DNA of 64,000 nt from Candidatus Nealsonbacteria bacterium (GTDB lineage: Bacteria > Patescibacteriota > Minisyncoccia > Minisyncoccales > MHMH01). The stretch spans positions 2,398 to 66,397 of the forward strand of contig JACPGX010000002.1 of NCBI GenBank assembly GCA_016188865.1. Reading direction: 5' to 3'. Made by a program: the position numbers and the translations under genes. Each line of letters starts with the position of its first letter. Position 1 is the first letter of the stretch. Under the pieces are notes generated by a model, which searched no databases, was not told the origin of the DNA, and was given only the letters and a program-made list of their open reading frames with translations. This document shows positions 1 through 64,000 of the stretch, in pieces.

Positions 1-70
1 TCCGCCGGCAAATAGTCGAAAAAGCCTTAAAAGCTTTGCAGACAAAAGTTGAAAATCAAACAATCTTCTA
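1..70 (+). CDS. 3' end of an unidentified upstream ORF (partial, runs off the window)
   Basis: Frame open from the window edge, ending ...ALKALQTKVENQTIF then TAA at 68-70, followed by a terminator. Too short to name. Confidence 0.25.
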
Positions 71-71
71 A

Positions 72-95
72 AGCAGCCTTCGGGTTGCTTTTTTC
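72..95 (+). terminator. Rho-independent terminator
   Basis: Stem AGCAGCC / GGTTGCT around loop TTCG, followed by a T-run. Confidence 0.6.
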
Positions 96-154
96 TTTAA
101 TTTTTGTTATTTTTTCTAGACAGTTGCCCTTTAAAAATATTATAGGAGGCGGGA

Positions 155-481
155 ATGATAATAGAAGTGACAAAAGACAATTTCGAAACTGAAGTGCTGA
201 AAGAAACGGGAAAACCGGTAATGGTTGATTTCTGGGGACCTAAATGTTCTCACTGCCTGATTTTAATGCCTCACGTTGAAAAACTGGCCCATCAATATTC
301 AGCTAAGATAAAAGTGGTCAAAATGAATATGACCGGCAACGTTTTGTTTTGCGCAAAAGCCGGATTGAGAATCATGGGCCTGCCTACATTCATCTTTTTT
401 GAAAACGGCAAAGAAGTAAAAAGATTGACCGGGCAGGTAACCGTAGAAGAGCTGGAAAAAACCATGGAGGAAATATTATGA
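155..481 (+). CDS. trxA: Thioredoxin-family protein with an atypical redox motif (W-G-P-K-C-S-H-C)
   Basis: 108 aa with thioredoxin-fold layout (DFWGPKCSHC ... GLPTFIFF). AGGAGG RBS upstream. Stop overlaps the next gene's start (ATGA). Confidence 0.8.
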   Translation: MIIEVTKDNFETEVLKETGKPVMVDFWGPKCSHCLILMPHVEKLAHQYSAKIKVVKMNMTGNVLFCAKAGLRIMGLPTFIFFENGKEVKRLTGQVTVEELEKTMEEIL

Positions 482-1953
482 AGCCGGTAATTAAAAATTA
501 CGCTTATACTATGTATCACGTTCCGAATCTCGTAAGGTACGGCTCGAAACCAATGCGAGAGATAGAAAAAAATCCTGAGCTCTATCCCAAAATTCATGAG
601 CTGCTAAGAAGCTACTTTGAAGCGGTGTCTTATCCGCCTAATCAAGTTTTCATCGGCAACATTAAGCCCGATGATTTGAGAGCAATTCCCAGGCCATGGT
701 TCAAAAATCCTGCCGGCGCTTTTCGCTCCGGAAAATTCGGCGAAATATTTTCAGAAGACGAATTTTTGGGCCTATTAAAAATTGCTGATGTCCATGATTA
801 CGAGTTGATCTGGCTGGAAAAGACTTTTACCGCGCACGTAAAAAATGTTTTAAATGAAAATCCCATACTGCAGGAAACCGATCTCCAGAAAATCGGCGAA
901 GGCAAAAGCATTCAGGAAATAAAAGAAAAATTGGAAAAAGGCGAAAATTTTAGCCTTCCGCTTTTATACGAAAACATTTTGGTAGGGTGCTTCAATCGGT
1001 CAAAAGACGTCCACGCCCAAGAAGATGAGGCCCTAAGCCCCCACCATCTGATGGAAGGGCTTGTTGCCAAAGCCTCGGGAGCTTTAGCCCTAAAACATCT
1101 TATTAGAAGAGAAGGCATTGGTCCTGAAGAAATAGATTTTATTCTTAGCTGTTCGGAAGAAGCCATTGGCGACAGGTACAATCGAGGAGGCGGGAGTTTA
1201 GCCAAAGCTATGGGAGAAATGTGCGGCTGCCAAAATGCAACTGGCTCCGACATTAAATCATTTTGCGTCGGCCCAGTTTATGCTATAGTTTTTGCAGCCA
1301 GTTTGGTTAAAGCAGGGGTCGTTAAAAACGTGGCAGTAGTGGGCGGAGGATGCCTTGCAAAACTTGGAATGAAATTCCAGGGGCACCTTGCAAGCGGCAT
1401 GCCGATTATTGAAGATACCTTGGCGTCATTTGCCTTTCTGATTGCTGGAGATGACAAAAAAAGCCCGATCATCAGGCTGGACGCTATCGGAAAAAATAAT
1501 ATAAAAAACGCTGCGAAACCCGAAAGTGTAACAAGAGCAGTAGTTTTGGAACCGCTGCAAAAATTAGGCAAAAAAATTACCGACATTGATAAGTATGCAG
1601 TGCAGCTGGAAAACCCGGAAATTACAGAACCATCTAAAACCGGCGACGTGCCGAGAAAAAATTACGACACGATTGCGGCTTTAGCAGTTATGAATGGAGA
1701 AATTACTCCGGCCGATATGCCGGCTTTCAGGGAAAAACACGGCATGCCTGGATTTTCGCCAACGCAAGGCCATGTGCCCGCGGCCGTCCCTTATGTCGGA
1801 CACGCAGTGGAGGCAATGGAAAACGGCGAAATTAAAAACGCCATGTTTGTCGCGAGAGGCAGTTTCTTTCTGGGAAGAATGACCCAATTGGAAGACGGAA
1901 TGTCATTTATTATTGAAAAAAATCCGAAAAGAAAGGAGGTGAAAAATGTTTAA
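478..1953 (+). CDS. grdC: Glycine reductase complex component C beta-subunit-like protein (thiolase/FabH-like)
   Basis: The N-terminus (PVIKNYAYTMYHVPNLV...NPELYPKIHELLRSYFEAVSYPPNQVFIGN) matches my recollection of GrdC N-termini. Sits between trx and grdA and is translationally coupled to both. Confidence 0.6.
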   Translation: MKPVIKNYAYTMYHVPNLVRYGSKPMREIEKNPELYPKIHELLRSYFEAVSYPPNQVFIGNIKPDDLRAIPRPWFKNPAGAFRSGKFGEIFSEDEFLGLLKIADVHDYELIWLEKTFTAHVKNVLNENPILQETDLQKIGEGKSIQEIKEKLEKGENFSLPLLYENILVGCFNRSKDVHAQEDEALSPHHLMEGLVAKASGALALKHLIRREGIGPEEIDFILSCSEEAIGDRYNRGGGSLAKAMGEMCGCQNATGSDIKSFCVGPVYAIVFAASLVKAGVVKNVAVVGGGCLAKLGMKFQGHLASGMPIIEDTLASFAFLIAGDDKKSPIIRLDAIGKNNIKNAAKPESVTRAVVLEPLQKLGKKITDIDKYAVQLENPEITEPSKTGDVPRKNYDTIAALAVMNGEITPADMPAFREKHGMPGFSPTQGHVPAAVPYVGHAVEAMENGEIKNAMFVARGSFFLGRMTQLEDGMSFIIEKNPKRKEVKNV

Positions 1954-2419
1954 GGGAAAAAAGATAATAATCTTTGGGGAAAGAGATGAAATTCAGGGCG
2001 CATCAATTGAAAATTGCCTTAAAGCAGCCGGAGTCAAAGAGGAAAACATTATTTCTTCCATAACTGAATGTTTTGTCTGAACAGCGGCTGGGGCAATGAG
2101 TCTGGAATACCAAAACGCCGTCAAAGATCTGGCTTTTAAATATGGGCCAGAAAACTTAGTGGTTATGCTCGGCTTCCTGGATATGGACCTTATTGAAATC
2201 CAGGCCATAACCATGACTGATGGCGATCCTTCCGGAGTTGGCTCATTGTCTGGAGTCGCGTTGCGGCTCAAAGTCTATCATATTCTGGAACCGGAAATAA
2301 AATCGCAGATTCCTCAAGACGTTTATCAGGAACAAATCGGCCTGATGGCAATCACCGCAGGGCCTGAAAAAATAGCAAAAATAAGCGAATTATTGCAACA
2401 ATTAAGAACCACCCGATAG
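1946..2419 (+). CDS. grdA: Glycine/sarcosine/betaine reductase selenoprotein A (GrdA), with in-frame UGA (Sec) at 2078-2080
   Basis: ATG at 1946 after a GGAGGT RBS. Translation MFKGKKIIIFGERDEIQG...ITECFV-U-TAAGAMSLEYQNAVKDL...GDPS..G.L.GV.L.L.VYHILEPE matches the GrdA hallmark CFVUTAAGAM. The ORF track reports only the part after the UGA (2096..2419). Confidence 0.9.
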
Positions 2420-2430
2420 GTGGTTCTTTT
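2406..2430. terminator. Bidirectional terminator between grdA and prs
   Basis: GAACCACC / GGTGGTTC hairpin followed by TTTT. The grdA stop codon (TAG) lies in the loop and stem. Confidence 0.6.
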
Positions 2431-3280
2431 ACTTGAGATTATCGGCAATTAAACGGCTTATATCAACGTTCGCTTCTTTGATTTTAACAGTATTGGTTAA
2501 ATAAAGTTTAAAAAACTTATTTTTCACTCTTTTAACGCCCGCTTTAAAGGGAGCGTGAGTGATTAAAGCAATTACCTTAGAAGCTCCGGAAGCGCTGGCA
2601 TAGTCGTAGAATTTGGAAAGGGTGCCTCCGGTTGCCAGAATGTCATCGATAACACCTATTACTCCTCCCCGAAAAATGATTTGCGATGGATAAAAATCCA
2701 CCCCAAAAGAATCAATCCTCTTTTTGTTTAAACCTGAAATTCCGGTCCTTCTTTTCCCGCCCCTGTCCGGAGACAAAAATAATATATCCTGGCCGAAGTC
2801 TTCTCTGGCTTTTTGCATCAAAAGATGGGCCGCTGAAACGCTTATTACCGGATATTTTTTAAGCCAGGGCATTTTCCCAAAATGCGGATCAATTGCATAA
2901 ATTTTCCTGACCTTGTAATATTTTACTGCTTTTTTTATAAGATTTTCGGCAGCGTTAGTTTCTCCGCGCTGAAATACTTTATCCTGCCGGCTATAGGGAA
3001 AATATGTAAAAAATAACTCTGGCCTTATCTTATGGTCTTTTAAAATTTGCAAAATCAAATCCAATTCCATCAAACCGTTGTTGGGATTGGGAGCTCCCGA
3101 ATGCAAAACAATTATCCTTCTATTTTTAAAACTGTTTATCCCAGATAATCTCATGTAAACTTCCCCGTCGGGAAAAAAACGCTTGCCTTCCTTGTTTTTT
3201 TCGGGAAAAATCAATTCAAAACTTTCTAAGTTTTTCGCCAAATGTTCAGCCGCAGATGTAAAAATTATAAGAGGCCTCAT
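2429..3280 (-). CDS. prs: Ribose-phosphate pyrophosphokinase (PRPP synthetase)
   Basis: Motifs FPDGE, PYSRQDK and the PRPP-binding loop VIDDILATGGT. Confidence 0.8.
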   Translation of the reverse strand: MRPLIIFTSAAEHLAKNLESFELIFPEKNKEGKRFFPDGEVYMRLSGINSFKNRRIIVLHSGAPNPNNGLMELDLILQILKDHKIRPELFFTYFPYSRQDKVFQRGETNAAENLIKKAVKYYKVRKIYAIDPHFGKMPWLKKYPVISVSAAHLLMQKAREDFGQDILFLSPDRGGKRRTGISGLNKKRIDSFGVDFYPSQIIFRGGVIGVIDDILATGGTLSKFYDYASASGASKVIALITHAPFKAGVKRVKNKFFKLYLTNTVKIKEANVDISRLIADNLK

Positions 3281-3810
3281 TAATATTGCAGCAAAGATCT
3301 TATTTTTTGCCCCTTAATATTTTTTCTTCCTTTTAAATAAGTCAACTCAATAAGAAAATTAACTCCCACAATTTTTCCCTTAAGCTGTTTGACTAGATCA
3401 ATAGCGGCTTTCATTGTTCCGCCGGTAGCTAAAACATCGTCAACAATGACAACTTTTTCTCCCGGCAGAATAGCATCTTCATGCATTTCAAGAACATTGC
3501 TGGCATATTCCAGAGAATATTCCCTGGAAACAGTTTTAGCCGGAAGCTTTCCTTTTTTTCTGACAATCGCTAACCCCGTCTTGAATTTATAAGCTGAAGC
3601 GGCAGCCAGTATAAAACCTCTAGCGTCAATGCCGACAATCTTATCAACTTTTTTCCCGGAATAAGGAGCAATCAAAAAATCAATCATTTTATGGAAAAGA
3701 TTCTTATCCTGCAGCAGGGGGGTGATATCTTTAAAATTAACTCCTTTATGCGGCCAATCGGGAATTTCCCTGATTTTAGATTTAATTTCCGAAAGAAGTT
3801 TTGTCCGCAT
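3280..3810 (-). CDS. apt: Adenine phosphoribosyltransferase
   Basis: 176 aa. VVIVDDVLATGGTMKAAIDLV PRTase motif and typical Apt N-terminus (IPDWPHKGVNFKDITPLL). Confidence 0.9.
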   Translation of the reverse strand: MRTKLLSEIKSKIREIPDWPHKGVNFKDITPLLQDKNLFHKMIDFLIAPYSGKKVDKIVGIDARGFILAAASAYKFKTGLAIVRKKGKLPAKTVSREYSLEYASNVLEMHEDAILPGEKVVIVDDVLATGGTMKAAIDLVKQLKGKIVGVNFLIELTYLKGRKNIKGQKIRSLLQY

Positions 3811-3815
3811 TCTAT

Positions 3816-4898
3816 TTAAATCTTAAAACTTTTAAACACCTCTTTGCAAAAATTGTGATTTCTTTTAACTTTTGGTAAAAAATAGAAGTTATCCCTAAGA
3901 TTTTCGTAATCATCTGGGATGATTCCGTATTCTATATCTTTTTTTATTTGCTGAGGCGCCTCAATGCCTCTTACCCACGTTCTAATGGTTGCCCAGTTTA
4001 CTTTTTGATGACGCGATAAGGCCCTAAATGACATTTGCTTCTTTCCAAAAACACGCAAACAATCCCAATATAGATTAGTATCATAAGTGTACTTTCGGAG
4101 GCATCTTACCATCTCTGTTAATTTATTTCTTTTATAAGCAATACTAAAGTTAATCAATTCTCTATACTTTTTAAGGTTACGATACAAAGAAACAACTAAT
4201 TGATCTGGATTATTTTTCTTATGGTATGTCTTGCTTTGAATGCCAAGTTCTAATAATAATTTTTGGATTTTTTTTAAAATTATCTCGTCATTTTGCGTTA
4301 TAACAATTTGATGTCTGTGGTTAGTGTTATCAACGCAACCCTCGGCATCGGCGAATCCTCGAATAAAGTTTGCTTTTACTTTTTTATTTCCATTTATTAT
4401 ATAATTGGGTATTGTTCTAGAATCTCCCATCATCTTTTTAATTCTTTTTACTACCAAAACCCTGTGGACATCGCAAATAAAAATACCCTCTCCTCCTCTA
4501 AGAATTGGTTCTAAACGATAGGCCTTTTTTATATATCTAGCAAATTTATCTCTAAAGTCTTTTTGAGTAACTTTAAGTCGAACGCCATTAGAACTCAGGT
4601 GTCCATCTCCCATCACTGCCCCAATAATATAAGCTTCGGCTACTTTTTCTTCAGTAGAATAAGGATGGTGAAATGATTTTGGTAAATTTTTTTTATTAAA
4701 TCTGCCGCGGAAATATGCAAATTTCTGAGCTTCCGCATTGTCTCTAATTTTTATGCCTGCTTTTCTAAGTTTATTGTAAATAGTTACCTTATTGATACCC
4801 AATTTCTCAGCGATTTCAACGCCAGTCATTCGTTGATAAAGTTTTCCTATGGAAATAGAAAAAGAGTCTTTGGTGTGATTTTGAAGTTTATTTAGCAT
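3816..4898 (-). CDS. Free-standing LAGLIDADG-type homing-endonuclease-like protein with flanking HTH segments
   Basis: Two LAGLIDADG motifs (YIIGAVMGDGHL and FIRGFADAEGCV). N-terminal HTH (VEIAEKLGINKVTIYNKLRKAG) and a C-terminal HTH-like segment. Confidence 0.8.
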   Translation of the reverse strand: MLNKLQNHTKDSFSISIGKLYQRMTGVEIAEKLGINKVTIYNKLRKAGIKIRDNAEAQKFAYFRGRFNKKNLPKSFHHPYSTEEKVAEAYIIGAVMGDGHLSSNGVRLKVTQKDFRDKFARYIKKAYRLEPILRGGEGIFICDVHRVLVVKRIKKMMGDSRTIPNYIINGNKKVKANFIRGFADAEGCVDNTNHRHQIVITQNDEIILKKIQKLLLELGIQSKTYHKKNNPDQLVVSLYRNLKKYRELINFSIAYKRNKLTEMVRCLRKYTYDTNLYWDCLRVFGKKQMSFRALSRHQKVNWATIRTWVRGIEAPQQIKKDIEYGIIPDDYENLRDNFYFLPKVKRNHNFCKEVFKSFKI

Positions 4899-5706
4899 CT
4901 TTAAGAATGTTTCGACAGGGGCAAACCCTCTGAGAAGGAATTTTTAGTATTGATTGCTTAAGAATCTCCCGAAGTTTCACCATATTTGTCTTCATCGTGT
5001 TTAAAATTCTTTCCCAACTGACTTCTCTCCCCGTCTTCCAGACATCCCAATCGGTAACGCTGGCAAGAGATGAATAACAAATTTCCAATTCTCTAGCTAA
5101 ATTGACTTCGGGGATTAGGGTCATACCAACGATATCGGCGAAATTCCTGAAAAACTTTGATTCCGCCTTAGTTGAAAATCTTGGTCCTTCGATGCAAATG
5201 TAAGTTCCATTTTGATGAATAGAAATATTTAATTTTTTACCTGCTTGGTAAAGAAGTCTAGCTAATTCAGGACAAAAAGGATCGGCCGATGTAATATGAA
5301 CTGTCTCCTTGTCGTAAAAAGTATAATCTCTCTTTTTGGTAAAATCGATGAACTGGTCAGAAGTAACAATATCTCCCGGCTTAAATTCCCTTTTAAGGGA
5401 ACCGACTGCTCCGACTCCAATAATTCTTTCCACTCCCAACTTCTTCAAAGCCCAGATATTCGCTCTTTGGGGAACTTTGTGTGGAGGAAACTGGTGTTTT
5501 TTCCCATGGCGGGATAAAAAAGCGACCTTCTTCCCGTGAAAATCAGCGATGGTAATCGGCGATGATGGATAACCGAAAGGAGTTTTGATATTAACCTCTT
5601 TAATCTTTTTGAAGAATTTCGGATCCTCTAATCCGCTTCCGCCAATAATGGCAATTTTGGGATTAGATTTTAAATAATTTTCTGGCATTTTGAGTTGTGG
5701 CATCAA
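4888..5706 (-). CDS. mtnP: S-methyl-5'-thioadenosine / purine nucleoside phosphorylase
   Basis: PNP/MTAP family pattern (IAIIGGSGL ... FLSRHG..H...P..V..RANIWALK.LGV). The start may be a few codons downstream, since the ORF overlaps tatD. Confidence 0.8.
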   Translation of the reverse strand: MMPQLKMPENYLKSNPKIAIIGGSGLEDPKFFKKIKEVNIKTPFGYPSSPITIADFHGKKVAFLSRHGKKHQFPPHKVPQRANIWALKKLGVERIIGVGAVGSLKREFKPGDIVTSDQFIDFTKKRDYTFYDKETVHITSADPFCPELARLLYQAGKKLNISIHQNGTYICIEGPRFSTKAESKFFRNFADIVGMTLIPEVNLARELEICYSSLASVTDWDVWKTGREVSWERILNTMKTNMVKLREILKQSILKIPSQRVCPCRNILKDAK

Positions 5707-6400
5707 TTATTTCTTCATAACTCAAATTTTTAACTTTGGCAATCTTTTCTGCAATATATTTTGTATAAATAGGCTCATTGCGACCGAATACTGAAGGAGG
5801 CGTTAAATATGGGCAGTCCGTTTCCAGTAAAATTTTATCTAAAGGAGCTTTGGCAATAACCTCGTCTAAATTCATCTTGAAAATTATTCCATTAAATCCC
5901 AAATATAGCCCCATATCGATATATCTTTGCGCCTCTCCCCATGTTCCGGTAAAACAATGGATGACTCCTGTTCGAATGTTCGATTGTTCGAGTGTTCGAA
6001 TGAGATCGTTGTGGGCTAATCGGCAATGGAAAATTACCGGCAAATTCACTTCTCTTGCCAACTCCACCTGCCTCAGCAAGACTTCTTTTTGTTTCTCCTT
6101 AAAAGGCAAATATTCTGCTTTATAGTCAAGGCCAATTTCTCCAACTGCCACCGCTGAATTAGCCAGTTCTTTATATTTTTGGTATTCAAACTCCTCTCCC
6201 ACATGAATCGGATGGAGCCCCACTGCCGCATATACCCCTTCTTTATATTTTCCAGCTATTTCCACCGCGCGCTTGCTCGTGGTGTATTGCGAGCCGACAT
6301 TAATCATCCAAATATTTTCAGCCAAAGACCGCCGAATCACTTCTTCGGAATCATCTTTATAGGCGTTGAAATTAACGTGAGCGTGAGTATCGATAATCAT
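5663..6400 (-). CDS. tatD: TatD-family metal-dependent hydrolase
   Basis: MIIDTHAHVNF, GEIGLDY, HCR, HCFTG and ETDCPYL motifs. Confidence 0.85.
   Translation of the reverse strand: MIIDTHAHVNFNAYKDDSEEVIRRSLAENIWMINVGSQYTTSKRAVEIAGKYKEGVYAAVGLHPIHVGEEFEYQKYKELANSAVAVGEIGLDYKAEYLPFKEKQKEVLLRQVELAREVNLPVIFHCRLAHNDLIRTLEQSNIRTGVIHCFTGTWGEAQRYIDMGLYLGFNGIIFKMNLDEVIAKAPLDKILLETDCPYLTPPSVFGRNEPIYTKYIAEKIAKVKNLSYEEIIDATTQNARKLFKI
5969..6000. repeat. Octanucleotide tandem repeat (TGTTCGAN x4) inside tatD
   Basis: tgttcgaa tgttcgat tgttcgag tgttcgaa. Encodes IRTLEQSNIRTG in the variable linker of TatD. Confidence 0.9.
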
Positions 6401-6476
6401 ACTTAAAATATTAACAAAAATTTATACAAATAAAAGGGGGGTCGTCTAAGACTATACCCCCCTTTTGCCGAATTTT

Positions 6477-7124
6477 TTATGGAAATTCTACGCGAGGACA
6501 ATACTTTTTGTAGAATACGTGCACCATTAAAGCAATGGTGTATATTATATCTTTAATTCCCCTAAATAATACCTTAAGAACTGTCCATGGCAAGAAAAGT
6601 ATCTTGCGAATGACGGATGATCGTCTCGGCTTTGCTTGTTTTGAGGCCGACACTGCCAGTCGTTTTTCATGTTTTCTCTGTTTTTCTTCTTCTTTTTCCA
6701 AATACCACCTTGTATGTTTAACTCTTTCGATCGCAAATGATATTGCAAACGGTAAACTGATAAATGCTATGACAGCGCCTAACCATATCAGCGTTTTCAG
6801 CCAATCTTCCCTTGCCAAAACTACTATCAAACCAAGGAGTGTCAATCCGACCAGCACATAAAACAACACTAGTAGAATTTTGCCCGTTACTCTCATCGGC
6901 TTGCTGCCAAAGAATCTGCGAGCGCGGCCTTGGCCGAAAACCAATCTGATGAGCCAGCCCAATAAAACAACCGGCAAACCGGGGACTATCCCCACAAAAG
7001 CTACCCAGAAGGGACCGCAGAAATTAGCCGGCCAAGGATGGGGAACCGTTGCGCCAAATCCTCCGGCAACAAATCTGTAAACTGCCCCGATAACGGCAAC
7101 TATCCAATCAGGAACTCTATGCAT
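6477..7124 (-). CDS. Hypothetical multi-pass membrane protein
   Basis: Several hydrophobic helices plus a K/E/R-rich segment. No recognisable family. Confidence 0.5.
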   Translation of the reverse strand: MHRVPDWIVAVIGAVYRFVAGGFGATVPHPWPANFCGPFWVAFVGIVPGLPVVLLGWLIRLVFGQGRARRFFGSKPMRVTGKILLVLFYVLVGLTLLGLIVVLAREDWLKTLIWLGAVIAFISLPFAISFAIERVKHTRWYLEKEEEKQRKHEKRLAVSASKQAKPRRSSVIRKILFLPWTVLKVLFRGIKDIIYTIALMVHVFYKKYCPRVEFP

Positions 7125-7192
7125 TTCTTGCTCCTCCTATATTATATTTATTACTAAGAAAGTGTACCAAAAAATAATAATTCTGTCAAGGT

Positions 7193-8344
7193 CTAAAGTT
7201 TGCCAACTAAAATATCTTTTCTGATTTTTTGCATTAAACCGAGAGTGAAATAAAGATTATGAATAGTGGCTAATCTATAATATAGGAGTTCTTTGGCTCT
7301 AAAAAGATGCGATAAATAAGCCCGGGTGAAATTTTGACAGGTATAACAACCGCACTTCTTCTCAATGGCATGGAAATCTTTAATATATCGGGAATTTCCT
7401 ATATTCAAGCGGCCATTTTTTATCAGTAAAGTTCCTCTTCTGGCTAATCTTGTGGGCCAGACGCAATCAAATAGATCCATACCGTGCTTTACGCAATTTT
7501 CCAAATCTTCCGGCCGGCCTATACCCAAAAGATGGCGAGGTTTTTCTTCAGGCAATAATGGCGTAATCCACTTTAAAATTTTAAACATGTCTTTTTGTGT
7601 TTTTCCCAAAGAACCGCCAATGCCAATGCCATCAAAAGGCAAGGATGAAATGAATTTAGTGCTTTCTTCTCTTAAATCTTTATACTCTCCGCCTTGGATT
7701 ATCCCAAACAAAGCCTGTTCCCGCTTTTTTTTAACCTTTAAGCACCGCAAGGCCCAATTATGCGTTTTTTTTAAAGATTTTTTAGTATATTCATAATCAG
7801 CTAAAGGAGAGGTGCATTCGTCAAAGGCAAAAATAATATCGGCTCCCAAATCTTCTTGTATTTTAATGGATTTTTCCGGAGTAAAAATATGCTTTGAGCC
7901 GTCTAAATGAGAGGTAAATTCTACGCCATCGTCAGTAATTTTTACCAATTTAAGAGGTCCGACCTCCCGAGGAGGTCGGACCTCCTCATATCCCGGAAAC
8001 CACCCAATTTTTCCTATCTGGTGTACCTTGCCCCAGCCTAAAGAAAAAACTTGAAAACCTCCGCTGTCAGTAACCATCGGTCCCGGCCAGTTCATGAATT
8101 TATGGAGCCCGCCGGCTTTTTTTATAACATCCGCTCCCGGTCTCAAATAAAGATGATAAGTATTGGCTAAAATAATTTCGGCTCCCAAATTTTTCAAGTC
8201 TTCGGGCGTTAAACTCTTAACGCTGGCTTGCGTAGCTACTGAAACAAAAGCAGGAGTTTCAATCCTGCCGTGAGGCGTCTCTAAAATACCAGCTCTCGCC
8301 CAAGACTTCTTAGATTTTTTAACAATTTTAAATCTAAATTGCAT
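7193..8344 (-). CDS. tgt: Queuine tRNA-ribosyltransferase (tRNA-guanine transglycosylase)
   Basis: TPAFVSVATQASVK, VTDSGGFQVFSL and the C-terminal Zn motif CGCYTC. Confidence 0.9.
   Translation of the reverse strand: MQFRFKIVKKSKKSWARAGILETPHGRIETPAFVSVATQASVKSLTPEDLKNLGAEIILANTYHLYLRPGADVIKKAGGLHKFMNWPGPMVTDSGGFQVFSLGWGKVHQIGKIGWFPGYEEVRPPREVGPLKLVKITDDGVEFTSHLDGSKHIFTPEKSIKIQEDLGADIIFAFDECTSPLADYEYTKKSLKKTHNWALRCLKVKKKREQALFGIIQGGEYKDLREESTKFISSLPFDGIGIGGSLGKTQKDMFKILKWITPLLPEEKPRHLLGIGRPEDLENCVKHGMDLFDCVWPTRLARRGTLLIKNGRLNIGNSRYIKDFHAIEKKCGCYTCQNFTRAYLSHLFRAKELLYYRLATIHNLYFTLGLMQKIRKDILVGKL
7954..7985. repeat. GC-rich palindromic element (short form), in-frame inside tgt
   Basis: GAGGTCCGACCTCC-cga-GGAGGTCGGACCTCC. 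Read on the minus strand it encodes EEVRPPREVGPLK. Confidence 0.85.
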
Positions 8345-9754
8345 TTAAATTCGAGGAAATAACGGCTGGCTTTTTTGCGTTTTCAATTGTTCTAAAATTT
8401 TTTCCGATGTTTTGGGCAAAAATGGTTCCAGTAATTTGGCTATTTCGCCTACGGCAAATAACAAATTGCCGATTACTTCTTTTTGGTTTTTGCTCTCTAC
8501 CCATGGTCTTTCTTTTTCAATATATTTATCGCACCAGCTAATTATTTCCCATATAGCCATCAACGCCTCATTAAACTCAAATCCATCAAGAAAACTATAG
8601 CATTCTTTTTGGGTTTTATTGATGAGTGATTTTAAATTTTTATTTGTAATTTTGGTTTTTGAATTTTTAATTTCTAATTTAGCAGCCATAGTAATAACTC
8701 TGGCAACGAGGTTACCCAGACCGCTTGCCAAATCGGCATTATATCTTCCCTCAAACTTTTCCTGTGTAAAGTCTCCGTCTTCCGTCGGCGGAATTTCCCG
8801 CAAAAGAAAATATCTTACTGCATCTGTTCCGTATTTTTTAATCAGTTCAAACGGGTCAACCACATTTCCCAACGACTTAGACATTTTCTGCCCGGCAACC
8901 GTAATAAAACCGTGGACAAAAATAGTTTTTGGCAAAGCTAATCCCAAAGATAAAAGCATTCCCGGCCAAATTAAAGAATGAAATTTTTGGATATCTTTGC
9001 CTATGCACTGGACATCTGCCGGCCAACGCCCGGGAGCGCCCGATAGATAATTTATTAACGCGTCAGCCCAAACATATATCGTTTGGGTTTCGTCGTCGGA
9101 AACTGGAATTCCCCACTTTAAATCTTTTCTGGGTCGCGAAAAACTGATATCCTCTAAACCATCTTTTAGGAAACTTAGCATCTCATTCTTTCTAGATGCG
9201 GGGATTATTTTAATTTTATCTTTCTTCAAAATTTCTTCAATATTTTTAGAATATTTTGAAAGCCGGAAAAAATAATTTTCTTCCTCCACAACTTCCGGTT
9301 CTTTCAAGTGAATGCGGCACCTTCCATCAATTAAATCTTTTTTCGTAATAAAAGCTTCGCAGCCCACGCAATACAAACCTTTATACTTTTTCTTATAAAT
9401 ATCTCCATTTTCCAGCAATTTTAACCATACCCCCTGAACTTTTGACCAATGTTTTTCCCTATCAGTGGTTCTGATAAAGTAGTCATTTGACAAATTAAAA
9501 ATTCTTGTCAATTCTCTAAATTTTTCAGAAACCATGTCAGTAAAATCTTCTGGAATTTTCCCGGCTTGCTCGGCAGCTTTTACCACTTTGGCTCCGTGTT
9601 CATCGGTGCCGGTTAAAAAGAAAACATCCTCGCCTAGAATACGGTGATATCTTGCTAAAACATCCGCTTGGACGATTTCCAATGCATATCCTAAATGCGG
9701 GAGAGCGTTGACATATGCTATGCTGGTTGTGATATAAAACTTTTTTCTTGCCAT
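8345..9754 (-). CDS. metG: Methionyl-tRNA synthetase (short form, no C-terminal tRNA-binding domain)
   Basis: HIGH-region variant NALPHLGYA, KMSKSLGN, and CxxC...C knuckle. Confidence 0.95.
   Translation of the reverse strand: MARKKFYITTSIAYVNALPHLGYALEIVQADVLARYHRILGEDVFFLTGTDEHGAKVVKAAEQAGKIPEDFTDMVSEKFRELTRIFNLSNDYFIRTTDREKHWSKVQGVWLKLLENGDIYKKKYKGLYCVGCEAFITKKDLIDGRCRIHLKEPEVVEEENYFFRLSKYSKNIEEILKKDKIKIIPASRKNEMLSFLKDGLEDISFSRPRKDLKWGIPVSDDETQTIYVWADALINYLSGAPGRWPADVQCIGKDIQKFHSLIWPGMLLSLGLALPKTIFVHGFITVAGQKMSKSLGNVVDPFELIKKYGTDAVRYFLLREIPPTEDGDFTQEKFEGRYNADLASGLGNLVARVITMAAKLEIKNSKTKITNKNLKSLINKTQKECYSFLDGFEFNEALMAIWEIISWCDKYIEKERPWVESKNQKEVIGNLLFAVGEIAKLLEPFLPKTSEKILEQLKTQKSQPLFPRI
8644..8678. 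repeat. Degenerate heptanucleotide tandem repeat inside metG
   Basis: ttgtaat tttggtt tttgaat ttttaat ttctaat. Encodes LEIKNSKTKITNKNLK. Confidence 0.5.
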
Positions 9755-9791
9755 ATATGATGTGTTATAATAATCATATCATTAAAACTTT

Positions 9792-10244
9792 ATGATTTTA
9801 AGCGCTCATCTTCTTGCTGGGGCAGTTATCGCCTCAAAAATATCCAATCCGATCCTTGCTCTTCCCTTAGCTCTTTTAAGCCATTATTTTTTAGATTTGC
9901 TGCCCCAAACAGAATACTCAATCTCAAATATTAAAGCAAAACGTTGGAGTAAATCTCTTTTAGATTGGTCTAAAGTTTTTTTGGATATTTCCTTTGGAAT
10001 TTTATTAATTTATTTATTTTCCGATAAAAGCCCCCTAATCTTTATTGGAGCTATTCCAGCCATAATCCCGGATGGAATGACTTTAGTCTATATTCTTTTC
10101 CCCGGAAAAAAACTAATAAAACTGCATCATAAATTCCACCAAACCGTGAATAATGTCTACGATACTGAAACTAAAAGAAAACCCGCTCTTTGGGGCATTT
10201 TTATGCAGATTATCATAGCTCTAATAGCTATTTTCCTATTATAA
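9792..10244 (+). CDS. Small membrane protein (possibly a DUF457/YdjM-like membrane-bound hydrolase)
   Basis: Four hydrophobic segments and an N-terminal SAHLLAG...SHYFLDLLP pattern. Family assignment is tentative. Confidence 0.35.
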   Translation: MILSAHLLAGAVIASKISNPILALPLALLSHYFLDLLPQTEYSISNIKAKRWSKSLLDWSKVFLDISFGILLIYLFSDKSPLIFIGAIPAIIPDGMTLVYILFPGKKLIKLHHKFHQTVNNVYDTETKRKPALWGIFMQIIIALIAIFLL

Positions 10245-10923
10245 CCACAAATTCTCCCCTGATCTCTTCTTTTTCAAGCTGTTCCAAAACATCCTCAATC
10301 GTGCCCCGATAAATAGTTTCAAACTTTTTAGTTAACTCGCGGCAGACTACCACCGCTAAGGAACTTAGTTCCTTAGCCCTTAAGGAACTAAGTTCCTTAA
10401 GGGTTTTTATTATTCTATAAGGAGATTCGTAAAAAATTACCGGATATTTTGAATCCGCCAGCTGGCGAACTGCTTCCTCAAAAAACTTTTTTCTTTTATT
10501 TTTTACCGGCGGAAAACCCAAAAATAAAAACCTATCCATTGGCAAGCCAGAAATGGAAACTGCGGCAGTCAAGGCGCTCGGTCCCGGTATGGGCACAATT
10601 CTTATTAATGGATATCGGACATCCATTATTCTCCTAACCAATTGATTGCCGGGGTCGGAAATGCCGGGAGTGCCGGCATCGGAAACTAATGCCAAATTTT
10701 TACCTTCTTTCAAAAGCTGAAAGATATATTCAGCTTTATTTAATTTAGAGTGCTGATGATAACTTATGGTTTTAGTTTTAATCTCGTAATGATCCAGCAA
10801 CTTTTGAGTTTGCCTGGTATCTTCGCATAAAATTAAATCAACCGACTTTAAAATGTCGATTGCCCTTAATGTGATATCGCCAAGATTGCCAATTGGCGTA
10901 GCGACAATATAAAGAGTAGCCAT
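10228..10923 (-). CDS. rsmI: 16S rRNA (cytidine1402-2'-O)-methyltransferase
   Basis: LYIVATPIGNLGDITLRAI..L..VDLILCEDTR and SDAGTPGISDPG motifs. Confidence 0.9.
   Translation of the reverse strand: MATLYIVATPIGNLGDITLRAIDILKSVDLILCEDTRQTQKLLDHYEIKTKTISYHQHSKLNKAEYIFQLLKEGKNLALVSDAGTPGISDPGNQLVRRIMDVRYPLIRIVPIPGPSALTAAVSISGLPMDRFLFLGFPPVKNKRKKFFEEAVRQLADSKYPVIFYESPYRIIKTLKELSSLRAKELSSLAVVVCRELTKKFETIYRGTIEDVLEQLEKEEIRGEFVVIIGK
10355..10403. repeat. Two abutting perfect-arm palindromes inside rsmI
   Basis: GCTAAGGAACTtAGTTCCTTAGC overlaps CCCTTAAGGAACTaAGTTCCTTAAGGG. Encodes LKELSSLRAKELSSL. Confidence 0.85.
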
Positions 10924-10924
10924 G

Positions 10925-11953
10925 TTAGAGCACTACTGCTTTTTCTTCCTTTTTTTTCTTTAAGAAGTCTTTTAAAAATTCAAAGAAAATCCCGGCAACC
11001 GGAATAGCCAAAAGCGCTCCCATCAAACCCCATAACTTTCCTCCGACCAATAAAGAAACCAGCACTAAAACCGGCGGCAAGCCGATGAATTTTTTAGCCA
11101 AGATTGGGGTTAAAATATTGCCTTCAATTTGCTGGATTAATATAAAGGCAACTGTGAAAAACACTGCCTTTAGCCAAACTGCAGAGGCCACGATAACTGC
11201 AATAACTGCTCCCGAGATAATTGGACCGACAATAGGTATAAAATTAAAAACACCTGCAAAAATACCGAAAGAAACCGCGTAGTCGATATTCAAAACGTAG
11301 CAAATCAAAAAAGTCATTAATCCAATAAAGAAAGAGGTCAAAATTCTCGTGCCAAACCAACCAGAAACCTTCCATTGGCTCTTTGCTAAAATATTCAAAA
11401 CTACAGCTTCATACTTCTTCGGAGTAAGAGCTCGTATTACTTTCTCAAACCCCTCTTCTTCCAAAGAAAGAAAGATGGCAATAGATAGAATGGTGAGAGT
11501 AGAAAATAATCCGCCGAAGATAACCCCTATGGCATTAAACACGCTGGAAGAAACAGCAGAAAGCTCGCTTTCCATAGTTTTAGTAAATTTCTCAAAACTT
11601 TCAAAAGCTTCTATGCCCAAGCCCCTAAAAGTTGGAGACACTCTTTCAAAATAAACAGGGAAAGATTGGGAAAACTGTTTAATTTCTGCAACAAAAATGG
11701 GGGCTACTAAATAAATAGAAATACCCACGATACCGAAAATAGCCACATAAACTAAAATCACGGCTAAAGCCCGAGGCATAAATTTCTTCAAAAAATTAAT
11801 AGCCGGATTAAATAGAATAGAAATAATAAGAGCAAAAATAACCCAAATTAAAATATCCCTTATTAAATAAAGAAGGTAGAAAATGCCTCCGGCAATGGCA
11901 ATCTTTAAAATTGTCTGCCAGGAAATATCTAATACTTTTGTATCATCAGCCAT
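10925..11953 (-). CDS. AI-2E family transporter (PerM/UPF0118-like permease)
   Basis: 342 aa with about 8 TM segments and a family-typical C-terminal half (FNFIPIVGPIISG ... QQIEGNILTP). Confidence 0.7.
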   Translation of the reverse strand: MADDTKVLDISWQTILKIAIAGGIFYLLYLIRDILIWVIFALIISILFNPAINFLKKFMPRALAVILVYVAIFGIVGISIYLVAPIFVAEIKQFSQSFPVYFERVSPTFRGLGIEAFESFEKFTKTMESELSAVSSSVFNAIGVIFGGLFSTLTILSIAIFLSLEEEGFEKVIRALTPKKYEAVVLNILAKSQWKVSGWFGTRILTSFFIGLMTFLICYVLNIDYAVSFGIFAGVFNFIPIVGPIISGAVIAVIVASAVWLKAVFFTVAFILIQQIEGNILTPILAKKFIGLPPVLVLVSLLVGGKLWGLMGALLAIPVAGIFFEFLKDFLKKKKEEKAVVL

Positions 11954-11960
11954 ATATTAT

Positions 11961-13223
11961 TTATTTTAATATTTTTAAAAAAGAAGCTTTCTCTCTAAAG
12001 GGGCCGATTAAAGCCAGGTTCAGTTTGCCCGGCTGAAAAATATCTTTGGCAACCAGCAAAACGTCATTAGCTGAAACTTTATTAATTTTAGCATACATTT
12101 GCTCTGGCGTTAAAATTTCTTTCTGCAGAAGTTCTTCGCTGCCGTAAAAAGAAGCCAAGGCATCCGATGATTCCAGGAGCAGAGCCATTTTGCCCGTAAT
12201 ATAATCTTTAGCTTTTTTTAATTCATTTGCCGGAACTTTTTTCTCTGATATTCTTTTATATTCTCTTAAAATAACCGAGACAGCTTTTTCTGTGTTTTTA
12301 TTATCTACGCCGGCCTGGGTAACCAAATATCCTGTATCCGGATTGGCATCGGCTTCAGTTCTAATGTAGTAAGCCAATCCCAAATTATCCCTAACCTCCA
12401 TAAAAAGGCGGGAACTCATCATCCCTCCCAAAATCACTCCCAAAACATCCTGAACATATTTTTTAGGATGGAAAAGATTATATCCCCTAACCCCGAAACA
12501 AAGATGAGTTTGATCGGTTTCTTTAAAATGTAAAAGGCATTCTGGCTGAGTTTGGCGTTCTATAACCGCCGCTTTTGGATTAAAAGCGGCTGATTTAATA
12601 CCGGAAAAATATTCTCTAATTTTATTTATAGCGTGGGAATTTTCTATCTTGCCTGCCACGCAAATAACGGTATTGGAGGCGACATATTGGCTTTTCATAT
12701 AATCTGCCAGTTTTTGCTGCGTCATTTTTGCGACAGTTTCTTTGGTACCGGCAATATCCCAGCCGGCCGGCTGGTCGCCATACAAAAGTTTGGACCATAA
12801 AATACCGACATGCGCCATGGGATTGTCATAAATCATATTGATCTCTTCGGTAATCACGCCTTTCTCTCTTTCGGCTTCTTTTTCCGGAAGCAAGCTATTC
12901 AAAAAAATATCCGAAACCCAATCTAAGGCCAATTCGAATTTTGAAGCTTCAACTTTGGCGAAATACCCAGTATAATCTTCACCGGTGAAAGCGTTGTATA
13001 TTCCCCCCACCTTATCTAAGGTTTCGGCAATCTCCAGTTTATTGGGCCTTTTTTTTGTTCCCTTAAAAAACATGTGCTCCAAAAAATGGGAAATACCGGA
13101 AATGTCTCTTTGCTCATACTTGGAGCCCGTTCCCACCAATACTAAAACAGTTACCGCCTGCGTGCTCTTTTGCGGCACCGTAATAATCCTCAAACCGTTT
13201 TTTAAAGTGATTTTTTTATGCAT
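11961..13223 (-). CDS. M16-family (pitrilysin/insulinase-like) zinc peptidase
   Basis: Inverted zinc motif HFLEHMFFKGT (HxxEH) near the N-terminus. Length is typical of the family. Confidence 0.85.
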   Translation of the reverse strand: MHKKITLKNGLRIITVPQKSTQAVTVLVLVGTGSKYEQRDISGISHFLEHMFFKGTKKRPNKLEIAETLDKVGGIYNAFTGEDYTGYFAKVEASKFELALDWVSDIFLNSLLPEKEAEREKGVITEEINMIYDNPMAHVGILWSKLLYGDQPAGWDIAGTKETVAKMTQQKLADYMKSQYVASNTVICVAGKIENSHAINKIREYFSGIKSAAFNPKAAVIERQTQPECLLHFKETDQTHLCFGVRGYNLFHPKKYVQDVLGVILGGMMSSRLFMEVRDNLGLAYYIRTEADANPDTGYLVTQAGVDNKNTEKAVSVILREYKRISEKKVPANELKKAKDYITGKMALLLESSDALASFYGSEELLQKEILTPEQMYAKINKVSANDVLLVAKDIFQPGKLNLALIGPFREKASFLKILK

Positions 13224-13251
13224 AACTTATTTAATTATACTCTATCTTATG

Positions 13252-13284
13252 AAAAATAAAAGTAGAGGATATTTTCCTCTACTT
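13252..13284 (-). terminator. Rho-independent terminator of the 13305..14897 gene
   Basis: AAGTAGAGG / CCTCTACTT hairpin, followed by a T-run on the minus strand. Confidence 0.6.
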
Positions 13285-13304
13285 TATTGTTTCTTCAAAA
13301 GTTA

Positions 13305-14897
13305 TTATTTTTCCGGCAAAGAAGGCAGCAGCCGCTCCAGCCGATCAGTCAGTTCCTTTAACTGCCCAATCACTTGTCGAAGCTCTTTTTGAGAAAGTTT
13401 ATCAACCGTCTGATTGATTATCTGGCCTGTCGCATCAATGATTGGGCTTTCGCCAATGCCCGCTATGCGTCCCTTCTTTTCTCCAAGCAGGAAACCGATC
13501 ATTTCTTGGTAATTGGAGCCCAAGCTTAACACTTCGTTTGTCTGGGAATTGACCAATACCGTATCAACAATGCCGGCAAAAGTATTGGGCGTCAGGGTGA
13601 ACATCCAGTACAGAACGCCCTGTTTCATTATTGGCCTGGGCTCGAGCACCAGAATTTGATCCCACTTAAATGCTGGATAAGCCCGGACAACGTAATCGCG
13701 AGCCCTTATTGGACCGATTAAAGTGCTATCTCCCGACATGGTTAACAACTCAACTTTACCAGTAATGGCATCTACGAAAAATAGTCGATAGATACCCTGG
13801 GCTCCCCAAGCATTAGCCGCAACCACCCACTTCTGGCCAAGATCAGTTGGCAAAAGAAATGGCATCTCATTAACCAAGTAGCCAGTTTCTGAAGGACCGA
13901 CTGAAGGAATTTCGATCTGATCTTGATGCTTAAAAATGGTGTTAGCAATGCCGTTTTTGTAAGCATAGGCCTCAACGTAAAGCCTGGCCAATTTCTCAGG
14001 AAATATGCGCGCATCTTTTAACAAATGATTTTGCATAGCCTCTTGAGGAGTTAAGTCTTCAACCGAGCCGTTGCTGTGGACCAGGAAGACTCCGCCGAAA
14101 TGAGGCACCATCACAGGAAACTTAAACGAATAATTCAAATATGGGGCTACCGCTACGACCTCTTCTTTTTCGCTCTGGATGTAATAAATCTCGGTGACTT
14201 CAGACCAGTATCTTTTCTGCCGCAGCTTCCAAAGAATGTGATCGCTGCCCAGCATGCCTTCGCCGATCGTCATTTTTTGCCGAATAGTTGAAACATCACC
14301 TCGGCTATCAACAATCGTGAAGCCGTCGCTATTGCGCAATGCTTCATTCCAAAAGCCCCGTGGCGCACGAGTCAAAATCCAGTGCATTTCATTTCCTTTA
14401 ATAACCGGATCGGCGTCTACATGCTGAACCATCGGCTCCTGAAGACGATTTTCGCCATACCGCCAAGCAACTTCCAGGGGTAGGTAACGAACAGCAGTTG
14501 TATTTGGCATAATTTCGACCTCTTCATAAGCTAGAGATTTATAAATATTCTGGCGAGTCCAGGAAGAATTGAAAGAGCCGAAAATTATAAGCCAAATGAC
14601 AAAACAAATTAAAAAATAAACGCCAGATGCTCCCCAGCTCTTTACTATCAAGCCAATGAACGCAGCGCTAATCAAAATTAGCGACAAAACTATCCAAAAA
14701 CCGAGGACACCATAAAACAGATAAAAGAACATCGGCTGGAAGAACGGCAACCAAGCAATCAGCCAGAAAAGAGTCAAAACAAGAGAAACAAAAAACAATA
14801 TAACCGATGTTTTTTTATCGTAATTGGAGATCGTCGCCCAAAAAGCAATCCAAGTGATGCAACTCATGAGAAAGACCACCAAAGCAAAAACTATCAT
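13305..14897 (-). CDS. Hypothetical membrane protein (N-terminal TM bundle, large soluble domain, C-terminal coiled-coil-like tail)
   Basis: 530-aa uninterrupted ORF. N-terminal hydrophobic helices. No family recognised. Confidence 0.5.
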   Translation of the reverse strand: MIVFALVVFLMSCITWIAFWATISNYDKKTSVILFFVSLVLTLFWLIAWLPFFQPMFFYLFYGVLGFWIVLSLILISAAFIGLIVKSWGASGVYFLICFVIWLIIFGSFNSSWTRQNIYKSLAYEEVEIMPNTTAVRYLPLEVAWRYGENRLQEPMVQHVDADPVIKGNEMHWILTRAPRGFWNEALRNSDGFTIVDSRGDVSTIRQKMTIGEGMLGSDHILWKLRQKRYWSEVTEIYYIQSEKEEVVAVAPYLNYSFKFPVMVPHFGGVFLVHSNGSVEDLTPQEAMQNHLLKDARIFPEKLARLYVEAYAYKNGIANTIFKHQDQIEIPSVGPSETGYLVNEMPFLLPTDLGQKWVVAANAWGAQGIYRLFFVDAITGKVELLTMSGDSTLIGPIRARDYVVRAYPAFKWDQILVLEPRPIMKQGVLYWMFTLTPNTFAGIVDTVLVNSQTNEVLSLGSNYQEMIGFLLGEKKGRIAGIGESPIIDATGQIINQTVDKLSQKELRQVIGQLKELTDRLERLLPSLPEK

Positions 14898-14936
14898 TTT
14901 TTCCGCCCCCTTATCAAAGAACTTTTTTACTACAAT

Positions 14937-14965
14937 AGGATATCATTTAATATAGAAAATGTCAA
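14937..14965 (-). promoter_or_regulatory. Putative sigma70-type promoter (TTGACA-N17-TATCCT, with TGA directly upstream of the -10)
   Basis: Minus-strand sequence TTGACAttttctatattaaatgaTATCCT, 40 nt upstream of the 14897 start. Confidence 0.45.
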
Positions 14966-15017
14966 GACAAAAAAACCGCGCCGGGCGAGGTTGAAAAAAT
15001 CTTATTTTAAGAAAATT

Positions 15018-16343
15018 TTATTTTTCTAATTTTTCTTTAAGAATTTCTAACAAATTATCTATTTTAACTCTGTCTTGTTTCATAGTGTCGCGGTCGCGGA
15101 TGGTTAAATCGTCTTTTTCTAAAGTTTCAAAATCTACAGTCAGACAAAATAACGTGCCGATTTCGTCCTGACGGCGGTACCTGCGGCCGATAGAGCCGGC
15201 TTCGTCGTATTGGCAGGCAAAATTATTTTTTAATAAATCAAAAACCTCCCTGGCCTTTTTGACTAATTCCGGCTTATTTTTCAGCAAAGGCAAAATAGCC
15301 ACTTTTACCGGAGCCAAAGATTTATGCAATTTTAACATCACTTCAACTTCTTTTACGGCTTCCGTTGTTTCCGTTCTGCCGCCCCTTATTTCCTCATAAG
15401 CATCTATTAAAAAAGCTAAAAAGCCTCTGTCTGCCCCTCCCGATGTTTCTATAATATGGGGGTAGTAACCTTCATATTTTAATTCTTTGCCGCAGTGCTT
15501 AGAATGATTAGACAAGTCCCAATCTCCCCTATTGTGAACGCCTTCAATTTCTTTCCAGCCAAAAGGAAACTTATACTCAATATCAACTGCTCTTTTGGCA
15601 TAATGAGCCAATTCTTCTTTATTAACTTCCCTGAATCTTAAATTTTCTTTTTTAATGCCCAAATTTAAATACCATTTCATTCTCTGCTCCTTCCAGTACT
15701 CAAAAAATTCCGGGGCTGTTTTGGGCTCGCAAAACCACTGCATTTCCATCTGCTCAAATTCACGAGTTCTGTAAATAAAATCCTTGGGAGTAATTTCGTT
15801 TCTAAATGATTTGCCAATTTGCGCCACCCCAAAAGGAATTTTTAAGCGCATTGAATTCACGATATTCTCAAAATTAACATAAATACCCTGACAGGTTTCG
15901 GCCCTTAAATAAGCCATAGCTGAATCTTCTTCTAAGGCGCCGACAAAAGTTTTCATCATCAAGTTAAACTTTCTGGGCTGAGTAATTTCTCCGCCGCAAT
16001 CCGGACATTTGTCTTTTTCCAAAAAATCTTTCCTAAACCTGTGGTGGCACTTTTTGCATTCCACCAACTCATCGGCAAAACCGGCTGATAAATGCCCGGA
16101 CGCCTGCCAAACTTTAGGGTTCATCATAATGGCGGAGTCCAGCCCCACAACAATTCCGCCAGCTGGCGGATTCTGCTTCCTTAACATTTCATCGCGCCAA
16201 GCATTTTTAATGTTATTTTTCATTTCCACGCCCAAGGGACCAAAATCATAACTCGATCCAAAACCGCCATAGATTTCAGACGATGGAAAAATAAAACCTC
16301 GGCGTTTGGATAAAGATATTATTTTTTGCAATAAGTCTTCCAT
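15018..16343 (-). CDS. glyQS: Glycyl-tRNA synthetase (class II, dimeric GlyQS type)
   Basis: RRGFIFPSSEIYGG, WQASGH, and the class II motif 3 region. Confidence 0.95.
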   Translation of the reverse strand: MEDLLQKIISLSKRRGFIFPSSEIYGGFGSSYDFGPLGVEMKNNIKNAWRDEMLRKQNPPAGGIVVGLDSAIMMNPKVWQASGHLSAGFADELVECKKCHHRFRKDFLEKDKCPDCGGEITQPRKFNLMMKTFVGALEEDSAMAYLRAETCQGIYVNFENIVNSMRLKIPFGVAQIGKSFRNEITPKDFIYRTREFEQMEMQWFCEPKTAPEFFEYWKEQRMKWYLNLGIKKENLRFREVNKEELAHYAKRAVDIEYKFPFGWKEIEGVHNRGDWDLSNHSKHCGKELKYEGYYPHIIETSGGADRGFLAFLIDAYEEIRGGRTETTEAVKEVEVMLKLHKSLAPVKVAILPLLKNKPELVKKAREVFDLLKNNFACQYDEAGSIGRRYRRQDEIGTLFCLTVDFETLEKDDLTIRDRDTMKQDRVKIDNLLEILKEKLEK

Positions 16344-16344
16344 A

Positions 16345-17967
16345 TTATTGAACTACTTGAGCCGTATTTATGACCGCTGCTTCTCCTCGAACGATTGATC
16401 CGGTAAACTGGTCCTCTCCGACAATTTCTGCTTTGCCAATCAAATCCTTGCTTACCAAACCTTGAGGCGTTATGGCTATCTGGAAAGCTGCGCTTGGCCC
16501 CTCTCCGCCAAAAACTCCCCTGCCGGCTGATAAATTATCTAATTTCCAAATAACCTCCCGGGAATTGGAATCAAAAGTTAACAAAGTATTCTCTGGAAAA
16601 ATCTTACCGGTTAAGTTAACTCCTTGGCCCAAAACTGCTTTTACTCGGGCGTTATTTACATCATTATAATAATTCTTTGCCTGCCAAATTATAGTATAGC
16701 TTGTGCGGCTGCCTGCTTGCGGCGGCAAGGGACCGGAATTTCCGAAAACTTCATCTTGGTAGTATCCTTTTTGGGTTATTTCTATTTTAGAATTGACTTT
16801 AGTGATAAATTCTTGGCTGGCCTGAGAAAGATAAACTCTGTTTCTTATTGTCGGGTTTGCGTCCTGCAGGCTATTCATGTTCCAATTTTCTTTCAAATTA
16901 ATCCAAAATTCTATTTTTCCCTCATCGCCTGACTCTAAAAATCTAAGGTTAGAAACCTTTCGCCAATCAAAAATTACAGAATTATCGCCAACCTCAAACT
17001 CGCCCAAGGGGGCCTTTAGTGTTTGGAAATCAAAAGCTTGGCCCTCCAATTTGGCTATTAAAAATAAATTATTAAAAGGTTCTGGGCCGATATTCCTGAA
17101 GAAAATCTCGTAATGCAAATTATCTCCCGGATTGGCGACATACTGGGGATTGTTATTAATTAACTGTGAAATATATATGGAAGGAGTGGCGATCTTAACT
17201 GCCCTTACCGATTCCTTTAAAACAACGAATGTCCCGGATTGCCAAATGCCTGCCTGGGCTTTAAACATTTTTTCTTCTTCCAACTCTCCCTTGAGGTTGC
17301 CCGTAATTTCAATTCTGCCGCCCTCGGCTTTATTCAAAAGGCCGATTTCCCATTCATTTACCCCTAAGGTTTTAGGATTGGAACTCATAAATTCGAAGTT
17401 TGACGGATATTCAATTTTAATGCCCAAACCGGAAAGAGGATAATCAGCATTTGAAAAATAATTCAGGCGAAATCTTATTTCTCCGCCAGACTCAACTTTC
17501 GATGGCAAATCGAACTCAAGAACCAAAGGCACTGACTTAATTTTTGCCGTATGGGAGGTTTCCGATTCGTAACGTGCTTTTAAATTTTTGGGCTTGTAAC
17601 TCAACCAAGCTCTGGCTTTTTTAATATCTCCCTGCTTGCCCAGAAGCCTGCCCTTAAAGTAAAGGGTGTCTGATTGTCCCGGGTAAATATCTTCTAAAAT
17701 GACTTCCTGCCTCAGCGGTTTTCCCGCTTCTAAAATGGAAAATTCAGGATACTCGAAAATAAGCCGAGGCTCTTCCAGCCGAATATCTCCATTATTTTTG
17801 TACCTCACGGCATACTCTACATCTTGAGCCGTATCTGCTTCATCGGGCCCCAAAATTTCCAATTTTAAAATATCTTTGGAGTAGATATTCCTCTGATAGT
17901 ACCAAAATCCTAAAATACCCACCAAGACGGCTAAAATGATAATGGTTAGGGTAAGTTTATTCTTCAT
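16345..17967 (-). CDS. Hypothetical N-terminally anchored, beta-rich extracytoplasmic protein
   Basis: Single N-terminal TM (LTLTIIILAVLVGILGFW) followed by repetitive beta-strand-like sequence. No family assigned. Confidence 0.5.
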   Translation of the reverse strand: MKNKLTLTIIILAVLVGILGFWYYQRNIYSKDILKLEILGPDEADTAQDVEYAVRYKNNGDIRLEEPRLIFEYPEFSILEAGKPLRQEVILEDIYPGQSDTLYFKGRLLGKQGDIKKARAWLSYKPKNLKARYESETSHTAKIKSVPLVLEFDLPSKVESGGEIRFRLNYFSNADYPLSGLGIKIEYPSNFEFMSSNPKTLGVNEWEIGLLNKAEGGRIEITGNLKGELEEEKMFKAQAGIWQSGTFVVLKESVRAVKIATPSIYISQLINNNPQYVANPGDNLHYEIFFRNIGPEPFNNLFLIAKLEGQAFDFQTLKAPLGEFEVGDNSVIFDWRKVSNLRFLESGDEGKIEFWINLKENWNMNSLQDANPTIRNRVYLSQASQEFITKVNSKIEITQKGYYQDEVFGNSGPLPPQAGSRTSYTIIWQAKNYYNDVNNARVKAVLGQGVNLTGKIFPENTLLTFDSNSREVIWKLDNLSAGRGVFGGEGPSAAFQIAITPQGLVSKDLIGKAEIVGEDQFTGSIVRGEAAVINTAQVVQ

Positions 17968-17989
17968 CGTGATTTTTTTATTTTAAATT

Positions 17990-18622
17990 TTATTCATGTA
18001 TCTTTATACTATACCATTCTGAGATATTTTTTAACAACACTAAATGATTGACCATGATTTTCAGTTTGAATAGAATATTCCAATCTTTTTTTAAAATTAA
18101 TTTAATAATTTTAGCGATATCGCAATCTACTTTTTTCCCCCGGACAGAGCATCCTGCAATATCGGGGTAATATCCCAAAATGGCGACTAGATTCCAAAAA
18201 AAATAATAATACATCAGCCTTAAATCATAAATCTTAAATCTTAAATCATTCATTTTACCTAAAACCTCGTTTAGGAGTTGCCAGATTTTTTCGTCTTTTT
18301 CTTCTTTGTGGGCCAATTCATCAAGAATTCTGACAATCCCATGAACAACATGCAATTTCCCCAAATTTCTTCTGATATTGATAAAGTTTTCTATCAAAAT
18401 AGCATCTGTAAGTGTTTTATGAGTTTTTCCCTGTATGAATTCAATTTCGGATAAATAAAAAAGCCCGGCGCCGCCTCTCAGCTTTGAGTTAATTTTTCTA
18501 ATTGCTTTTCCTAAAACTTTTATTTTCCCGAAATCTTCCGTATAAACAGTGAAAAGCTGATCCGCTTCTTTAAGATCAGCTTTTCTCAAAAAAATACCCC
18601 GAGTTCTGTAATGAACTGCCAT
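17990..18622 (-). CDS. recO: DNA repair protein RecO
   Basis: N-terminal OB-fold pattern typical of RecO (GIFLRKADLKEADQLFTVYTEDFGKIKVLGKAIRK). Confidence 0.8.
   Translation of the reverse strand: MAVHYRTRGIFLRKADLKEADQLFTVYTEDFGKIKVLGKAIRKINSKLRGGAGLFYLSEIEFIQGKTHKTLTDAILIENFINIRRNLGKLHVVHGIVRILDELAHKEEKDEKIWQLLNEVLGKMNDLRFKIYDLRLMYYYFFWNLVAILGYYPDIAGCSVRGKKVDCDIAKIIKLILKKDWNILFKLKIMVNHLVLLKNISEWYSIKIHE
18221..18248. repeat. Heptanucleotide tandem repeat (TAAATCW x4) inside recO
   Basis: taaatca taaatct taaatct taaatca. Encodes NDLRFKIYDLRL. Confidence 0.85.
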
Positions 18623-18636
18623 GAATTTTTATTAAG

Positions 18637-19074
18637 CTAAAATCCCTTCTTCCATTGTTCGAACACTTTTATCTTATCCTCCAGCGCCTTTTTTTCTTTA
18701 AAAGTTTTGGCATACATCTTTTCTTTTTTCATTTTACCTAAAACAGCATTAAGTTTTTCTGATGAAAGGCCGTATGTTTGGCCCATCTTTTTGGCTCTTG
18801 TCTGCAGTTCCTGTATCATGCCCACTCTTTGTTTCTGCCCAAGTTTTCTGAAGGTGCCGGGTATGGGGGCATAGGGAGCCTTCCTGGCAAATTGTCTTAA
18901 CTCCAAAAAACTCTTATACGTCTTTCCACCGAAAAGACCTTTTGACTGGGGCGCAGCTTGTGGTTTTGGCTCTAGTTTGGGCGCAGGTCTTGTTATCCCC
19001 AACCTCTCAAATATGCTGGATACCGCTGGTTTCTGTGGAGAGGGGCTTGGTTTTGGCGCAAATGGCATGGGCAT
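18637..19074 (-). CDS. Hypothetical protein (Pro-rich N-terminus, basic C-terminus)
   Basis: 145-aa ORF in an operon-like position between ileS and recO. No family recognised. Confidence 0.4.
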   Translation of the reverse strand: MPMPFAPKPSPSPQKPAVSSIFERLGITRPAPKLEPKPQAAPQSKGLFGGKTYKSFLELRQFARKAPYAPIPGTFRKLGQKQRVGMIQELQTRAKKMGQTYGLSSEKLNAVLGKMKKEKMYAKTFKEKKALEDKIKVFEQWKKGF

Positions 19075-19098
19075 AATTATTGGTTAATTATATCATAT

Positions 19099-22000
19099 TT
19101 ATAATTTCTTCACCGCAAGACTAAGTTTTTGCCGATCAACATTTATTTCCTTCTCGCCTTTACCCGGCTTAAAATCCTTAGCCTTAATTTCAGATAAAAT
19201 AAACTTTTTATTTTTACCTAAAATTCTATTTAATTCTGACGCACCGGAATACTGGACAAAAATTTTATCTTTTGGCTTAAAGCCGGCTTCCTTTCTCATC
19301 TCATTAATCTGGCGAATAACTTCTCGAATAATTCCCTCTTCTTTAAGCTCTGGGGTAATTTTCGTATCCAATATTAAAATATTGCTGAAAATAATTTTCT
19401 TGACGTTAACTTCTTCTTTTATGAACTCTGATAAACCTTTCTCCATTTTCTCGGGAATCACAAGAGAAGTTAGGGGTTGGCGAACTTTTATGCCAGTCTT
19501 AGCTCTTTCGGCCAAGGCCAAAGCCACAATTTCCCTGACCCTCGTCATTTTCTGATTTAATTTTTTATTAATCAATTTTTTATTAGCCTTGGGCCAATCA
19601 GCCAAGTGGATACTGCGAGAACGCTTCTCGTAATGACGAGAAACGTTCTCGTAAATTTGCTCGGAGAGGAAAGGAATAAAGGGGGCGGTTAATTTTGAAA
19701 CCGTTTGAAGAACCAAGGTCAGAGTGCCGACAGCTTCGTTAAAACGCTTGCGCGACCTTCTGATATACCACAAAGACAGATCGTTAACCACAAAATCTTC
19801 AATAGCTCTGGCCGCTCCTGTTACGTCGTATTTATCAAGATTATAAGTAGTTTCTGCAATTAACTCATTTAATCGGGAAACCACCCACTTATCTAATAAG
19901 TTTTTAGTTTTTAGTTTATAGTTTGTAGTTTTAATATTATAAGTTTTGTAGAAAGTAAAACAATTCCACAAAATCAAAATAAACTTTTTCAAAGCTTGGT
20001 CTATGTCTTTTTCTGTAAAAAGTTTTGAATCGCCGGACTGATTAACTGTGTAAAAATACCACCTAACAGCGTCGGCGCCATATTTTTCAACAATATACCA
20101 AGGGTCAACGACATTGCCCCTTGATTTTGACATTTTCTCTCCTTTCTCGTCTAAAACATGGCCAGTAGAAATTACATTTTTATAGGGCGCGCCTTTTCCC
20201 AAAAGTGTGGAAACCGCCAAAAGTGTATAGAACCAGCCGCGAGTCTGATCGATAGCCTCTGAAATATAATCAGCTGGAAATATGGCTCCGGAAGCGAACG
20301 GCATACTGCCCGAATCAAACCAAACATCGCAAACTTCCGAAACCCTTGCCATTTTTTCTCCGCATTTAGAGCAATAGAATTTAATTTCATCTATATAAGG
20401 CCGATGAAAATCAACCCTCCCCTCTTTATCCAGGGGTAAATTTTTAAAATCCAGCTTGCGCCACTCTCCGGTCTTTATGTCTTTTTTAGCTAATTTTATT
20501 TTCAATAATTTTTCGTCAGACAAACCCTTGACTGCTCCTTCTAAAAGCCACAATGGATCGCAATGGCTGACAATTAAAATAGTTTTATTTTTATGCTTTT
20601 GATCAATATCGCTTATAAAGCTCATCATTCTTTTTCTAACTTCGCCCCAATTTTCCCCGCCTTCGGGCTTTCTCCCGTAAAAACTGTCTACGCTTTTCGG
20701 AAAATCTTTAAAATATTTTTCTTTCTTTTTACCCTGATAAATGCCAAAATTCATATCTCTTAAGCGCATATCAGAAATTATTTCTGCGCCAAGTTCTTCA
20801 TTAACGAGCTGGGCTGTCTGACGGGTTCTGTTCATATCTGAAAAATAAATTATATCTATTTTCTTTATTTTAAGTTCTTTAGCGGCTTTTCTTACATCGC
20901 TCTCCCCACCCTTGCTTAATAATATGGGACTTTTTTCCGGCCAAGGATAAATATAATCTCCATTATTAACCTGATGGTTATTTTGGCCGTGCCGCATAAT
21001 ATAATATTTATTGGCTGAAAATTTTTGACCCAATAAATCATTTTTACCACCGATAACTTCCTTGAGCCCGCAACTCTGACAGCTCCAAATCGGCAAAGGT
21101 GTTCCCCAATATCTCTCTCGGGAAAAAGCCCAATCTTTCAGTTCTTTTAGCCACTCGCCGAATCTCCCGTCTTTTAAATGCGAGGGCACCCAATTGATTT
21201 TTTGGTTGTTGCCGATCAGGTCTTTTTTTACGTCCTGCATTTTTATAAACCAGCTCTCTTTGGCGTAATAAAGAAGCGGCGATTTGCAGCGCCAGCAGAA
21301 AGGATAATCATGCTCGTATAATTCTTCTTTAAAAAGAACTCCCCTCTCCTGCAGGTCTTTAATAATCAACGGGTCCGCATCTTTAACAAACATTTCATTC
21401 CACTCATAATCCGGCGTTATCATTTTGCCTTCTTCATTAACGGTCACTAATACTGGCAAATTATTCTCTTTTCCTACCTTCATATCATCCTCGCCAAAAG
21501 CCGGAGCAATATGCACCAAACCTGTACCGTCTTCCATGGAAACAAAATCGCCGGCAACTACGCGATATTTCGATGTCCGACCTCCCGACAAATCTGACGG
21601 GAGATCGGACATCCCAAATATCCGTTCATATTCTAATCCAATTAAGTCCCTACCCTTAAATTCTCCAACGATTTCTCCAACTATGCCGACTGGCTTCATT
21701 CTATCTTTAGCTAAAATCAGATATTCCTCACCAACTTTTATTTTTACATAAGTAAATTCCGGGTTTACCGCTACCGCAACATTCCCGGGCAAAGTCCAGG
21801 GCGTCGTCGTCCACACGAGCAAAGAAGAGTCCTTGAATTTTAAATTTTTAATCTTAAATCTTACATAAATTGAATTTTCTTCAATTCTTTTGTACCCCTG
21901 CGCCACTTCATGGGAAGACAAACTTGTCCCACACCTCGGACAATACGGCACTACTTTGTAATCTTTGTACAAAAGCCCTTTTTGATAAATTTGTTTTACT

Positions 22001-22467
22001 ATCCACCATAAAGTTTCGATATATTCATTTTCATAGGTGACATAAGGGTGCTCCATATCTAACCAATAGCCAATCCTTTCGGTTAATTTCTCCCAATCTC
22101 GCTTGTATTGCCAAACCGATTCTTTGCATTGCTTATTGAATTCAGCGATACCATATCTTTCAATGTCTTTTTTATTTTTTAAGCCCAGCTTTTTCTCAAC
22201 TTCCAGTTCTACGGGCAAACCATGGGTATCCCAGCCGGCTTTTCTCAAAACCCTAAAACCCTGCATGGTCTTATAGCGGCAAATAATATCTTTGAAGGCG
22301 CGGCTTAAAACATGATGAATACCCGGCTTCCCATTAGCCGTCGGCGGTCCCTCGTAAAACACAAAATCCCGCGCCCTAGCGCGCTGTTTGATGCTTTTCT
22401 CAAAAATCTTCTTTTCTTTCCAGAACTTCAATATCTCTTCTTCTTTCTGGGAAAAATTTAACTCCAT
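19099..22467 (-). CDS. ileS: Isoleucyl-tRNA synthetase (type 2) with an inserted histidine-phosphatase domain
   Basis: HIGH (PPTANGKPGIHHVLSR), KMSKS, editing-domain TTPWTLPGN and WFDSG motifs. A PGAM-type domain sits at about aa 486-686 (YIMRHGQ ... IVSHCDPL). Confidence 0.95.
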   Translation of the reverse strand: MELNFSQKEEEILKFWKEKKIFEKSIKQRARARDFVFYEGPPTANGKPGIHHVLSRAFKDIICRYKTMQGFRVLRKAGWDTHGLPVELEVEKKLGLKNKKDIERYGIAEFNKQCKESVWQYKRDWEKLTERIGYWLDMEHPYVTYENEYIETLWWIVKQIYQKGLLYKDYKVVPYCPRCGTSLSSHEVAQGYKRIEENSIYVRFKIKNLKFKDSSLLVWTTTPWTLPGNVAVAVNPEFTYVKIKVGEEYLILAKDRMKPVGIVGEIVGEFKGRDLIGLEYERIFGMSDLPSDLSGGRTSKYRVVAGDFVSMEDGTGLVHIAPAFGEDDMKVGKENNLPVLVTVNEEGKMITPDYEWNEMFVKDADPLIIKDLQERGVLFKEELYEHDYPFCWRCKSPLLYYAKESWFIKMQDVKKDLIGNNQKINWVPSHLKDGRFGEWLKELKDWAFSRERYWGTPLPIWSCQSCGLKEVIGGKNDLLGQKFSANKYYIMRHGQNNHQVNNGDYIYPWPEKSPILLSKGGESDVRKAAKELKIKKIDIIYFSDMNRTRQTAQLVNEELGAEIISDMRLRDMNFGIYQGKKKEKYFKDFPKSVDSFYGRKPEGGENWGEVRKRMMSFISDIDQKHKNKTILIVSHCDPLWLLEGAVKGLSDEKLLKIKLAKKDIKTGEWRKLDFKNLPLDKEGRVDFHRPYIDEIKFYCSKCGEKMARVSEVCDVWFDSGSMPFASGAIFPADYISEAIDQTRGWFYTLLAVSTLLGKGAPYKNVISTGHVLDEKGEKMSKSRGNVVDPWYIVEKYGADAVRWYFYTVNQSGDSKLFTEKDIDQALKKFILILWNCFTFYKTYNIKTTNYKLKTKNLLDKWVVSRLNELIAETTYNLDKYDVTGAARAIEDFVVNDLSLWYIRRSRKRFNEAVGTLTLVLQTVSKLTAPFIPFLSEQIYENVSRHYEKRSRSIHLADWPKANKKLINKKLNQKMTRVREIVALALAERAKTGIKVRQPLTSLVIPEKMEKGLSEFIKEEVNVKKIIFSNILILDTKITPELKEEGIIREVIRQINEMRKEAGFKPKDKIFVQYSGASELNRILGKNKKFILSEIKAKDFKPGKGEKEINVDRQKLSLAVKKL
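19901..19935. repeat. Heptanucleotide tandem repeat (TTTNTAG-like x5) inside ileS
   Basis: tttttag tttttag tttatag tttgtag ttttaat. Encodes YNIKTTNYKLKTKNL. Confidence 0.75.
21572..21613. repeat. Palindromic element (diverged full-length copy), in-frame inside ileS
   Basis: GATGTCCGACCTCCCGACAAATCTGACGGGAGATCGGACATC. Encodes MSDLPSDLSGGRTS on the minus strand. Confidence 0.8.
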
Positions 22468-22479
22468 AAATCTATTTCC

Positions 22480-22508
22480 AGAATATCATTTTATCTCATT
22501 TTTATCAA
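22480..22508 (-). promoter_or_regulatory. Putative ileS promoter (TTGATA-N17-TATTCT, preceded by TGA)
   Basis: Minus strand reads TTGATAaaaatgagataaaatgaTATTCT. Only 12 nt separate the -10 from the ATG, which would imply a very short leader. Confidence 0.3.
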
Positions 22509-22511
22509 AAT

Positions 22512-22559
22512 AAAACCCTCTGTCGCATCGCAATATGCTTAGCGAGAGAGGGCTTTTTT
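22512..22559. terminator. Long hairpin terminator (A-run / T-run on both sides) downstream of the 22574..23068 gene
   Basis: CCCTCTGTCGC ... GCGAGAGAGGG: 11-bp arms with one mismatch and a 15-nt loop. Confidence 0.55.
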
Positions 22560-22573
22560 CTAAGTACCGAAAA

Positions 22574-23068
22574 TTACTTGCGAAGAAAACGGAAGACCAA
22601 TAATCTGTCGGAATCAAAAAAATTGTTAGAAAATATTAAACCGCTACTGAGCCAAAATATCGAAACATCGCGCTCCATGCAGAATATGCCTCGGCGACCA
22701 TACGGATCGTCAGGAATAAGAATCGGTTCCATGGCGATTGGCAACCAGTCGTTTTTAGGCTGGTCTGGATACTGCTCGCGCAGAGCGGGGCCAACTTCGC
22801 TTGGGCATCTTTGAAGGCCATTCTCTAGAGCGCAATTGCAAATGACATCAAAGTGCGCATATCCTTCAAGGCCCAGTTCCCGACTCGTCGCAAGCACCAA
22901 ATCCACCTCTATCGCTTCTTGACTAATCGGAATTTTATCGAAAAACTGATCAGCGTGGTAGTAGCGAATGCGATACTTCCTGCCCCTGAGGACCCTGCGG
23001 TACTCCTCGGATGATTTATGAAGGCCGAGCTTGATTGTTCTCCAAATCTTGAATTTGGAAGTTATCAT
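22574..23068 (-). CDS. Conserved hypothetical protein (visibly GC-richer than its neighbours)
   Basis: 164-aa ORF with GGAGG RBS. The segment ELGLEGYAHFDVICNCALENGLQRCPSEVGPALREQYPDQPKNDWLPIAMEPI resembles a widespread uncharacterised family that I cannot name. Confidence 0.5.
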   Translation of the reverse strand: MITSKFKIWRTIKLGLHKSSEEYRRVLRGRKYRIRYYHADQFFDKIPISQEAIEVDLVLATSRELGLEGYAHFDVICNCALENGLQRCPSEVGPALREQYPDQPKNDWLPIAMEPILIPDDPYGRRGIFCMERDVSIFWLSSGLIFSNNFFDSDRLLVFRFLRK

Positions 23069-23160
23069 TAACGTTTCCTCCTTTCAAAGAGCAACTTTAA
23101 CTTTAAAATGATAGCATATTCTAATTTTTCTATCAAATTATTTTAGTATAAAAACTAAAT

Positions 23161-23194
23161 ACGTATGAATTAAACTATGGTTTTTTTCATACGT
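23161..23194. promoter_or_regulatory. CCATGG-type long palindrome (copy L1), abutting the stop of the PaaX-like gene
   Basis: ACGTATGAATTAAACTATGGTTTTTTTCATACGT, with outer arms ACGTATGAA / TTCATACGT. Confidence 0.6.
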
Positions 23195-23196
23195 AA

Positions 23197-23769
23197 TTAT
23201 ATTTTAAAAATTTCCCTTAGAAAATCATCATTTTCTATATTCTCGGCGGTGATTAAACGAACTTCGCGCTGTCCCAACCCAAAGAACTCCCTCAATAACT
23301 CTACCTCATCTTTGCAGGGATAAGGATTAATCCAAACGCTTTTCTGCAAAGGCAAAAAACCTAATTCCCTTAATTTTCCCCTGAAAGCATTCCGTTGTAG
23401 ATTTTTAAGCTGAATGATATCAAAAATTACTATTCGCCATTTTTTATCCCATTTTTTCGGCTTATTTATATTCAAACTGTCAATTTGAAACCTGCCGGCC
23501 AATTTTCTCCCTTTTTCCGTCAAAGAAATATAAATTTGATGATTTTTATTTATAATTTTAATACATCCTTGCCTTCTAAGATTATAAAAGGTGTCGGAAA
23601 CTTTTTTCGCTTTATACTTGTCTTTATTTTGAAATCCTTTAATAATATTCGTGGCAAAATGGGGAGAGGTAGCAGCGATGCAAACCGCACCGGCAACGGC
23701 CAGCCACTTAAAAACATCTTTGGTGATTTCTGATTTCGGTTTTCTAAAATAATATTTATATTTACTCAT
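23197..23769 (-). CDS. PaaX-like / Cas2-fold domain protein with N-terminal hydrophobic segment and wHTH-like middle (paralogue 1)
   Basis: KWRIVIFDI...LRNAFRGKLRELGF.PLQKSVWINPY resembles the Cas2-like ferredoxin-fold core of PaaX-family proteins. Paralogue at 62063..62635. Confidence 0.6.
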   Translation of the reverse strand: MSKYKYYFRKPKSEITKDVFKWLAVAGAVCIAATSPHFATNIIKGFQNKDKYKAKKVSDTFYNLRRQGCIKIINKNHQIYISLTEKGRKLAGRFQIDSLNINKPKKWDKKWRIVIFDIIQLKNLQRNAFRGKLRELGFLPLQKSVWINPYPCKDEVELLREFFGLGQREVRLITAENIENDDFLREIFKI

Positions 23770-23777
23770 AGTCTAAT

Positions 23778-23813
23778 AACGTATGAATAATACCATGGTT
23801 TTATTCATACGTT
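23778..23813. promoter_or_regulatory. 36-bp near-perfect palindrome (copy R1), 9 nt upstream of the PaaX-like start: candidate operator
   Basis: AACGTATGAATAATACCA|TGGTTTTATTCATACGTT, with one mismatch between the half-sites. Confidence 0.65.
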
Positions 23814-23845
23814 ATTTTATATTACTATATTAACGGGCTTTAATC

Positions 23846-23876
23846 AAAAGAAAAAGCTCGGAATTAACCCGAGCTT
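23846..23876 (-). terminator. Rho-independent terminator of argS
   Basis: AAGCTCGG / CCGAGCTT hairpin, followed by a T-run on the minus strand. Confidence 0.6.
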
Positions 23877-23901
23877 GATTTTGGCATCATCGCGCGCCTT
23901 T

Positions 23902-25413
23902 CTACATTTTCTCCGGAGCGGAAATACCCATAAGAGAAAGGGTATTCTTTAAAACGATTTGGGTTGCTAACGACAGGGCTAAGCGGGCTTGAGTTAAATT
24001 TTTATCCTCGGAAATCACGTGGCAATCTCTGTAAAATTGATGGAAAACAGTCGCTAACTCCATTGCGTATTGAGGCAACCTTTGAAGCTGGTAATCCTTG
24101 GCAGTATCTTCAATAACTTCCGGCAATTTAATCAGCTGTTTAATTAAATCCAATTCACTTGCATGCGTTAATAATTTCACGTTTTCGGATTTCGGATTTC
24201 GGATTTCGGATTTCGCCAAAATACTGCATATTCTTGCGTGAGCGTATTGAACATAATATACCGGGTTTTTCTCCGACTGCTCTTTTGCCAAATCCAAATC
24301 AAAATTCAAATGGCTGTCATGGCTGCGGGTTAAAAAAAAGAATCGGGCAACATCCAATGAAACTTCTTCGATAAGTTCATCAATAGTTACGAATACTCCA
24401 GTCCTTTTAGACATTTTAACTTCTTTGCCAGCCTCAATTAACCTTACTAACTGATAGACAATCGGAGTAATTTTTTCTTTATCATATCCTAATGCCTGTG
24501 CTGCGGCCTTCAAGCGAGGGACGTAGCCGTGATGCTCTGCCCCTAAAAAAATTACTAACCAATCAAATCCTCTTCCAAATTTATTTTTTAAATAAGCGAT
24601 GTCAGAAAGGAAATAAGTTTCTTCTTCATAGGTCGTTTTCTTTTCCGCCCTAACCAAAACTCGATCTTTATCGTCGCCAAATTCCGTAGATTTAAACCAA
24701 ATAGCTCCATCTTTTTCATAAACAAGGCCTTTTTTCTTTAAAAAACCGGAAACTTGTTTTGCTTCTTTGGGATATAAAGATGTTTCATAAAACCATTTGT
24801 CAAATTTAATTCCCATTATTTTTGCCGTATTTTCTATTTTTTTAACAATATACTTTACTGCTTTATCAATGTCTTTTTCGCCTTTTTTAATCAACTTTTC
24901 GGTATATTCATTTTTATAGCCCTGCTTTCCCTCAAGAGTATCCTGCAGAACCTTAATTTGCCTGCCCCGGTCGTTAACATAGTATTCACGCCAAACCCTG
25001 TATCCGGCTTTATTAAAAACATTGGCTAAAACATCTCCGCAAAAGCCGCCTCGCGCATTGCCAACGTGAAGAGGGCCGGTAGGATTGGCTGAAATAAATT
25101 CCACGTTTACTTTTTTATTTTGGCCAATTTTTAAATTACCGAAATTATTTTTTTGTTTTAAAATTTCTCTGACCTGCTTTTGCAGATACTCTTTGGAAAT
25201 AAAAAAGTTAATGAAGCCGGGGCCGGCTGCTTCAACTTTTTCAAAAAGATTGGATTTCAGTTTGTTGATTATTTCTTTCGGGTCTTTTTTTAATCTAAAG
25301 GCGATGTTGGTTGAATAATCTCCATATTTTTTATCTTCCGGAGTTTCCAGTCTGACATCCTCTTCTCCGGTTGCTTTTTGAACCAATTTTACTATTTCTT
25401 GACGTATCATCAC
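23902..25413 (-). CDS. argS: Arginyl-tRNA synthetase
   Basis: SANPTGPLHVGNARG (HIGH region), the MSKRTG variant of KMSKS, and C-terminal YVQYAHARICSI. Confidence 0.95.
   Translation of the reverse strand: MMIRQEIVKLVQKATGEEDVRLETPEDKKYGDYSTNIAFRLKKDPKEIINKLKSNLFEKVEAAGPGFINFFISKEYLQKQVREILKQKNNFGNLKIGQNKKVNVEFISANPTGPLHVGNARGGFCGDVLANVFNKAGYRVWREYYVNDRGRQIKVLQDTLEGKQGYKNEYTEKLIKKGEKDIDKAVKYIVKKIENTAKIMGIKFDKWFYETSLYPKEAKQVSGFLKKKGLVYEKDGAIWFKSTEFGDDKDRVLVRAEKKTTYEEETYFLSDIAYLKNKFGRGFDWLVIFLGAEHHGYVPRLKAAAQALGYDKEKITPIVYQLVRLIEAGKEVKMSKRTGVFVTIDELIEEVSLDVARFFFLTRSHDSHLNFDLDLAKEQSEKNPVYYVQYAHARICSILAKSEIRNPKSENVKLLTHASELDLIKQLIKLPEVIEDTAKDYQLQRLPQYAMELATVFHQFYRDCHVISEDKNLTQARLALSLATQIVLKNTLSLMGISAPEKM
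24183..24217. repeat. Heptanucleotide tandem repeat (TTTCGGA x4 plus 1 degenerate unit) inside argS
   Basis: tttcgga x4 then tttcgcc. Encodes AKSEIRNPKSEN. The same unit occurs in the archease gene. Confidence 0.9.
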
Positions 25414-25439
25414 TTAAATTTTATCTCATTATCCACCGT

Positions 25440-25468
25440 TTGACAAATTTCCCATTCTCTGATATCCT
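25440..25468 (+). promoter_or_regulatory. Putative promoter of the P1-P2 unit (TTGACA-N17-TATCCT, preceded by TGA)
   Basis: TTGACAaatttcccattctctgaTATCCT. The conserved leader starts 7 nt downstream. Confidence 0.5.
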
Positions 25469-25474
25469 ACTTTA

Positions 25475-25498
25475 TCTAGCAACTTGAAAATTTAATCG
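25475..25498 (+). promoter_or_regulatory. Conserved 5' leader box, copy 1 (TCTAGCAACTTGAAAATTTAATCG)
   Basis: Near-identical to 29290-29312 and at the same distance from a TTGACA-N17 promoter. Confidence 0.55.
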
Positions 25499-25521
25499 TA
25501 AGGTAGGGAAGAACGGCAAAA

Positions 25522-25833
25522 GTGGAAAGTATAATTGTCATACTCGTAGTTGCAGTTTCGTTTTTCATCATACCTATAGTCGTATTAATAGCAAACCAAA
25601 CTCATCCTAAGCCCAAGAAACCAAAAATCCTCTATTACAGACGGGAGCCAAATCCTAATGCTAGCTGGGATATTGCAAACCCCTATGACTACATTCCCGT
25701 TTATGAAGAGCAGAACGACAAAAATGTTTTAATCAACCCCTGGGAACCGGTGGATATTCCGAAAGAAAAAAGCGATAAACAAAATCACCCAATCAATCCC
25801 TGGGAAAAGAAAGTTTTGGAGGCAGGAAAATGA
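25522..25833 (+). CDS. Tail-family protein P1: single-pass membrane protein ending in the double-NPWE tail
   Basis: GTG start. One N-terminal TM followed by KPKKPK (tail predicted cytoplasmic). C-terminus is INPWEPVDIPKEKSDKQNHPINPWEKKVLEAGK. Stop overlaps the P2 start (ATGA). Confidence 0.65.
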   Translation: MESIIVILVVAVSFFIIPIVVLIANQTHPKPKKPKILYYRREPNPNASWDIANPYDYIPVYEEQNDKNVLINPWEPVDIPKEKSDKQNHPINPWEKKVLEAGK

Positions 25834-26327
25834 AACAAGATAGTGTTTTAACCGAAATGATTATAAAATTGTTAATAATTCTCTATAAAATATTTATTTT
25901 TTGGCCAATAAGGATTATCATTGCGCTTATTTACTACTTTATTCTTTACCCCTGGTTGGCTGCAATAAATGGTAAAGGCATAGATCCTCCCTTTGAAGCT
26001 TTAGCTTTGGATGATATGGATAGTTGTATATGCGCGCTCGTGGCGGACTTTTTTGTGATGATAACGATGATAATTATGCTGTACCAGAGTGCTCTTTGGG
26101 CGCCATTGGGCTATTTTATCTTCCGATTATTTTCTTATTTAGTTCCGTTGGCTTACTGCAAAGTGAAAGAGGAACAAATTTCTCTCCAGTCGCAACCCAA
26201 ACCTCAAGTGCAGTCTCAACCCAAGGCAACCAACCCCTGGGAGCCGGTGGATATTCCGAAAGAAAAAAATGATAAACAAAATCCCCCGATTAATCCATGG
26301 GAAAAGAAAGTTATAGAAATTAACTAA
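25830..26327 (+). CDS. Tail-family protein P2: multi-pass membrane protein ending in the double-NPWE tail
   Basis: Three to four TM segments. C-terminus is TNPWEPVDIPKEKNDKQNPPINPWEKKVIEIN. Confidence 0.7.
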   Translation: MKQDSVLTEMIIKLLIILYKIFIFWPIRIIIALIYYFILYPWLAAINGKGIDPPFEALALDDMDSCICALVADFFVMITMIIMLYQSALWAPLGYFIFRLFSYLVPLAYCKVKEEQISLQSQPKPQVQSQPKATNPWEPVDIPKEKNDKQNPPINPWEKKVIEIN

Positions 26328-26331
26328 CAAA

Positions 26332-26351
26332 GAGCCTCAACAAAGAGGCTC
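26332..26351 (+). terminator. Hairpin after P2 (GAGCCTC / GAGGCTC), duplicated after P3
   Basis: Same hairpin and flanks as 26852-26873. The T-run is weak. Confidence 0.4.
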
Positions 26352-26369
26352 CTTAATCAGCTGGACGGA

Positions 26370-26398
26370 TTGAACGAATGGGTGCGGGTGTATATTGT
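26370..26398 (+). promoter_or_regulatory. Putative promoter of P3 (TTGAAC-N17-TATTGT)
   Basis: TTGAACgaatgggtgcgggtgtaTATTGT, 30 nt upstream of the 26429 ATG. Confidence 0.35.
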
Positions 26399-26428
26399 AA
26401 TGTTGTACAAGAAATGAAGGGGGAAAGG

Positions 26429-26848
26429 ATGAATAATTCAGAATTATTGAGGGTAGTCACTGAAAGAACTAGGAGCGGGAAACTTCAGTGGCTTCAAAGG
26501 AAAAATACGTGGTGGTGTGATGTACGGCATGCTGAATTTGAATGTTATGGTTTGTCGCTGATATACTACCCCACATCTACCCCCTCGGATTTATGCCTGC
26601 GCATTGAGAATTACCAAAAATATATTGAATTAAGAGATAGAGGGTTCCGATTTTTTTCAAAACCAATTCATAAATTGTACGATCTGATCCGATATAAAAA
26701 TTTAATCCCGCCACAAACACTAAATCCGCATTCCAAAGATAGGCCTCAAGATCTTAATGTTTGGGAACCGGTCAATATCCCAAAAACTGCCAAAGAAAAA
26801 ATAGAAATCATCAACCCCTGGGAGAAGAAAGTGGCGGAAATCAACTAA
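26429..26848 (+). CDS. Tail-family protein P3: soluble protein ending in the double-NPWE tail
   Basis: ATG at 26429 preceded by GGGGGAAAGG. The track's 26378 start lacks an RBS. C-terminus is LNVWEPVNIPKTAKEKIEIINPWEKKVAEIN. Confidence 0.65.
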   Translation: MNNSELLRVVTERTRSGKLQWLQRKNTWWCDVRHAEFECYGLSLIYYPTSTPSDLCLRIENYQKYIELRDRGFRFFSKPIHKLYDLIRYKNLIPPQTLNPHSKDRPQDLNVWEPVNIPKTAKEKIEIINPWEKKVAEIN

Positions 26849-26851
26849 CAA

Positions 26852-26880
26852 AGAGCCTCAATAAAGAGGCTCTTTAAATT
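26852..26880 (+). terminator. Hairpin terminator after P3 (AGAGCCTC / GAGGCTCT)
   Basis: Duplicate of the P2 hairpin, followed by TTTAAATTTTT. Confidence 0.45.
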
Positions 26881-26881
26881 T

Positions 26882-26910
26882 TTGACAAAAATCTAAATTG
26901 GTGCTAAGGT
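26882..26910 (+). promoter_or_regulatory. Putative promoter of the vWA unit (TTGACA-N17-TAAGGT)
   Basis: TTGACAaaaatctaaattggtgcTAAGGT. Its position argues that the real vWA start is the ATG at 26972. Confidence 0.45.
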
Positions 26911-26971
26911 AATGCGTCTGAATGATTCAGATATTTTTGAGTACTTTAAAAATAAGGCGGGGAGGGCGAAT

Positions 26972-28672
26972 ATGTCTCCTGAAGATGAAAGATTAAGCCA
27001 GGTTATTGATTTCAGGGTCGGCAGAGGGGCTAAGGGAAAATATCCCATTGAAAGAAGGCCCCTTATTCCCGCTCCCTCAACTGATGGAAAAAAGATTTTT
27101 ATTCCAACGCCATTTCCTTTTTCCCAAGAAATGCTTATAGACACCATACGCCACGAAGCTGACCACATTAAAGAAATGGAAGACCTGTCGAGAAAAATCT
27201 CCAATAACCCAGCAACCGACGCCGCCAAGGAATATATTGAGAAATTTTTCTGGCGCAAGGAAGTTGAAGAAAACCCAACTCTAGCTTTTGAGATATTGAA
27301 TATCGTCTGGGATAACAGCATTGACGCTGCGGCCATAAAAGAATTGGCTGGTTCAAAAAGAATTTTTGAAAAAGAAAAACCAGGTATTTTAGCCAAAAGG
27401 CCGTCAACCGCTAGATTTAATGATTTAGATAAATTCCGCGAGCTATTCCTGCAAAAAACTCTGCTTGGCCAAACAAAGGAAGTAGTGCCGGAAAAATGGC
27501 AAACTCTGCTTGAAGAATGCGTTAATTATGCCAAAAATGCCCAAGGAAAAGATATTCCGGCTTACTTGGAGACTACTCAAAGCATATACCAAAAATTCAA
27601 GGAAAACTTTGATATCAAACAAAAACTCCAGAGATTGCCTCCTTTGCATGGCCGAGGAAAACCGGTAGAGGGTTTCCAAATTCCCCAAAATTATCGGGAA
27701 GAAGAAAATTCCAACCAAGGCAACGGCAAAAAAACATCCAAAAAGCCCAAAGAAAAAGAATCAAAAGAAAAAACGAACGAAACGCAAGAGAAAAACAAAC
27801 CACGGGAAAAATCTGAGGGGCGAAAAGAGCCAAAAGATAAGCGGGGAGAACAAAAGGAAACTCCCTGGCTGAATGAAGACAGAGATATTCTCAATCCAGC
27901 TCTTTTGGAACTTGAAGGCCGGGGAAAAGTCGGCGAAATAATCGGCAAACATTCTGGCGAGATTGAAAGAATGATTAAAATCTTCCGCCATTTAAAGCAA
28001 GAGGCCATGCTGCCCAAAAGGAAAAGGGACGGCCAAGAACTTGAGCTTGATGAATACATCCAGTCGGAATTGAAAAAAGAGGCGACCGGCGTTGATTCTC
28101 AAGAACCCATGTTTCTAAACGAAATAAAGAAAAAACCTAATCCAGCCTGGGCAATTTTGCAGGATATTAGCGGTTCAACCTCCGGCATCATCGAAGAACT
28201 GAAAGCCGCTTCAATCATTCTCGGCGAAACCATGAAAAGATCAAATTACCATTTCGGATTATATGCTTTCAACTCTGATGCTTCCGGCAAGGATTACCTG
28301 TATCCATTGAAAGACTTCGAAGAGAAATATTCTTTAGATTCTCTCAAAAAAATCCTTAACCTTCAAAGCGACGGCGGCACCGGCATGGCTGACGCCATTA
28401 AGTATCTTACGGAAAAACTGCTGAAACTACCCGGCTTCCCGCGAGGATTAATCGTAGTAACCGATGGAATGCCCAATAGGTTAGCTCCCGTTGAAAGAGT
28501 AATCAAGGAAGCTGCTTCAAGGGGCGTAATCGTAATTTTTGTCTGCGTTGGACAGCATTTGCCGGAAATAAGCAAAATCGTTAAAGAATATATTTCAATC
28601 AAGAACGAGGAAATTCATAAACTCCCGCAGGAAATGCTGGCAATTTTCAGAAAATACCGGCTGGCGAGGTGA
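26972..28672 (+). CDS. HExxH (putative metallopeptidase) plus K/E-rich linker plus vWA(MIDAS) protein, DUF2201-like architecture
   Basis: ATG at 26972 after GGGGAGGG (alternative upstream ATG at 26912). HEADH motif in DTIRHEADHIKEM. Low-complexity KE-rich stretch. MIDAS residues: DISGSTSG, SDGGTG, VVTDGMPN. Confidence 0.75.
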   Translation: MSPEDERLSQVIDFRVGRGAKGKYPIERRPLIPAPSTDGKKIFIPTPFPFSQEMLIDTIRHEADHIKEMEDLSRKISNNPATDAAKEYIEKFFWRKEVEENPTLAFEILNIVWDNSIDAAAIKELAGSKRIFEKEKPGILAKRPSTARFNDLDKFRELFLQKTLLGQTKEVVPEKWQTLLEECVNYAKNAQGKDIPAYLETTQSIYQKFKENFDIKQKLQRLPPLHGRGKPVEGFQIPQNYREEENSNQGNGKKTSKKPKEKESKEKTNETQEKNKPREKSEGRKEPKDKRGEQKETPWLNEDRDILNPALLELEGRGKVGEIIGKHSGEIERMIKIFRHLKQEAMLPKRKRDGQELELDEYIQSELKKEATGVDSQEPMFLNEIKKKPNPAWAILQDISGSTSGIIEELKAASIILGETMKRSNYHFGLYAFNSDASGKDYLYPLKDFEEKYSLDSLKKILNLQSDGGTGMADAIKYLTEKLLKLPGFPRGLIVVTDGMPNRLAPVERVIKEAASRGVIVIFVCVGQHLPEISKIVKEYISIKNEEIHKLPQEMLAIFRKYRLAR

Positions 28673-28675
28673 AAA

Positions 28676-29218
28676 ATGGAGTGGTTAATTAGGAGTTCAA
28701 AAGAAAAAAAAGAGCTGGAGATATTTGCGGTCGGAGGAAAGGACAAAAAGCTGGTTGCCAAAATTCTTGATGACTTTGTTTTGCAAAAACCGGAAGTCTT
28801 GCCCAAAAAAGCGCAAATCCAAAACTTAAATGGAAAAACCCTGGGTTTCATCGAAGCTTTTTATCCGGAAAAAGATGAAATTACAATTCTCTCCAGTCGG
28901 GGAAATTTGATCTCGCAACTCCAAAAAGGCAATAACCATCTGAAGGTTAGAGCAAGATTAAAGATGGGTTTCGTTTCTGGCGCTGTTAAGAAAGAAAAAT
29001 TCGAAATTATACCTTTGGCGCAGGCAGTTTTTAAAGAAAACTTAGGCGCCGGCATCCAGCAAATTTATTCTTTTGGAAAAGAAAAAATTTATTACTTTGA
29101 GAAAGACGATGAGATAGCCATTACCGTGAGAGGCGGAGCAAGATTTTTGAAATTTTTACCTCTTTTGCTTGCCCAAAGGGTTTGGCGGCAAGAGGAGATA
29201 AAAAAACTCTTATCATAA
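28676..29218 (+). CDS. Hypothetical 180-aa protein, apparent stand-alone homologue of the N-terminal domain of the neighbouring AAA ATPase
   Basis: By-eye alignment: KKLVAKILDDFVLQKPEVLPKK...GKTLGFIEAFYPEK versus KSPIAKVVFPDIAQNEVFLPVV...EEKIGEIQTWLPEE, and later EKFEI versus EKTFEI. Confidence 0.55.
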   Translation: MEWLIRSSKEKKELEIFAVGGKDKKLVAKILDDFVLQKPEVLPKKAQIQNLNGKTLGFIEAFYPEKDEITILSSRGNLISQLQKGNNHLKVRARLKMGFVSGAVKKEKFEIIPLAQAVFKENLGAGIQQIYSFGKEKIYYFEKDDEIAITVRGGARFLKFLPLLLAQRVWRQEEIKKLLS

Positions 29219-29235
29219 AACTAGAGATAAAAAAA

Positions 29236-29269
29236 ACCTTGTCAGTCACACACATTGACAAGGTTTTTA
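29236..29269 (+). terminator. Rho-independent terminator of the vWA unit
   Basis: ACCTTGTCA / TGACAAGGT 9-bp stem followed by TTTTT. The right arm doubles as the -35 of the next promoter. Confidence 0.7.
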
Positions 29270-29283
29270 TTTTCTGCTAAGCT
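29255..29283 (+). promoter_or_regulatory. Putative promoter of the P4-ATPase unit (TTGACA-N17-TAAGCT)
   Basis: TTGACAaggtttttattttctgcTAAGCT. The conserved leader starts 7 nt downstream, with the same geometry as at 25440-25498. Confidence 0.5.
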
Positions 29284-29289
29284 ATTTTG

Positions 29290-29312
29290 TCTAGCAACTT
29301 AAAAATTTAACG
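29290..29312 (+). promoter_or_regulatory. Conserved 5' leader box, copy 2 (TCTAGCAACTTAAAAATTTAACG)
   Basis: Matches 25475-25498 except for one substitution and one single-base indel. Confidence 0.55.
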
Positions 29313-29327
29313 AACGGGGTAAAAGAA

Positions 29328-29732
29328 ATGACGAAGACTAAAGAGCGGGGAATAACAAAAAATATCTGCATAATTTTGGGTATTACGGCTTGCGTTTATC
29401 TGTGGATGTTGATGGGTTTTTCTGATCATAAAAATCAATGGTGGGGCTGGGAGAAACCATGGAAATCGACAGAGGAGCATGCGATCGTTTATAAAATAGT
29501 GAGCATCCTATCCCCCTCGCCCTACCCTTACATCGGCAATTTCGCTACTGGAAATTATACTACTGGCAATACAATAATTCCTCCAGACCGAAAGGAAACT
29601 CTCGAAGAACCAGAAAAATGGAAAGAAACTTTAACCAATCCTTGGGATCCGGTGAATATTCCGAGGGAGGGCAAAAAGAAGGAGCCCCCAATCAATCCGT
29701 GGGAGAAGAAAATTTTGGAGGCAGAGCAATGA
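29328..29732 (+). CDS. Tail-family protein P4: single-pass membrane protein ending in the double-NPWE tail
   Basis: One TM (ICIILGITACVYLWMLMGF). C-terminus is TNPWDPVNIPREGKKKEPPINPWEKKILEAEQ. Stop overlaps the ATPase start (ATGA). Confidence 0.7.
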   Translation: MTKTKERGITKNICIILGITACVYLWMLMGFSDHKNQWWGWEKPWKSTEEHAIVYKIVSILSPSPYPYIGNFATGNYTTGNTIIPPDRKETLEEPEKWKETLTNPWDPVNIPREGKKKEPPINPWEKKILEAEQ

Positions 29733-31291
29733 AAGATTACCTGATTGTTTTTGAGGAAAAGGGAGTTTTTATTTTTGAGAGAGACACAAAAAAAAGTCCC
29801 ATAGCTAAGGTGGTTTTCCCCGACATCGCCCAAAATGAAGTTTTTCTGCCTGTAGTTTATCCGGTGTTATCGGCTAGCGAAGAAAAAATCGGCGAAATTC
29901 AAACTTGGCTACCCGAAGAGTGTCTATTCCGCAGCCGGATTAATTCCAAAATGTCCGAAACAATTAAAGACCAAAAAGTAATAAAAATAAAAGTAAAAAA
30001 CCTGATAGATGGAACGGAGAAAACGTTTGAAATCTATGGTCGGAACCGGCAAAACTTATCAAAAGAAGAGGCCGATAAATTAAAAGAGTACGGTTTTACC
30101 CGAGGTTTGGATATTATTCGAAACGAAAAAGTTGGCGCGATCGATTTTTACGAAAAAAAGGAAGGGCAAAGAGCGCTCTTAAAGCTTGCTGACAATCTAT
30201 CCTGGGAAGAATTCGCGATTTTAGCGGTGCTTGATAAAATTAATAATCAGCTCAAGGGCAAAAAAATAGCCGAGGAATTGATTAAGGTGACTGCCCCGAC
30301 AAGAGCTAAAACTAAAATTGTTTATAAAACACCGGAAAAAGAGGATGAGGAAAGGAAGGAAGTGGAGAAACACGCCGAGGCGGCGGATAGCTATCGAGAA
30401 TTTGTTGCCTCCCTTCCAGCTACCAGACAAGAAAGAGCAACTGAATATATCGACCAAAACGGCGAGTGGGATATTTTTAATGAATTCATGGATAGGCAAA
30501 AACCAGTTTTGATTAATGGCCCGACGGGCAACGGCAAATCAACGATGATTAAGTGGTATGCTAAAACTCGCGGCCAATCCTATTTTAAATATACCGGTCA
30601 CCGAGATACGGCCCTGAAAGATTTAGTCGGACTCTGGGTGCCGACTAGCGGAAAGCCCATTAAAGCTCCGGGTCCCCTAACTCTAGCTATGGTTCATGGA
30701 GGCATATTCCATTTTGAAGAAATCGGGCCGGTCAGCCAGGAAGTTCTTGAGGGCATTCATACCGTCCTTGATGATAAAGAAATCATTCTTGATTCCCAGT
30801 TCGGTTTTGAAGTGATAAAAGCTCACCCAGAATTCAAGATGGTATCCTCGGGAAATCTAAACAGGGGCTACACAGTGAATGAATTCAATGCCGCTTCCAT
30901 GGAGAGGTGGATTCAAATACGGCTGGGCTACCCGAATAAAGAAAACACTACTGAAATCATCGCTTCGGTAACCGGGATCGACAGACAAATCGCTGGAAAA
31001 TTGACTGAGATTACTTTTGAAATGAGAAATTTTCTCTTTCAAAACTACCAAATGGATTTCGGCTTGCGAGGCCCGGTAGCTGTGGCCGAGGCTTTCATGA
31101 ATAACTCCAATCAGCCCTTGATGAGACTAATCGAAGTTTGCATGATAAATCCGAAAGCGACCTATGACGAATCTGATTTGAGAAAAAGGTTAAGAGAAAT
31201 TGTTGAAAAACATTTCAATCTTGCGGATAGCGAACGAACTCCCGGAAACAGCAAAAAATTTGTTCCTCATAATAAGGCCCTGGACTCTTAA
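29729..31291 (+). CDS. AAA_5 (MoxR/CbbQ/NorQ-type) ATPase with an unassigned N-terminal region of about 260 aa
   Basis: Start at ATG 29729, after GGAGG and coupled to P4. The track's 29618 start overlaps P4 out of frame. Walker A is LINGPTGNGKST, Walker B is GGIFHFEEI, followed by SQEVLEGIHTVLDDKEIIL, typical of AAA_5. Confidence 0.8.
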   Translation: MKDYLIVFEEKGVFIFERDTKKSPIAKVVFPDIAQNEVFLPVVYPVLSASEEKIGEIQTWLPEECLFRSRINSKMSETIKDQKVIKIKVKNLIDGTEKTFEIYGRNRQNLSKEEADKLKEYGFTRGLDIIRNEKVGAIDFYEKKEGQRALLKLADNLSWEEFAILAVLDKINNQLKGKKIAEELIKVTAPTRAKTKIVYKTPEKEDEERKEVEKHAEAADSYREFVASLPATRQERATEYIDQNGEWDIFNEFMDRQKPVLINGPTGNGKSTMIKWYAKTRGQSYFKYTGHRDTALKDLVGLWVPTSGKPIKAPGPLTLAMVHGGIFHFEEIGPVSQEVLEGIHTVLDDKEIILDSQFGFEVIKAHPEFKMVSSGNLNRGYTVNEFNAASMERWIQIRLGYPNKENTTEIIASVTGIDRQIAGKLTEITFEMRNFLFQNYQMDFGLRGPVAVAEAFMNNSNQPLMRLIEVCMINPKATYDESDLRKRLREIVEKHFNLADSERTPGNSKKFVPHNKALDS

Positions 31292-31305
31292 GGTCCGGGG
31301 CTTTT
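31277..31305 (+). terminator. Rho-independent terminator of the P4-ATPase unit
   Basis: GCCCTGGAC / GTCCGGGGC stem (one G-U pair) followed by TTTT. The stop codon lies in the loop. Confidence 0.6.
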
Positions 31306-31380
31306 CAATTGCACAGGGGTTGATTTTTATTCAATCTTTGATAATCTCTTGAGAGGACTTTGACAATAAGGGAGGATGGG

Positions 31381-32421
31381 ATGAGGGCGATAGTTAAAAC
31401 TAAAATGGCGCCGGGAGCGGAATTGTTAGATATTCCCATTCCAATGCCGAAGCCAGATGAGGTTTTGGTTAAAATGAAGGCTGTTTCCATTTGCGGCACG
31501 GATGTCCATATATATGAATGGGATTCAGCCGCACAGATGTATATAAAAAATGTCCCGCAAATAATGGGCCATGAATTTGCCGGAGAAATCGTTGAAGTCG
31601 GCAAAAAGGTAAAAAAATTCAGAGTTGGCGACTATGTTTCTGCCGAAACCCATATTTTTTGCGGTAAATGCCTGCAGTGCAAAAACAATCAAAAAAACAT
31701 TTGCGAAAAAGGAGAAATTTTCGGCTTAACCTGCGACGGCTGTTTTGCCGAATACGCGGCAATTCCGGAAATAATCATTTGGAAAAATAACCCGCAGCTT
31801 CCGCCGGAAATAGCCACCCTGCAAGAACCTTTGGGAAATGCAATTTACTGCTCTCTTGCCAATGATAAAAATCTGAATGGGAAAAAAGTGCTGATTATAG
31901 GCGACGGCCCAATCGGCTTGCTGGCAACTGGCGTCTGCTATGCCGAGGGGGCAGAAACGGTTGTTCTTGTTGGCTTGGAAGAAGAACGGCTGAAAATCGC
32001 AAGGCGGATGGGCGCTTTCACGCTCAACGGCGAAAATCCTAACGCGACAAAAATCCTCTTGGATTTCACCAATAAAAGAAAATTTGACGTTGCTCTAGAA
32101 ATGGCTGGAAATGCAAAGGCTAGCGCCATGGCTCTTAACATGGTAAGAAATGGCGGCAGAATGTCGGCCTTTGGCATTTACGGCGGACCATTCTTTATAG
32201 AAAACTATGGAAATTTTGTCAGGAGCGGCATAGAAATACAGGCAATATCCGGCCGAAGAATCTGGCAAACATGGAAAGAAACAAGAAGATTGCTGGAATC
32301 GGGGCTTCTTGATATTACTCCGATTATCACGCATAAACTGCCCTTGGCGGAATTTCAAAAAGGTTTTGATTTAATGATTAAAAGGCCGAAAGTTTCGGGA
32401 AAAGTAATTTTGCTCCCATAG
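31381..32421 (+). CDS. tdh: L-threonine 3-dehydrogenase (Zn-dependent MDR family)
   Basis: ATG at 31381 after AAGGGAGGA. ICGTDVHIYEWD and GHEFAGEIVEVG motifs. Followed by kbl. Confidence 0.85.
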   Translation: MRAIVKTKMAPGAELLDIPIPMPKPDEVLVKMKAVSICGTDVHIYEWDSAAQMYIKNVPQIMGHEFAGEIVEVGKKVKKFRVGDYVSAETHIFCGKCLQCKNNQKNICEKGEIFGLTCDGCFAEYAAIPEIIIWKNNPQLPPEIATLQEPLGNAIYCSLANDKNLNGKKVLIIGDGPIGLLATGVCYAEGAETVVLVGLEEERLKIARRMGAFTLNGENPNATKILLDFTNKRKFDVALEMAGNAKASAMALNMVRNGGRMSAFGIYGGPFFIENYGNFVRSGIEIQAISGRRIWQTWKETRRLLESGLLDITPIITHKLPLAEFQKGFDLMIKRPKVSGKVILLP

Positions 32422-32430
32422 GAGGCGGCA

Positions 32431-33657
32431 ATGTACGAAAAAGGGTTTCAAGATTATCTTCAAAAAGAATTATCCGGCATTCAAGAAAACGGATTGTTCA
32501 AAGAAGAGTGGGCAATTTCTTCTCCGCAAGGAGCAAAGATTATAGTTGATGGCAAAACAATGCTCAACTTCTGCGCCAACAATTATCTCGGGCTGGCAAA
32601 TGACTGGAGATTAAAAATTGAGGCAATATCAGCTATTTTGAAGCGGGGCTACGGCTTAGCTTCAGTGCGTTTTATATGCGGCACGCAGGATATCCATAAA
32701 GAATTAGAAAAAAAGATTTCTGAATTTTTAATAAAAGAAGATACTATTCTTTATTCTTCCTGCGCCGCAGCTAATGAGGGAATCTTTGAAGTTTTGCTGA
32801 ATCATGAAGACGCCGTAATTTCCGATTGGCTAAACCACGCCACGATTATTGACGGCATTAGGCTCTGGCAAAGAATCCACGCCAAGAAACTTCCTGACGG
32901 CAGATATGAACTGCCGACCAGCAGAGTTTACAAACACATGGATATGGATGACCTGGAAAAAGGTCTTCGGGAAACTAAAGATAAACGCTTCAGGGTCATT
33001 GTTACTGACGGCGTATTCAGTATGGACGGCGATATTGCGCCCCTCAAAGAAATCTGCGGCTTGGCTGAAAAATACAATGCCTTAGTGATGGTTGACGATA
33101 GCCATGCCACGGGATTTATTGGAAAAACAGGCCGCGGCACGCCGGAATACTGCGGAGTAATGAATAAAGTTGATATTATTACCAGCACTATGGGCAAAGC
33201 TTTAGGCGGAGCTGCTGGAGGATTTGTCAGCGCTAAAAAAGAAATTGTGGAAATTCTAAGGCAGAGATCGCGACCCTATCTTTTCTCCAATACATTGCCG
33301 GCTGTGATCGTCGCTGTCACCATCAAAGTTCTTGATATGATTAAGGATAACACTGAGTTGAGAGATAAATTGGAAACAAATACTACTTACTTTAGAAAAA
33401 AAATCAGGGAATTGGGTTTTGATGTCAGAACGGGAACCCACCCCATAGTCCCGATTATGCTGTATGACGCCAAAAAGGCAGCGGAAATGGCTATCAGGTT
33501 GAAGCAGGGGGGAATTTATGTCAAAGCTTTCAGCTATCCAGTTGTCCCCGAAGGCCAAGCTAGAATTAGAGTACAAGTCTCAGCTGCCCACACCAGAAAA
33601 GATTTAGATTCAGCTCTGGAAAAATTCGCCAAAGTAAAAAATAAACCGCAATCGTAA
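32431..33657 (+). CDS. kbl: Glycine C-acetyltransferase (2-amino-3-ketobutyrate CoA ligase)
   Basis: Alpha-oxoamine synthase pattern (NNYLGL, DDSHATG, PLP-lysine context TSTMGKALGG). Operon partner of tdh. Confidence 0.9.
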   Translation: MYEKGFQDYLQKELSGIQENGLFKEEWAISSPQGAKIIVDGKTMLNFCANNYLGLANDWRLKIEAISAILKRGYGLASVRFICGTQDIHKELEKKISEFLIKEDTILYSSCAAANEGIFEVLLNHEDAVISDWLNHATIIDGIRLWQRIHAKKLPDGRYELPTSRVYKHMDMDDLEKGLRETKDKRFRVIVTDGVFSMDGDIAPLKEICGLAEKYNALVMVDDSHATGFIGKTGRGTPEYCGVMNKVDIITSTMGKALGGAAGGFVSAKKEIVEILRQRSRPYLFSNTLPAVIVAVTIKVLDMIKDNTELRDKLETNTTYFRKKIRELGFDVRTGTHPIVPIMLYDAKKAAEMAIRLKQGGIYVKAFSYPVVPEGQARIRVQVSAAHTRKDLDSALEKFAKVKNKPQS

Positions 33658-33670
33658 AGATTGCGGTTTT
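33644..33670 (+). terminator. Rho-independent terminator of tdh-kbl
   Basis: AACCGCAATC / GATTGCGGTT 10-bp stem plus T-run. The stop codon lies in the loop. Confidence 0.75.
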
Positions 33671-33686
33671 ATGATAAAATAAAAGC

Positions 33687-34136
33687 ATGAAATCGCTTGC
33701 GGAAAATAAAAAAGCGTATTTTAATTATGAAATTCTGGAAAGATTCGAAGCCGGGATGGTTTTGACCGGACAAGAAGTAAAATCAATCAAATCGGGCAGG
33801 ATAAACTTGGCTGGCTCTTATGTGGTTATAAAAAACGAAGAGGCTTTTTTGCTTAATGCCGACATCCCGCCGTATCAGCCGAAAAACGCGCCGCCCGATT
33901 ACGATTCCACTCGCCTGAGAAAACTGCTTTTAAATAAATCGGAAATTAAATACCTTATCGGCAAATCGCAGGAAAAGCGCTTGACTTTAATACCCCTTAA
34001 GGTATATACTAAGAAAGGTAAAATTAAGCTGGAATTCGGATTAGCTAAGGGCAGACAAAAAGCGAGTAAAAAAGAATTATTGAAAAAAAGAGATGTCAGG
34101 AGAGAGATAGAAATCGAATTAAAAACAAGGGGGTGA
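33687..34136 (+). CDS. smpB: SsrA-binding protein
   Basis: NKKAYFNYEILE...GQEVKSIK.GR.NL..SY and a basic C-terminal tail. Confidence 0.9.
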   Translation: MKSLAENKKAYFNYEILERFEAGMVLTGQEVKSIKSGRINLAGSYVVIKNEEAFLLNADIPPYQPKNAPPDYDSTRLRKLLLNKSEIKYLIGKSQEKRLTLIPLKVYTKKGKIKLEFGLAKGRQKASKKELLKKRDVRREIEIELKTRG

Positions 34137-34457
34137 ATTGCTTCGACAGAAATCTGAGCCAAAATCTGCAAACCTGTCCCGCTCAGCGGGATAATAAAAT
34201 AAGCGCCAACTTATTCAAACAACCTGCTTACGCTTTAGCGTAAGCCATCCAAACCGTTGATTCTCGATAGGTGGCAAGGGTGTTATATTATCGAGATTAG
34301 GCAGCCAGATTGTTTCGACTGGCCGCCAAAATTAAGAAACTAGGAATAAGGGAATTTTGTCTGCTTCATATCCCCTATTCTAAATGGCAAAACAGACTAA
34401 ATTTGTAGACGATTTTTGGCGAAATTTCTGGATTGGGGTTCAAACCCCACACCTCCA
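34129..34457 (+). ncRNA. ssrA: tmRNA (SsrA), one-piece. Tag reading frame 34205-34243 encodes ANLFKQPAYALA-stop
   Basis: 5' GGGGGTGAATTGCTTCGAC. 3' T-arm GGGGTTCAAACCCC, then acceptor strand CACCTCC and discriminator A. The acceptor pairs with the 5' end through a G3:U wobble. No ORF of 60 aa or more in 34137-34383. CCA is not encoded. Confidence 0.85.
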
Positions 34458-34491
34458 CACTTCGACAAAGCTCAGTGTAAACACAACCAAC

Positions 34492-34995
34492 TTGCAAAAA
34501 CCATTAGTCAACAGACAAATAAGGGCAAAAGAAGTAAGGCTTATTGATGAAACCGGAAAACAGGTGGGTGTTGTTGCTTTGGAGCAGGCTATTCAAATGG
34601 CCCTAGACAGCGGTTTGGATTTAATCCAGGTAACAGAAATGGTGGAGCCGCCGGTATGTAAAATAATGGACTTTGGGAAATATCTGTATCAGCAGAGGAA
34701 AAAAGAAAAGGGAGCGAAAACCGGCGGCAGCGAAATAAAGGGCGTAAGACTGGGTTTTAACATGGCCTCGCATGACTTGGAGGTTAGGGCCCATCAAGCG
34801 GAAAAATTTTTAAAAGAGGGGGATGCAGTGAGAATTGAAATGAGACTAAAGGGCAGAGAAAAAGCTTTGGGGGACTTCGCCAAAGAAAAAATAAATAAAT
34901 TTTTAGAACAACTTCAGAATTTAATGCCTTATAAAATAGAAAGAGAACTCAAGCGCGACCCCAGGGGATTCTCAATGATTATCGCTAAAAAATAA
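34492..34995 (+). CDS. infC: Translation initiation factor IF-3 (start uncertain; proposed TTG at 34492)
   Basis: IRAKEVRLIDETGKQVGVV onward is canonical IF-3. The track's ATG at 34384 lies inside the tmRNA. IF-3 genes commonly use non-ATG starts. Confidence 0.8.
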   Translation: MQKPLVNRQIRAKEVRLIDETGKQVGVVALEQAIQMALDSGLDLIQVTEMVEPPVCKIMDFGKYLYQQRKKEKGAKTGGSEIKGVRLGFNMASHDLEVRAHQAEKFLKEGDAVRIEMRLKGREKALGDFAKEKINKFLEQLQNLMPYKIERELKRDPRGFSMIIAKK

Positions 34996-34998
34996 AAT

Positions 34999-35184
34999 AT
35001 GAAAACACGAAAATCAATAACAAAACGATTCAAAATTACAAAAAACGGAAAAATCTTACGAAGACTTTCCGGCCAGGATCACGCCTTAGCCAAAAAAAGC
35101 GGGGGCAGGAAAAGAGCCGGCCGGAAATGGATTCAGGTTTCTAAATCAGAAATAAAAAGAATTAAAAAACTTTTAAATTTTTAA
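34999..35184 (+). CDS. rpmI: 50S ribosomal protein L35
   Basis: 61 aa, basic, in the infC-rpmI-rplT gene order. Confidence 0.9.
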   Translation: MKTRKSITKRFKITKNGKILRRLSGQDHALAKKSGGRKRAGRKWIQVSKSEIKRIKKLLNF

Positions 35185-35196
35185 TTATCAATCATT

Positions 35197-35544
35197 ATGG
35201 TACGCATAAAACGAGGCAAAATAGCTTTAAGAAAAAGAAAAAGGATTTTCCAGCAAGTCAAGGGTTTTCGCTGGGGCAGAAAAAACAGGCTAAGATTGGC
35301 TAAAGACGCCTTGCGCCATGCCATGGCGCATGCTTATATCGGCCGCAAAAATAAAAAAAGGGATATGAGGCAGTTCTGGCAGCTGCAAATTAATGCGGCT
35401 TGCAGAGAAGCCGGCCTCTCTTACAGTAAATTCATTTACGGACTCAAAAAAAACAAAATAGAACTGGACAGAAAAATCCTATCGGAGTTAGTCAGAAACC
35501 ACCCCGATATCTTCAAAAAAATAGTAGAAAAAATCTCGGTTTAA
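35197..35544 (+). CDS. rplT: 50S ribosomal protein L20
   Basis: MVRIKRG...R.R.K.....KGFRG and typical length. Confidence 0.95.
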   Translation: MVRIKRGKIALRKRKRIFQQVKGFRWGRKNRLRLAKDALRHAMAHAYIGRKNKKRDMRQFWQLQINAACREAGLSYSKFIYGLKKNKIELDRKILSELVRNHPDIFKKIVEKISV

Positions 35545-35560
35545 AAGCCGAGATTTTTTT
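35531..35560. terminator. Bidirectional terminator between rplT and the convergent 35571 gene
   Basis: AAATCTCGG / CCGAGATTT hairpin plus T-run. The rplT stop lies in the loop. Confidence 0.65.
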
Positions 35561-35570
35561 ATTGAATAAA

Positions 35571-36395
35571 CTAAAAGAAAACTAAAATTACCCAAAAGAT
35601 AAAGACTGCGAAACCGGCAAAGGTGACGGCGGCAGCTAAAAGATCTTTTATTACTTTTACGCGCGGATCAAATTTGGATTGAATCAAATCCGATAAACGT
35701 TCGATGGCTGAATTAAATATTTCCAAAGCATTAAAAATGCCGAATCCTAGAAGCAAGATACCGGTTTCCACAAAGGTTGCGCCCTGCCAAATAGCGACTC
35801 CTATCAAAAGGGCTTGGAGCGCTAAAAACATTTTTAAGTTTTTCTCGTACCTGAAAGCATAAACTAGCCCCTCGAAGGCAAAAATCAAATTAAGAAATCT
35901 TTTTAAATACAGCAAAAAAATATTTTTCTCTTTAAAACCGGCGAGGACCTTGCTGGCGCTGGTTTGAATATACAACCGCCAAAACCAATTTGCCTGCCAC
36001 AACTTCATTTCCTCCAGGGCTTCTTTAAGATGCCACTTCTGCCGCCCCAATCTATAAAGAGCTATCATAGCGCCAGTTCGATCTTTGCCTCTCCAGCAAT
36101 GAATTAGTATGGGACCGCTGTCAAAATCCTCTAAAAGATCCAGATACCATTTAACTTCTTCCACTTCCGGCCAGCGCCGCCAACTCTTCATTGGCAATTG
36201 AACTAACTGAATATTATTCTTTTGGCAAAATTCTTTTTCTCCATCATCAATATGTGTTCTCAAAACAATAACGGTTTTAATACTGTAATGTCTTTGCAAA
36301 TATTCCAGAAATTCGCCATTCGGCTGGGAACTGCGGTAAAGCTTATCTGGAACTACTGTCCCAAAGTTAAATTTCTTCTCTAGCCCGCTATCCAC
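35571..36395 (-). CDS. Fusion protein: Cys-based (CX5R) dual-specificity/PTP-like phosphatase plus DgkA-type lipid kinase membrane domain
   Basis: N-terminal half carries IHCWRGKDRTGAM (the HCxxGxxRT P-loop). C-terminal half has 3 TM segments with the prokaryotic DAG-kinase motifs EIFNSAIERLSD and IKDLLAAAV. Confidence 0.7.
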   Translation of the reverse strand: MDSGLEKKFNFGTVVPDKLYRSSQPNGEFLEYLQRHYSIKTVIVLRTHIDDGEKEFCQKNNIQLVQLPMKSWRRWPEVEEVKWYLDLLEDFDSGPILIHCWRGKDRTGAMIALYRLGRQKWHLKEALEEMKLWQANWFWRLYIQTSASKVLAGFKEKNIFLLYLKRFLNLIFAFEGLVYAFRYEKNLKMFLALQALLIGVAIWQGATFVETGILLLGFGIFNALEIFNSAIERLSDLIQSKFDPRVKVIKDLLAAAVTFAGFAVFIFWVILVFF

Positions 36396-36452
36396 ATTTC
36401 ACACTCCTCTATCAAAGAACTTCTGCCAGCATAACAAAAAGCCGTGATTTTG

Positions 36453-37877
36453 TCACGACTTTATTGGATAATTACCGGTAAAGCAGGCGGTGCAAAAATC
36501 GCAAGGTTTAAGTTTACCGGTTAAATCAGACTCTACCACTGCTTTAATGGTGCTTTCCAAGCTCAAATAGCCTAAATAATCAGCGCCAATTTTTTCCCTT
36601 ACCTTTTCAATATCGCCCTTGCATTGGCCGGCAATCAGCTCGCCCTCATAGCGCCAGGTATCTATGCCGTAATAACAGGGATACAAATAAGGAGGGGCCG
36701 TTACTAGCATGTAAACTTCTTTTGCGCCCTGATAAATTTTTCCCATCAACTTCTTGGGGGTTTTCAAAAGTTTAACCAATCTTGGGGCTGTCGTTCCTCT
36801 GACGATAGAATCATCTATCAAGATAACTCTTTTATTTTCTATATCAAAAAGCACTGGATTAAATTTAAGCGAAACTCCGAACTCTCTTGAATCCTGCGTT
36901 GAGGCAATAAAAGTTCTGCCAAACGTGAAATGGGCTCGGAATAAAGCTTCGTAAACAAGCAGGATATTAGTGCAGTCGCGAAACCCTAGGGCTGCCAAAA
37001 GCCCTGAATCCAAGGCCGGAACAATTGCCTGCCCGGAAAGAATCTTGGGCGAATGCTCGCAAGCTAAATAACAACCCATTTTTCTGCGAGCGCGATGAAC
37101 GGGCACTCCGTCAATAACGCTGTCCGGCCTGGCAAAATAAATATACTCAAACAGACAGATTTTCTTTTTTGTCTGCAAAATCCACGATTTAGATTGAATT
37201 CCATAGCGGTCAATGATAATCAGTTCGCCTGGTTTTACTTCTCTTAACAATTGAATATTCAAATGATCCAAACTGCAGCTTTCCGAAGAAACGGCATAAT
37301 ACTGCTCGTTTTCGCCAAAGCAAAGCGGCCTCACGCCAAACGAATCTTTAGCAGCAATAACTTTATCCCGGTAAAGAATAACCAAAGAAAATGCTCCTCT
37401 TAATTTGAGGAGGGAATCCTCAAGCGCCTCAAGAAAATCTTGTTTGATAGAAATTTCAATCAGTTTAACGATAATTCTGGTATCTGACACTCCTTCTTCA
37501 AAAACAGCGCCGCAGTCTTCAACGATTTTTTTTAACTCTAGGGTATTAGTTAAATTACCGTTGTGGGCTAAAGCAAAAGGTATGCCGCGAAAACTTCCTT
37601 GAATTGGCTGAATATTTTTTTTATTAACTCCGCCGGTAGTGGAATAACGATTATGGCCGATGCCGGCATTGCAGCAAACTGCCATGCCGCTGCTGTCCTG
37701 TCCCCTGTGCTGCAGCCCCTTTAGGGCAAAAAAAATCTGGAAAGCCAGCTTCCCCATCCTTTTTAGGGCAGTATCGCTATAAGCCTTGTCTACCTGGCCT
37801 AATCCATGATGTATTTTGAAATTTCTCTGCCTTTCTCTTTTTTCAACTATGCCGAAAACCCCGCAGGACTCTTGCAT
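36453..37877 (-). CDS. purF: Amidophosphoribosyltransferase (Fe-S type) with non-canonical order of N-terminal segments
   Basis: Propeptide plus CGVFGI, LQHRGQDSSG, GIGHNRYST, LAHNGNL, PRTase loop LIDDSIVRGTT, and Cys ligands (CLFEYIYF, PCYYGIDT, CDFCTACFTG). Confidence 0.9.
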   Translation of the reverse strand: MQESCGVFGIVEKRERQRNFKIHHGLGQVDKAYSDTALKRMGKLAFQIFFALKGLQHRGQDSSGMAVCCNAGIGHNRYSTTGGVNKKNIQPIQGSFRGIPFALAHNGNLTNTLELKKIVEDCGAVFEEGVSDTRIIVKLIEISIKQDFLEALEDSLLKLRGAFSLVILYRDKVIAAKDSFGVRPLCFGENEQYYAVSSESCSLDHLNIQLLREVKPGELIIIDRYGIQSKSWILQTKKKICLFEYIYFARPDSVIDGVPVHRARRKMGCYLACEHSPKILSGQAIVPALDSGLLAALGFRDCTNILLVYEALFRAHFTFGRTFIASTQDSREFGVSLKFNPVLFDIENKRVILIDDSIVRGTTAPRLVKLLKTPKKLMGKIYQGAKEVYMLVTAPPYLYPCYYGIDTWRYEGELIAGQCKGDIEKVREKIGADYLGYLSLESTIKAVVESDLTGKLKPCDFCTACFTGNYPIKS

Positions 37878-37943
37878 TAAGACCTCCTTTTAAAAGAACG
37901 CCTTCTTTTTGCAATAGCTCAATTTTGCTTTTTTGTCCACGAT

Positions 37944-38360
37944 TTATCTGGATTCCAAATATCCGTTTGCTTTTTTAAGAACTTTCTTGGCATTAACGAA
38001 AGTTAATTGCTTTAGCGCCTTTTCGTAAGGCAGCCACTCATAACCTTCGTGCTCAAAAGATATTTTGACTTCTTTGGTTTTTGTTTCTGCCAAAAAGAAA
38101 ATAACTGTTTTGAAAAAAATTTTACTGCTGCGTTTATAAAAATACTTTATGGTTTCTTTAAAGCCGGCGATGAACTCGACATCTTTAATCCCGGTTTCCT
38201 CAAAGATTTCCCTAATTGCCGCTTCTTCAGGAGTTTCCCCTTTTTCAATGTGACCCTTGGGCAAATCCCAATGCCCGGCACTGTAATGCAATAATAAAAA
38301 TAGGGTCTCCTTGCCCTCTTGTTTAAATATTACTGCTCCGGCTGATTTTTCAATCGGCAT
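37944..38360 (-). CDS. NUDIX hydrolase
   Basis: Nudix box: LPKGHIEKGETPEEAAIREIFEETG. Confidence 0.85.
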   Translation of the reverse strand: MPIEKSAGAVIFKQEGKETLFLLLHYSAGHWDLPKGHIEKGETPEEAAIREIFEETGIKDVEFIAGFKETIKYFYKRSSKIFFKTVIFFLAETKTKEVKISFEHEGYEWLPYEKALKQLTFVNAKKVLKKANGYLESR

Positions 38361-38363
38361 TTA

Positions 38364-38906
38364 TTATTTGCTAATTATTTCTTCTAAAATAGAATAAGTT
38401 AAAGTCTTTTTTGCCCAACCCTTAATATAATTTAAATTCGGCTTTGAAATTTCTATAATTGACCTGATGTCCTCCATGTGTTTATCGCTTCGAGATTCTT
38501 TAATCCAGAGTAATTTTTCTAATATTAAATCTTCTGGAGAAATAATATAAATGTACTTTCCAAAAATCTTCTTCTTTAGTTTTCGCTTAAATTCCATTAT
38601 TCTGAAGGAATCTTTTTTGCTTAACCAAAAATCTACCTTAAGCCCCTCTTTCAAATGAATAATATTAAAAGTAAATCTTCGTTCGATGGCATCTGATAAG
38701 GCGATTTCTGAAATATAAAAATCTTTTTTGAAGATATTTAAAATTTTCTCCCGATCTTCTTCGTGGGCATCAATCACGATATCAATATCGTGAGTACTCC
38801 TGGAAGATCCCCAAAAACTCACGGCCAAACCGCCGGTAAGAACGTAGGGAATTTTAAGTTTTTCCAATCTACGAACGACTAGCTTTAGTAATGCCACTAG
38901 TTCCAT
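38364..38906 (-). CDS. Nucleotidyltransferase-fold protein (MNT/AbiEii-like; start uncertain between 38906 and 38963)
   Basis: IPYVLTGGLAVSFWGSSRSTHDIDIVI matches the G[GS]...D.D pattern of minimal nucleotidyltransferases. Confidence 0.55.
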   Translation of the reverse strand: MELVALLKLVVRRLEKLKIPYVLTGGLAVSFWGSSRSTHDIDIVIDAHEEDREKILNIFKKDFYISEIALSDAIERRFTFNIIHLKEGLKVDFWLSKKDSFRIMEFKRKLKKKIFGKYIYIISPEDLILEKLLWIKESRSDKHMEDIRSIIEISKPNLNYIKGWAKKTLTYSILEEIISK

Positions 38907-39093
38907 ATATTCTCTCCTGAAGTTTTTTACGTAATTCTTCAGAAGAAATCTTCGGATTTGCATCCATAATTGCCGTTTTGGCTAATTCCAAAACCGCGGT
39001 CCTCAATTGCATAGCGATTTTAAATCTTTCCTGTCCACTTTTTTTTCTCATTATCTCAAAATATTTTTCCTCGGCATCAGAAATCATAAACAT
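38869..39093 (-). CDS. Small helical protein upstream of, and overlapping, the nucleotidyltransferase (possible antitoxin-like partner)
   Basis: 74-aa ORF whose 3' end overlaps the NTase ORF in another frame. No family recognised. Confidence 0.35.
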   Translation of the reverse strand: MFMISDAEEKYFEIMRKKSGQERFKIAMQLRTAVLELAKTAIMDANPKISSEELRKKLQERIYGTSGITKASRS

Positions 39094-39138
39094 TTTTACT
39101 TATTTTACTCCAAAAATCTAAAAACTTAAGATGTTTAG

Positions 39139-40863
39139 TTATTTAAGATATTTTAACATTTTTTCCAGCGGCCAGCAATTGGCGATGTCTCCTTTCTCGG
39201 CCCAGCCCCTTCGGGCTTGGGCAACGCCAAATTCCATAAGTCTTAACTGATCTTTTCGGTGAGAATCGGTATTGATTATCATTTTAACGCCAACTTTCTT
39301 GGCTTTTCTGATATTTTGATCGTTTAAGTCCAATCTTTCCGGCCAAGCGTTAATTTCCAAAATAGTGCCGGTTTCTTTCGCCGCCCGCAAAACCTTATCA
39401 AAATCAATTTGATATTCATCTCTCTGTTTCAAAATTCTGCCGGTGGGATGGGAAATAATATCAACATTTGGATTTTGCATAGCCCGAATCATTCTTTCTG
39501 TCATTCTATTTTTATCAATTTTCATACTAGAATGAATACCGGCTATAACGTAATCCAGCTTTGCCAAAAACTCATCTTTGATATCTATTGAACCATCTTT
39601 TAAGATATTAGCCTCGCAGCCCTTCAAAATACGGAATTTTGAATTTTGAATTTTGAATTTTGAATTTAAATCATCTATTTCTTTATTGCGTTTTTCTAAC
39701 TGCTTCTCATCAAGGCCGTGCTCAATGTGCAAAGCCTTAGTATGATCGGCTATGCCAATGTACTCATAACCCAAAACCATAGCTGCTTTAGCCATTTCCT
39801 CAATAGAATCATCGCCTCCATCCCAATCAGAATGGGTATGGAGATCGCCCTTTATATCGTGGTGCCCAATGATTTTCGGCAACTTTCCGCTTAAAGCGGC
39901 CTCGATTTCTCCCTGATTTTCACGCAATTCCGGGTCAATCCACAAAAGACCCAGCATTTTATAAATTTCTTCTTCGGTTTGGCCGCCAATCATTTTATTG
40001 CCTTTGAACAATCCGTACTCTGATAATTTTAATCCCTTATCCATGGCAATGCGCCGAGTGGCAATATTGTGTTCTTTGGAACCGGTAAAATACTGCAAGG
40101 CAGAACCGTAAGACCTTTCGGGGACTACCCTGATGTCCATATCAAAACCATCTTTCATTCTCACCGATGCCTTGGTGGTTCCCTTGCCCCAAATTTTTAC
40201 TATACCCGGCAATTTAACAAAAAAATCTATCACTTTAGATGGATAATTAGAAATTGCCAAAAAATCAACGTCACCGATGGTTTCTTTTCTTCTTCTGGCA
40301 GAGCCAGCAATATCAGCTTGCTCCACCTCTCTTAAATTTTGCAATTTTTCTAAAACTTCTTTGGCTTTAAGTAAAATATCTCCTAAAAGAAATCTTCCCT
40401 TGCTTCTTTTTACGAAAGCGATTCCCTCTAAAATATTCTTTTCCGTCTTTTGGCCGAAACCGAATAAGGGAGCAATCTTATGGGCTTTAGCTGCTTTTTC
40501 TAAAGTCTTTAAATCTCTAATCCCTAATTTTTGATAGAGAACTTTTACTTTCTTGGGACCCACCCCCTCTACGGAAATAAGCTCTTCCAAATTCAATGGA
40601 AGCCGTTTCTTGAATTGCTCATAATGTTTTATTTTTCCAGTTTTCAAATATTCCTCTATGGCCTTGGCAAGGCCTTCGCCGACACCGGTAATTTCTTTTA
40701 AGGCTTCAATACCTCCCCTTTTGTAAATCTCCTCAACGTCCTCTTCTGTCGATTCCAAACCGATAGCCGCCTTCCGGTAAGCGTAGGGCTTAAAAGCCAC
40801 CTCATCCATCTCAAGATAATCGGCTATTCTATAGAATATTTTAGCTATTTCTTGGTTAACCAT
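39139..40863 (-). CDS. polX: DNA polymerase X family protein with C-terminal PHP domain
   Basis: N-terminal HhH pattern (IAKIFYRIADYLE...FKPYAYRKAA), Pol beta-like core (GSARRRKETIGDVDFL), and PHP motifs (GDLHTHSDWDGG). Confidence 0.9.
   Translation of the reverse strand: MVNQEIAKIFYRIADYLEMDEVAFKPYAYRKAAIGLESTEEDVEEIYKRGGIEALKEITGVGEGLAKAIEEYLKTGKIKHYEQFKKRLPLNLEELISVEGVGPKKVKVLYQKLGIRDLKTLEKAAKAHKIAPLFGFGQKTEKNILEGIAFVKRSKGRFLLGDILLKAKEVLEKLQNLREVEQADIAGSARRRKETIGDVDFLAISNYPSKVIDFFVKLPGIVKIWGKGTTKASVRMKDGFDMDIRVVPERSYGSALQYFTGSKEHNIATRRIAMDKGLKLSEYGLFKGNKMIGGQTEEEIYKMLGLLWIDPELRENQGEIEAALSGKLPKIIGHHDIKGDLHTHSDWDGGDDSIEEMAKAAMVLGYEYIGIADHTKALHIEHGLDEKQLEKRNKEIDDLNSKFKIQNSKFRILKGCEANILKDGSIDIKDEFLAKLDYVIAGIHSSMKIDKNRMTERMIRAMQNPNVDIISHPTGRILKQRDEYQIDFDKVLRAAKETGTILEINAWPERLDLNDQNIRKAKKVGVKMIINTDSHRKDQLRLMEFGVAQARRGWAEKGDIANCWPLEKMLKYLK
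39634..39668. repeat. Heptanucleotide tandem repeat (GAATTTT x4 plus 1 degenerate unit) inside polX
   Basis: gaatttt x4 then gaattta. Encodes NSKFKIQNSKFRI. Confidence 0.9.
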
Positions 40864-40865
40864 AT

Positions 40866-41489
40866 TTAAAATGGTTTTTCCAATGGAGGCAGGCGAGGAA
40901 CAAAATGGTCTTTAGGAAATATATTTTTCCTGATTAATAAAAGGGTTGAAGAAGAAAGCAGGCCGAATAAACTCACTAAAACAAAAACCACCTTAAACCC
41001 CAAAATACTGACTAAAATTCCTCCAAGGGCCCCCGCTGCTCCAGCGGCAAAGCCAATGCCAGTGCTTTCCAGGCTCCAGGAAAATGCCTCCCTGCCTTTA
41101 TCTATATGCCTTGTGAAAATACCCGACCAGGTCGGTATGACGCAAGCCATGGCCAAACCTCTGACAACTTCCAAGGTAAAAATATGCCATGGCTGGGTAG
41201 AAAAAATATAACCCAAGGGAATTAAATTGGCTACATACATTCCTATGACCAAAAATTTAAAATCATCTTTTTCGCCATGATTTTTATCTAATTGATGGGC
41301 AATAAGGGGCTGAACAATCGACTTTGTTATCCAATAGGTAGTCGCCACGAAACCTACCATTTTAATGTCGCCTCCCTGAATTTGTTTGGTCAAAAAAATA
41401 GCGAAAATCGGACCGGAAAGACCCCAGCCAGCCTGAAGAAAAAAATCTGAAGTTATTAAAATCTTAATAACCCTATTAATTTTAATCAC
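40866..41489 (-). CDS. Six-TM membrane protein resembling half of an MFS transporter
   Basis: 207 aa, hydrophobic throughout. Could be a half-size or truncated transporter. Confidence 0.4.
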   Translation of the reverse strand: MIKINRVIKILITSDFFLQAGWGLSGPIFAIFLTKQIQGGDIKMVGFVATTYWITKSIVQPLIAHQLDKNHGEKDDFKFLVIGMYVANLIPLGYIFSTQPWHIFTLEVVRGLAMACVIPTWSGIFTRHIDKGREAFSWSLESTGIGFAAGAAGALGGILVSILGFKVVFVLVSLFGLLSSSTLLLIRKNIFPKDHFVPRLPPLEKPF

Positions 41490-42502
41490 TGCTTTATTTT
41501 AATTAATTTTGCTATTTTTTTAAATACTATCGATTCCATCATTTGAATCCCAAACCTAAAGAAAAAAATTAGTCCCAGCAAAGCCACCGCTAATTCCGCG
41601 CCCCTGACAATAAACACGAAGGCCATGCCGATGTTGGCGCCCAAACCAAATGCATTAAAAACAAAAGACTGCACCGCTTCATGCGAGCCAAGAGCGGCGG
41701 GTATCGGTAAGGTAATAGCCAAAAAAGAAAAAGCGACAACAGCTGTCGCCCCCAAAAAACTAATTTGTTTGCCTAAAAATAAAACTAAGAAAAATGTTCT
41801 GGCAGTTAATATCAATTGGGTTATTAAACTCAAGCCGAACCCTTGCCACATTGTTTTTTTATTCGGCCCAAAATATGCGAATATTTCTTTTTCGACATCG
41901 ATCATCGTATCAGCCCCGTTGTTATGTCTAAGATTAAGTTTTTTCAGAAAAAATTTAATGATGCTTTCTTTGCGAAAGCTTTTGAAATAAAAAACGACCA
42001 CCGCTATGGCGGTGGAAATTGCCAATAAAAATAGGGCTATTCCAATTTTTTGCGAAAGAAAACTTACTTTTGAAAATAAAAAAAATATGCCAAAGATTAT
42101 AACTATGGCATTGATTGTTATTTCTAAAAATCTGTCTATAAAAACCGAGGCGATTGATTTTGGCCATGGCACAGAATACTTTTCTTTTAAATCATATCCT
42201 CTAAAGATTTCTCCGCCCAAAATTACCATTGGGAAGAAAAATCCTATCGCATTACCAGAAAGATAGTATTCTATGATTCTTAGGGTGGGGATATTATATC
42301 CCTGACTCTTTAAAACCATCTTCCATCTCCAGGATCTCACAAAAAAAGATAAAATCGTTAATAATAAAATTATTAAACCTGCCTTAAGGGAAAATGTTTT
42401 AAGGGCTAATAAAATTTCCTCCCATCCAACGTTATTTATAATAAAAAGAAAAAGGGCTGCGCCTATTAAAAGAGAAACCAGAAACAGGAAAAACTTTTTC
42501 AT
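41486..42502 (-). CDS. Lysylphosphatidylglycerol-synthase-TM-region / UPF0104-type flippase-like membrane protein
   Basis: 338 aa with about 8 TM segments and an N-terminal pattern typical of the family (SWRWKMVLKSQGYNI). Confidence 0.55.
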   Translation of the reverse strand: MKKFFLFLVSLLIGAALFLFIINNVGWEEILLALKTFSLKAGLIILLLTILSFFVRSWRWKMVLKSQGYNIPTLRIIEYYLSGNAIGFFFPMVILGGEIFRGYDLKEKYSVPWPKSIASVFIDRFLEITINAIVIIFGIFFLFSKVSFLSQKIGIALFLLAISTAIAVVVFYFKSFRKESIIKFFLKKLNLRHNNGADTMIDVEKEIFAYFGPNKKTMWQGFGLSLITQLILTARTFFLVLFLGKQISFLGATAVVAFSFLAITLPIPAALGSHEAVQSFVFNAFGLGANIGMAFVFIVRGAELAVALLGLIFFFRFGIQMMESIVFKKIAKLIKIKQ

Positions 42503-42559
42503 AAATACGTTTCTATTATATCAAAACTAGCCATTTTTAGAAAGGCGCGCCGCGAACGC

Positions 42560-42588
42560 TAGACAAACCGGTTATTAGCTACTATGAT
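42560..42588 (+). promoter_or_regulatory. Putative promoter (TAGACA-N17-TATGAT) overlapping a 12-bp direct repeat
   Basis: ATTAGCTACTAT occurs twice (42574-42585 and 42591-42602), upstream of the 42619 ORF and the pilin gene. Confidence 0.35.
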
Positions 42589-42618
42589 ATATTAGCTACT
42601 ATAATAAAGAGGTGGGTT

Positions 42619-42867
42619 ATGCTGGGCAGGATTAAAATTTATTGGACAGATCTCGGCTTAAAAATCGAGAAGTTAGGAAATCTTTCACTAGCTGGAGGGA
42701 AAACCTACGTTTTGAAAGAGGGAGCGCAGGAGATATTAATCATAAAAGTGGAACACAGCGATGAAGTAATTACGCCCGAAATGTTCTTGATAAAACAGTT
42801 CTTTCATAAAGATGACGTAAAGATATGTGATGTCTTTCTGGCTCAACAAGAAGAAATTTGGAGGTGA
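42619..42867 (+). CDS. Hypothetical 82-aa protein
   Basis: ORF with AGAGGTGG RBS, directly upstream of the pilin gene. Confidence 0.4.
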   Translation: MLGRIKIYWTDLGLKIEKLGNLSLAGGKTYVLKEGAQEILIIKVEHSDEVITPEMFLIKQFFHKDDVKICDVFLAQQEEIWR

Positions 42868-42957
42868 TAAAAATGAAACCCCAGCCGCTTGACAATAATT
42901 GATGCTTTTGTAATACTGCCGATAGGAATGGATCTTTTAAAAAAGGAGGAGAAAATC

Positions 42958-43635
42958 GTGAAAAAAATGATTAGAAGACTCTTTGGCCTTAAGGGTAAAA
43001 ATGAAAGAGGTTTTACCCTAGTTGAATTAATGGTGGTTGTCGCCATTTTAGCCGTCTTGGCTGGCATAATATTTGTTGCCATAACTTCAAGCAGCGGAAA
43101 GGCAAGATATGCTGCGGCTAAAACTGACGTTGAGGAGATGCAAAAAGCTCTGGAAATGTTTACTGGAGATTTAAACGAATTTCCAACCCGTTTAAACAAA
43201 ACTACTGCTGACCAATACACTCTTTTGTTTACCGGCATGTATGATGGGGCGGCTCAAATATCTGTTACCATGAACGATCTGCAGGCAGCCGATAAAAGCC
43301 AAGCAAACTATTTGGACCTTACCGACTTCCCCCTGGCTAACCGCGATAATCTATACAGTCATTTTTCGATCAACGGCCGAGAATACGGAAAATATGTAGG
43401 AAATCCGGAAAATCCTTCCCACGGCTGGCACGGCTCATACTTAAAACTCAAAGGAACCATGTATGATCCTTGGGGCAACAGCTATATCGTCACTTTTAAG
43501 AGTTTAGGCGACGGGAGCTATCGAATTTTCATACTTTCAGCCGGAGAAGACAGGGTGCTAGACACCGATCCGGCCACCGCTACCGGTATTGACGACAGCG
43601 ATATCGGCATAACTTGGATTGGCAGGCCGAAATAA
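42958..43635 (+). CDS. Type IV pilin-like protein (prepilin-type N-terminal cleavage/methylation domain)
   Basis: GTG at 42958 after AGGAGG. Class III signal GFTLVELMVVVAILAVLAGI. Confidence 0.8.
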   Translation: MKKMIRRLFGLKGKNERGFTLVELMVVVAILAVLAGIIFVAITSSSGKARYAAAKTDVEEMQKALEMFTGDLNEFPTRLNKTTADQYTLLFTGMYDGAAQISVTMNDLQAADKSQANYLDLTDFPLANRDNLYSHFSINGREYGKYVGNPENPSHGWHGSYLKLKGTMYDPWGNSYIVTFKSLGDGSYRIFILSAGEDRVLDTDPATATGIDDSDIGITWIGRPK

Positions 43636-43676
43636 AATCAGTAAAACGCCGAAAGTTGTTAAAACTTTTGGCGTTT

Positions 43677-44498
43677 TTATTTATAAAAAGCGATTGCCCC
43701 GTAGCCCACTACTTTTGATTTACCCCTCCCACCAAAATTTTGGTGAGGGGGTTTATCGCCAGCAGTATCTCCGGAGTTAGCGTATTTTAGCAAAGATGCT
43801 TTGCCGCCTAAAAGTTTGGTTGTTTCAATTAGCGTTTTTACTGAATCAATGGCGCAAATATTTAAATTGCTCACCCGAAGATTTAAAATGTTTTTTAGAG
43901 TTTTCTCATCAATATCTTTTGCTTCTTTATAAGATAAATAATGCGATAAATCTGCAGAAGCTATAATTAAAACTTTCCTATTTTTTATATTTTTAAAAAT
44001 CACTCTGGCCAGCAATTGCCAGTCTTTATTTTCCGAACCAAAAATAATCGGCAGAATTTTAAAATTTTTGACAGAGATCCTCTGCAAAAAAGGCAGCTGG
44101 ACCTCGATCGAGTGTTCCCAAAGGTGGGCAGAATCTCTCCTAAAAAATCTTCTTGAACTGTCGAGAACCGTTCTCGTCAGTTTTTTATCAACCATTACCT
44201 TGCCGAGAGGTGTCTCCCAAAATCCCTCTTCTGACCATACAGCAACTCCGTCAAATCTCTCGTAGTGAGAGTCGCCCATAATAATGACCGTATCAAATTT
44301 TTTACCGATAATAGCTTTAAAGCCATACGCTGCTACTTGTCCGGAATAAGCATAGCCCGCATGAGGCAAGAGCAAACCGAAAATTTCTCCTTTAATCTTG
44401 GGGGGATTGGCCCGATCTAAAAGTTTATTTATTATTCCAGATAATTCCTTGTTATTTTCCGGATAAAATTCTCCGGCTAATGCAGCCGACCTTAACAT
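43677..44498 (-). CDS. AmmeMemoRadiSam system protein B (Memo-like)
   Basis: AGEFYP, LLPHAGYAYSGQVAAYGF and the C-terminal VVGYGAIAF pattern. Confidence 0.8.
   Translation of the reverse strand: MLRSAALAGEFYPENNKELSGIINKLLDRANPPKIKGEIFGLLLPHAGYAYSGQVAAYGFKAIIGKKFDTVIIMGDSHYERFDGVAVWSEEGFWETPLGKVMVDKKLTRTVLDSSRRFFRRDSAHLWEHSIEVQLPFLQRISVKNFKILPIIFGSENKDWQLLARVIFKNIKNRKVLIIASADLSHYLSYKEAKDIDEKTLKNILNLRVSNLNICAIDSVKTLIETTKLLGGKASLLKYANSGDTAGDKPPHQNFGGRGKSKVVGYGAIAFYK
43722..43752. repeat. Palindromic insert (related centre CAAAATTTTG), in-frame in the Memo-like gene
   Basis: ACCCCTCCCACCAAAATTTTGGTGAGGGGGT. Encodes KPPHQNFGGRGKS just before the conserved VVGY terminus. Confidence 0.7.
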
Positions 44499-44854
44499 GT
44501 CAAATGGAAGAGTCCTATTACTTTTTCTAATTTACCGTCTTCTTCCTGCGATTCCTCTTTTCTGATATTGAAAGTCTTAATCGCTTGTTCTGTGTGGTCA
44601 ATATATAATTTAATTCCCCTGTCTGTAATTAATTTTTTAGCGGCATCGGTAATTTTGGCCATGCCCGATTGACCTGTTCCGATTACGATGCTTTCCGGAT
44701 TCTGATCTACTATATCTAATATGTCTTCAACATCAATAATATGCGACTCTTTACGCCACCAGTCAAAAACATCGCCAGTCCAAAAAACCTCAATGTCATG
44801 AGTGTAAATTTCTCCGTCAATGGTGATTGAGCCGAATTGATAGTCCTCGATCAT
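44492..44854 (-). CDS. Mth938-like domain protein
   Basis: Proposed start is the ATG at 44854 (MIEDYQFGSITIDGEIY...). The track's TTG start at 44884 lies inside the palindromic element. Confidence 0.55.
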   Translation of the reverse strand: MIEDYQFGSITIDGEIYTHDIEVFWTGDVFDWWRKESHIIDVEDILDIVDQNPESIVIGTGQSGMAKITDAAKKLITDRGIKLYIDHTEQAIKTFNIRKEESQEEDGKLEKVIGLFHLTC

Positions 44855-44863
44855 CGGATTTAG

Positions 44864-44906
44864 GGAGGTCCGACCTCCACTCAAATTTGAGAGGAGATCG
44901 GACCTC
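44864..44906. repeat. 43-nt palindromic element, intergenic copy (EndoQ / Mth938-like spacer)
   Basis: GGAGGTCCGACCTCC-ACTCAAATTTGAGA-GGAGATCGGACCTC. Confidence 0.9.
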
Positions 44907-44914
44907 TTTTGTCT

Positions 44915-46180
44915 TTAAAACAACGTTTTCTGCTTCAAAATATCTTTCCTTTCGCTTTGGGAGAAAATCATAACCTTTCCGTATACCCCGTCGTAACCAG
45001 GCTCGATGGAAACCCTGCCCTCTCTTACCCTTATAATGCCTTCTGCTATTTCCGGCAAGGCGGCAGATTCTAATTCCTGTCTGGTGGCATCTAATAAAAT
45101 CTTAAACTCATTGCCAAAATTTTTAATTATATTTTTGTATTCTTTTTGTACTTGCTTACTGGCAACGCCAACACCCAAACTTTCAGCGATTATTTCTCCC
45201 AATGGGACTAAACTTTTAAAGGAAACGGCATTTTGAGGTTTACCCGCCGAAGATTTATCGAAGGCGGGCCTGTCGGCTAATTCCTCAACTCTATTCATCA
45301 CTCCGATAGTTAAAGGTTTCCCACAGGTTGGGCAAATGTTGTTGTATTTTTTTGATTCTTCGGGAGATAAAACAATTTCACAACTGCGGTGGCCGTCGTA
45401 GTGATATTTTCCTTCTTCCGGAAAAAACTCAATGGTGTGTAAAAAATTTTGCGGGTCCTTAGTTTTTATGGCGGTAATAATCGAATCATAGCTTAAAAAT
45501 GGCAAATCAAAGACATTGGCCTCCCTGCCTATTTTTGAGGGACTGTGAGCATCGCTATTGGAAATCAGGGCAATTTTATCTAATGCTGAAAGCCGCCAAT
45601 TCATTGCAGGATCGCTGCTCAATCCCGTCTCTATCGCATAAATATATTTTGAATAATCTTCAAAACACTCTTCAATTGAATTGAAGCCGGATTTTGAACC
45701 GAATACGGAAAACCAGGGAGTCCAAGCATGCGCGGGCACCACCAAACAATCTTCGGAGGCTCCTAAAACAATTTTAGCTAATTCTTTGGCATCCAAGCCC
45801 AAAATTGGCCGGCCGTCTGACTTTAAATTCCCAATCCACCCCAAACGAGCATTAATATTATCAACCGCCTCAAAAGAGGGAGCAAAAACTATAATATGAA
45901 TTTTCCTGACTCTGTTATTTTTTGAGTAGATACAGCTAATTTCGGCAGTTAAGATAAAACGCGTTTCCGAATTACCGCTTTTTAACTGAAAAAGCCCGGC
46001 TTCCGCGGATTTCAATTTTTCTTTCAGACTCTTAAACCATTCGGGATGCGTGAAGTCGCCCGTACCCAAAACCTTGATTCCCTTGATTTTTGCCCACTTA
46101 TCTAAATTTTCCAAGTCCATATCGCGGCTCGTCGCCCTTGAGTATTTGCTATGTATATGAAAATCCGCAATAAACCTCAT
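44915..46180 (-). CDS. Endonuclease Q-like PHP-domain protein
   Basis: MRFIADFHIHSKYSRATS N-terminus and a C-terminal Zn-finger-like CPTCGKPL, as in the EndoQ/TIGR00375 family. Confidence 0.75.
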   Translation of the reverse strand: MRFIADFHIHSKYSRATSRDMDLENLDKWAKIKGIKVLGTGDFTHPEWFKSLKEKLKSAEAGLFQLKSGNSETRFILTAEISCIYSKNNRVRKIHIIVFAPSFEAVDNINARLGWIGNLKSDGRPILGLDAKELAKIVLGASEDCLVVPAHAWTPWFSVFGSKSGFNSIEECFEDYSKYIYAIETGLSSDPAMNWRLSALDKIALISNSDAHSPSKIGREANVFDLPFLSYDSIITAIKTKDPQNFLHTIEFFPEEGKYHYDGHRSCEIVLSPEESKKYNNICPTCGKPLTIGVMNRVEELADRPAFDKSSAGKPQNAVSFKSLVPLGEIIAESLGVGVASKQVQKEYKNIIKNFGNEFKILLDATRQELESAALPEIAEGIIRVREGRVSIEPGYDGVYGKVMIFSQSERKDILKQKTLF

Positions 46181-46185
46181 GCTAA

Positions 46186-47304
46186 CTATCTAGCAAAAAA
46201 ATAGTAAATTTCAAAGAAAATGCCGAGAACGAAAAAAACAGGCAAAATATACATTAAGGGATTCATCGCTCTGGCAAATTTTTTAAGTAAAAAGGCGCGA
46301 TATAAAAATACAATAATTATTGCCTCAAAGCCCAAAGAAATAGCTCCGGTCAAACCGATAACGGCAATAAATTCTTTGAGGCCCAAGAAAAAGAGAATCA
46401 GCGGCAAAAAACAGGCGATAAGCCAGGACAATCTTCTCGGTAAACCGAAATCATACCAGAGAATTTTTTTAAAAGTCAGTCCCAAAGTGATAAAAGAGGT
46501 GAAGCAGGTAATCACTCCGAAAATAAATCCCAAACGAATTATGCCGTTGCCTAGAGTATTGGCCAGCCCGGAAATTGCTTCCTTGGAGGTATTTTGCCCG
46601 GTCGCGCCCAAAACCATGAAAATAAAAAATAAGTAAGTGACGACAGAAAGCAAAATTCCCGATACGATTACTCGTTTTAATAACTTCTTGGCGTCTGAAC
46701 CCAGCATTTCCTCCAATTCAGGTATCAAAGACGAACCCCATATGGCAAAGAGAATCACTCCGTAGGGCAAAGCGATAAAAGATAAATCGGTTTTTTGAAA
46801 ATTGCTAAAATCTATAAAGGGCGCGGCTTTAACAAAAATAACAATCAGAATGGCGAAAAAAACGAGGAGAAGCGAAAATTCCACCCGGGAAATATGTTTG
46901 ATGCCCCTTAAAATCAGGTAAGCGCCCGCGCCAAAAAAAAGAAGGGTGTAAATAAGATTATTGCCGCCAAAATAGGGGGCAAAGAAATATTCCAGAAATG
47001 TTCCCCCGACAATCAAATAAGCCAATATAGCGCCGACTAACCCAGAACCAATTGTCAGCAAAGTGATTTTTTTCCAATTAGGGCCCATATATTCCCCCGC
47101 AAATCCCGGTAAACGGTAAAGAGTTTCCGTGCCCAAGGCGACCTTGCCGAAAAGCAGATGAATCAGGATGGCGATAGTAGACATCGCTAAAAAATATATA
47201 AAAACAACAAAAAAGCCGGCCCTAGAAGCAATGTAGGGCAGGCCAAAAATTCCTACCCCGATGATTGTGCCGACAAAAACAGAAAGCGCCCTTATGAATT
47301 TCAT
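46186..47304 (-). CDS. Amino acid permease (aromatic/hydroxy amino acid transporter-like, 11 TM)
   Basis: 372 aa, hydrophobic throughout. N-terminal FVGTIIGVGIFGLPY motif. Confidence 0.6.
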   Translation of the reverse strand: MKFIRALSVFVGTIIGVGIFGLPYIASRAGFFVVFIYFLAMSTIAILIHLLFGKVALGTETLYRLPGFAGEYMGPNWKKITLLTIGSGLVGAILAYLIVGGTFLEYFFAPYFGGNNLIYTLLFFGAGAYLILRGIKHISRVEFSLLLVFFAILIVIFVKAAPFIDFSNFQKTDLSFIALPYGVILFAIWGSSLIPELEEMLGSDAKKLLKRVIVSGILLSVVTYLFFIFMVLGATGQNTSKEAISGLANTLGNGIIRLGFIFGVITCFTSFITLGLTFKKILWYDFGLPRRLSWLIACFLPLILFFLGLKEFIAVIGLTGAISLGFEAIIIVFLYRAFLLKKFARAMNPLMYILPVFFVLGIFFEIYYFFAR

Positions 47305-47637
47305 TTATTTTAACAGCTTAATCCCCAATCCAGCTATCTGGCCGCCGCCAAATATAAGAATTCCGGCGAAAATCGACCAACTCATCAAATTCAAAAGCCC
47401 GGGGATTGAGTCCGTCGGCAGTAAACCCTTTAGCTGATCTTGAAGGAGATTTTGCAATTGAGCTTCTACGCCTTGCTGGGCATTGGGAGTCGCTTTAACC
47501 TGCTCAAATTTAAAAATATCCGGAGCTGAAGTTTTGGCAGTAAAAATATTATAAGAAGAATAAAGGCTGTAAAGAATAATCGCCAAGCCAGCCAAAAGCA
47601 AAATTAAGCCAATAAGTTTCTTAACGGAGTTCATCAT
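47305..47637 (-). CDS. Hypothetical small membrane protein
   Basis: Two hydrophobic segments flanking a Q-rich linker. Confidence 0.4.
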   Translation of the reverse strand: MMNSVKKLIGLILLLAGLAIILYSLYSSYNIFTAKTSAPDIFKFEQVKATPNAQQGVEAQLQNLLQDQLKGLLPTDSIPGLLNLMSWSIFAGILIFGGGQIAGLGIKLLK

Positions 47638-47971
47638 AAAACGAAGATTTTTTAATTATTATTTTATAAATATTCTCTATAAAATCGCCGCCGGCGTATC
47701 CAATAATAAAAGCCAGTACCCCGCTGAAATTTCCCAAAAGAGTAAAGCCTATTTCTTTAACGGCCAATGTCGACAAAAGCCCGACTACTCCGGAAATAAA
47801 CATGGTTGCTAAAAAATAACGAGGCCTGAATTTTACTTCTTTATAGGAAAACATATATTTTACAAAACCAACCAAACCTCGCAGGATTCCTCCGGAAAAA
47901 CCGGCGAAAAAAATTAAAATCATAATTAAGATAATTATTTTACTCCTTGCCTTTAATAAATTTTTCTTCAA
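47621..47971 (-). CDS. Hypothetical small membrane protein
   Basis: Three TM segments. Overlaps both neighbouring genes in an operon-like arrangement. Confidence 0.4.
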   Translation of the reverse strand: MKKNLLKARSKIIILIMILIFFAGFSGGILRGLVGFVKYMFSYKEVKFRPRYFLATMFISGVVGLLSTLAVKEIGFTLLGNFSGVLAFIIGYAGGDFIENIYKIIIKKSSFYDELR

Positions 47972-48368
47972 CCGGCCTTAAAACAGCTAACACTAAAATA
48001 GCTAAAATAGCAGCGAAAATTGCCGGCATATAAAGCTTAATCCCCACCGCAGTTCCAATGGCTGCTGTTATCCAAAGGCCAGCTGCGGTAGTCAGCCCGC
48101 TGATATGAAACTCGCGATGAATAATGGAACCTGCGCCGATAAAGCCAATGCCTAAAACTATCTGGCCAATAATTCTGCTGGGGTCAAAGCCGGTAAATCC
48201 CGCAAAAAGCTTAATTGATTCAAAGGCAATTATTGTAAAAAAGGCCGCTCCCAAAGAAGCTAAAGCATAGGTCCTCAAGCCCGCTTCTTTTCTGCTGAAC
48301 TCTCTTTCTAAACCAACTAACCCGCCCAGCAGGGTAGCTAAAACTAATTGCCAAAACATCTCTAGCAT
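47940..48368 (-). CDS. MgtC/SapB family membrane protein
   Basis: LLGGLVGLEREFSRKEAGLRTYALASLGAA matches the family signature. Confidence 0.8.
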   Translation of the reverse strand: MLEMFWQLVLATLLGGLVGLEREFSRKEAGLRTYALASLGAAFFTIIAFESIKLFAGFTGFDPSRIIGQIVLGIGFIGAGSIIHREFHISGLTTAAGLWITAAIGTAVGIKLYMPAIFAAILAILVLAVLRPVEEKFIKGKE

Positions 48369-48382
48369 TTTAAAATTGGAGA

Positions 48383-48640
48383 TTAGAGTTTATAAACTTT
48401 ATATCCTTCCCTGACTTTTTGGTCAACTTTCAAGCCGACAGAATCGCCCTTCTTGGCTTTTTTAACTTTATCGCGCTCAATCTGCATTGATTCTACTTTC
48501 TGGGAAAAATCAGTTTCGCCGCCGACAATTCTTATTTCATCGCCTTCTTCTAATTTATCCGACAAATCAATCACTCCCACGCTAATGTTGCTGAAATAAT
48601 GGCTTATTTTGCCTATTAATTTTCCTTCTTTTTCTTTCAT
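48383..48640 (-). CDS. Small EF-Tu domain-2-like beta-barrel protein (translation elongation factor-like protein)
   Basis: 85 aa. GKISHYFSNISVGVIDLSDKLEEGDEIRI ... GDSVGLKV pattern. Confidence 0.5.
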   Translation of the reverse strand: MKEKEGKLIGKISHYFSNISVGVIDLSDKLEEGDEIRIVGGETDFSQKVESMQIERDKVKKAKKGDSVGLKVDQKVREGYKVYKL

Positions 48641-48656
48641 AAAAAATATAAATTTT

Positions 48657-49220
48657 TTACTTCGACCTTTTTGTTTTTTTAATAGCTGCGATTAATTTCT
48701 GAACTAATTTCTTCGGGTCGGTATCATACACAATAGGACCTCTTTTGGTATGGGGACGGGCTAGAATTATTTTGAGAAGGTCAGCTGTGCCTCCGGAGCC
48801 TTCCAAAACGCCAATTGGCTTTCTATCTTCATAGGCAATGGTAAATTCATTTAAGGTTCCCATCCTCCCGCAAACGACAATTACGCCGTCTGCTGCTCTA
48901 GTTAGTAAAAGATTCCTGCCGGAGTAATCAAACCCGGTATAAATTATGATATCAAATTGATCTAATGGAAGTTTATATACTTTTTTATGGGCCAACTCAG
49001 AAGCTGCCGGCGAAAATCCGATGCTGAATCCCCCCACCTCCTTGCATCCCACAGCAGCAAAATAAGGAACGCCGGTAGTAGCTCCGGTAAGTAAAAAACA
49101 ATCCTGCCAGAAAATCTGGCGGCCAACTTCTTTGGACAATTCTTCAATATTATTGCAGCAATGGCCAACTGCAGCTGCTCCAGAAACTGCTATCTTATAT
49201 TTTCCGGGATCGGGTGACAT
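48657..49220 (-). CDS. TIGR00725/LOG-like Rossmann-fold protein
   Basis: IAVSGAA...LLTGATTGVPYFAAVGCKEVGGFSIGFSP pattern. Confidence 0.55.
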   Translation of the reverse strand: MSPDPGKYKIAVSGAAAVGHCCNNIEELSKEVGRQIFWQDCFLLTGATTGVPYFAAVGCKEVGGFSIGFSPAASELAHKKVYKLPLDQFDIIIYTGFDYSGRNLLLTRAADGVIVVCGRMGTLNEFTIAYEDRKPIGVLEGSGGTADLLKIILARPHTKRGPIVYDTDPKKLVQKLIAAIKKTKRSK

Positions 49221-49243
49221 ATTATTTATTATACCATACTTTG

Positions 49244-49316
49244 TGCGCCCAACTGGAGTCGAACCAGTAATCTTTGGCTTCGGAGGCCAATGTTTTATCC
49301 ATTAAACTACGGGCGC
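49244..49316 (-). tRNA. tRNA-Arg (anticodon CCG)
   Basis: Manual cloverleaf: GCGCCCG-TA-GTTT-AATGGATA-AAAC-A-TTGGC-CTCCGAA-GCCAA-AGATT-ACTGG-TTCGACT-CCAGT-TGGGCGC-A. 73 nt, CCA not encoded. Confidence 0.9.
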
Positions 49317-49326
49317 TTTAATATTA

Positions 49327-49369
49327 GGAGGTCCGACCTCCACTCAAATTTGAGAGGAGGTCGGACCTC
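49327..49369. repeat. 43-nt palindromic element, intergenic copy (10 nt upstream of the tRNA-Arg 5' end)
   Basis: GGAGGTCCGACCTCC-ACTCAAATTTGAGA-GGAGGTCGGACCTC. Confidence 0.9.
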
Positions 49370-49453
49370 TCGCCATCTTTACAAATTAAAATATCTATGA
49401 TATACTCTATTGTATAGTAGCTTAAAAACTCGGCCCTGGAAAGGAGCTTTAAG

Positions 49454-49807
49454 ATGGATTTTGATAAAATAGCCGTATTCTTTTACTGCGCAACGTTGAA
49501 CCATTTCCTGGCTGACTTTCTCTCTCATCGCAAAAAGAAGGGAGCCTTCATTTTCCTGCATTGTTTTCTCTACGCCATGTTATTCATGCCCCTGTTCTGG
49601 TGGCTAGGGGTTAACCTTCTATGGCTATTTCTTCTTTTCTCTTCTCACTTAGCGATTGATTCCCAGTGGAAAAGACTGCTCTCGTTCTTTAACAATCAAA
49701 CCAAGGAGCAAGAAAAACTAAGCCAAACTACCCTAATAATTTTCACCGTAGGACTAGATCAGGTACTCCACCTCTCGATGCTGGTTGTTATTGCTTTCAC
49801 TTTTTAG
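49454..49807 (+). CDS. Hypothetical membrane protein (possibly DUF3307-like)
   Basis: 117 aa with 3-4 TM segments and conserved His residues. Family assignment is tentative. Confidence 0.35.
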   Translation: MDFDKIAVFFYCATLNHFLADFLSHRKKKGAFIFLHCFLYAMLFMPLFWWLGVNLLWLFLLFSSHLAIDSQWKRLLSFFNNQTKEQEKLSQTTLIIFTVGLDQVLHLSMLVVIAFTF

Positions 49808-49817
49808 GGAGGGAAAA

Positions 49818-50012
49818 TTGGATAAAAAAACTGGGAAACATCATTTCCATATCCGATTTGAAATAGAAAAAGTGGGAATTTTCGAAAGATGGGCTTGGTA
49901 TAAAAACCGAGACAGCTTTGTCAAATCCTTGGCCATAGAATTCGAAAAGAGACTCCGCCGCAAGATTTTCATTAAAGTTCTTACCTTTGAAGAAATCCCC
50001 CACCCCGCATAG
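49818..50012 (+). CDS. Hypothetical small protein
   Basis: TTG start after GGGAGGG. The track gives 49785. A hairpin terminator follows. Confidence 0.3.
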   Translation: MDKKTGKHHFHIRFEIEKVGIFERWAWYKNRDSFVKSLAIEFEKRLRRKIFIKVLTFEEIPHPA

Positions 50013-50085
50013 GTTTGGGGGATTTTAATTCAAGATTATATGAGCATACCTTAGCGAATCAAGGTTCTCGCCAGGGGCGAGGTTC

Positions 50086-50781
50086 TTATTTTTCGGCGAC
50101 TAAATAAATATTCTGCCGTTTTTTATTTTTGCTTTTCGCAAAACCTATTTTTTTTACTTTTAAACCAACTTCCTCTATCGGTTTTGCTAATTCTTTTTTT
50201 GAAAACCAATGATAATATCTTTTAACATTCGTTTTGCCCCAGGGGTCCAAAACATCGCCAAAATCCAATTTTGATAAACCAAGTAATTTTTGAAGCGTAT
50301 ATTTTAAAAGCAAAAAGCGCATTTTGGGCTGAGAAAACTTCCAAACTGTCAAAATCAAAAGGCCGTTCGGCTTCAATACCCTTCTTGCTTCTTCTAAAAA
50401 CATCGAGCGCGATTCGCTTGATGGAATATGATGAAAAACAGCGATACTGTAAACTTTATCGAAAGAATTATCTGGGAAAGGCAGCTGCATAGCGTCGCCA
50501 ACCTGAAATTTCGCTTGGGGGTATCTGGTTTTAGCTATTTCAATAAGTTTCTCGGATGGGTCAATTCCCAAATAGTCTACATTTTTATTCATGCAAAATT
50601 CAAAAAATCGCCCATTACCGCAACCCAAATCTAAAACTTTATCGCCTGAAGCCAAATAATCATCAAATAGAAACTTGAGCTCGGGCCAAGGCTCTCGCCT
50701 TTTCCCGGAAAATTCTTCGGCAATCAAATTATAATCCTCTTTAGTTTTTCCCAACAAATATTGCGCGTAATTTTTATCCAT
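50086..50781 (-). CDS. Class I SAM-dependent methyltransferase
   Basis: Motif I: VLDLGCGNGRF. Post-I: acidic residue in YLGIDPS. Confidence 0.8.
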   Translation of the reverse strand: MDKNYAQYLLGKTKEDYNLIAEEFSGKRREPWPELKFLFDDYLASGDKVLDLGCGNGRFFEFCMNKNVDYLGIDPSEKLIEIAKTRYPQAKFQVGDAMQLPFPDNSFDKVYSIAVFHHIPSSESRSMFLEEARRVLKPNGLLILTVWKFSQPKMRFLLLKYTLQKLLGLSKLDFGDVLDPWGKTNVKRYYHWFSKKELAKPIEEVGLKVKKIGFAKSKNKKRQNIYLVAEK

Positions 50782-50818
50782 GGTATATTCATTTTAGCAT
50801 ATTTATAGGAGGCAAAAA

Positions 50819-51409
50819 ATGGCTGTCGGCAGAGTAGAATTCGAGAAAAAACTTAAAGAAAAAATAGATTTAACGCCAAGGGAATTTCAACTGATAATGC
50901 TTGCGTACAAGCTTGCCAAATACGGCCATGGCCACAAAGGCCAAATGCGTGATGACGGGAAAATCCGTTATTTTGAACATCCCAAAGCAGTAGCCCTTAT
51001 ATTAATCGAAGAAAATACGCGGTTTATCGTGGTTAAGCCATGGCAGATTGTCGCAGCTTTGCTGCACGATATTAAAGAGAATACTTTCATTCTATCGTGG
51101 AAAGATATCGAATTGATTTTTGGCAAACGAGTTAGAAAAAGCGTGAGAATTATGACTAAAGACGAGGTATTTCGTGGCGAAGTCTATTTCAAAAGGCTAT
51201 CTATGGCTTCATCGGAAGATATAGATAACAAACTTGCTGACCGCCTCCACAATATGCGCACTCTCGGTGATTGCTCTTCGGAAAAACAAAAAGAATATCT
51301 CAAAGAAACTGTTGATTTTTATCTGCCTCTGGCAAAAAAACGCAACGGTTATCTCTATTTCTTGTTAGAACAAGAATGCAAAAAATACGCCAACAAAGAA
51401 CTGCCCTAA
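50819..51409 (+). CDS. HD-domain protein, SpoT/Mesh1-like (p)ppGpp hydrolase family
   Basis: HKGQMRDDGKIRYFEHPKAVA and ALLHDIKENT motifs. Confidence 0.65.
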   Translation: MAVGRVEFEKKLKEKIDLTPREFQLIMLAYKLAKYGHGHKGQMRDDGKIRYFEHPKAVALILIEENTRFIVVKPWQIVAALLHDIKENTFILSWKDIELIFGKRVRKSVRIMTKDEVFRGEVYFKRLSMASSEDIDNKLADRLHNMRTLGDCSSEKQKEYLKETVDFYLPLAKKRNGYLYFLLEQECKKYANKELP

Positions 51410-51460
51410 ACAGTTCTTTTTATTTACAAAACCCCTCGGAAAACATATAATAATTAGGTT

Positions 51461-53017
51461 ATGAATACTGCCGAAATAATGATTATGGAAATTATGAAAA
51501 ACCGGCTGAAAACTCCGGAGGATTTGGCATCTGTAAAAAGGAAAATGTCAAAAAAATACAAAGTCCCCTGTCCCAGCAATATTAAACTGTTAGAAACTTA
51601 CCGTAAAATGCTTGAGAATAAAAAAATTAAAAAAACTCCGCTGATTGAAAAATTACTGCGAACCCGGCCGGTAAGATCGCTTTCCGGCATTGTAAACATT
51701 TCGGTTTTAACCAAACCCTACCCTTGCCCCGGAAAATGTATTTATTGTCCCACCGAAAAAGGCATTCCCAAAAGCTATGTCTCCGGAGAACCAGCCGTAG
51801 AAAGAGCAAAAAAATTAAATTTTGACCCCTATTTACAGGTAAAAAAAAGAATTGAAACCTTGGAAATGGAAGGCCACCCTACGGATAAAATAGAGCTGCG
51901 CATAGTTGGTGGAACATGGTCTTATTACCCAAAAAAATACCAGGAATGGTTCATCAAGCGCTGCTTTGAATCTTGCAATAATGGTCGGACGTCGGGTTTC
52001 CGACCAACTCAGAGGTTCAATGAGCGAGCTCGGCACCGTATTGTCGGACTATCTATAGAAACTAGACCAGACTTTATAAATCTCGGCGAGATTAAATGGC
52101 TTAGAGAACTTGGCGTAACAATGGTTGAGCTGGGGGTTCAATCAATTTACGACGATGTTTTAAAATTCAATAATCGCGGCCATGGGGTGAAGGAGATAAG
52201 CGAGGCCACCAAACTCTTAAAAAATGCTGGCTTCAAAATCCTTTATCAAATGATGCCCAATCTGCCCGGCTCAACTTCAACTCGTGATTTAAAAATGTTC
52301 GGAGAACTGTCCTCTGATTTTCGATTTAAGCCAGATTTATTAAAAATATATCCGTGTGCTTTAGTTAAAGGAGCGCCGCTTTACAAATTATGGAAAAATA
52401 AAAAATATAAACCGTATACTGAAAAACAACTAATAAATTTAGTGAAATCAATCAAAAAAATCATCCCCTATTATGTGAGGATACAAAGAATCACCAGAGA
52501 CATTCCTTCTCATAGCATAGCGGCCGGGCCTGCAAAAATATCAAATTTACGGCAAATAGTTTCCGGTAATTGTAAGTGCATCCGCTGCCGGGAAGTGGGG
52601 GCAAATTACGATCCCAAGGAAAAATTATATTTATTCCGCCAAGATTACAACGCCTCCGGCGGCAAGGAGATTTTTTTATCTTTTGAAAACAAAAATCGAA
52701 GCAAACTTTACTCCCTACTCCGCCTTCGTCTATGTAACGGGTCGTACCAGTTACATGGGGCAGTTATCCGGGAGCTTCACACTTACGGCCAATCGCTAGA
52801 GGTCTGGCATCCCTCCAAATTTGGGGGAGGTCGGACCTCTCCCTCTCCGCAACACAAGGGATTGGGGAGAAAACTCATCAAAGAGGCGGAAAAAATCTCC
52901 GAAAAAGAATTCGGCTTTAATAAAATTACGGTAATTTCCGGTATCGGCGCAAGAGATTACTATCGAAAACTCGGCTATAGACTGGAAAATACTTATATGG
53001 TAAAAAAATTAAGATAG
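51461..53017 (+). CDS. elp3: Elp3-like radical SAM plus GNAT tRNA-modification enzyme
   Basis: Radical-SAM cluster motif CPGKCIYCP, ELGVQS, and a C-terminal GNAT region (QHKGLGRKLIKEAEKI). Confidence 0.85.
   Translation: MNTAEIMIMEIMKNRLKTPEDLASVKRKMSKKYKVPCPSNIKLLETYRKMLENKKIKKTPLIEKLLRTRPVRSLSGIVNISVLTKPYPCPGKCIYCPTEKGIPKSYVSGEPAVERAKKLNFDPYLQVKKRIETLEMEGHPTDKIELRIVGGTWSYYPKKYQEWFIKRCFESCNNGRTSGFRPTQRFNERARHRIVGLSIETRPDFINLGEIKWLRELGVTMVELGVQSIYDDVLKFNNRGHGVKEISEATKLLKNAGFKILYQMMPNLPGSTSTRDLKMFGELSSDFRFKPDLLKIYPCALVKGAPLYKLWKNKKYKPYTEKQLINLVKSIKKIIPYYVRIQRITRDIPSHSIAAGPAKISNLRQIVSGNCKCIRCREVGANYDPKEKLYLFRQDYNASGGKEIFLSFENKNRSKLYSLLRLRLCNGSYQLHGAVIRELHTYGQSLEVWHPSKFGGGRTSPSPQHKGLGRKLIKEAEKISEKEFGFNKITVISGIGARDYYRKLGYRLENTYMVKKLR
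51983..52005. repeat. Short GGTCGGA...TCCGACC hairpin inside elp3 (possible degraded palindromic element)
   Basis: GGTCGGACGTCGGGTTTCCGACC encodes NGRTSGFRPT. It shares the GRTS reading with other copies. Confidence 0.45.
52799..52840. repeat. Palindromic element (left arm degenerate), in-frame inside elp3
   Basis: GAGGTCTGGCATCCCTCCAAATTTGGGGGAGGTCGGACCTCT. Encodes LEVWHPSKFGGGRTS in the linker before the GNAT motif. Confidence 0.7.
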
Positions 53018-53041
53018 CACCTTGCCATAAAGGAGGCTGTG

Positions 53042-53896
53042 ATGAAAGAGATAAAGACTGTCGGAGTGGTTGGGGCTGGCACAATGGGCCAGGGTATTGC
53101 TCAAATTTGCGGCCAAAAGGGCTTTGTTACGCTTATCCATGATATTGACCGCACCAGGCTCATAAAAGGATCTAATAATATAACAGAAAATCTATACAAG
53201 CTGCGCGACAAAGGCAAAATTACTCAAGAAGAGTGGAACGCCATGGCTGGCAGAATGTATGTTGCTTACGATTTAGAAAACTTAAAAACTGCTGATTTGG
53301 TTATTGAAGCTATTGTCGAAAAGGAAGCGGCGAAAATGGCTTTGTATAAACAATTGAGTGTAATTTGCCCGGAAAAAACAATTTTTGCCACAAACACCTC
53401 ATCAATCTCAATCACCAAACTGGCGAACGCTACAAAAAGGCCAGAAAAATTTATCGGCATTCATTTTATGAATCCTGCGACGATAATGCCGCTGATCGAA
53501 GTCATCAAGGGCTTGCGTACATCGGAAGAAACATTGCAAGCTGCCATGGATTTTTGCAGAAAACTTGATAAAACGCCTCTTTTATCCAACGACTCGCCCG
53601 GGTTCATTGTCAATAGAATCTTAATGCCGATGATTAATGAAGCAATTTTTGCTTTCCAGGAAGAAGTGGCTGATGCTAAAACCATAGATGAAGCAATGAA
53701 ATTGGGCACTAATCAAAAAATGGGGCCGCTGGAACTAGCTGATTTTATCGGACTGGATATTTGTTTGGCCATAATGGAAACTCTCTATCGTGATCTTAAT
53801 AATCCTAAATATCAACCGTGCCCGCTTCTTAGGAAATATGTTGCTGACGGATTCTTGGGCAGAAAAACTGGAAAAGGATTTTATGAATATAAATAA
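53042..53896 (+). CDS. hbd: 3-hydroxybutyryl-CoA / 3-hydroxyacyl-CoA dehydrogenase
   Basis: [18 protein letters not shown]-binding motif, HFMNPA, and GFIVNRIL. Confidence 0.9.
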
Positions 53897-53936
53897 AAAT
53901 AGAAAAGGAGTGATTTTTCAATCACTCCTTTTTTGT

Positions 53937-55103
53937 TTATTCGTTTCCAAAAGCAGAAATGCCGGTAATATCTTTTCCAATAATCAAGAGATGGATATTA
54001 TGCGTTCCTTCGTAAGTAGAAACTGCTTCCAAGTTCATCATATGCCTGACAATTCTGTGATCCAGATGAATGCCATTGGCTCCCAGTAAATCTCTGGCAT
54101 CCCGGGCGATTTTCAGGGCGTGATAAACATTATTCATTTTAGCCATTGATATTTGCTGATGGCGCTCCTTGCCCTCATCCTCCAATCTGCCTAATTGAAG
54201 CGCCAATAATTGACCCTTGGTAATTTCAGTAAGCATTTCTACCAGACTTTTTTGAACCAGCTGAAATGACGCTATGGGTTTGCCAAATTGCTTTCTTTGT
54301 TTGGTGTAATTCAAGGCTATTTCATAACATTCAATAGCTGCCCCTAAAGCTCCCCAGGCAATACCGTAACGAGCTTCATTCAAACACATTAGGATAGCTT
54401 TTAATCCTTCAGCTTTGGGCAGCATATTCTTTTCAGGGACGGCGACATTATCCAAAATCAACTCCGAAGTGACTGAAGCTCTTAAAGACATCTTGCCTTT
54501 GATATCAACAGCCGAAAATCCTTCCATGCCTTTTTCCACCAAAAAACCCCTTATGCCTTTTTGAGTTTTTGCCCAGACAATAGCCACATCGGCAATACTG
54601 CCATTGGTAATCCACATTTTAGTTCCGTTGAGAATATAGTTCTCCCCGTCTTTTTTAGCCGTGGTTTTCATGCTGGCGGGATCGGAACCAGCGTCAGGCT
54701 CGGTTAAGCCAAAACAGCCGATTTTTTCTCCTGAAGCCAGTTTTGGCAGCCAAAAATTTTTCTGTTCTTCAGAACCAAAAGTTTCAATCGGATACATCAC
54801 TAAAGAATTAGTCACGGAAACAAAACTTCGCAATCCGCTGTCGCCTCTTTCTAATTCTTGGCAAACCAGTCCGTAAACCATATTACTGGCTCCCGGACAG
54901 CCGTAGCCTTGAGTTTTTATTCCCAAAAGGCCAAGCTGGGCAAGCTGCGGGATAATCTCCCTTGGAAAGCGATCTTTCTCAAAACAGTCCTTAATAATTG
55001 GCAGATAATTTTTACCTACCCACTTCTGCACTTCATCTCTTATATTTTTTTCATCTTCAGAAAGCGAATCATTTATTCCATAGTAATCAGTCGCCATTCG
55101 CAC
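53937..55103 (-). CDS. Acyl-CoA dehydrogenase (glutaryl-CoA dehydrogenase-like)
   Basis: CFGLTEPDAGSD, the ACAD middle beta-domain, and C-terminal YEGTHNIH. Confidence 0.85.
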   Translation of the reverse strand: MRMATDYYGINDSLSEDEKNIRDEVQKWVGKNYLPIIKDCFEKDRFPREIIPQLAQLGLLGIKTQGYGCPGASNMVYGLVCQELERGDSGLRSFVSVTNSLVMYPIETFGSEEQKNFWLPKLASGEKIGCFGLTEPDAGSDPASMKTTAKKDGENYILNGTKMWITNGSIADVAIVWAKTQKGIRGFLVEKGMEGFSAVDIKGKMSLRASVTSELILDNVAVPEKNMLPKAEGLKAILMCLNEARYGIAWGALGAAIECYEIALNYTKQRKQFGKPIASFQLVQKSLVEMLTEITKGQLLALQLGRLEDEGKERHQQISMAKMNNVYHALKIARDARDLLGANGIHLDHRIVRHMMNLEAVSTYEGTHNIHLLIIGKDITGISAFGNE

Positions 55104-55174
55104 GCCTCCTTAATTTTCAAATTACAAATCTTTCTTATCTTATATAAATTAAAAGAAAAGTCAACCCAGATGAC

Positions 55175-56431
55175 TTATGTTCCTTCCTGCCAACTGGATA
55201 GGTATTTTTTTTGTTCCTCGGTTAGTTCGTCGATCGTAATATCCATAGCTTCCAGCTGAAGTTTGGCGATAAAATCATCTAATTCTTCCGGCAGCATAAT
55301 AACATCTGTCGGTAATTTTCCCTTACTCTTAACTAAATATTCAACCGAAAGCGCTTGGCCGCAAAATGAAGTGGACATTACTTCTGAGGGGTGGCCTTCG
55401 GCAGCAGCCAAATTGACTAATCTGCCTTCGCCGGCAACAAAAATCTTCTTTCCCTGCACCATATATTCATCTAAAGAAGGCCGAACCCGCCTTACAGATT
55501 CCGATATTTTCTTTAATCCCTTGAGATCTATTTCCACGTCAAAGTGCCCGGAATTGGCAAGAATGACTCCGTCTTTCATAACTTGCATATGTTCAGACCT
55601 GACAACATTAAGATCGCCTGTTAGCGTTATAAATATATCGCCGATTTTAGCCGCTTCCTCCATGGGAAGCACCCTAAAGCCGTCGTAAGCTGCCTGAAGC
55701 GCTGGAAAATTCGCCACTTCTGTTACGATAACGTTTGCTCCCATGCCCTTCGCTCTCATTGCCGCCCCCTTGCCGCAGCTTCCATAGCCGGCAATAACCA
55801 CATTTTTTCCGGCCACTAAAATATTAGACGATCTTATAATCCCATCCCAGGTTGATTGGCCTGTGCCATAATAATTATCCAATAAATGCTTAGTTTTATT
55901 ATCATTAACGGCAATTATCGGGTATTTTAAAGCGCCGTCTTTTTTCATGGCTTTTAATCTTACTATGCCGGTGGTTGTTTCTTCGCAGCCGCCGATAATT
56001 TGCGGAATCAAATTTTCATGCTTCTTATGAATTTCCGAAACCAAATCCATGCCGTCATCAATGGTAATGTGCGGTTTAAAATCAATCACGTATTCTAAAT
56101 AGCGATAATAATCTTCGGTTGTTTCTCCCTTATATGCCCAAACATTGACGCCATCTGACGCCAAGGCGGCTGCTACATCGTCTTGAGTGCTTAAGGGGTT
56201 ACACCCGGTAATAGCCACTTGGGCGCCGCCAGCCATAAGAGTTTTAACTAAAACAGCGGTTTCTTTAGTAACATGAAGGGCCAGACCCACTCTTATGCCC
56301 TGAAGCGGCTTTTCTTTTTCAAAGCGTTTCTTTATTTTCATCAAGGCACCCATATGCATCTCTGCTAATTCTATATTTAATTTTCCCTGCTCGGCTAATT
56401 TTATATCTTTTACTTCGTGCATAAATATCAA
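55175..56431 (-). CDS. ahcY: Adenosylhomocysteinase
   Basis: ALHVTKETAVLVKTL, CNPLSTQDDVAAAL, and the NAD motif GYGSCGKG. Confidence 0.95.
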   Translation of the reverse strand: MIFMHEVKDIKLAEQGKLNIELAEMHMGALMKIKKRFEKEKPLQGIRVGLALHVTKETAVLVKTLMAGGAQVAITGCNPLSTQDDVAAALASDGVNVWAYKGETTEDYYRYLEYVIDFKPHITIDDGMDLVSEIHKKHENLIPQIIGGCEETTTGIVRLKAMKKDGALKYPIIAVNDNKTKHLLDNYYGTGQSTWDGIIRSSNILVAGKNVVIAGYGSCGKGAAMRAKGMGANVIVTEVANFPALQAAYDGFRVLPMEEAAKIGDIFITLTGDLNVVRSEHMQVMKDGVILANSGHFDVEIDLKGLKKISESVRRVRPSLDEYMVQGKKIFVAGEGRLVNLAAAEGHPSEVMSTSFCGQALSVEYLVKSKGKLPTDVIMLPEELDDFIAKLQLEAMDITIDELTEEQKKYLSSWQEGT

Positions 56432-57000
56432 ATTCCGATAATTTTAAAAGCCTCGCTGGCCCTCGTCTCCACCGCCCCCCTTAATTCGTGATGCTTTATA
56501 TCATGCAAATGCAAAAATTTATCAATTCGATTGGAAATTTCTTCTATTTTGTCGGTATAAAGACGAACGCCGTCTTTTTCTGCGGGAATTTCCGGCGGAA
56601 GAAAAAACACGAAATCGTAGCTGTTTATATCGCCTTTAATCTCCTGCCAGAGTTTATTTTCAATCTTTTTCAGTATCTCTGCTTCTCTTTTATCAATAAC
56701 ACCGTCATTTAAAAAATGAAAGTAAACATGGGAAAGAAAAGCCGGCACATCGCAAACAACAAATTCAGGATTACTGCTACAAGCAGTTTTCTCTTTTTCT
56801 TTTTGCCCCTTAACTATTAAAAGCTGATCTTCCGGGCCTTTTATGCCTCCTTTCTCAACGATAAAATCTCTGGCAAACTCGCTCACAAATTCGGCCGTAT
56901 AATTTTTCTTTGCTAATTCCTCCGTCAAATATTTAGCCAAGGTGCTTTTTCCAGTGCTGGGCCCGCCTACAAAACAAATTTTCTTCGGCTTTGCATCCAT
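56428..57000 (-). CDS. P-loop ATPase/kinase (NadR-type ribosylnicotinamide-kinase-like)
   Basis: Walker A: GGPSTGKSTLAKYL. Size and layout of a small nucleoside/nucleotide kinase. Confidence 0.5.
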   Translation of the reverse strand: MDAKPKKICFVGGPSTGKSTLAKYLTEELAKKNYTAEFVSEFARDFIVEKGGIKGPEDQLLIVKGQKEKEKTACSSNPEFVVCDVPAFLSHVYFHFLNDGVIDKREAEILKKIENKLWQEIKGDINSYDFVFFLPPEIPAEKDGVRLYTDKIEEISNRIDKFLHLHDIKHHELRGAVETRASEAFKIIGI

Positions 57001-57049
57001 TACTTTATTCTAACAAAAAAAGCCGCCATAAGCGACCGCCGAAATATCC

Positions 57050-57093
57050 GGAGATCCGATCTCCTCTCAAATTTGAGTGGAGATCGGATCTCC
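57050..57093. repeat. 44-nt palindromic element, intergenic copy in inverted orientation with compensatory arm substitutions
   Basis: GGAGATCCGATCTCC-TCTCAAATTTGAGT-GGAGATCGGATCTCC. Confidence 0.9.
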
Positions 57094-57099
57094 CGAATA

Positions 57100-58044
57100 T
57101 TAAATTCGTTTTACTCTGATTAGTCCTGAACAGGGAATAATTTCAATGCCCTGTTTTTCTAATTCATCTAAAAATAGATTCACTCCGATAGAATCTGAAG
57201 AAATGTGTCCGGCAATAACAATATTAATATTGGCGGTTTCCGCTTCTTTTTTATGTTCTTCGGAAACATGCATGCCAACTACGGTGCCGATGCCCGCCTG
57301 CGCCATTTTTTCATAAAGCTTGGGCGAGCCCTCTGTGCCGCCGGTAAGTTCGGTTAAGGCTATTTTTCCGCAACGGCTTTCCGGAGAACCAACAAAAATC
57401 TTGGGGCCTGCCCCGATTCTCATAGCCTCTTTATATTCCGGGACTTCTTTAAGTAATTTCATCAAATCATCGATTCTTTCCACTTTTGCCGAATCGATTT
57501 TATCTTTTAAAAATTTGGCTACTAAATTATCGCAAGGAGTGTGGGCATTCATCAAATTAAAACCTAAAAGTTTGGCGGCGTCTACCGTTCTTTGATGATT
57601 TTTAGCGTTAATTCCTCTGGCTACTTCTGATATCTTTTCCCGCATCAAACCCTCGGCCACATTTATCGGCACGCCGTATAAACTGAAAATTTCGCACTGC
57701 ATATCCATCACCTCGTGAAGATTGGCCAGCCCCTTGCCCAAAGGATGATGGGCGATAATCAAATCAATGCCGCCCAATTCTTTGGCAATCAAAATTTCAG
57801 CCGGCTCAATATCTATGCCAACCAAAACTTTTTTAATTTCTTTGTCATCGGCAATATTATAAATCCTGGAGTCCAAATAGGGATTTTCCAATGCTTCTTT
57901 GTCAAATTCTTCTTTTTTTGCTGCAGCTAGATTGTCATATTGCTCCTTTTTTCTGCTTAAAAGTTTCTCTACGGCTTCTCTTCCCCGCAAATCAGAATCA
58001 ATGCCCATTTTTATCGCCAAATTGTATATGTCTTGTGTTCGCAT
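57100..58044 (-). CDS. NIF3 (DUF34) family dinuclear-metal-centre protein
   Basis: DLIIAHHPL and NAHTPCDN motifs. Confidence 0.7.
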   Translation of the reverse strand: MRTQDIYNLAIKMGIDSDLRGREAVEKLLSRKKEQYDNLAAAKKEEFDKEALENPYLDSRIYNIADDKEIKKVLVGIDIEPAEILIAKELGGIDLIIAHHPLGKGLANLHEVMDMQCEIFSLYGVPINVAEGLMREKISEVARGINAKNHQRTVDAAKLLGFNLMNAHTPCDNLVAKFLKDKIDSAKVERIDDLMKLLKEVPEYKEAMRIGAGPKIFVGSPESRCGKIALTELTGGTEGSPKLYEKMAQAGIGTVVGMHVSEEHKKEAETANINIVIAGHISSDSIGVNLFLDELEKQGIEIIPCSGLIRVKRI

Positions 58045-58048
58045 AATT

Positions 58049-59494
58049 TTATTCTCCTTTGATGACGGCTAATGGCACTAATCTTGCCACTTTCTTGGAT
58101 AGTCCTGCATTATGGACGACATCCACTACGCTGTCAACATCTTTATACGCTAAAGGTGCTTCTTCGGCAATGCCCCGATAACTCCAGTATTTTACGATAA
58201 TGCCTTTTTTCTCCAATTCTTTAACTACTTGTTCTCCCGATACACGCCTCATTGCTTCATGCCGCGACATCATGCGGCCAGCGCCATGGCAAGAAGAAAA
58301 CCAAGAATCTTTGCCCGAATCCTGACCGACCAATATATAAGAAGCGGTGCCCATGGAGCCCGGTATTAAAACCGGCTGGCCAACCGACTGATATTTCAGG
58401 GGAATTTCTGGATGCCCGGGTGGAAAAGCACGAGTAGCGCCTTTCCTGTGAACTATTAATTTTATATTTTGACCGCTGATATTATGCTCTTCAATTTTAG
58501 CTATATTATGCGCAACATCATAGAGCGAAATGAGTCGAGAACCGTTCTCGCCCAAGATTGATTCCCAAGCCTTGCGCACAAAGTGGGTAATCATCTGACG
58601 ATTGGCCCAAGCGTAGTTCGCTCCGGCGCACATTGCAGAAAAATATCTTTTACCTTCAAGAGAATTAATGGGGCAAGCGGCTAATTCCCTATCGGGCAAT
58701 CTAATGCCGTATTTTGGCATAGCTTGCATCATCACTCTAATGTAATCGGTGGCAATTTGATGACCCAGGCCCCGAGAGCCGGTATGAATCATTACAACGA
58801 CCTGATCTTTAAATAATCCGAAAACTTCGGCAACTTTTTCATCAAAAATTTCTTCAACTTTTTGAACTTCCGAAAAATGATTTCCGGAGCCTAGGGTGCC
58901 TACCTGGTCTCTCCCGCGATTTTTAGCATGATCGGAAACCAAAGAAGCATCGGCTTGAAGCAGTTGACCGCTTGACTCGCAATTTTCCAAATCTTCAGAT
59001 TGACCATAGCCTTGCTCCACTACTCTTTTGGCTCCGCCTTCTAAAATTTTATCCACCTCGGCAATACTTAATTTTATCTGCCTTCCCTTGCCTAAACCCG
59101 AGGGCACTTCTTTTTGAATTTCCGTGGCAATTTTATCTAAATGAGGCCTTAAATCTTTCTCGGAATAATCTGATTTTAAAAGCTTCATCCCACAGTTGAT
59201 ATCGTAGCCGACTCCGCCGGGTGAAATCACACCATCGGCTGTCCGCATTGCCGCTACGCCTCCAATGGGAAATCCATAGCCTTCGTGCATATCGGGCATA
59301 GCCATTGAATAATTTACCACTCCGGGCAAGGTGGCGACGTTTATTAATTGTTCGAGTGATCTGTCTTTAAAAGTGTCCTCCAGCATTTCTTCCGAGATAT
59401 AAGCTCGAGCCGGCACTTTCATGTCTGGCCTGAAACCCCTTGGTATCTCCCATAGCCAATCTGTATTTTTTTTAAAATCTTTTTTATTCAACAT
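58049..59494 (-). CDS. rtcB: RNA-splicing ligase RtcB
   Basis: GGVGYDINCG, HTGSRGLGHQ and SCHGAGR motifs. Confidence 0.95.
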   Translation of the reverse strand: MLNKKDFKKNTDWLWEIPRGFRPDMKVPARAYISEEMLEDTFKDRSLEQLINVATLPGVVNYSMAMPDMHEGYGFPIGGVAAMRTADGVISPGGVGYDINCGMKLLKSDYSEKDLRPHLDKIATEIQKEVPSGLGKGRQIKLSIAEVDKILEGGAKRVVEQGYGQSEDLENCESSGQLLQADASLVSDHAKNRGRDQVGTLGSGNHFSEVQKVEEIFDEKVAEVFGLFKDQVVVMIHTGSRGLGHQIATDYIRVMMQAMPKYGIRLPDRELAACPINSLEGKRYFSAMCAGANYAWANRQMITHFVRKAWESILGENGSRLISLYDVAHNIAKIEEHNISGQNIKLIVHRKGATRAFPPGHPEIPLKYQSVGQPVLIPGSMGTASYILVGQDSGKDSWFSSCHGAGRMMSRHEAMRRVSGEQVVKELEKKGIIVKYWSYRGIAEEAPLAYKDVDSVVDVVHNAGLSKKVARLVPLAVIKGE

Positions 59495-59556
59495 ATTAAA
59501 TTTTTATCATCTTATTATTAGATTAACATAAAGGTTTCCAAAACAAAAAGTCTCGC

Positions 59557-60963
59557 TTATGGCGAGACTTTTATTTGCATCTTTGGCTTCCAATAGCCGA
59601 TTTTAAATAAAACAATCAGGCTCAAGCCATAAAAAATCATACCGATTAGAATGGCAATCCACACGCCATTAATTCCTAATCCCCAGTATTTAGGGAGAAG
59701 AAATGCCAGCCCCAGCTGAAGTACTATCGCAATCCAATAAATTAGCATGGGCGTCTTAGTGTCCTTGGCGCCGGCAAAAGCTCTTTGTAAAATTTGTCCT
59801 GCGGCAAAAAAAACATAACCCAAACCACAAAGAGTGGTAATGCGAAAATAAGTAATGCCAATAGTTAAAATTTCCCGATCCTTGCTAAAAATGCCGATAA
59901 TCTGACCGGCAAAGATAAAAAATATTAAGCCCAAAATCCCCAAAATTCCGACATTAATTCCAGAAATTATCCAACCGCTTTTTTCTGCCCGCCTAATATC
60001 TCCGACTCCAAGATTATTTGAAACGGTAATTGCAGTAGTTTTACCAAAATCCACCCCCAGCATAGAAGCATAACCTAAAAATCGTTGGCCAATCGAAGAA
60101 GCGGTAAGAACCTGCGTCCCAAAAGACGCAACGATAGCCAGCATAGCCATGCCGGCGATCGTTCTGGTTAACCCCTCTAACGTATCAAAGCCGGCAATCG
60201 CAATAATTTCTTTTATCGTCTTGAATTTAATCTTGAAATCACGCCACTTCCTGAGGTCAATCTTAATAAAAAGCCTGCCGCTTGCCAGCATAAAAAATCC
60301 AATCAAAGCGCCGATTGTCGTTGCGCCAGCTAAACTTAGTCCGGCTCCCACCACTCCCATTTCGGGAAATCCTAAATTGCCGGAAATTAACAAAGAATCG
60401 AAAACACTGCGTAAAACAAAAATCAAGCCCGTAAAAACCGCTGGCCTTAACATATCTCTAGTAGATCTAATCATGTCACCAATCGGCCAAAACAGGAAAG
60501 AAATTACGCCACCGATTAAATTGATCCTTAAGTAACTTACGGCAAGAGAGCTTACTTCCGATTCTGCCCCAAAAAATCGTATCAGAATTGGAGCAAAAAA
60601 ATATCCAAAAATTGCCAATAAAACAGAGGTGAAAAAGGTAAAGGCTAAAATTTGCTTGACTAGCCTATCTAAACCGGGCTGATCCGCCCGATTAAAACTC
60701 CCCACTAAGCCAACTGTCGCCGTAATAATCCCCACAATCGGCACCATCATCACCATAAGGGAAATCTCCCCGATGGCTACTGCGGCGATAGCCCTCTCGC
60801 CGATCTTCGATAACCAAAAAAGATTGAGCAAATTAACAACAATCCCGAGGCCTGTCACGATCCACAAAGTGGCGGTCATCGACAGGGCATTTTTGAAAAT
60901 GCTCCCCTGGGTCGGATCTCTTTCCCTAAAAATATTAGGGATATTCATTCGACTCGCCTCCAA
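59557..60963 (-). CDS. MATE family efflux transporter
   Basis: 468 aa with 12 TM segments and MATE-like internal duplication. Confidence 0.75.
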   Translation of the reverse strand: MEASRMNIPNIFRERDPTQGSIFKNALSMTATLWIVTGLGIVVNLLNLFWLSKIGERAIAAVAIGEISLMVMMVPIVGIITATVGLVGSFNRADQPGLDRLVKQILAFTFFTSVLLAIFGYFFAPILIRFFGAESEVSSLAVSYLRINLIGGVISFLFWPIGDMIRSTRDMLRPAVFTGLIFVLRSVFDSLLISGNLGFPEMGVVGAGLSLAGATTIGALIGFFMLASGRLFIKIDLRKWRDFKIKFKTIKEIIAIAGFDTLEGLTRTIAGMAMLAIVASFGTQVLTASSIGQRFLGYASMLGVDFGKTTAITVSNNLGVGDIRRAEKSGWIISGINVGILGILGLIFFIFAGQIIGIFSKDREILTIGITYFRITTLCGLGYVFFAAGQILQRAFAGAKDTKTPMLIYWIAIVLQLGLAFLLPKYWGLGINGVWIAILIGMIFYGLSLIVLFKIGYWKPKMQIKVSP

Positions 60964-60990
60964 TTTAAGTTGTTTTCAATGAACTATATA

Positions 60991-61398
60991 TCAAACATCA
61001 AATAGCACGGTTGCTTCAAAAAGTCCATCTTTATTTTTACGAATATCTAATCCGTGATAAGTGACGGCCTTGATATCTTCGCCGAATATATCAACTTTAT
61101 GACCGGAGAGCCCGGCCTCCAATCCCGTATCAGAGAATTTCTTGAATTTTATTTTATCGTAAACCTCTTTGTTCGTTTGAATCAAATACAAAATCTCGTT
61201 CAAAAAATCCACCAACAACGCATTTAAATCCAATGATTTTACTTTGATGTTTCGGATTTCGGATTTCGTGCTTCGGATTTCCGGCCGAAGGCCGGCTATC
61301 ATTCCCAGCATCGCATTCAAAAACAGCTCTTCTTTGGTTTTAGCCCAAACCCTAATCTTAAAATCTCCTGTATGTTCTAAAACTGCATACTGCTTCAT
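60991..61398 (-). CDS. Archease (RtcB activator)
   Basis: LEHTGDFKIRVWAKTKEELF N-terminus and VTYHGLDI near the C-terminus. Confidence 0.85.
   Translation of the reverse strand: MKQYAVLEHTGDFKIRVWAKTKEELFLNAMLGMIAGLRPEIRSTKSEIRNIKVKSLDLNALLVDFLNEILYLIQTNKEVYDKIKFKKFSDTGLEAGLSGHKVDIFGEDIKAVTYHGLDIRKNKDGLFEATVLFDV
61250..61284. repeat. Heptanucleotide tandem repeat (TTTCGGA-type, 5 units) inside the archease gene
   Basis: tttcgga tttcgga tttcgtg cttcgga tttccgg. Encodes PEIRSTKSEIRNIK. Same unit as in argS. Confidence 0.85.
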
Positions 61399-61469
61399 AT
61401 ATTTTTATGTTATCAATTGCTGTTATTGACATCAAGCTGAATTAAGTTAATCTCTAAATAACGAGGGAG

Positions 61470-61961
61470 GTGATCATTGAAATGATGGATAAAGAATCTT
61501 TAAGAAAACAATTTACGGAGAGAGAGCCGTTTGCTCGATTGCTTAAGATAAGACTCTTGAATTTAATTGATGGCCGCGCCGAAATGGAGCTTCTCGTCAC
61601 GTCTCGTTTATTAAACGCGAACAACGTGGTTATGGGCGGGGTGATAGTCGTCTTAGCGGATATGGCAGCACCCTACGCAGCGATGACTTTACTCAATAAT
61701 GACGAAGTGCTCGCAACAATTCGGGCAAGTGTAAAATTTATCAAGCCAATAATACTCCAAGATAATGGATTAATAGCAATAGCATTAGCTGGAAAACTCA
61801 AACTTGAAAAAGATGACAAACAGCGAATCCAAAAAATAATAGATGTTAAAGTAGAAATTATTTCCAAAAAAACTAATGCCCAAAAAGCTCTTTATGGGGG
61901 AACTTTCTTGGTTTTACCTAAACTCATAATGAAAAAAATTATCGAGCGAGAACAGAGTTAA
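61470..61961 (+). CDS. PaaI-type hotdog-fold thioesterase
   Basis: NANNVVMGGVIVVLADMA core pattern. The start codon is uncertain (GTG at 61470 or ATG at 61482). Confidence 0.7.
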   Translation: MIIEMMDKESLRKQFTEREPFARLLKIRLLNLIDGRAEMELLVTSRLLNANNVVMGGVIVVLADMAAPYAAMTLLNNDEVLATIRASVKFIKPIILQDNGLIAIALAGKLKLEKDDKQRIQKIIDVKVEIISKKTNAQKALYGGTFLVLPKLIMKKIIEREQS

Positions 61962-61994
61962 TATAAAAAGGTGACGAAATCGTCACCTTTTTTA
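61961..61994. repeat. Terminator hairpin, left copy of a 34-nt duplication flanking the PaaX-like cassette
   Basis: ATATAAAAAGGTGACGAAATCGTCACCTTTTTTAT. Repeated at 62703-62736 with only the loop changed (AAA versus TTT). Confidence 0.85.
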
Positions 61995-62028
61995 TTCCAA
62001 AATCTGCCAAAAAATTAAATATCTAAAT

Positions 62029-62064
62029 AACGTACAATTCAAACCATGGTTTCAATCTTACGTT
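62029..62064. promoter_or_regulatory. CCATGG-type 36-bp palindrome (copy L2), overlapping the stop of PaaX-like paralogue 2
   Basis: AACGTACAATTCAAACCA|TGGTTTCAATCTTACGTT. Confidence 0.6.
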
Positions 62065-62635
62065 ATTGTATTTTGAAAATTTTTCTTAGGGGACTGTCGT
62101 CTCCCATGTTTTCGGCGGTAATTAAGCGAATCTCCTTTTCGCTCAAGCCGAAAAAATCTCTCAGGAGGTCTATCTCATCCTTACAGGGATAGGGGTGGAC
62201 CCAAACACTTTTTTGAAGAGGACAAAAACCCAATTCTTTCAATTTACCCCTGAAGGCATTGCGTTGCAGATTTTTAAGCTGGGCGATGTCAAAAATTACT
62301 ATTCTCCATTTCTTGTCCCATTTTTTAGGTTTATTGATTTTCAGGCTATCAATCTGGAATATTTCCGCTATCTTTTTTCCTCTATCGGTTAGAGAAATAT
62401 AAATTTGGTGGTTCCTTTCTTTTGCAATAATACACCCCTGCTTTTTAAGATTATAAAAGGCGTCGTAAACTTTTTTTCTTTTATATTCTGGCTTCTTCAA
62501 ATTCTTCACCAAATTAATAGTGAAATATGGGGAGCCAGCTGCGATACAAACCGCGCCAGCTGCTGCCAGCCCCTTTAAAATATCTTTGGCAATCTCCGAC
62601 CTTGGTTTTGCAAAATAATATTTATATTTACTCAT
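62063..62635 (-). CDS. PaaX-like / Cas2-fold domain protein (paralogue 2)
   Basis: Aligns end to end with 23197..23769 with a single one-residue indel. Most positions are identical, including KWDKKWRIVIFDI.QLKNLQRNAFRGKL.ELGF.PLQKSVW. Confidence 0.6.
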   Translation of the reverse strand: MSKYKYYFAKPRSEIAKDILKGLAAAGAVCIAAGSPYFTINLVKNLKKPEYKRKKVYDAFYNLKKQGCIIAKERNHQIYISLTDRGKKIAEIFQIDSLKINKPKKWDKKWRIVIFDIAQLKNLQRNAFRGKLKELGFCPLQKSVWVHPYPCKDEIDLLRDFFGLSEKEIRLITAENMGDDSPLRKIFKIQ

Positions 62636-62664
62636 ATTTAATAATTATAACACAATGGCATGAC

Positions 62665-62700
62665 GACGTAAATTTGCAACCATGGTGTGAATTGTACGTT
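62665..62700. promoter_or_regulatory. CCATGG-type 36-bp palindrome (copy R2), upstream of PaaX-like paralogue 2
   Basis: GACGTAAATTTGCAACCA|TGGTGTGAATTGTACGTT. The right half-site matches the L2 left half-site. Confidence 0.55.
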
Positions 62701-62702
62701 AA

Positions 62703-62736
62703 ATATAAAAAGGTGACGATTTCGTCACCTTTTTTA
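62703..62736. repeat. Terminator hairpin, right copy of the 34-nt duplication
   Basis: ATATAAAAAGGTGACGATTTCGTCACCTTTTTTAA, directly after the korB stop. Confidence 0.85.
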
Positions 62737-62738
62737 AT

Positions 62739-63587
62739 TTATGATTGATTAATTTTTCTTATTCTTTCAAGATAACCCTCTCTTTCTGGCGCCCTGTAAA
62801 TAATTCCGTAATATGGCCTTTCTTTCAAAGCGACTTCCACCAGCTTTCTGGCCAAATCTTTATTGCCGGGATCATGAAGCCACTTTTCGCCATTGGGCAG
62901 CTCAATTATTTCTCCTTCTTTGAGATAGCAGCAATTTTGCTTTAAGTGAGAAATCCAATCCCCTTCCTGAAAAGAAACGCACTGGCTTTGCACATTAACG
63001 AAAGAAAAACCCTTATACGTTATCGCCGCTTTAAGTATTCCCACCAAATGCGGCACATTGGTAGCCAACCCCTGCGCAAGGAAACCCGTGCCGAATGTCA
63101 ACATATCCAGCAACGGGTCAACCGGCGGATTCAAACTATGGGAAGTTAAAATATCTTCCTTGTAGGGAGTAGTCGGGCTTGTCTGGCCTTTAGTCATGGC
63201 GTAAACCTGATTATCAAGCATGATGCAGGCAATATCAACATTTCTTCTGACTGCATGCGGCAAATGCTCAGTGCCGATGCTGAATAAATCCCCGTCTCCG
63301 CCGATAGCCAACACCGTCAAATCCAACCCCAAGCTCTCTGCGGCAAGTTTTGCTCCCTGGCTGATAGGCAAAGCCCTCCCGTGAATCCCGTTAATGCCGT
63401 AAGTTTTCAAATAACCCACTACCCTGGAAGAGCAGCCAATGCCGGTAGCAACAAATAGTTTATGGTTGGGAATTTTAAGTTCGGAAAATGTTCTAGCTAA
63501 GGCGCTTAGGAAGCCGTAGTCTCCGCAGCCCGGGCACCAAATAGGCTTCAGCTCATTGAGATAGCATTTGGGATCGCACTCTGTCAT
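62739..63587 (-). CDS. korB: 2-oxoacid:ferredoxin oxidoreductase, beta (TPP-binding) subunit
   Basis: WCPGCGDYG N-terminal motif and the GDGD TPP-binding motif (IGGDGDLFSIG). Confidence 0.9.
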   Translation of the reverse strand: MTECDPKCYLNELKPIWCPGCGDYGFLSALARTFSELKIPNHKLFVATGIGCSSRVVGYLKTYGINGIHGRALPISQGAKLAAESLGLDLTVLAIGGDGDLFSIGTEHLPHAVRRNVDIACIMLDNQVYAMTKGQTSPTTPYKEDILTSHSLNPPVDPLLDMLTFGTGFLAQGLATNVPHLVGILKAAITYKGFSFVNVQSQCVSFQEGDWISHLKQNCCYLKEGEIIELPNGEKWLHDPGNKDLARKLVEVALKERPYYGIIYRAPEREGYLERIRKINQS

Positions 63588-64000
63588 CTTAGCGCCTCCT
63601 CAAAAAAATCCACCATCTCTTTCCTGGACCAAGGCCTTCCGCCAGCTCGCTTCAGGGGATAAATCTTTTTCGGAAAATCAAAGTAGCGTCTCAAATATCT
63701 GCGGTACTGGCCTGAATAATTCATTTCAACAATGATAAGTTTTTGCAGGCCCTTTAGAAATTGGCCAATCGCATTTATCGGTATAGGCGCTATAATCTCC
63801 GGGATGCAAACCTTAATTTTATTTTCCAGGCCCATGCTCTTTATGGCGCCCAACGATGCCTCACCGGAAGACCCCCAGGAAATTAAGCCGATTTTTGCTT
63901 TTTCTGGACCAAAAATCTTTACCAAATCGCTGCGATCTCTTAGGGGGTCGAGTTTTTTGGTAATCTTTTCCTGCATCTTTTGGTGCCACTCCGAAGAATT
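63584..64000 (-). CDS. korA: 2-oxoacid:ferredoxin oxidoreductase, alpha subunit (C-terminal part; gene runs off the window)
   Basis: The frame stays open to the window edge (..NSSEWHQKMQEKITK..). Overlaps the korB start by 4 nt. Confidence 0.75.
   Translation of the reverse strand, partial: NSSEWHQKMQEKITKKLDPLRDRSDLVKIFGPEKAKIGLISWGSSGEASLGAIKSMGLENKIKVCIPEIIAPIPINAIGQFLKGLQKLIIVEMNYSGQYRRYLRRYFDFPKKIYPLKRAGGRPWSRKEMVDFFEEALR

Follow-up and report, generated by a model that had tools for sequence, protein, structure and literature searches.

Four small genes in a 64-kb window (the whole stretch of DNA that was analysed) of a Nealsonbacteria genome code for proteins that end in a double-NPWE tail, and the question raised by this locus is what keeps the four tails alike: the copying of a DNA segment or selection on the peptide. 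The original prediction favoured the former and described the tail as a portable 3′ nucleotide cassette, which brings its own downstream junction and is shuffled by recombination or gene conversion onto variable gene bodies. Our analysis points to a different answer. The peptide tail common to the four genes probably works as an address label, by which proteins that are otherwise unrelated are marked as partners of the adjacent ATPase machine. From the sequence comparisons described below, we give a probability of about 0.6 to the reading in which the tail would be a docking tag for a machine of the NorQ/NorD type, kept by peptide selection with a limited number of DNA copying events in addition.

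Four tail-bearing genes and their signals

The tail is present on four co-directional genes, P1 to P4, and nowhere else in the window. The tail-coding segments, all on the forward strand as are the other features described here, had been placed correctly at 25732-25830 (P1), 26229-26324 (P2), 26753-26845 (P3) and 29634-29729 (P4), and they read as described. A six-frame scan of the window for N[PV]W[ED] produced nine matches: eight are the two half-motifs in each of the four tails, and the ninth is a stray match at position 15779 in a non-coding frame. The tails (e.g. TLTNPWDPVNIPREGKKKEPPINPWEKKILEAEQ) are hydrophilic (mean hydropathy between -0.7 and -1.5), lack any hydrophobic stretch and are rich in acidic and aromatic residues.

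Ahead of the tail, P1 (25522..25833, 103 aa) has one N-terminal transmembrane helix (hydropathy 3.41, aa 4-22); a Pfam search with this protein gave no match. P2 (25830..26327, 165 aa) is a multi-pass membrane protein, whose body weakly matches a tail-bearing 142-aa membrane protein of the sister genome L011 (IYYF[IL].PWL, E=0.003). The body of P3 (26429..26848, 139 aa; 156 aa with a start at 26378) is soluble, having no hydrophobic segment, and the first half-motif of its tail reads NVWE. P4 (29328..29732, 134 aa) has one transmembrane helix. The four bodies form no repeat family, and there was no BLASTP match among them outside the tail.

The final codons of P1, TTGGAGGCAGGAAAATGA, supply a ribosome binding site (RBS) and an overlapping start for P2; the end of P4 does the same for the ATPase gene, whose start overlaps the P4 stop (ATGA). 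This part of the original prediction was confirmed. Upstream of P1 the promoter scan matched a TTGACA-17-TATCCT promoter with TG, followed by a 21-nt leader TCTAGCAACTTGAAAATTTAA (25440..25495). The promoter and leader of P4 (29255..29310) are paralogous to this region, with 79% identity over 56 nt; the leaders agree at 20 of the 21 positions, and only these two copies exist in the window.

Downstream of P3 we found an intrinsic terminator (26850..26875; -16.6 kcal/mol, z -6.7), a GC-rich stem-loop with a 10-bp stem and a 6-nt loop and then a U-tract, AAATTTTT; the TTGACA promoter of the next gene, coding for a VWA protein, comes after it. The hairpin 3′ of P2 (26329..26351; -12.8 kcal/mol, z -3.3) is a copy of this stem-loop in which the stem is present without the U-tract, the next bases being CTTAATCAG and not a T run. 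The hairpin sequence AAAGAGCCTCAAYAAAGAGGCTC occurs in exactly two copies in the window (0/100 shuffles). One more terminator hairpin (29225..29275; -21.5 kcal/mol), that of the VWA-p180 unit, overlaps the P4 promoter.

DNA likeness between the tail copies

The closest pair of tails is P1 and P2, with 89% identity over 90 nt (25731-25820 versus 26228-26317). Across motif 1, the linker and motif 2, 74 of 81 nt are alike, including 23 of the 27 nt of the linker, a part that is otherwise non-conserved. The borders of this block are sharp, as identity falls to 8/30 upstream and 9/45 downstream; the two tails are indeed nearly identical and the parts upstream of them are not, as had been noticed. 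P1 and P4 share 88% identity over 48 nt, through ...TTGGAGGCAG...ATGAAA, and P2 and P3 share 84% over 68 nt, with stop codon and hairpin included (38/45 for the last codons plus the hairpin). Likeness past the stop codon does come in the two predicted flavours, the GGAGG/ATGA junction in P1/P4 and the stop plus hairpin in P2/P3.

Synonymous sites of the tails were compared by counting same codons at identical, degenerate amino-acid positions against the expected number. Same codons were in excess for P1/P2 (19/24 versus 12.0 expected, P=0.002). For P1/P4 the count was 12/18 versus 8.0 expected (P=0.04); without the three codons that make the GGAGG RBS it fell to 9/15 versus 6.9 (P=0.18). The other four pairs were at expectation; among them, the P2 and P3 cores are synonymously saturated (same codon in 7/18 positions, with 9.0 expected). 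The tails are more alike in DNA than the bodies, which form no repeat family; likeness beyond the need of the protein is found for P1/P2 only, the remaining five pairs being at expectation.

A recent copying of the single P1/P2 block is needed because of the 74/81 likeness that includes the linker, the drop of identity at both edges and the synonymous excess. The P2 tail as a whole is a mosaic with a P1-like core and, in its last five codons, a P3-like end. Gene conversion of a 3′ segment is a tenable account of the P1/P2 block and the P2 mosaic; the other pairs, with codons at expectation, speak against extending it to them. Only the P1/P2 block and the copied hairpin need an event at the DNA level, and recent copying accounts for no more than a part of the DNA likeness.

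The idea that tail DNA brings along its own junction fails on the same comparisons: P1 and P2 have the same core with different junctions, and P2 and P3 have the same junction with saturated cores. Nor do P1 and P4 share only a 3′ module, their promoter and leader being alike as well; with both 5′ and 3′ parts in common, the pair looks like a case of whole-gene paralogy or shared regulation. All tail copies are in direct orientation and reside in expressed-looking genes, none being inverted; gene list and Pfam revealed neither a recombinase nor a reverse transcriptase in the locus. A search for alternative body-tail combinations gave none in three other assemblies (Logan contigs), all 100% identical to the window.

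The adjacent machine and related loci

The ATPase gene (29729..31291) codes for a 520-aa AAA+ protein in which a disordered linker (182-244) connects an N-domain (1-180) with a MoxR core of the CbbQ/NorQ type. Pfam assigned AAA_5 (PF07728, E=1.3e-15) and CbbQ_C (PF08406, 21.7 bits, just over the cutoff of 20.6); the match to the GvpN model of NCBIfam was weak, far under cutoff. The AF2 model had a mean pLDDT of 71, with values of mostly 70-90 in the core, and its best Foldseek hits were NorQ (9qh9/9qh4) and CbbQ (6l1q/5c3c), with E ~1e-18 and 24-26% identity.

The VWA protein (26912..28672, 586 aa; 566 aa with the start at 26972 of the public gene call) is NorD/CbbO-like. Its N-domain, with the invariant motifs HExDHIxE and ENP, is joined by a K/E-rich linker to a VWA domain (Pfam PF00092, E=2e-8) with invariant MIDAS residues D418, S422, T423 and D518, which read DISGS...T...D in the window. 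In the N-domain H81, E82, D84, H85, E88 and E120-N121 are invariant among 14 VWA homologues. The profile of the family detected NorD (9qhd_G) with E=8e-15 in hmmsearch. The ATPase and the VWA protein are homologues of NorQ and NorD.

The third component, p180 (28676..29218, 180 aa), is a stand-alone paralogue of the N-terminal domain of the ATPase that is kept with the system. This relationship is visible only by profile-profile comparison (hhalign probability 97%, E=4.8e-11, 163 columns), as pairwise BLASTP was not significant (E=0.22). An AF2 model of p180 built with 24 homologues was too poor for a fold search (mean pLDDT 56). Its database relatives make 39 protein clusters, unnamed or 'hypothetical', and the few source names are 'hypothetical' too. 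In the stretch examined (22-34 kb) we saw none of the nor, cbb or Rubisco genes; the neighbours of the locus are argS, ileS, a gene of the zinc-type alcohol dehydrogenase family (ADH_N/ADH_zinc_N), an aminotransferase class I/II gene and smpB.

Relatives of the ATPase were found in 45 metagenome loci and one Pacearchaeota genome. Such loci usually hold also a NorD-like VWA gene (27 loci) and p180 (23 loci), along with 1-12 genes ending in NPW[ED]-x-x-IP[KE]. In the 45 loci a C-terminal NPW-type motif was observed in 67 of 219 co-directional ORFs near the core genes versus 2 of 315 other ORFs. The gene that ends at the ATPase start usually has the motif where upstream sequence exists. In the majority of related loci whose sequence extends far enough upstream, a tail gene precedes the ATPase, and in the window P4 occupies this position; the Pacearchaeota genome carries three NPW-type tail genes around the same core.

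Tail proteins are 50-383 aa long, with bodies that are membrane proteins in many cases and apparently soluble in others, and the tails follow low-complexity linkers. When stripped of their tails, 72 bodies from all loci fell into ~20 BLAST clusters, and no Pfam family was assigned to the bodies tested; a Pfam search with ten tail-locus proteins from other loci, nine of them tail-bearing, gave nothing over threshold. At the protein level, then, a constant tail on variable bodies is a correct description. In the same 72 genes, 43 tail-gene ends overlap the start of the next ORF and 23 more lie ≤15 nt away from it; an ending of the GGAGG/ATGA kind is the usual arrangement in this system and not the mark of a cassette. 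The sister genome has small tail proteins of 53-58 aa, an M16 peptidase gene within the locus and a different terminator hairpin behind each tail gene.

In loci with 12 and 8 copies of the identical peptide NPWDIDIPKI, the same-codon fractions were 0.44 versus 0.45 expected and 0.37 versus 0.47 expected, respectively. Such random choice of synonymous codons in loci with 8-12 copies indicates that selection acts on the peptide. A role of the tail-coding DNA at the RNA level was considered as well and set aside for the same randomness of codons in multi-copy loci. Some other loci have recently duplicated tails as well, among them L034 (0.86 versus 0.54) and L039 (0.81 versus 0.56).

Within a locus all copies speak a common tail dialect, such as KNPFE..LPR, PDPWSIKTPEIK or ITNPW..DIPEIKN, the window having WEPV[DN]IP. 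The residue after Trp is variable (NPWM, NPWQ, NPWG, DPWS, DPWK), with an acid usually at W-2, W+1 or W+3. NP is missing from tails of the Aerophobetes type (DVWRI..P...DKVWEE), which are equated with the others by their position and pattern only. When run against 1.84 billion representatives, a profile of the window tails retrieved only the four proteins of the window itself, and a word-indexed search of 5.8 billion proteins gave three candidates, none of which scored; the connection of the window tail with the wider motif rests on synteny and the short motif, as there was no significant profile score. Within the libraries searched, no other species had the exact double-NPWE form. A strict degenerate pattern written for the DNA of the double tail had no match in genome_contigs, where we found no confirmed relative of the ATPase either; IMG/VR viral contigs had no relatives of the ATPase family, and no defence-system model of PADLOC matched. 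Literature searches on the motif strings and on MoxR/VWA in DPANN returned nothing relevant, and the family libraries had no description.

A proposed docking tag, its alternatives and known systems

We propose that the double-NPWE tail would act as a short C-terminal docking peptide that marks unrelated small membrane and soluble proteins, P1 to P4, as partners of a machine with three parts: the MoxR AAA+ protein of the NorQ/CbbQ type with its extra N-domain, the NorD/CbbO-like VWA protein with intact MIDAS, and p180 as a free copy of the N-domain. The four tails would then stay alike mainly through selection on the peptide, since one and the same receptor has to accommodate every copy. Three DNA events may have added to this: a stretch of ~80-90 nt recently shared between the neighbouring P1 and P2 tails by gene conversion or partial duplication; the copying of the P3 terminator behind P2; and, for the promoter, leader and RBS/start junction common to P1 and P4, paralogy combined with the translational coupling that is standard in the system.

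What we observed is what one expects of a docking peptide: bodies with no relation to each other end in one short conserved motif, their genes lie next to that of the presumed receptor, and it is the peptide and not the DNA that is kept; the dialects within loci are predicted by co-evolution with one receptor. The tail would bind the machine physically at one of two candidate sites: the MIDAS of the VWA protein, by way of an acidic residue beside Trp, or the N-domain of the ATPase or p180. A precedent for docking is CbbQO, which requires the C-terminal motif of the large subunit of Rubisco to be in the correct position, is stimulated in its ATPase activity by the isolated C-terminal peptide and engages an acidic residue of the client at its MIDAS site (PMC4660213); for the MIDAS site of NorD, a sixth ligand coming from the target has been proposed (PMC13036017). 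Since some tails have a non-acidic residue behind Trp, a contact of MIDAS with a carboxylate at this position would not be universal. Also, the charges of the P4 helix, judged by eye with the positive-inside rule, could place its C-terminus outside the cell, which would be a poor fit to a cytoplasmic receptor and counts against docking.

The alternative nearest to the original prediction is a mobile 3′ DNA module, grafted with its junction onto one body after another, so that DNA homogenisation would be the main cause of the likeness. It would account for the P1/P2 block with its sharp borders and synonymous excess, the mosaic P2 tail, the noncoding identity past the stops of P2 and P3 (the 38/45 block) and the duplicated tails of L034 and L039. 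We regard it as unlikely, given that five of the six window pairs have no synonymous excess, core and junction have different partners, P1 and P4 are alike in the 5′ flank too, codons are random in loci with 8-12 tails, hairpins differ between the sister-genome tails, and the locus has neither inverted copies nor a recombinase or reverse transcriptase, with no variants in the three assemblies.

Somewhat less probable still is a degron or cleavage tag, a sub-case of docking with proteolysis as the output, in which HExDH of the VWA N-domain would be a zincin protease site. The invariance of the residues in this region among the 14 homologues, the low-complexity linkers ahead of the tails and the M16 peptidase gene of the sister locus would all suit such a role; yet no peptidase model of Pfam or NCBIfam matches, NorD, which is not a protease, has AHASD in its weak alignment to this region, and the MoxR clade in question was described as remodelling its clients rather than threading them (PMC13036017). 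A signal for export or sorting, or a recognition sequence of RiPP type, with the ATPase nearby by coincidence or only for regulation, seems to us the most improbable by a good margin. Although several of the small proteins in the sister genome (53-58 aa) resemble precursor peptides with a conserved follower, and many tail proteins are membrane proteins, others reach ~380 aa or are apparently soluble. To our knowledge, known C-terminal sorting signals contain a hydrophobic stretch, and the tail is hydrophilic and has none. Moreover, RiPP-type maturase domains (radical SAM, YcaO, LanM and similar) were absent from the annotated proteins of the locus, and the 67/219 versus 2/315 distribution of the motif near and away from the ATPase spans bacteria and archaea.

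Under the docking reading, the tail may be part of a wider code. We would lay even odds on its being a genome-encoded client code for an undescribed AAA+/VWA machine of the NorQ/NorD type in lineages with reduced genomes (CPR bacteria and DPANN archaea) and in Aerophobetes, one that would recognise up to a dozen unrelated proteins, membrane-bound as well as soluble, via one address peptide and then remodel, assemble or activate them. Clients of most MoxR-VWA pairs are unknown, client choice having been studied in two or three systems only; in this case the genes of the presumed clients lie next to those of the machine, and the clients have in common a 10-residue tag whose changes go together within each locus. 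If this is true, the client list of a MoxR protein could be read straight from the genome, and the variation of the tag from locus to locus would provide natural co-variation data from which the receptor site could be mapped. Four parts now annotated as hypothetical emerge from the analysis as one gene set that is conserved in CPR, DPANN and Aerophobetes genomes, and the case shows a way to separate constraint on a peptide from gene conversion.

Several known systems bear comparison. The vWA-MoxR ternary conflict systems (VMAP, iSTAND; Kaur et al. 2020, PMC7159879) also combine a MoxR-VWA pair with variable, lineage-diversified components. Differences are that the best VMAP match, for one of ten tail-locus proteins scanned, was not significant (VMAP-M9, 14.9 bits, E=0.03), that the VWA protein has no Pfam effector domain and no EAD domains were recognised, and that the ATPase here is of the NorQ/CbbQ group with its own N-domain, with no PADLOC match and no members in IMG/VR. 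Shufflons, silent-cassette antigenic variation and DGRs differ in that excess DNA identity is seen here in one pair and not in all copies; there is no recombinase, reverse transcriptase, inverted or silent copy, and the three assemblies are identical. Concerted evolution of tandem paralogues resembles the P1/P2 case in its block with sharp borders, synonymous excess and the P2 mosaic, but it applies to one pair only, the other likeness being explained by peptide selection.

Encapsulin cargo-loading peptides and the ssrA tag for ClpXP are C-terminal peptides by which cargo proteins of unrelated kinds are brought to a single receptor. The tail shares with them its short C-terminal form, the flexible linker and the unrelated proteins carrying it, with genes lying here beside the presumed receptor; unlike them, it has an unrelated motif, its receptor would be MoxR/VWA and not a shell or an unfoldase-protease, and the binding is predicted. 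The closest known systems are CbbQ/CbbO and NorQ/NorD, with a homologous ATPase core and VWA protein, neighbouring genes and an intact MIDAS, and in CbbQ/CbbO the client is recognised partly by a positioned C-terminal peptide and an acidic residue at MIDAS (PMC4660213). Unlike in both systems, the ATPase described here has an extra 180-aa N-domain with a free copy, p180; the invariant HExDH of the VWA N-domain is absent from NorD; and the presumed clients are not one enzyme (Rubisco, cNOR) but 1-12 unrelated tagged proteins.

The seven-gene array and its tails

An array of seven co-directional genes is bordered by argS (23902-25413, minus strand) on one side and, from 31360, by a gene of the zinc-type alcohol dehydrogenase family (ADH_N/ADH_zinc_N) on the other; G+C content of the window is 40%. 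All seven are on the plus strand: P1 (25522-25833, 103 aa), P2 (25830-26327, 165 aa), P3 (26429-26848, 139 aa), a gene for a NorD/CbbO-like VWA protein (26912-28672), p180 (28676-29218, 180 aa), P4 (29328-29732, 134 aa) and an AAA_5 ATPase gene (29729-31291). P1-P4 are the small genes ending in a double NPWE tail; a single N-terminal hydrophobic helix is present in P1 and in P4, several in P2 and none in P3. On the minus strand nearby, the isoleucyl-tRNA synthetase (19099-22467, 1122 aa) has a histidine-phosphatase domain inserted in its class-I catalytic domain (aa 489-662, His_Phos_1, E = 3.6e-33), and the middle domain of a 190-aa protein encoded next to argS (23197-23769) is of the PaaX_M (Cas2-like) type (E = 2.7e-18).

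Read up to the stop codon, the tails are INPWEPVDIPKEKSDKQNHPINPWEKKVLEAGK (P1), TNPWEPVDIPKEKNDKQNPPINPWEKKVIEIN (P2), LNVWEPVNIPKTAKEKIEIINPWEKKVAEIN (P3) and TNPWDPVNIPREGKKKEPPINPWEKKILEAEQ (P4). All four were found where the original prediction had placed them, and a six-frame scan of the 64 kb gave no further tail. With a repeat finder we recovered every DNA similarity described there, at 89% over 90 nt for P1/P2, 88% over 48 nt for P1/P4 (spanning GGAGG and ATGA) and 84% over 68 nt for P2/P3 (spanning the stop and the hairpin). No similarity was returned within the gene bodies; the hairpin sequence after P2 and P3 has two copies in the window and is absent from shuffles. The sequence pattern is real.

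Peptide or DNA conservation

The tail had been proposed to be a portable 3′ nucleotide cassette, more alike as DNA than its amino acids require. We counted same codons at tail positions with an identical amino acid having synonymous codons, taking the expectation from codon usage of 26 long ORFs of the window. An excess was observed for P1-P2 (19/24, expected 12.0, P = 0.002). The P1-P4 signal (12/18, expected 8.0, P = 0.04) was gone without codons TTG GAG GCA, which together make up the ribosome-binding site for the gene that follows (9/15, expected 6.9, P = 0.18). Same-codon counts of the remaining pairs did not differ significantly from expectation: P1-P3, 8/16 (7.9); P2-P3, 7/18 (9.0); P2-P4, 9/18 (8.0); P3-P4, 8/15 (7.6). 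As only P1-P2 is in excess once the ribosome-binding codons are dropped, the tails of the window are old at silent sites and kept alike at the peptide level, with the exception of P1-P2; for this pair alone is the likeness beyond amino-acid need upheld.

Similar counts came from metagenome loci with a related ATPase. The 12 tails of locus L032 have the form [ND]PW[DS]I[DE]IP[KE]I, exactly NPWDIDIPKI in nine, with a same-codon fraction of 0.44 versus 0.45 expected; for the eight tails of L026 the values are 0.37 and 0.47. The tail dialect differs from locus to locus and is common to all copies within one locus. Random codons combined with locus dialects point to selection by a common receptor acting on the tail peptide, with occasional duplication or conversion; obvious recent tail duplicates were seen in a few loci (L034, L039 and L027).

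In the P1-P2 exception, motif 1 is identical at 29/30 nt, motif 2 at 22/24 and the linker between them, which P3 and P4 do not conserve, at 23/27; identity is only 8/30 directly upstream and 9/45 directly downstream of this core. Past motif 2, P2 matches P3 at 38/45 positions, 30 noncoding bases among them, and P1 matches P4 at 17/20 (TTGGAGGCAGnnnAATGAAA). Thus, the P2 tail is chimeric, with its core resembling P1 and its end P3, which would fit either a recent partial duplication or a conversion tract of ∼80-90 nt between the neighbouring genes P1 and P2. As a genuine terminator, the hairpin after P3 has its U-tract; since the P2 copy has the stem without the U-tract, it looks like a decaying copy of the P3 terminator. 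Recombination or gene conversion may be retained for the P1-P2 event and the copied hairpin, but not as a general explanation.

The 5′ flank is also common to P1 and P4, with a TTGACA-17-TAnnCT promoter and, directly 3′ of it, a 21-nt leader, TCTAGCAACTTRAAAATTTAA (25475-25495 and 29290-29310, plus strand; 20/21 identical). Core, junction and promoter each pair the genes differently, which is the opposite of one cassette carrying its own junction, and this part of the original prediction is not supported. We found no further copies of the leader elsewhere in the window or in related loci; it could be an operator or leader RNA element co-regulating the P1 and P4 units. The terminator-promoter junction after P3 (26876-26905, TTTAAATTTTTGACAAAAATCTAAATTGGTGCTAAGGT) resembles by eye a junction after a tail gene in a sister genome (L011 5475-5515, TTGACAAAATAAAATTGGTTTGCTAAAAT).

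Of the 72 tail genes in the loci taken together, 43 run into the next ORF start, mostly by 4 or 8 nt, and a further 23 stop no more than 15 nt away from it; a Shine-Dalgarno-like string is present in the last codons of 47. The codons of the post-motif residues (GGKKNE, LEAGK and EEEGCIK, each before the stop) hold the ribosome-binding site and start codon of the next gene. Judging from these junctions, the P1/P4 ending, which indeed supplies a ribosome-binding site and start as had been noted, is how genes of this array are ordinarily coupled in translation rather than a property of a cassette. The P2/P3 ending looks like the end of a transcription unit.

Spread of the motif and the tail-protein bodies

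An NCBI MAG protein assigned to Candidatus Nealsonbacteria (CPR) matches the ATPase at 100% identity, which places the window in a genome of that lineage. Homologues of the ATPase are found on short CPR-like contigs (56%, 53% and 42% identity) and in Aerophobetes (about 40%); a metagenome scan with the ATPase family alignment returned 45 loci. The viral contigs of IMG/VR yielded no relative of the ATPase. The sister genome (L011, L010 and L004), whose ATPase is 56% identical, encodes homologues of the VWA protein and of p180 and no fewer than five tail proteins, with ends ...SNPWEEEIEIPKKEEFSHLSPWE, ...KIWEEEIEFPERKKKSVSNPWE, ...KVWEEEIELPKKEKTKAENPWDEEEGCIK, ...QLWEKEIEIPEIKKEKANLNPWE and ...IWDGDFDFPSNPWD, each at the stop and followed by a different hairpin or an overlapping next gene. 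Among the more distant loci, where upstream sequence suffices, the gene ending at the ATPase start usually bears a C-terminal motif of this type: ...F[IV]NPWE[VI]xIPK[LI]GGKKNE at the stop, ...IPNPWDIDIPKIEN..., ...ITNPWxxDIPEIKN..., ...KNPFEYDLPRIDK..., ...PDPWSIKTPEIK... or, in Aerophobetes, ...DVWRIxIEEP...DFDKVWEE.... There are 1 to 12 tail genes per locus, located before the ATPase gene and between the ATPase and VWA genes. We found the motif in 67 of 219 co-directional ORFs close to core genes versus 2 of 315 other ORFs.

This gene layout, with three tail genes, was also observed in a DPANN archaeon (L055 4824-10543, in Pacearchaeota GCA_016181885.1; and L056). One of these copies comes from a sequencing run in the SRR121134xx series, the same series as the window genome, a hint that small-genome lineages living side by side have exchanged the set. 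In Aerophobetes-type loci (L005 13489-15386; L007 5426-7326; L012) two Band_7 (SPFH/stomatin-like) genes lie after the VWA gene, and in L005 an HSP20 gene is upstream; these neighbours may point to a role at the membrane. In L008 1-113 (ATPase 53% identical) the tail halves KVWEEDTKLP... and ...IPNPWE (at the stop) are in different frames, 52 nt apart, which reflects either decay of the tail gene or misassembly at an A-run.

With the tail and the preceding 15 residues removed, bodies of the 72 tail proteins formed six multi-member BLAST clusters and 14 singletons, P1-P4 being among the latter. Among the clusters are soluble proteins of ∼200 aa, hydrophobic and probably membrane-bound ones of ∼170 aa, and the class preceding the ATPase. 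None of the bodies tested matched a Pfam family, and P2 has only a short membrane motif in common with a tail-bearing 142-aa protein of the sister genome (E = 0.003). Given such unrelated bodies, the tail is modular at the protein level; the idea of a constant module on variable bodies is sound in this sense, but not for a nucleotide cassette.

A NorQ/NorD-type machine and its presumed clients

The ATPase matches AAA_5, with a CbbQ_C match barely over threshold; in its AF2 model, a beta-rich N-domain predicted with confidence (1-180) is joined by a disordered linker (182-244) to the AAA core, for which the best solved structures are NorQ and CbbQ (E about 1e-18). The VWA protein profile matches NorD (E = 8e-15), and residues of its metal site (MIDAS) are invariant. 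Its N-domain carries HExDHIxE (aa 81-88; 27152-27175) and ENP (aa 120-122; 27269-27277), invariant in 14 homologues and resembling a zincin-like site; NorD has AHASD at the position aligned with HExDHIxE. p180 is a paralogue of the ATPase N-domain (29729-30270; hhalign probability 97%, E = 4.8e-11) that occurs as a protein of its own. Its AF2 model is too weak for a fold to be assigned (pLDDT 56), and among its 39 database clusters the few with a source name are all ‘hypothetical’.

Neither PADLOC nor NCBIfam has a model describing this gene set, and literature searches found no description of the system. The tail points to a conserved, so far undescribed NorQ/NorD-type system and labels its presumed clients in the genome itself, a more interesting outcome than the cassette idea.

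The closest studied pairs suggest how the tails could work. CbbQO recognises its client only if a C-terminal motif in the large subunit of Rubisco is in the right position; this C-terminal peptide on its own stimulates the ATPase, and an acidic client residue is engaged by the CbbO MIDAS site (PMC4660213). In NorQD, the sixth MIDAS ligand is proposed to come from the target, with the VWA finger being twisted by the ATPase (PMC13036017). By analogy, the NPW tail on its flexible linker would dock P1-P4 to the VWA MIDAS and/or the ATPase N-domain, p180 may act as a free competitor or adaptor, and ATP hydrolysis would lead to tagged proteins being remodelled, assembled or released at the membrane; P4 is of uncertain topology. 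The double motif of this lineage, with Trp residues 19-20 apart and also seen in the sister genome, L034_4497, L032_1280 and Aerophobetes, could allow two-site binding. An acidic residue beside the Trp is frequent, not invariant.

What the first reader, a model, noticed from the sequence alone, without database searches (positions are those of the whole stretch)
26972..28672. vWA protein combines an HExxH motif, a long K/E-rich spacer and a full MIDAS site
Seen in the sequence:
- DTIRHEADHIKEM (HExxH) lies in the N-terminal third.
- A low-complexity, charged run of about 55 aa follows (EEENSNQGNGKKTSKKPKEKESKEKTNETQEKNKPREKSEGRKEPKDKRGEQKE).
- A C-terminal vWA domain has DxSxS, T and D MIDAS residues.

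Established knowledge: the layout of metallopeptidase-like N-domain plus VWA-like C-domain next to an AAA_5 ATPase is the poorly understood DUF2201 arrangement.

Inference: the protein could both bind (via MIDAS to an acidic residue in the tail, for example the invariant E of NPWE) and process its partners. The start codon is probably 26972. That ATG has a strong GGGGAGGG RBS, and the candidate promoter's -10 ends 1 nt before the upstream ATG at 26912.
Basis: partly seen in the sequence, partly recalled or inferred. Interest (0 to 1): 0.55.

Follow-up and report, generated by a model that had tools for sequence, protein, structure and literature searches.

The report
AAA-motor partner protein with protease-like site
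This gene encodes the adaptor subunit of a small ATP-driven protein-remodelling machine (a relative of NorD, CobT and CbbO); unusually, its front domain keeps a complete zinc-protease motif, and the neighbouring genes all end in the same tryptophan-containing tail and are probably its clients.

Summary
HEADH sits at residues 61-65, a 54-aa K/E-rich disordered spacer at 243-296, and a complete MIDAS (D398/S400/S402, T470, D498) in a C-terminal VWA domain. The start at 26972 is supported.

The protein is not a Pfam DUF2201 member: no HMM hit was found. It is a NorD/CobT/CbbO-type VWA cochaperone that pairs with the NorQ/CbbQ-type AAA_5 ATPase at 29729-31291. NTD + disordered linker + finger + VWA is the standard layout of that family.

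The N-domain belongs to the CobT_N superfamily, whose crystal structure is reported to resemble peptidase M48C. Across that superfamily H61, H65 and D114 are the conserved core. NorD has lost the motif and many relatives have HQxxH. This small family (CPR, DPANN, Aerophobetes-type MAGs) keeps HExDH plus D114 in every aligned member. A zincin-derived metal site is therefore well supported; peptidase activity is plausible but untested.

Nearly every related locus also encodes 1-6 proteins with a Trp-centred C-terminal tail, plus a free-standing paralogue of the ATPase N-domain. The E of NPWE is not invariant.

Verdict: a new variant of a known kind, of moderate interest.

The parts
25522..25833 (+). 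Tail protein 1 (103 aa, N-terminal hydrophobic segment). Its C-terminal tail is NPWEPVDIPKEK...INPWEKKVLEAGK.
   Evidence: no family in Pfam, NCBIfam, PADLOC or PHROGs
25830..26327 (+). Tail protein 2 (165 aa, hydrophobic), with the same double NPWE tail. Its start overlaps the stop of tail protein 1.
26429..26848 (+). Tail protein 3 (about 139 aa, soluble), with tail NVWEPVNIP...INPWEKKVAEIN. The ORF opens at 26378, but the ATG at 26429 follows a GGGGGAAAGG ribosome-binding site.
26850..26875 (+). Terminator-like hairpin after tail gene 3. A near-identical hairpin follows tail gene 2 at about 26330-26355.
26972..28672 (+). The finding: a NorD/CobT/CbbO-type VWA cochaperone of 566 aa.
26972..27691 (+). 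N-terminal CobT_N-like, zincin-derived domain (residues 1-240). Order of elements: helix, two modelled beta strands (the second spans TDGKKIFIP), a long helix carrying HEADH, then six more helices.
   Evidence: Model pLDDT 89.9, pTM 0.89. Foldseek against viral CobT/VWA proteins gives TM up to 0.69. hhalign against Pfam-CobT-positive proteins gives probability 97.6%.
27152..27166 (+). HEADH (H61, E62, H65): the putative zinc ligands and the catalytic base.
   Evidence: Invariant in the family. H61 and H65 are invariant in the wider superfamily alignment A4.
27311..27325 (+). D114-N-S-I-D118 within the superfamily motif (I/V)xEDxR(I/V)(D/E). D114 is the candidate third metal ligand.
   Evidence: D114 is invariant and R116 is at least 90% conserved in A4; motif alignment.
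27698..27859 (+). K/E-rich low-complexity spacer, the disordered linker (residues 243-296).
   Evidence: Its length varies among homologues. NorD and CobT have equivalent linkers.
27860..27880 (+). TPWLNED: a tail-like Trp segment in the protein's own linker. It may be a cis mimic of the client tails.
   Evidence: qualitative only
27926..28672 (+). Pre-VWA 'finger' helices plus the VWA domain, with MIDAS D398/S400/S402/T470/D498 and a conserved C-terminus LPxExLxIFxxY.
   Evidence: NorD 9qhd_G E=3e-32 over residues 323-565. Foldseek top hits are NorD VWA plus finger. Conservation.
28676..29218 (+). 180-aa protein: a free-standing paralogue of the ATPase N-terminal extension. One was found in most related loci that extend far enough.
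   Evidence: hhalign probability 97.9%, E=6e-13; loci
29232..29268 (+). Terminator-like hairpin (15-bp stem).
29328..29732 (+). Tail protein 4 (134 aa), with tail NPWDPVNIPRE...INPWEKKILEAEQ.
29729..31291 (+). NorQ/CbbQ-type MoxR AAA+ ATPase (520 aa) with an N-terminal extension of about 240-260 aa. The ATG overlaps the stop of tail gene 4 (ATGA).
   Evidence: Pfam AAA_5 E=1.5e-15 and CbbQ_C. PDB NorQ E=8e-25 and CbbQ E=2e-22. PHROG CobS-like E=2e-29. The start is inferred from homologues that begin MKRYIVEF or MREYLLVF.

Best explanation
The gene encodes the VWA cochaperone of a NorQD/CobST/CbbQO-type MoxR machine.

Inferred from the solved NorQD and CobST complexes: one copy sits on the hexamer of the adjacent AAA_5 ATPase. 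Its pre-VWA finger lies in the central pore and its conserved C-terminus docks on the ring. Its N-terminal domain is held on the small subdomain of one protomer. ATP-driven rotation of the VWA/finger relative to the N-domain stretches the disordered K/E-rich linker and applies force to a client.

Shown here: the N-domain belongs to the CobT_N superfamily, which has an M48-like zincin fold. Unlike NorD, it keeps the full H61-E62-x-x-H65 plus D114 site.

Inferred: the site binds zinc and is probably an active peptidase. The clients are the locus-encoded proteins that end in a Trp-centred tail ([ILM][DN][PVI]W-x-[IV]-x-[IV]..P). A tail is captured by the zincin cleft next to the TDGxxIxLP strand and/or by the MIDAS through an acidic residue. 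The client is then remodelled or extracted by the motor and clipped. A tail-like segment in the protein's own linker may occupy the binding site in the resting state.
For: Family identity:
- The C-half (residues 323-565) matches NorD 9qhd_G at E=3e-32, with all MIDAS residues aligned.
- Foldseek's top hits are NorD VWA plus finger.
- The neighbouring ATPase matches NorQ at E=8e-25 and CbbQ at E=2e-22, and carries AAA_5 and CbbQ_C.
- The NTD/linker/finger/VWA layout is the one described for NorD and CobT.

N-domain:
- The model is confident (pLDDT 89.9) and has the order helix, sheet, seven helices. CobT_N is described as one helix, a three-stranded sheet and eight helices, resembling peptidase M48C.
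- Foldseek against the viral library puts CobT-like and VWA proteins on top (TM 0.5-0.69, E down to 2e-4). Weak hits to metallopeptidase-domain, IrrE, SprT and lethal-factor proteins follow.
- The N-domain profile finds 116 proteins among 1.84 billion. Nearly all of the full-length ones scanned carry a C-terminal VWA domain, and two are Pfam-CobT positive.
- hhalign between the family N-domain and those CobT-positive proteins gives probability 97.6%, E=4e-12.
- The broad profile weakly hits CobT (E=0.047) and the minigluzincin MJ1213 (E=0.11), aligning the strand and HExxH regions.

Metal site:
- H61, H65 and D114 are the only invariant columns in the broad alignment.
- Of 56 domain hits, 34 have HExxH, 14 have HQxxH and 8 are degenerate.
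- The core family keeps HE[AS]DHI and D114 in every aligned member, across bacteria and archaea.

Clients: 1-6 tail genes lie within the cassette in nearly every locus that extends far enough.
Against: - The H61/H65/D114 geometry is therefore inferred from conservation and helix periodicity only.
- Foldseek of the N-domain against the PDB gave no significant hit. The best were an M1 peptidase (E=0.89) and HtpX (E=7).
- The motif context RHEADHIKE has charged residues where classical zincins are usually uncharged or hydrophobic (my own knowledge).
- In NorD and CobT the homologous domain works as a docking and specificity module without HExxH, so catalysis is not needed for the basic mechanism.
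- Nothing shows which component reads the tails. The ATPase N-extension and its 180-aa paralogue are equally good candidates.
- The membrane topology of the tail proteins was not determined.
Confidence: 0.55

Rival explanations
1. The N-domain is only a docking and specificity module, as in NorD and CobT. The HExxH plus Asp site would be a structural or relic metal site with no peptidase activity. The machine would then remodel, assemble or extract the tail proteins without cutting them.
For: The NorD NTD binds the small subdomain of NorQ and is proposed to confer target specificity. CobT_N binds CobS_S. Many superfamily members have HQxxH or degenerate motifs yet persist. The residues flanking the motif deviate from the classical zincin consensus (own knowledge).
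Against: E62 is strictly conserved alongside the three putative ligands in all aligned family members at 30-55% identity, across bacteria and archaea. Relatives lose exactly this residue (E to Q) in 14 of 56 hits. That pattern suggests E62 is under selection here.
Confidence: 0.25
2. The H-x-x-x-H plus D site is a metal-handling site. It would hold a metal ion that the motor inserts into a client, by analogy with NorQD (Fe), CobSTN (Co) and CoxDE.
For: The characterised relatives are metal-insertion chaperones. The two His and the Asp are the most conserved columns of the superfamily, even where the catalytic Glu is lost.
Against: The apparent clients have no recognisable metalloenzyme domain, and some are 56-58-aa peptides that are little more than a tail. 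NorD and CobT themselves lack the motif. CPR and DPANN organisms have minimal metabolism (own knowledge).
Confidence: 0.1
3. The zincin domain cuts the protein's own linker in cis, as in the self-cleaving CLCA metalloprotease-VWA proteins. Cleavage would release or activate the VWA module.
For: The linker carries a conserved, tail-like hydrophobic/Pro segment just after the charged spacer, and it varies in step with the clade's tail type. CLCA proteins combine an HExxH domain with a VWA domain and self-cleave (own knowledge).
Against: In NorD an intact linker of the right length is essential for function. The resemblance between linker and tail is qualitative and rests on four clades only.
Confidence: 0.07
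4. It is a member of the Pfam DUF2201_N/DUF2201 family.
For: The overall idea is the same: a putative metallopeptidase N-domain, a VWA-like C-domain and a MoxR neighbour. Weak Foldseek hits go to viral proteins named 'Metallopeptidase domain containing' and 'VWA-like domain containing' (probability 0.4-0.66).
Against: No PF13203 or PF09967 hit for the protein at E<=0.1, or for 16 family N-domains at E<=10. The C-domain is a canonical PF00092 VWA with a full MIDAS, closest to NorD. The N-domain links to Pfam CobT.
Confidence: 0.03

Closest known systems
NorQ/NorD (iron-insertion chaperone of cNOR; PDB 9qh6, 9qhd-g)
   Same: A MoxR AAA_5/CbbQ_C ATPase paired with a VWA partner built as NTD, long disordered linker, pore-inserting finger and MIDAS VWA with a conserved C-terminus. 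The C-half aligns at E=3e-32.
   Different: NorD's motif is degenerate (AAHASDRV) and its client is a respiratory enzyme. Here HExDH plus D114 are intact, the ATPase has an N-extension of about 240-260 aa, and the clients appear to be tail-tagged proteins encoded in the cassette.
CobS/CobT (aerobic cobaltochelatase; Pfam CobT PF06213 plus CobT_C)
   Same: The N-domain superfamily is shared: hhalign probability 97.6% to PF06213-positive proteins, a PDB CobT hit at E=0.047 and viral CobT-like folds at TM 0.5-0.69. CobT_N is reported to resemble peptidase M48C. CobT also has a linker of about 90 residues.
   Different: The canonical CobT in the PDB has a degenerate third motif (VEQARVE) and works with CobN in B12 synthesis. 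No cob genes lie near this cassette.
Jumbo-phage MoxR-vWA pair in which the vWA protein is fused to an N-terminal metallopeptidase domain (Iyer et al. 2021, PMC7824862); Pfam DUF2201_N/DUF2201
   Same: The architecture is the same: zincin-like N-domain, VWA domain and a MoxR ATPase. The same bind-and-process role was proposed for the phage pair.
   Different: Those are predictions for phage virion assembly. This family is cellular (CPR, DPANN, Aerophobetes-type), gives no DUF2201 HMM hit, and comes with Trp-tail clients and a paralogue of the ATPase N-domain.
FxSxx-COOH-type peptide-processing systems next to vWA-MoxR ternary systems (Kaur et al. 2020, PMC7159879)
   Same: A zincin peptidase is combined with small, rapidly diverging precursor proteins whose conserved part is a C-terminal peptide, and the system is genomically linked to a MoxR-vWA pair.
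   Different: There the peptidase is a separate gene, the motifs differ (FxSxx, RxD, acidic), radical-SAM or STAND partners are present, and the hosts are actinobacteria or multicellular bacteria. Here the peptidase-like domain is fused to the vWA protein and the motif is Trp-centred.
FtsH (an AAA+ ring with an M41 HExxH protease) and other tag-directed AAA+ proteases
   Same: An AAA+ motor is coupled to a zinc-protease motif. C-terminal tags on clients are reminiscent of degrons. In Aerophobetes-type loci two Band_7 (HflK/C-like) genes always follow the cassette.
   Different: The motor and the protease-like domain are on separate chains in a 6:1-type MoxR/VWA arrangement. By homology the pore is occupied by the VWA finger, so threading degradation is not expected.

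Membership tests
NorD/CobT/CbbO-type VWA cochaperones of MoxR ATPases | C-terminal VWA domain with a complete MIDAS (DxSxS, T, D) | tested here: met
   Pfam VWA E=2e-8. D398/S400/S402/T470/D498 align with the NorD MIDAS.
NorD/CobT/CbbO-type VWA cochaperones of MoxR ATPases | Pre-VWA finger/shaft segment that inserts into the ATPase pore | tested here: inconclusive
   Residues 323-390 align with the NorD finger region within the E=3e-32 match. Foldseek aligns 250-273 columns to NorD VWA plus finger. The model is of low confidence there (pLDDT 49-69), and no complex was modelled.
NorD/CobT/CbbO-type VWA cochaperones of MoxR ATPases | Folded N-terminal domain joined to the VWA domain by a long disordered linker | tested here: met
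   The NTD (residues 1-225) has pLDDT around 90. Residues 241-317 have pLDDT below 50. The layout matches the NorD and CobT descriptions.
NorD/CobT/CbbO-type VWA cochaperones of MoxR ATPases | Adjacent CbbQ/NorQ-type AAA_5 ATPase gene | tested here: met
   The gene at 29729-31291 carries AAA_5 and CbbQ_C and matches NorQ and CbbQ in the PDB. The adjacency is conserved in all related loci examined.
CobT_N superfamily (Pfam PF06213-related N-domain) | Sequence and fold similarity to the CobT N-terminal domain | tested here: met
   There is no direct PF06213 hit. However, hhalign gives probability 97.6% to PF06213-positive proteins, the PDB profile search hits CobT at E=0.047, and Foldseek matches viral CobT-like proteins at TM 0.5-0.69.
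Zincin metallopeptidases (gluzincin/M48-like) | HExxH on an active-site helix preceded by a beta strand | tested here: met
   HEADH (residues 61-65) lies in helix 52-77, after strands 26-30 and 42-46. The strand and motif align weakly to the minigluzincin MJ1213 (E=0.11).
Zincin metallopeptidases (gluzincin/M48-like) | Third metal ligand on a downstream helix, positioned next to the two His | tested here: inconclusive
   D114 in helix 102-124 is invariant across the superfamily, with D/E118 at i+4.
Zincin metallopeptidases (gluzincin/M48-like) | Zincin fold confirmed by significant structural match | tested here: inconclusive
   Foldseek against the PDB was not significant: M1 peptidase E=0.89, HtpX E=7. 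The support is indirect: a preprint reports that the CobT_N crystal structure resembles M48C.
Zincin metallopeptidases (gluzincin/M48-like) | Zinc-dependent peptide-bond hydrolysis | not testable with these tools
   Requires biochemistry.
Pfam DUF2201_N (PF13203) + DUF2201 (PF09967) | Match to the family HMMs | tested here: not met
   No hit for the full protein at E<=0.1. No hit for 16 family N-domains at E<=10. None in 20 distant relatives scanned at E<=0.01-0.1.
Known anti-phage defence systems (PADLOC) | Match to any PADLOC model | tested here: not met
   No hit for the VWA protein. The ATPase gave only chance-level hits.

The most novel reading that the evidence does not exclude
The cassette could be a previously undescribed tag-directed processing system of ultra-small prokaryotes (CPR, DPANN and Aerophobetes-type bacteria). 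In this reading, a Trp-centred C-terminal tag marks a variable set of membrane and soluble proteins and mini-peptides for a MoxR motor. The motor's VWA adaptor carries a live M48-like zincin. The adaptor is kept off by a tag-like pseudo-substrate in its own linker. A free-standing copy of the ATPase N-domain assists it. It would also imply that the NorD/CobT/CbbO N-domains descend from an active protease.
Probability: 0.25. Interest if true: 0.8.

Novelty: new variant of a known kind. Interest (0 to 1): 0.55.

Why it matters
MoxR-VWA pairs are widespread, and their mechanism is only now being resolved through the NorQD and CobST structures of 2026. What the VWA partner's N-domain does is still an open question. 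This family shows the N-domain in what looks like its ancestral, catalytically complete state, and its probable clients are encoded right beside it and marked by a short shared tail. That makes the client-recognition and processing steps directly testable with synthetic peptides. It also adds a conserved, unannotated cassette to the very small shared gene repertoire of CPR bacteria and DPANN archaea.

Tried and rejected
- DUF2201 membership: no HMM support.
- NCBIfam and PADLOC gave nothing for the VWA protein or the small proteins. PHROGs gave only CobT/CobS-like matches.
- Foldseek of the N-domain against the PDB found no significant match. The narrow family profile against PDB sequences returned only a chance ECF-sigma hit.
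- The word-indexed search with the broad N-domain profile A4, meant to find Pfam-annotated relatives, returned only two family fragments.
- BLASTP of the 180-aa protein against the ATPase N-extension was not significant (E=0.24). The profile-profile comparison was significant.
- The 'invariant E of NPWE' as MIDAS ligand was rejected as stated, because the position varies. Another acidic tail residue could still serve.
- The CLCA paper contained nothing on VWA or MoxR links.
- The tail proteins of other loci have no Pfam domain.
- A mobile-element or prophage origin for the cassette was considered. Nothing supports it: housekeeping genes flank it and base composition is even.
Full report
1. Observation.

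The ORF at 26912/26972-28672 (+) exists as described. In the 566-aa product that starts at 26972:
- HEADH is at residues 61-65 (27152-27166).
- The run EEENSNQ...GEQKE covers residues 243-296 (27698-27859). It is 54 aa long and 59% K/E/R/D.
- The MIDAS residues are D398-x-S400-x-S402 (28163-28177), T470 and D498.

About 0.013 HExxH motifs are expected by chance in a protein of this composition. The start at 26972 is supported by NCBI's own 566-aa call for the identical protein from a Candidatus Nealsonbacteria MAG (P0001). It is also supported by the aligned starts of all homologues and by a GGGGAGGG ribosome-binding site.

2. Family of the protein.

Pfam finds only VWA (PF00092, E=2e-8). No DUF2201_N or DUF2201 hit was found, and NCBIfam and PADLOC give nothing.

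The family is small. A search of 5.8 billion clusters found 46 proteins. A scan of 185,579 species genomes found 18 loci. They come from CPR (Nealsonbacteria), MAGs labelled Aerophobetes or Clostridia, and Pacearchaeota, Woesearchaeota and other DPANN-type archaea. JGI names one member 'nitric oxide reductase activation protein'.

A family profile matches solved NorD structures over residues 323-565 at E=3e-32 (9qhd_G) and E=4e-27 (9qh6_G), with every MIDAS residue aligned. Foldseek with the full-length model puts NorD VWA plus finger on top.

The neighbouring gene (true start probably the ATG at 29729, overlapping the preceding stop) carries AAA_5 and CbbQ_C. It matches NorQ (E=8e-25) and CbbQ (E=2e-22) in the PDB and a CobS-like PHROG (E=2e-29).

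The published NorQD and CobST structures describe exactly this layout. There is a folded NTD. A long disordered linker follows (NorD 242-393; about 90 residues in CobT). A finger or shaft then inserts into the ATPase pore. Last comes a MIDAS VWA domain, and in NorD the C-terminus docks on the ring. The 'long K/E-rich spacer' is therefore the family's linker: AlphaFold2 gives pLDDT below 50 for residues 241-317, and its length varies among homologues. In NorD the linker's length and specific regions are essential for function.

3. The N-domain and the HExxH.

In the family, HE[AS]DHI-x-E, E100-N101-P102 and V-x-D114-x-R-I-D118 are invariant or nearly so. A model of residues 1-240 is confident (pLDDT 89.9, pTM 0.89). 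Its elements run in this order: one helix; two strands, the second being TDGKKIFIP; a long helix carrying HEADH; and six further helices, the second of which carries D114 and D118.

No Pfam model matches any of 16 family N-domains, even at E<=10. Foldseek against the PDB is not significant; the best hits are an M1 zinc peptidase (E=0.89) and HtpX (72 columns, rmsd 3.0, E=7).

A profile of the N-domain alone was searched against 1.84 billion representative proteins and found 116 hits at E<=1e-3. Beyond the core family these are long proteins. Of the 20 scanned with Pfam, 15 carry a C-terminal VWA, CobT_C or VWA_CoxE domain, and the five without one are mostly short proteins of 137-535 aa. Two of the 20 are positive for Pfam CobT (PF06213) over the matching N-terminal region. 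hhalign between the family N-domain and those two gives probability 97.6%, E=4e-12, over all three shared motifs. The three motifs are TDGxxIxLP, HExxH and (I/V)xEDxR(I/V)(D/E).

Of 56 domain hits that span the motifs, 34 have HExxH, 14 have HQxxH and 8 are degenerate. NorD itself reads AAHASDRV. In a 29-sequence superfamily alignment the only invariant columns are H61, H65 and D114, with R116 at 90% or more. The His columns were partly selected for when the sequences were chosen; D114 was not.

The broad profile weakly hits PDB CobT (E=0.047, third motif) and the minigluzincin MJ1213/selecase (E=0.11; the strand and HExxH regions align). Foldseek of the N-domain against predicted viral structures gives significant matches to haloarchaeal-virus and phage VWA or CobT-like proteins (E=2e-4 to 1e-2, TM 0.5-0.69). 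Weak hits to 'metallopeptidase domain', 'VWA-like domain', IrrE, SprT and lethal-factor proteins follow.

A 2026 preprint on cobaltochelatase reports a 2.2 A crystal structure of CobT_N. It describes one helix, a three-stranded sheet and eight helices, and says the domain resembles peptidase M48C. This matches the order of secondary-structure elements in my model.

Conclusion for this section: the N-domain is a CobT_N-type, zincin-derived domain. In this family the complete motif (two His, the catalytic Glu and a conserved Asp that is the obvious third ligand) is retained. I could not measure the ligand geometry because the model coordinates are not exposed. Peptidase activity is untested.

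4. Genomic context.

The cassette in the window runs from 25522 to 31291 on the + strand, between argS (-) and a threonine-dehydrogenase-like gene, with housekeeping genes on both sides. Its parts, in order:
- three tail proteins;
- a terminator-like hairpin;
- the VWA gene;
- a 180-aa ORF;
- a second hairpin;
- a fourth tail protein;
- the ATPase.

All related loci that extend far enough contain the same parts, with two caveats: the 180-aa paralogue was not found in every one, and two 'Clostridia'-MAG loci showed no clear tail.

The 180-aa protein family is a free-standing paralogue of the ATPase's N-terminal extension of about 240 aa (hhalign probability 97.9%, E=6e-13).

With those two exceptions, each locus carries 1-6 genes whose products have unrelated, unannotated N-terminal parts but share a charged C-terminal tail with one or two Trp motifs:
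- CPR: NPWEPVDIPKEK...INPWEKK.
- L002: xWEEEIExP...NPWE, including peptides of 56-58 aa.
- Archaea: (I/V)(N/D)PW(D/E/K/S)(I/V)x(I/V)P(R/K/E)(L/I). One locus (L016) has six such genes, in two runs of three.
- A Woesearchaeota locus (L022): a double DPWCELEE...DPWVKLE motif.
- Aerophobetes-type: LD(V/I)WRIEIE(E)P...DFDR(V/I)W.

The residue after W is R, E, D, C, S or H, so the 'invariant E' does not hold. Within the 64-kb window the motif occurs only in these four genes.

5. Mechanism.

Shown:
- family identity;
- domain layout;
- a conserved putative metal triad plus Glu;
- a conserved cassette with tail-bearing neighbours.

Inferred by homology to NorQD and CobST: a 6:1-type complex with the finger in the pore and the NTD on a small subdomain, in which ATP-driven rotation stretches the linker.

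Inferred from context: the tail proteins are the clients. The zincin cleft and/or the MIDAS captures the tail. The retained catalytic Glu suggests the client or its tail is clipped.

The VWA protein's own linker contains a short segment just after the charged spacer that resembles the tail type of its clade:
- window: TPWLNEDRDILNP;
- Aerophobetes-type: GPF(I/V)RIVPKPSPGV;
- archaea: YG(V/I)RI(Q/H)VVEP, or EGMEICIPQPRLEE in L020.

This could be a cis pseudo-substrate. It echoes the NorD model, in which the linker covers the NTD surface. The resemblance is qualitative.

6. Comparison and novelty.

The architecture 'metallopeptidase N-domain plus vWA with a MoxR ATPase' is already on record. It was described for group 2.2 jumbo phages, with a proposed chaperone-plus-processing role, and it exists in Pfam as DUF2201_N/DUF2201. 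Zincin peptidases that release conserved C-terminal peptides from variable precursors have also been described next to vWA-MoxR systems. The M48C-like nature of CobT_N has just been reported.

Three things appear to be new here:
- A cellular CPR/DPANN/Aerophobetes-type family of NorD/CobT-type cochaperones retains the full zincin motif.
- H/H/D is the conserved core of the NorD/CbbO/CobT-like N-domain superfamily, with frequent E-to-Q loss. Earlier NorQD work described these N-domains as unrelated.
- The family is tightly linked to Trp-tail proteins and to a paralogue of the ATPase N-domain.

I found no paper describing this cassette. I rate it a new variant of a known kind, with interest about 0.55.

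Noticed in passing
window 27860-27901; L001, L004, L017, L019, L020 and other loci (VWA linker): Just after the charged spacer, the VWA protein's own linker carries a short conserved segment that resembles the client-tail motif of the same clade. Examples are TPWLNEDRDILNP, GPFIRIVPKPSPGV, YGVRIQVVEP and EGMEICIPQPRLEE. It could be a cis pseudo-substrate or a self-cleavage site.
   Followed up: partly
window 28676-29218 and 29729-30450: The 180-aa ORF downstream of the VWA gene is a free-standing paralogue of the ATPase's N-terminal extension (hhalign probability 97.9%, E=6e-13). It was found in most related loci examined. Neither part has a known domain.
   Followed up: yes
L001, L005, L006, L008, L009, L011-L014, L021, L023 (downstream of the VWA gene): In all Aerophobetes-type and 'Clostridia'-MAG loci the cassette is immediately followed by Band_7 (HflK/HflC-like) genes: two where the contig extends far enough, at least one otherwise. 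This recalls the FtsH-HflKC partnership, but it may simply be inherited synteny.
   Followed up: no
L002 3996-5264 and 5282-7719: In the closest relative's locus (52% identity) a Peptidase_M16 gene and three peptides of 56-58 aa that are little more than the Trp tail lie within the cassette, between the VWA and ATPase genes or just downstream of the ATPase.
   Followed up: no
window 30700-30730 (ATPase): The ATPase Walker B region reads FHFEEIGP, that is EE rather than the usual DE. This holds throughout the family (YFEEIGP, VLEEMPP).
   Followed up: no
window 19099-22467 (-): The isoleucyl-tRNA synthetase (1122 aa) has a complete histidine-phosphatase domain inserted inside its catalytic domain (Pfam His_Phos_1, residues 489-662, E=4e-33).
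   Followed up: partly
window 26328-26355 and 26850-26875: Near-identical GC-rich hairpins (AAAGAGCCTCAAxAAAGAGGCTC) follow tail genes 2 and 3 directly after TAA stops. The tails and their 3' flanks look like recently duplicated or homogenised DNA.
   Followed up: no
window 23197-23769 (-): A 190-aa protein with a PaaX central Cas2-like domain (Pfam PaaX_M, E=3e-18) lies between argS and ileS, with no CRISPR context seen nearby.
   Followed up: no

Follow-up and report, generated by a model that had tools for sequence, protein, structure and literature searches.

REPIN-like palindromic doublets with probable RAYT-like partner genes in Patescibacteria

A 64-kb stretch of a Candidatus Nealsonbacteria MAG (Patescibacteria), analysed as a whole and referred to here as the window, carries six palindromic doublets and one single arm (Table 1), which very probably belong to a REPIN-like element family with a RAYT-like partner in Patescibacteria. 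The palindromes are small hairpin-forming repeats, inverted pairs of a 15-base unit, of a kind mobilised in other bacteria by a dedicated tyrosine transposase. They form a family with a common anatomy, differ in presence and absence among relatives, and are physically associated with RAYT-like genes of the same arm types. These REP doublets are unusual in occurring in-frame within genes, the transposase gene included. The earlier note had described three full copies, in intergenic spacers. Those three lie where it placed them, with the right arm one base longer than given, but three more doublets and a single arm share the window. Of the seven copies in total, four keep the reading frame of a gene, namely Tgt, IleRS, an ELP3-like enzyme and a TP_methylase-family protein.

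Table 1. Palindromic copies in the 64-kb window and features beside them
Feature	Position	Strand	Context
Short-centre doublet (15+3+15 nt)	7953..7985	-	In-frame in Tgt (tRNA-guanine transglycosylase, 7193..8344, minus)
Single REP arm GGATATCGGACATCC (sense GGAUGUCCGAUAUCC)	10610..10624	-	Inside TP_methylase-family gene 10228..10923(-)
Diverged 44-nt doublet	21571..21614	-	In-frame in IleRS (isoleucyl-tRNA synthetase, 19099..22467, minus)
Copy 1, full REP doublet, 44 nt	44864..44907	.	Minus (sense) strand: AGAGGTCCGATCTCC-TCTCAAATTTGAGT-GGAGGTCGGACCTCC
tRNA-Arg(ccg)	49243..49316	minus	10 nt from copy 2
Copy 2, full REP doublet	49327..49370	.	10 nt upstream of tRNA-Arg(ccg)
Degenerate doublet	52798..52840	+	In-frame in ELP3-like radical-SAM protein (51461..53017, plus)
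Copy 3, full REP doublet, GGAGATCSGATCTCC subtype	57050..57093	.	6 nt past stop of NIF3-like gene
NIF3-like gene	57100..58044	minus	Copy 3 is 6 nt beyond its stop

Each arm is a 15-nt REP-like hairpin whose 5-7-bp stem (GGAGG/CCTCC or GGAGA/TCTCC) encloses a constant TCSGA core, and a doublet consists of two inverted arms around a short, variable, usually palindromic centre, with AT-rich RATWTT flanks outside each arm; elements measure 32-51 nt, or about 58 nt with flanks. The arm pattern GGAGRTCSGAYCTC, allowing up to two mismatches, gave 24 strand-hits in the window compared with 1.1 expected from shuffles, and none of 100 shuffles reached 24. A covariance model built from 11 copies returned exactly six doublets from the window at E <= 1e-9, the next match lying at E ~2, and the arm-centre orientation is C...G in all of them. 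Doublet density was six per 64 kb in the window as against three per 873 kb in related Patescibacteria loci, with none in ~12 kb of extra sequence from the same organism. Compared with classical REPs, which number tens to hundreds per genome, copy density in the window is modest. Scanned with Rfam, the window gave above-threshold matches to tmRNA and tRNA alone, and the palindromes matched no curated RNA family.

As RNA, a doublet forms one long hairpin of -30 to -36 kcal/mol, with z = -7 relative to shuffles. Across 11 aligned copies 90.8% of cells are paired and seven pairs show double-sided changes, a number that none of 500 shuffles reached. The folded form proposed earlier stands as a long hairpin, whereas the proposed alternative of three small hairpins is energetically poor (-14.7 vs -36.4 kcal/mol). 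At the L4:R12 pair of the IleRS copy, T:A, the change is compensatory between arms, so that inter-arm pairing is kept and intra-arm pairing broken, and in copy 3 pairing reaches into the AATATTCG/CGGATATT flanks (about 57042-57101). Copy 3 is inverted relative to copy 2, judged by the unpaired bases at the centre ends, and differs from it by the four substitutions already reported, G>A and C>T at positions 5 and 11 of both arms. All are pair-preserving, as had been argued in favour of selection on, or copying of, a folded form, but they need not reflect RNA-level selection at the locus. On sequence comparison they also mark a separate REP subtype, GGAGATCSGATCTCC, with its own transposase gene in another genome (L158); conversion between arms within this genome may be an alternative source, given that the centre is identical in copies 2 and 3.

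The intergenic copies lie in transcribed spacers with a recurrent layout (stop codon, 5-16 nt, element, 9-17 nt, ATG). Copy 1 begins 7 nt past the stop of a PHP-like gene (44915..46180, minus) and 9 nt ahead of the ATG of a DUF498 gene (44854), and copies 1 and 3 are each flanked on both sides by co-directional minus-strand genes, in agreement with the earlier note, as is the adjacency of copy 2 to tRNA-Arg. Copy 2 appears to occupy the 5' leader of this tRNA, downstream of a conserved TATAAT/TACAAT..ATAGTATA promoter-like block. Three local readings of the doublets were rejected: an intrinsic terminator, because no U-run follows the element on the sense strand; a bidirectional promoter (TTGAG centre with flanking TAATAT), because the centre is variable and coding copies share the flanks; and Shine-Dalgarno sequestration, GGAGG lying too far (19-27 nt) from start codons.

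Copy 1 is, by comparison with relatives, an insertion: two genes that adjoin each other in relatives are about 58 nt further apart here, and the closest relative, L016, has only TAA-CC-ATG (a 2-nt spacer) at that position. Copy 2 is found at the orthologous site in L016, where the arms are identical at 30 of 30 positions and the 29-nt flank differs at four, and is absent from L069. Copy 3 is missing after the orthologous gene in L069, L133, L106, L138, L088, L096 and L077, which are more distant (about 73-84% protein identity for the neighbouring gene), and ordinary terminators stand there in several relatives. Such a comparison indicates that the copies differ in age, copy 1 being missing from the closest relative and copy 2 shared with it. 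Beyond the 44-nt element the copies show no similarity to one another, and a larger duplicated segment is thereby excluded as their source; together with the differences among relatives, this bears out independent insertion as opposed to segmental duplication.

These data also bear on whether the hairpins are primarily host-selected RNA elements, that is, mRNA 3' stabilisers, RNase III processing sites or cistron decouplers whose function drives their spread and conservation. Location in transcribed spacers and a very stable RNA hairpin would suit such a role, as would the conservation of the copy 2 arms relative to their flank in L016. In all three asymmetric window copies sense RNA folds better than antisense (copy 1, -33.8 vs -29.3 kcal/mol; IleRS copy, -33.9 vs -27.9; ELP3-like copy, -29.1 vs -20.6), and internal transition mismatches on the sense strand comprise about 10 G.U vs 2 A.C. 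One arm position of copy 1 and the left-arm changes of the ELP3-like doublet are G.U on that strand, and the TP_methylase single arm is fully paired with one G.U. However, the G.U bias amounts to about 12 events and could be produced by strand-biased C>T mutation; copies 1 and 3 are absent from relatives, several of which have ordinary terminators after the copy-3 gene orthologue; and an mRNA-end element would hardly be expected in coding loops, where copies are read in every frame. Nor does a pure RNA hairpin need self-palindromic arms or the same arms bracketing a transposase gene. We consider an RNA origin improbable, the evidence fitting secondary co-option and not primary origin.

All six reading frames of the arms are free of stop codons, and within genes the copies are read in all three frames (EVRPP, GGRTS/GGPTS, RRSDL). 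The Tgt doublet encodes EEVRPPREVGP within a variable loop; it is absent from homologues at 82-84% identity and present in P0002 and P0006, and in other Tgt homologues this loop holds a variant doublet whose arms differ by compensatory changes. The IleRS doublet, encoding about GMSDLPSDLSGGRTS, is missing from P0121 (81% identity) and present in P0174 (80%). The ELP3-like doublet encodes about LEVWHPSKFGGGRTS, in a loop that exceeds by ~8 residues that of most homologues recovered (80 loci kept); a second possible remnant in this gene (about 51975-52010, NGRTSGFRPT) was not counted as a copy, its loop length being that of homologues. By Pfam annotation, ten genes adjoining window copies are all housekeeping, with no transposase among them. 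Two contig ends fall at coding copies: independent Logan contig L148 ends inside the Tgt doublet, and L068, the contig of the closest relative, ends exactly at the ELP3-like doublet.

Coding copies bring a net gain of 1-12 residues compared with the 11-17 that the element encodes, so simple insertion is not a full description of them, and no clean insertion boundaries or target duplications were obtained in loops that are too variable at 66-85% identity. Loop length changes very little in coding copies, as would be expected had the motif overwritten existing sequence, and this is one of the points in favour of the 15-nt palindromes being sites for dimeric chromosomal proteins or DNA-uptake signals (parS/NBS/USS-like), arising by point mutation and biased retention instead of insertion. 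A palindromic 15-mer at low density, in coding and non-coding sequence alike and identical across distant Patescibacteria, would be in keeping with this. Such an origin is nonetheless extremely improbable given the roughly 58 nt gained at copy 1, the uniform C...G orientation of the window doublets, the recurrence of whole doublets with their centres at unrelated loci, and an arm type that co-varies with the adjacent Y1 gene.

The check for further copies proposed earlier was positive in the window and in many Patescibacteria genomes. The arm pair was found in 35 loci, nearly all of them Patescibacteria MAGs, with centres of 2-21 nt; outside the window opposite or mixed orientation is rare (L077, G...C; L017 885, G...G), and most of these loci were picked with the C...G arm-centre pattern. 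The 49-nt and 44-nt subfamilies are met again at unrelated loci of several genomes, as whole doublets with the centre included. Outside the window, about one copy in two lies in-frame within a long ORF. A degenerate two-arm pattern run against viral contigs gave 28 loci, none of which is the element, all being chance matches or tandem repeats. Contigs of independent assemblies do break inside the element, as an assembly or sequencing artefact might cause; the probability of an artefact is negligible, the same elements recurring in the assemblies of many projects, keeping the reading frame of conserved genes and occupying orthologous sites in different genomes.

In related genomes, ~230-aa genes of a HUH/Y1 (IS200-like) clade occur in single copy with conserved synteny, in several cases rpsI-PDDEXK-x-gene..mreB (with murA too in L150 and L152). 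They were detected only through a HUH...Y..NP motif scan, with at least 1498 homologues, and a phmmer search of every ORF in the recovered loci, with E. coli RayT as query, found no match. The L017 and L003 ORFs exceed the Pfam PF01797 Y1_Tnp cut-off (27 and 36.6 bits vs 23), and their best NCBIfam match is NF047646, REP-associated tyrosine transposase (E 1e-10 and 1e-11); NF047646 scores of the RAYT-like proteins are 40-45 bits, below the NCBIfam cut-off of 80 bits. MPNHxH and YIHxNP motifs are present. By these profile scores the proteins are distant from characterised RAYTs, while their nearest named relatives are RAYTs.

The link between repeats and genes lies in the arm types. At most gene loci examined, one 15-nt palindrome type is found upstream of, within and downstream of the RAYT-like gene, the upstream copy being degenerate in L153/L154 and L155. 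Between loci of close homologues the types differ through compensatory stem changes around the constant TCSGA core, and a more distant paralogue, in L025, repeats the three-site arrangement, there with another palindrome, AGGAGCTTAGCTCCT. The window's two arm alleles are the types carried by two RAYT-like lineages: GGAGGTCSGACCTCC is found at L155, L156 and L157, including a full doublet 18 nt before the ATG, and GGAGATCSGATCTCC, the copy-3 allele, both flanks the gene and lies inside it at L158. Sister arm types occur at L150-L154, L003, L017 and L025, and the TP_methylase single arm is similar to the GGATATCSGATATCC type found on the flanks of the L150 and L017 RAYT-like genes. In all 120 aligned RAYT-like proteins a peptide translated from a palindrome occupies one constant place, ~25 residues ahead of the HUH motif, and in gene loci where DNA was read this internal palindrome matches in type those on either side of the gene. 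Four RAYT-like genes were found in about 230 kb of element-selected loci vs none in 873 kb of other loci. Neither the window nor the ~12 kb of further sequence from this organism contains one, and such a gene presumably lies elsewhere in this Nealsonbacteria genome.

Association with Y1 genes bears likewise on the elements being ordinary MITEs, deletion derivatives of an IS with terminal inverted repeats and a DDE transposase, unrelated to Y1 genes. Correia elements have a TA target duplication, and we know of no Y1 association for Correia/CREE or ERIC. Small size, a wholly palindromic structure without coding capacity, differences in presence among relatives, and RATWTT on both sides, which could be a target preference or a duplicated target, would all agree with a MITE. 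Yet no IS with matching ends was found in about 1.2 Mb of Patescibacteria sequence, and orthologous sites and flank comparison yielded no clean, unambiguous target-site duplication, duplication and inverted repeat being indistinguishable in ATAT-containing flanks. Moreover, the conserved part is an internal hairpin unit, which also occurs singly and brackets Y1 genes with the matching type. An ordinary MITE is accordingly very improbable.

We favour instead a REPIN-like explanation, which as a whole we hold to be highly probable, in which the doublet family co-evolves with the Patescibacterial clade of ~230-aa HUH/Y1 proteins. A RAYT-like enzyme would recognise the REP hairpin in single-stranded DNA and copy or move non-autonomous doublets in trans; such mobilisation is inferred. 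Copies would persist where tolerated, in transcribed spacers just past stop codons, a 3' UTR or a tRNA leader, and also in variable loops of proteins, the last being possible because the arms are free of stop codons. In a transcript the doublet would be a very stable hairpin, and may secondarily affect mRNA decay, processing or translational coupling.

REPIN-RAYT systems have been described in Pseudomonas fluorescens SBW25 and E. coli (PMC3116915, PMC3337134, PMC5581495), where REPINs are inverted REP doublets with a variable yet hairpin-forming spacer and RAYTs are flanked by REPINs (PMC3337134). The Patescibacterial elements share with them short GC-rich palindromic units in inverted pairs, a spacer that varies in sequence yet forms a hairpin, one predominant doublet orientation and copies in transcribed intergenic space; the partner Y1/HUH gene is likewise present in single copy, passes on by vertical descent and has one and the same REP type on both sides, with different types going with different RAYT lineages. 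They differ in host, in a modest copy density, in their length (compared with 89 nt for the GI REPIN; PMC3337134) and in a constant 5-nt core flanked by a covarying stem. Unlike extragenic REPs, about half lie in-frame inside genes, and unlike RAYTs, the ~230-aa protein, under the NCBIfam RAYT cut-off, has a REP inside its own CDS. GTAG- and CGTC-tagged REP superfamilies are similar in being 20-40-bp palindromic repeats, single or doublet (PMC3733652), but neither of these defining terminal tetranucleotides was found at our elements or RAYT-like loci, where the flanks are RATWTT, or AAT/ATT and GTT/AAC extending the palindrome. Rickettsia palindromic elements also lie in-frame in unrelated housekeeping genes, adding a peptide and leaving the gene intact, but are about 150 bp, Rickettsia-confined, with a conserved peptide and no known transposase partner (PMC10969869), whereas those here measure 33-51 nt, use all three reading frames and are associated with a Y1 gene. 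Correia/CREE and ERIC MITEs are similarly co-transcribed with their neighbours and form long hairpins, those of Correia being cut by RNase III, but are 100-200 bp with defined terminal inverted repeats (PMC10969869).

Our literature search found no paper linking RAYT or REPIN with Patescibacteria phyla, and the arm sequence in none. REP/REPIN-RAYT systems have been studied mainly in Proteobacteria, and why single-copy RAYT transposases are retained is still debated. The family described here would extend such systems to the ultra-small, streamlined genomes of Patescibacteria. It stands out for an unusually clean code, in which a constant TCSGA core and a covarying stem match the transposase lineage, for the colonisation of protein-coding loops of essential genes by repeats, and for a repeat conserved within the transposase gene itself. 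In practice, the hairpins break short-read assemblies of Patescibacteria MAGs, and the short peptides that they add to conserved enzymes can mislead alignments and annotation. A more speculative reading, which we regard as unlikely, is that the Patescibacterial REP-RAYT pair is now a host system rather than a parasite, with the REP hairpin as an address label, in DNA or RNA, for the Y1 protein. It draws on the internal palindrome peptide, copies in translation-related genes (Tgt, IleRS, ELP3-like), tRNA adjacency and better sense-RNA folding; if true, the system might serve to autoregulate the transposase gene and to tune host genes or those nearby.

The 64-kb window carries exactly six doublets of the element, in which two inverted 15-nt REP-like arms (the arm types in question for this genome being GGAGGTCSGACCTCC and GGAGATCSGATCTCC) enclose a variable centre, and one single arm (see table). 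The three intergenic copies described in an earlier note lie at the positions it gave, with a right arm that is one base longer than reported; the other four copies, all intragenic, had been overlooked. Searching the window for the arm pattern with ≤2 mismatches returned 24 strand-hits, where dinucleotide shuffles predict 1.1. A covariance model (R1), built from the 11 element copies of alignment A1, recovered these six doublets at E ≤ 1e-9, with the next match at E of about 2. Inter-copy similarity does not extend past the 44-nt element; the copies are therefore not fragments of a larger duplication, the alternative the note had raised. Its description of the surroundings also held: tRNA-Arg(ccg), placed at 49243-49316 on the minus strand, lies 10 nt from copy 2, and the neighbours of copies 1 and 3 are co-directional minus-strand genes.

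Element copies in the window (window positions)
Feature	Position	Context	Detail
Copy 1	44864-44907	Spacer between PHP-like gene and DUF498 gene, both minus	
Copy 2	49327-49370	Beside tRNA-Arg(ccg), minus	
Copy 3	57050-57093	Spacer between NIF3-like gene and AAA_28 gene, both minus	
Intragenic doublet	7953-7985	tRNA-guanine transglycosylase (Tgt)	Two arms and 3-nt centre; encodes EEVRPPREVGP
Intragenic doublet	21571-21614	Isoleucyl-tRNA synthetase (IleRS)	
Intragenic doublet	52798-52840	ELP3-like radical-SAM protein	
Single arm	10610-10624	TP_methylase-family gene	

The IleRS itself (19099-22467, minus strand; 1122 aa) has an inserted histidine-phosphatase-like domain (RHG...SH), and this domain (PF00300) is also present in its closest homologues (P0121-P0131) and absent from most other IleRS matches. 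Elsewhere in the window, a grdA-like gene (PF04723) in a glycine-reductase cluster is called as two adjacent ORFs at about 1946-2419 (4478-4951 in the independent contig L148), the pattern expected of an in-frame UGA selenocysteine codon; an ORF at 3816-4898 (minus strand), between phosphoribosyltransferase and PNP_UDP_1 genes, has homing-endonuclease-like matches (LAGLIDADG_3 and Hom_end); and a tmRNA gene at 34129-34458 specifies the tag peptide ANLFKQPAYALA. A UvrD/AddA-like helicase-nuclease of the closest relative (L064, 5234-9292) contains an intein (Hint and Intein_splicing matches).

Folded as RNA, the full element gives a single long hairpin of -30 to -36 kcal/mol (DNA parameters: -21 kcal/mol), and copy 3 with its flanks reaches -41.6 kcal/mol (z = -7 against shuffles). 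The proposal that the element could alternatively form three small hairpins fared less well, at only -14.7 kcal/mol. Across the 11-copy alignment, the long-hairpin model pairs 90.8% of cells with seven pairs changed on both sides, matched by none of 500 shuffles, and the small-hairpin model pairs 87.4% with five such pairs. In the IleRS copy, a G:C pair between the arms has become T:A and pairing within the arms is lost, which identifies the inter-arm helix as the conserved feature. Read directly, both arm sequences are free of stop codons in all six frames, which explains the persistence of short-centre forms within genes.

With one genome scanned per species, the two-arm pattern occurred at 35 loci, almost all in Patescibacteria MAGs, with frequently palindromic centres of 2-21 nt, among them a 19-nt centre (CGAAATTAACGTAATGTTA) repeated at unrelated loci in several genomes. 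Roughly half of the copies lie within long ORFs and are read in all three frames (EVRPP.., GGRTS/GGPTS.. and RRSDL..). Intergenic copies occupy tight spacers between co-directional genes, 5-16 nt after the stop and 9-17 nt before the ATG. Directly outside each arm, coding copies included, lies a weak RATWTT motif, giving a unit of ~58 nt for the 44-nt class. The element was not found in IMG/VR viral contigs, its copies matched no family in an Rfam scan of the window, and a literature search did not find the arm sequence. The Tgt loop of four homologous proteins (P0008, P0009, P0014 and P0017) and of L066 (about 10230-10270) holds a doublet with other arms, GAAGCCCGGCTTC..GAAGCCAGGCTTC (peptide EARLPxEAGL), in which positions 4/12 and 6/10 show compensatory changes relative to the window arm. 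Other Patescibacteria genomes contain similarly built nested palindromes with unrelated arms (L066 15797-15827, L069 17281-17326, L128 755-802 and L141 1978-2025); these are GGGGGACAGTCCCCC doublets, ATCGCAGTCGAACTGCGAT doublets and a unit, GTAGAGCCATGCCA..TGGCATGGCTCTAC, that begins with GTAG.

Orthologous spacers were compared across 80 ELP3-anchored metagenome loci and L016, from the closest relative (~80% protein identity). Copy 1 is missing in L016, where 2 nt separate the stop from the start, and its spacer, 60 nt in the window, measures 0-1 nt in L069 and L095. In seven relatives (~73-84% protein identity) the orthologous gene has no copy 3 on its 3' side, and several of these relatives have an ordinary terminator at the site. 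Copy 2 is missing in L069 and shared with L016, the arms being identical at 30/30 positions and the flank differing at 4/29; a conserved promoter-like block lies upstream of it, which probably places it within the tRNA leader. The window has six doublets in 64 kb against three in 873 kb of related loci, and the overall pattern of density, presence and absence fits insertions of differing age and lineage-specific expansion. In coding copies the element encodes 11-17 residues, yet the loops that carry it exceed those of element-free homologues by only 1-12 residues, so that either native residues were lost along with insertion or the loop was overwritten by the motif. A canonical terminator hairpin in the same organism (L149, 6154-6190, ~3.7 kb past the right end of the window; CGATCTCCG-loop-CGGAGATCG, then a T-run) has a stem identical to the inner portion of the arms of copy 3.

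A phmmer search of the collected loci with E. coli RayT, a REP-associated tyrosine transposase (RAYT), gave no match. A motif scan for Y1 ORFs, H.H..(30-110 residues)Y..N[PQ], found two such ORFs beside elements, in L003 and L017. Both score above the Pfam cut-off for PF01797 Y1_Tnp (27 and 36.6 bits against 23), and their top NCBIfam match, with E 1e-10 and 1e-11, is to NF047646 (REP-associated tyrosine transposase); the 40-45 bits scored there fall short of its 80-bit cut-off. At E ≤ 1e-5 this RAYT-like family comprises at least 1498 members, of ~225-245 aa, whose named sources are Nealsonbacteria, Pacebacteria, Patescibacteria group or 'bacterium'. Four RAYT-like genes were counted in ~230 kb of element-selected loci; the other loci (873 kb) and the window hold none. 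Several members of the family share a gene order (rpsI-PDDEXK-x-gene..mreB, joined by murA in L150 and L152), and this conserved synteny suggests that the gene is single-copy and vertically inherited. Many RAYT-like genes are on contigs of ~1 kb, and independent short-read assemblies end within the element, L148 in the Tgt copy (window position 7983) and L068 in the ELP3 copy; these repeats appear to fragment MAG assemblies.

At most RAYT-like loci examined, one 15-nt palindrome type occupies three sites: 20-35 nt before the ATG, within the CDS at about residue 50, and directly past the stop. The types are GGATATCCGATATCC in L150, GGATTTCCGAAATCC in L151, CGACGTCCGACGTCG in L152, GGCAGTCCGACTGCC in L153 and GGAGGCCCGGCCTCC in L003 (intragenic and downstream, the upstream end being outside the locus); the upstream palindrome is degenerate in L153/L154 and L155. 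Among close homologues, the TCSGA core is constant and compensatory changes in the surrounding stem set the types of different loci apart; a more distant paralogue, L025, repeats the three-site layout with another palindrome, AGGAGCTTAGCTCCT. The intragenic palindrome lies in-frame ~25 residues ahead of the HUH motif in every RAYT-like gene (L150, L151, L152, L153, L155, L156, L158, L025, L017 and L003) and is of the flanking type wherever the DNA was read; its translation, a G-x-(P/R)-(I/T)-S-like peptide, keeps a fixed position in 120/120 aligned homologues (P0241-P0360). For three proteins the palindrome type was predicted from this peptide before the DNA was inspected. The prediction was the window's arm for P0339 (GGPTS) and P0330 (GGRTS), and the copy-3 allele for P0267 (GDPIS). 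In the DNA, L155 has GGAGGTCCGACCTCC intragenically and downstream; in L156 and L157 a full doublet lies 18 nt ahead of the ATG, with one intragenic arm and two arms past the stop; and L158 has GGAGATCCGATCTCC upstream and intragenically, with GGAGATCGGATCTCC past the stop.

In anatomy and gene association the elements correspond to REPINs and RAYTs. Published REPINs consist of inverted REP doublets with a variable hairpin-forming spacer and one predominant orientation, and RAYTs are flanked by REPINs (PMC3337134; also PMC3116915, PMC5581495). As the earlier note had it, the four compensatory substitutions in copy 3 preserve pairing; they also separate two REP subtypes, each of which brackets a RAYT-like gene of its own in other genomes. 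Intermediates exist in the window, for example copy 1, changed at one of the four positions. Copies 2 and 3 have an identical centre, so arm-to-arm conversion by template switching at quasi-palindromes is probably also at work. If it acts like characterised RAYTs and IS200/IS605 enzymes, the Y1 protein would mobilise the elements via single-stranded hairpins. A secondary, RNA-level role is possible. Sense RNA folds more stably than antisense in all three asymmetric window copies, and internal transition mismatches on the sense strand number ~10 G.U against 2 A.C, a small sample for which strand-biased mutation is also possible.

Unlike classical REP/REPINs, which bear a GTAG or CGTC tag (PMC3733652), the Patescibacteria elements have neither; they are also much shorter, have a constant loop core, include a REP within the RAYT-like CDS and are found in a different host group, and about half of their copies are in-frame in genes, as in Rickettsia palindromic elements (PMC10969869). 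The RAYT-like protein is longer than classical RAYTs and divergent from them. Our literature search found no link of RAYTs or REPINs to Patescibacteria phyla. The finding would gain in significance should the REP conserved within the transposase gene, and the copies in translation genes, prove functional.
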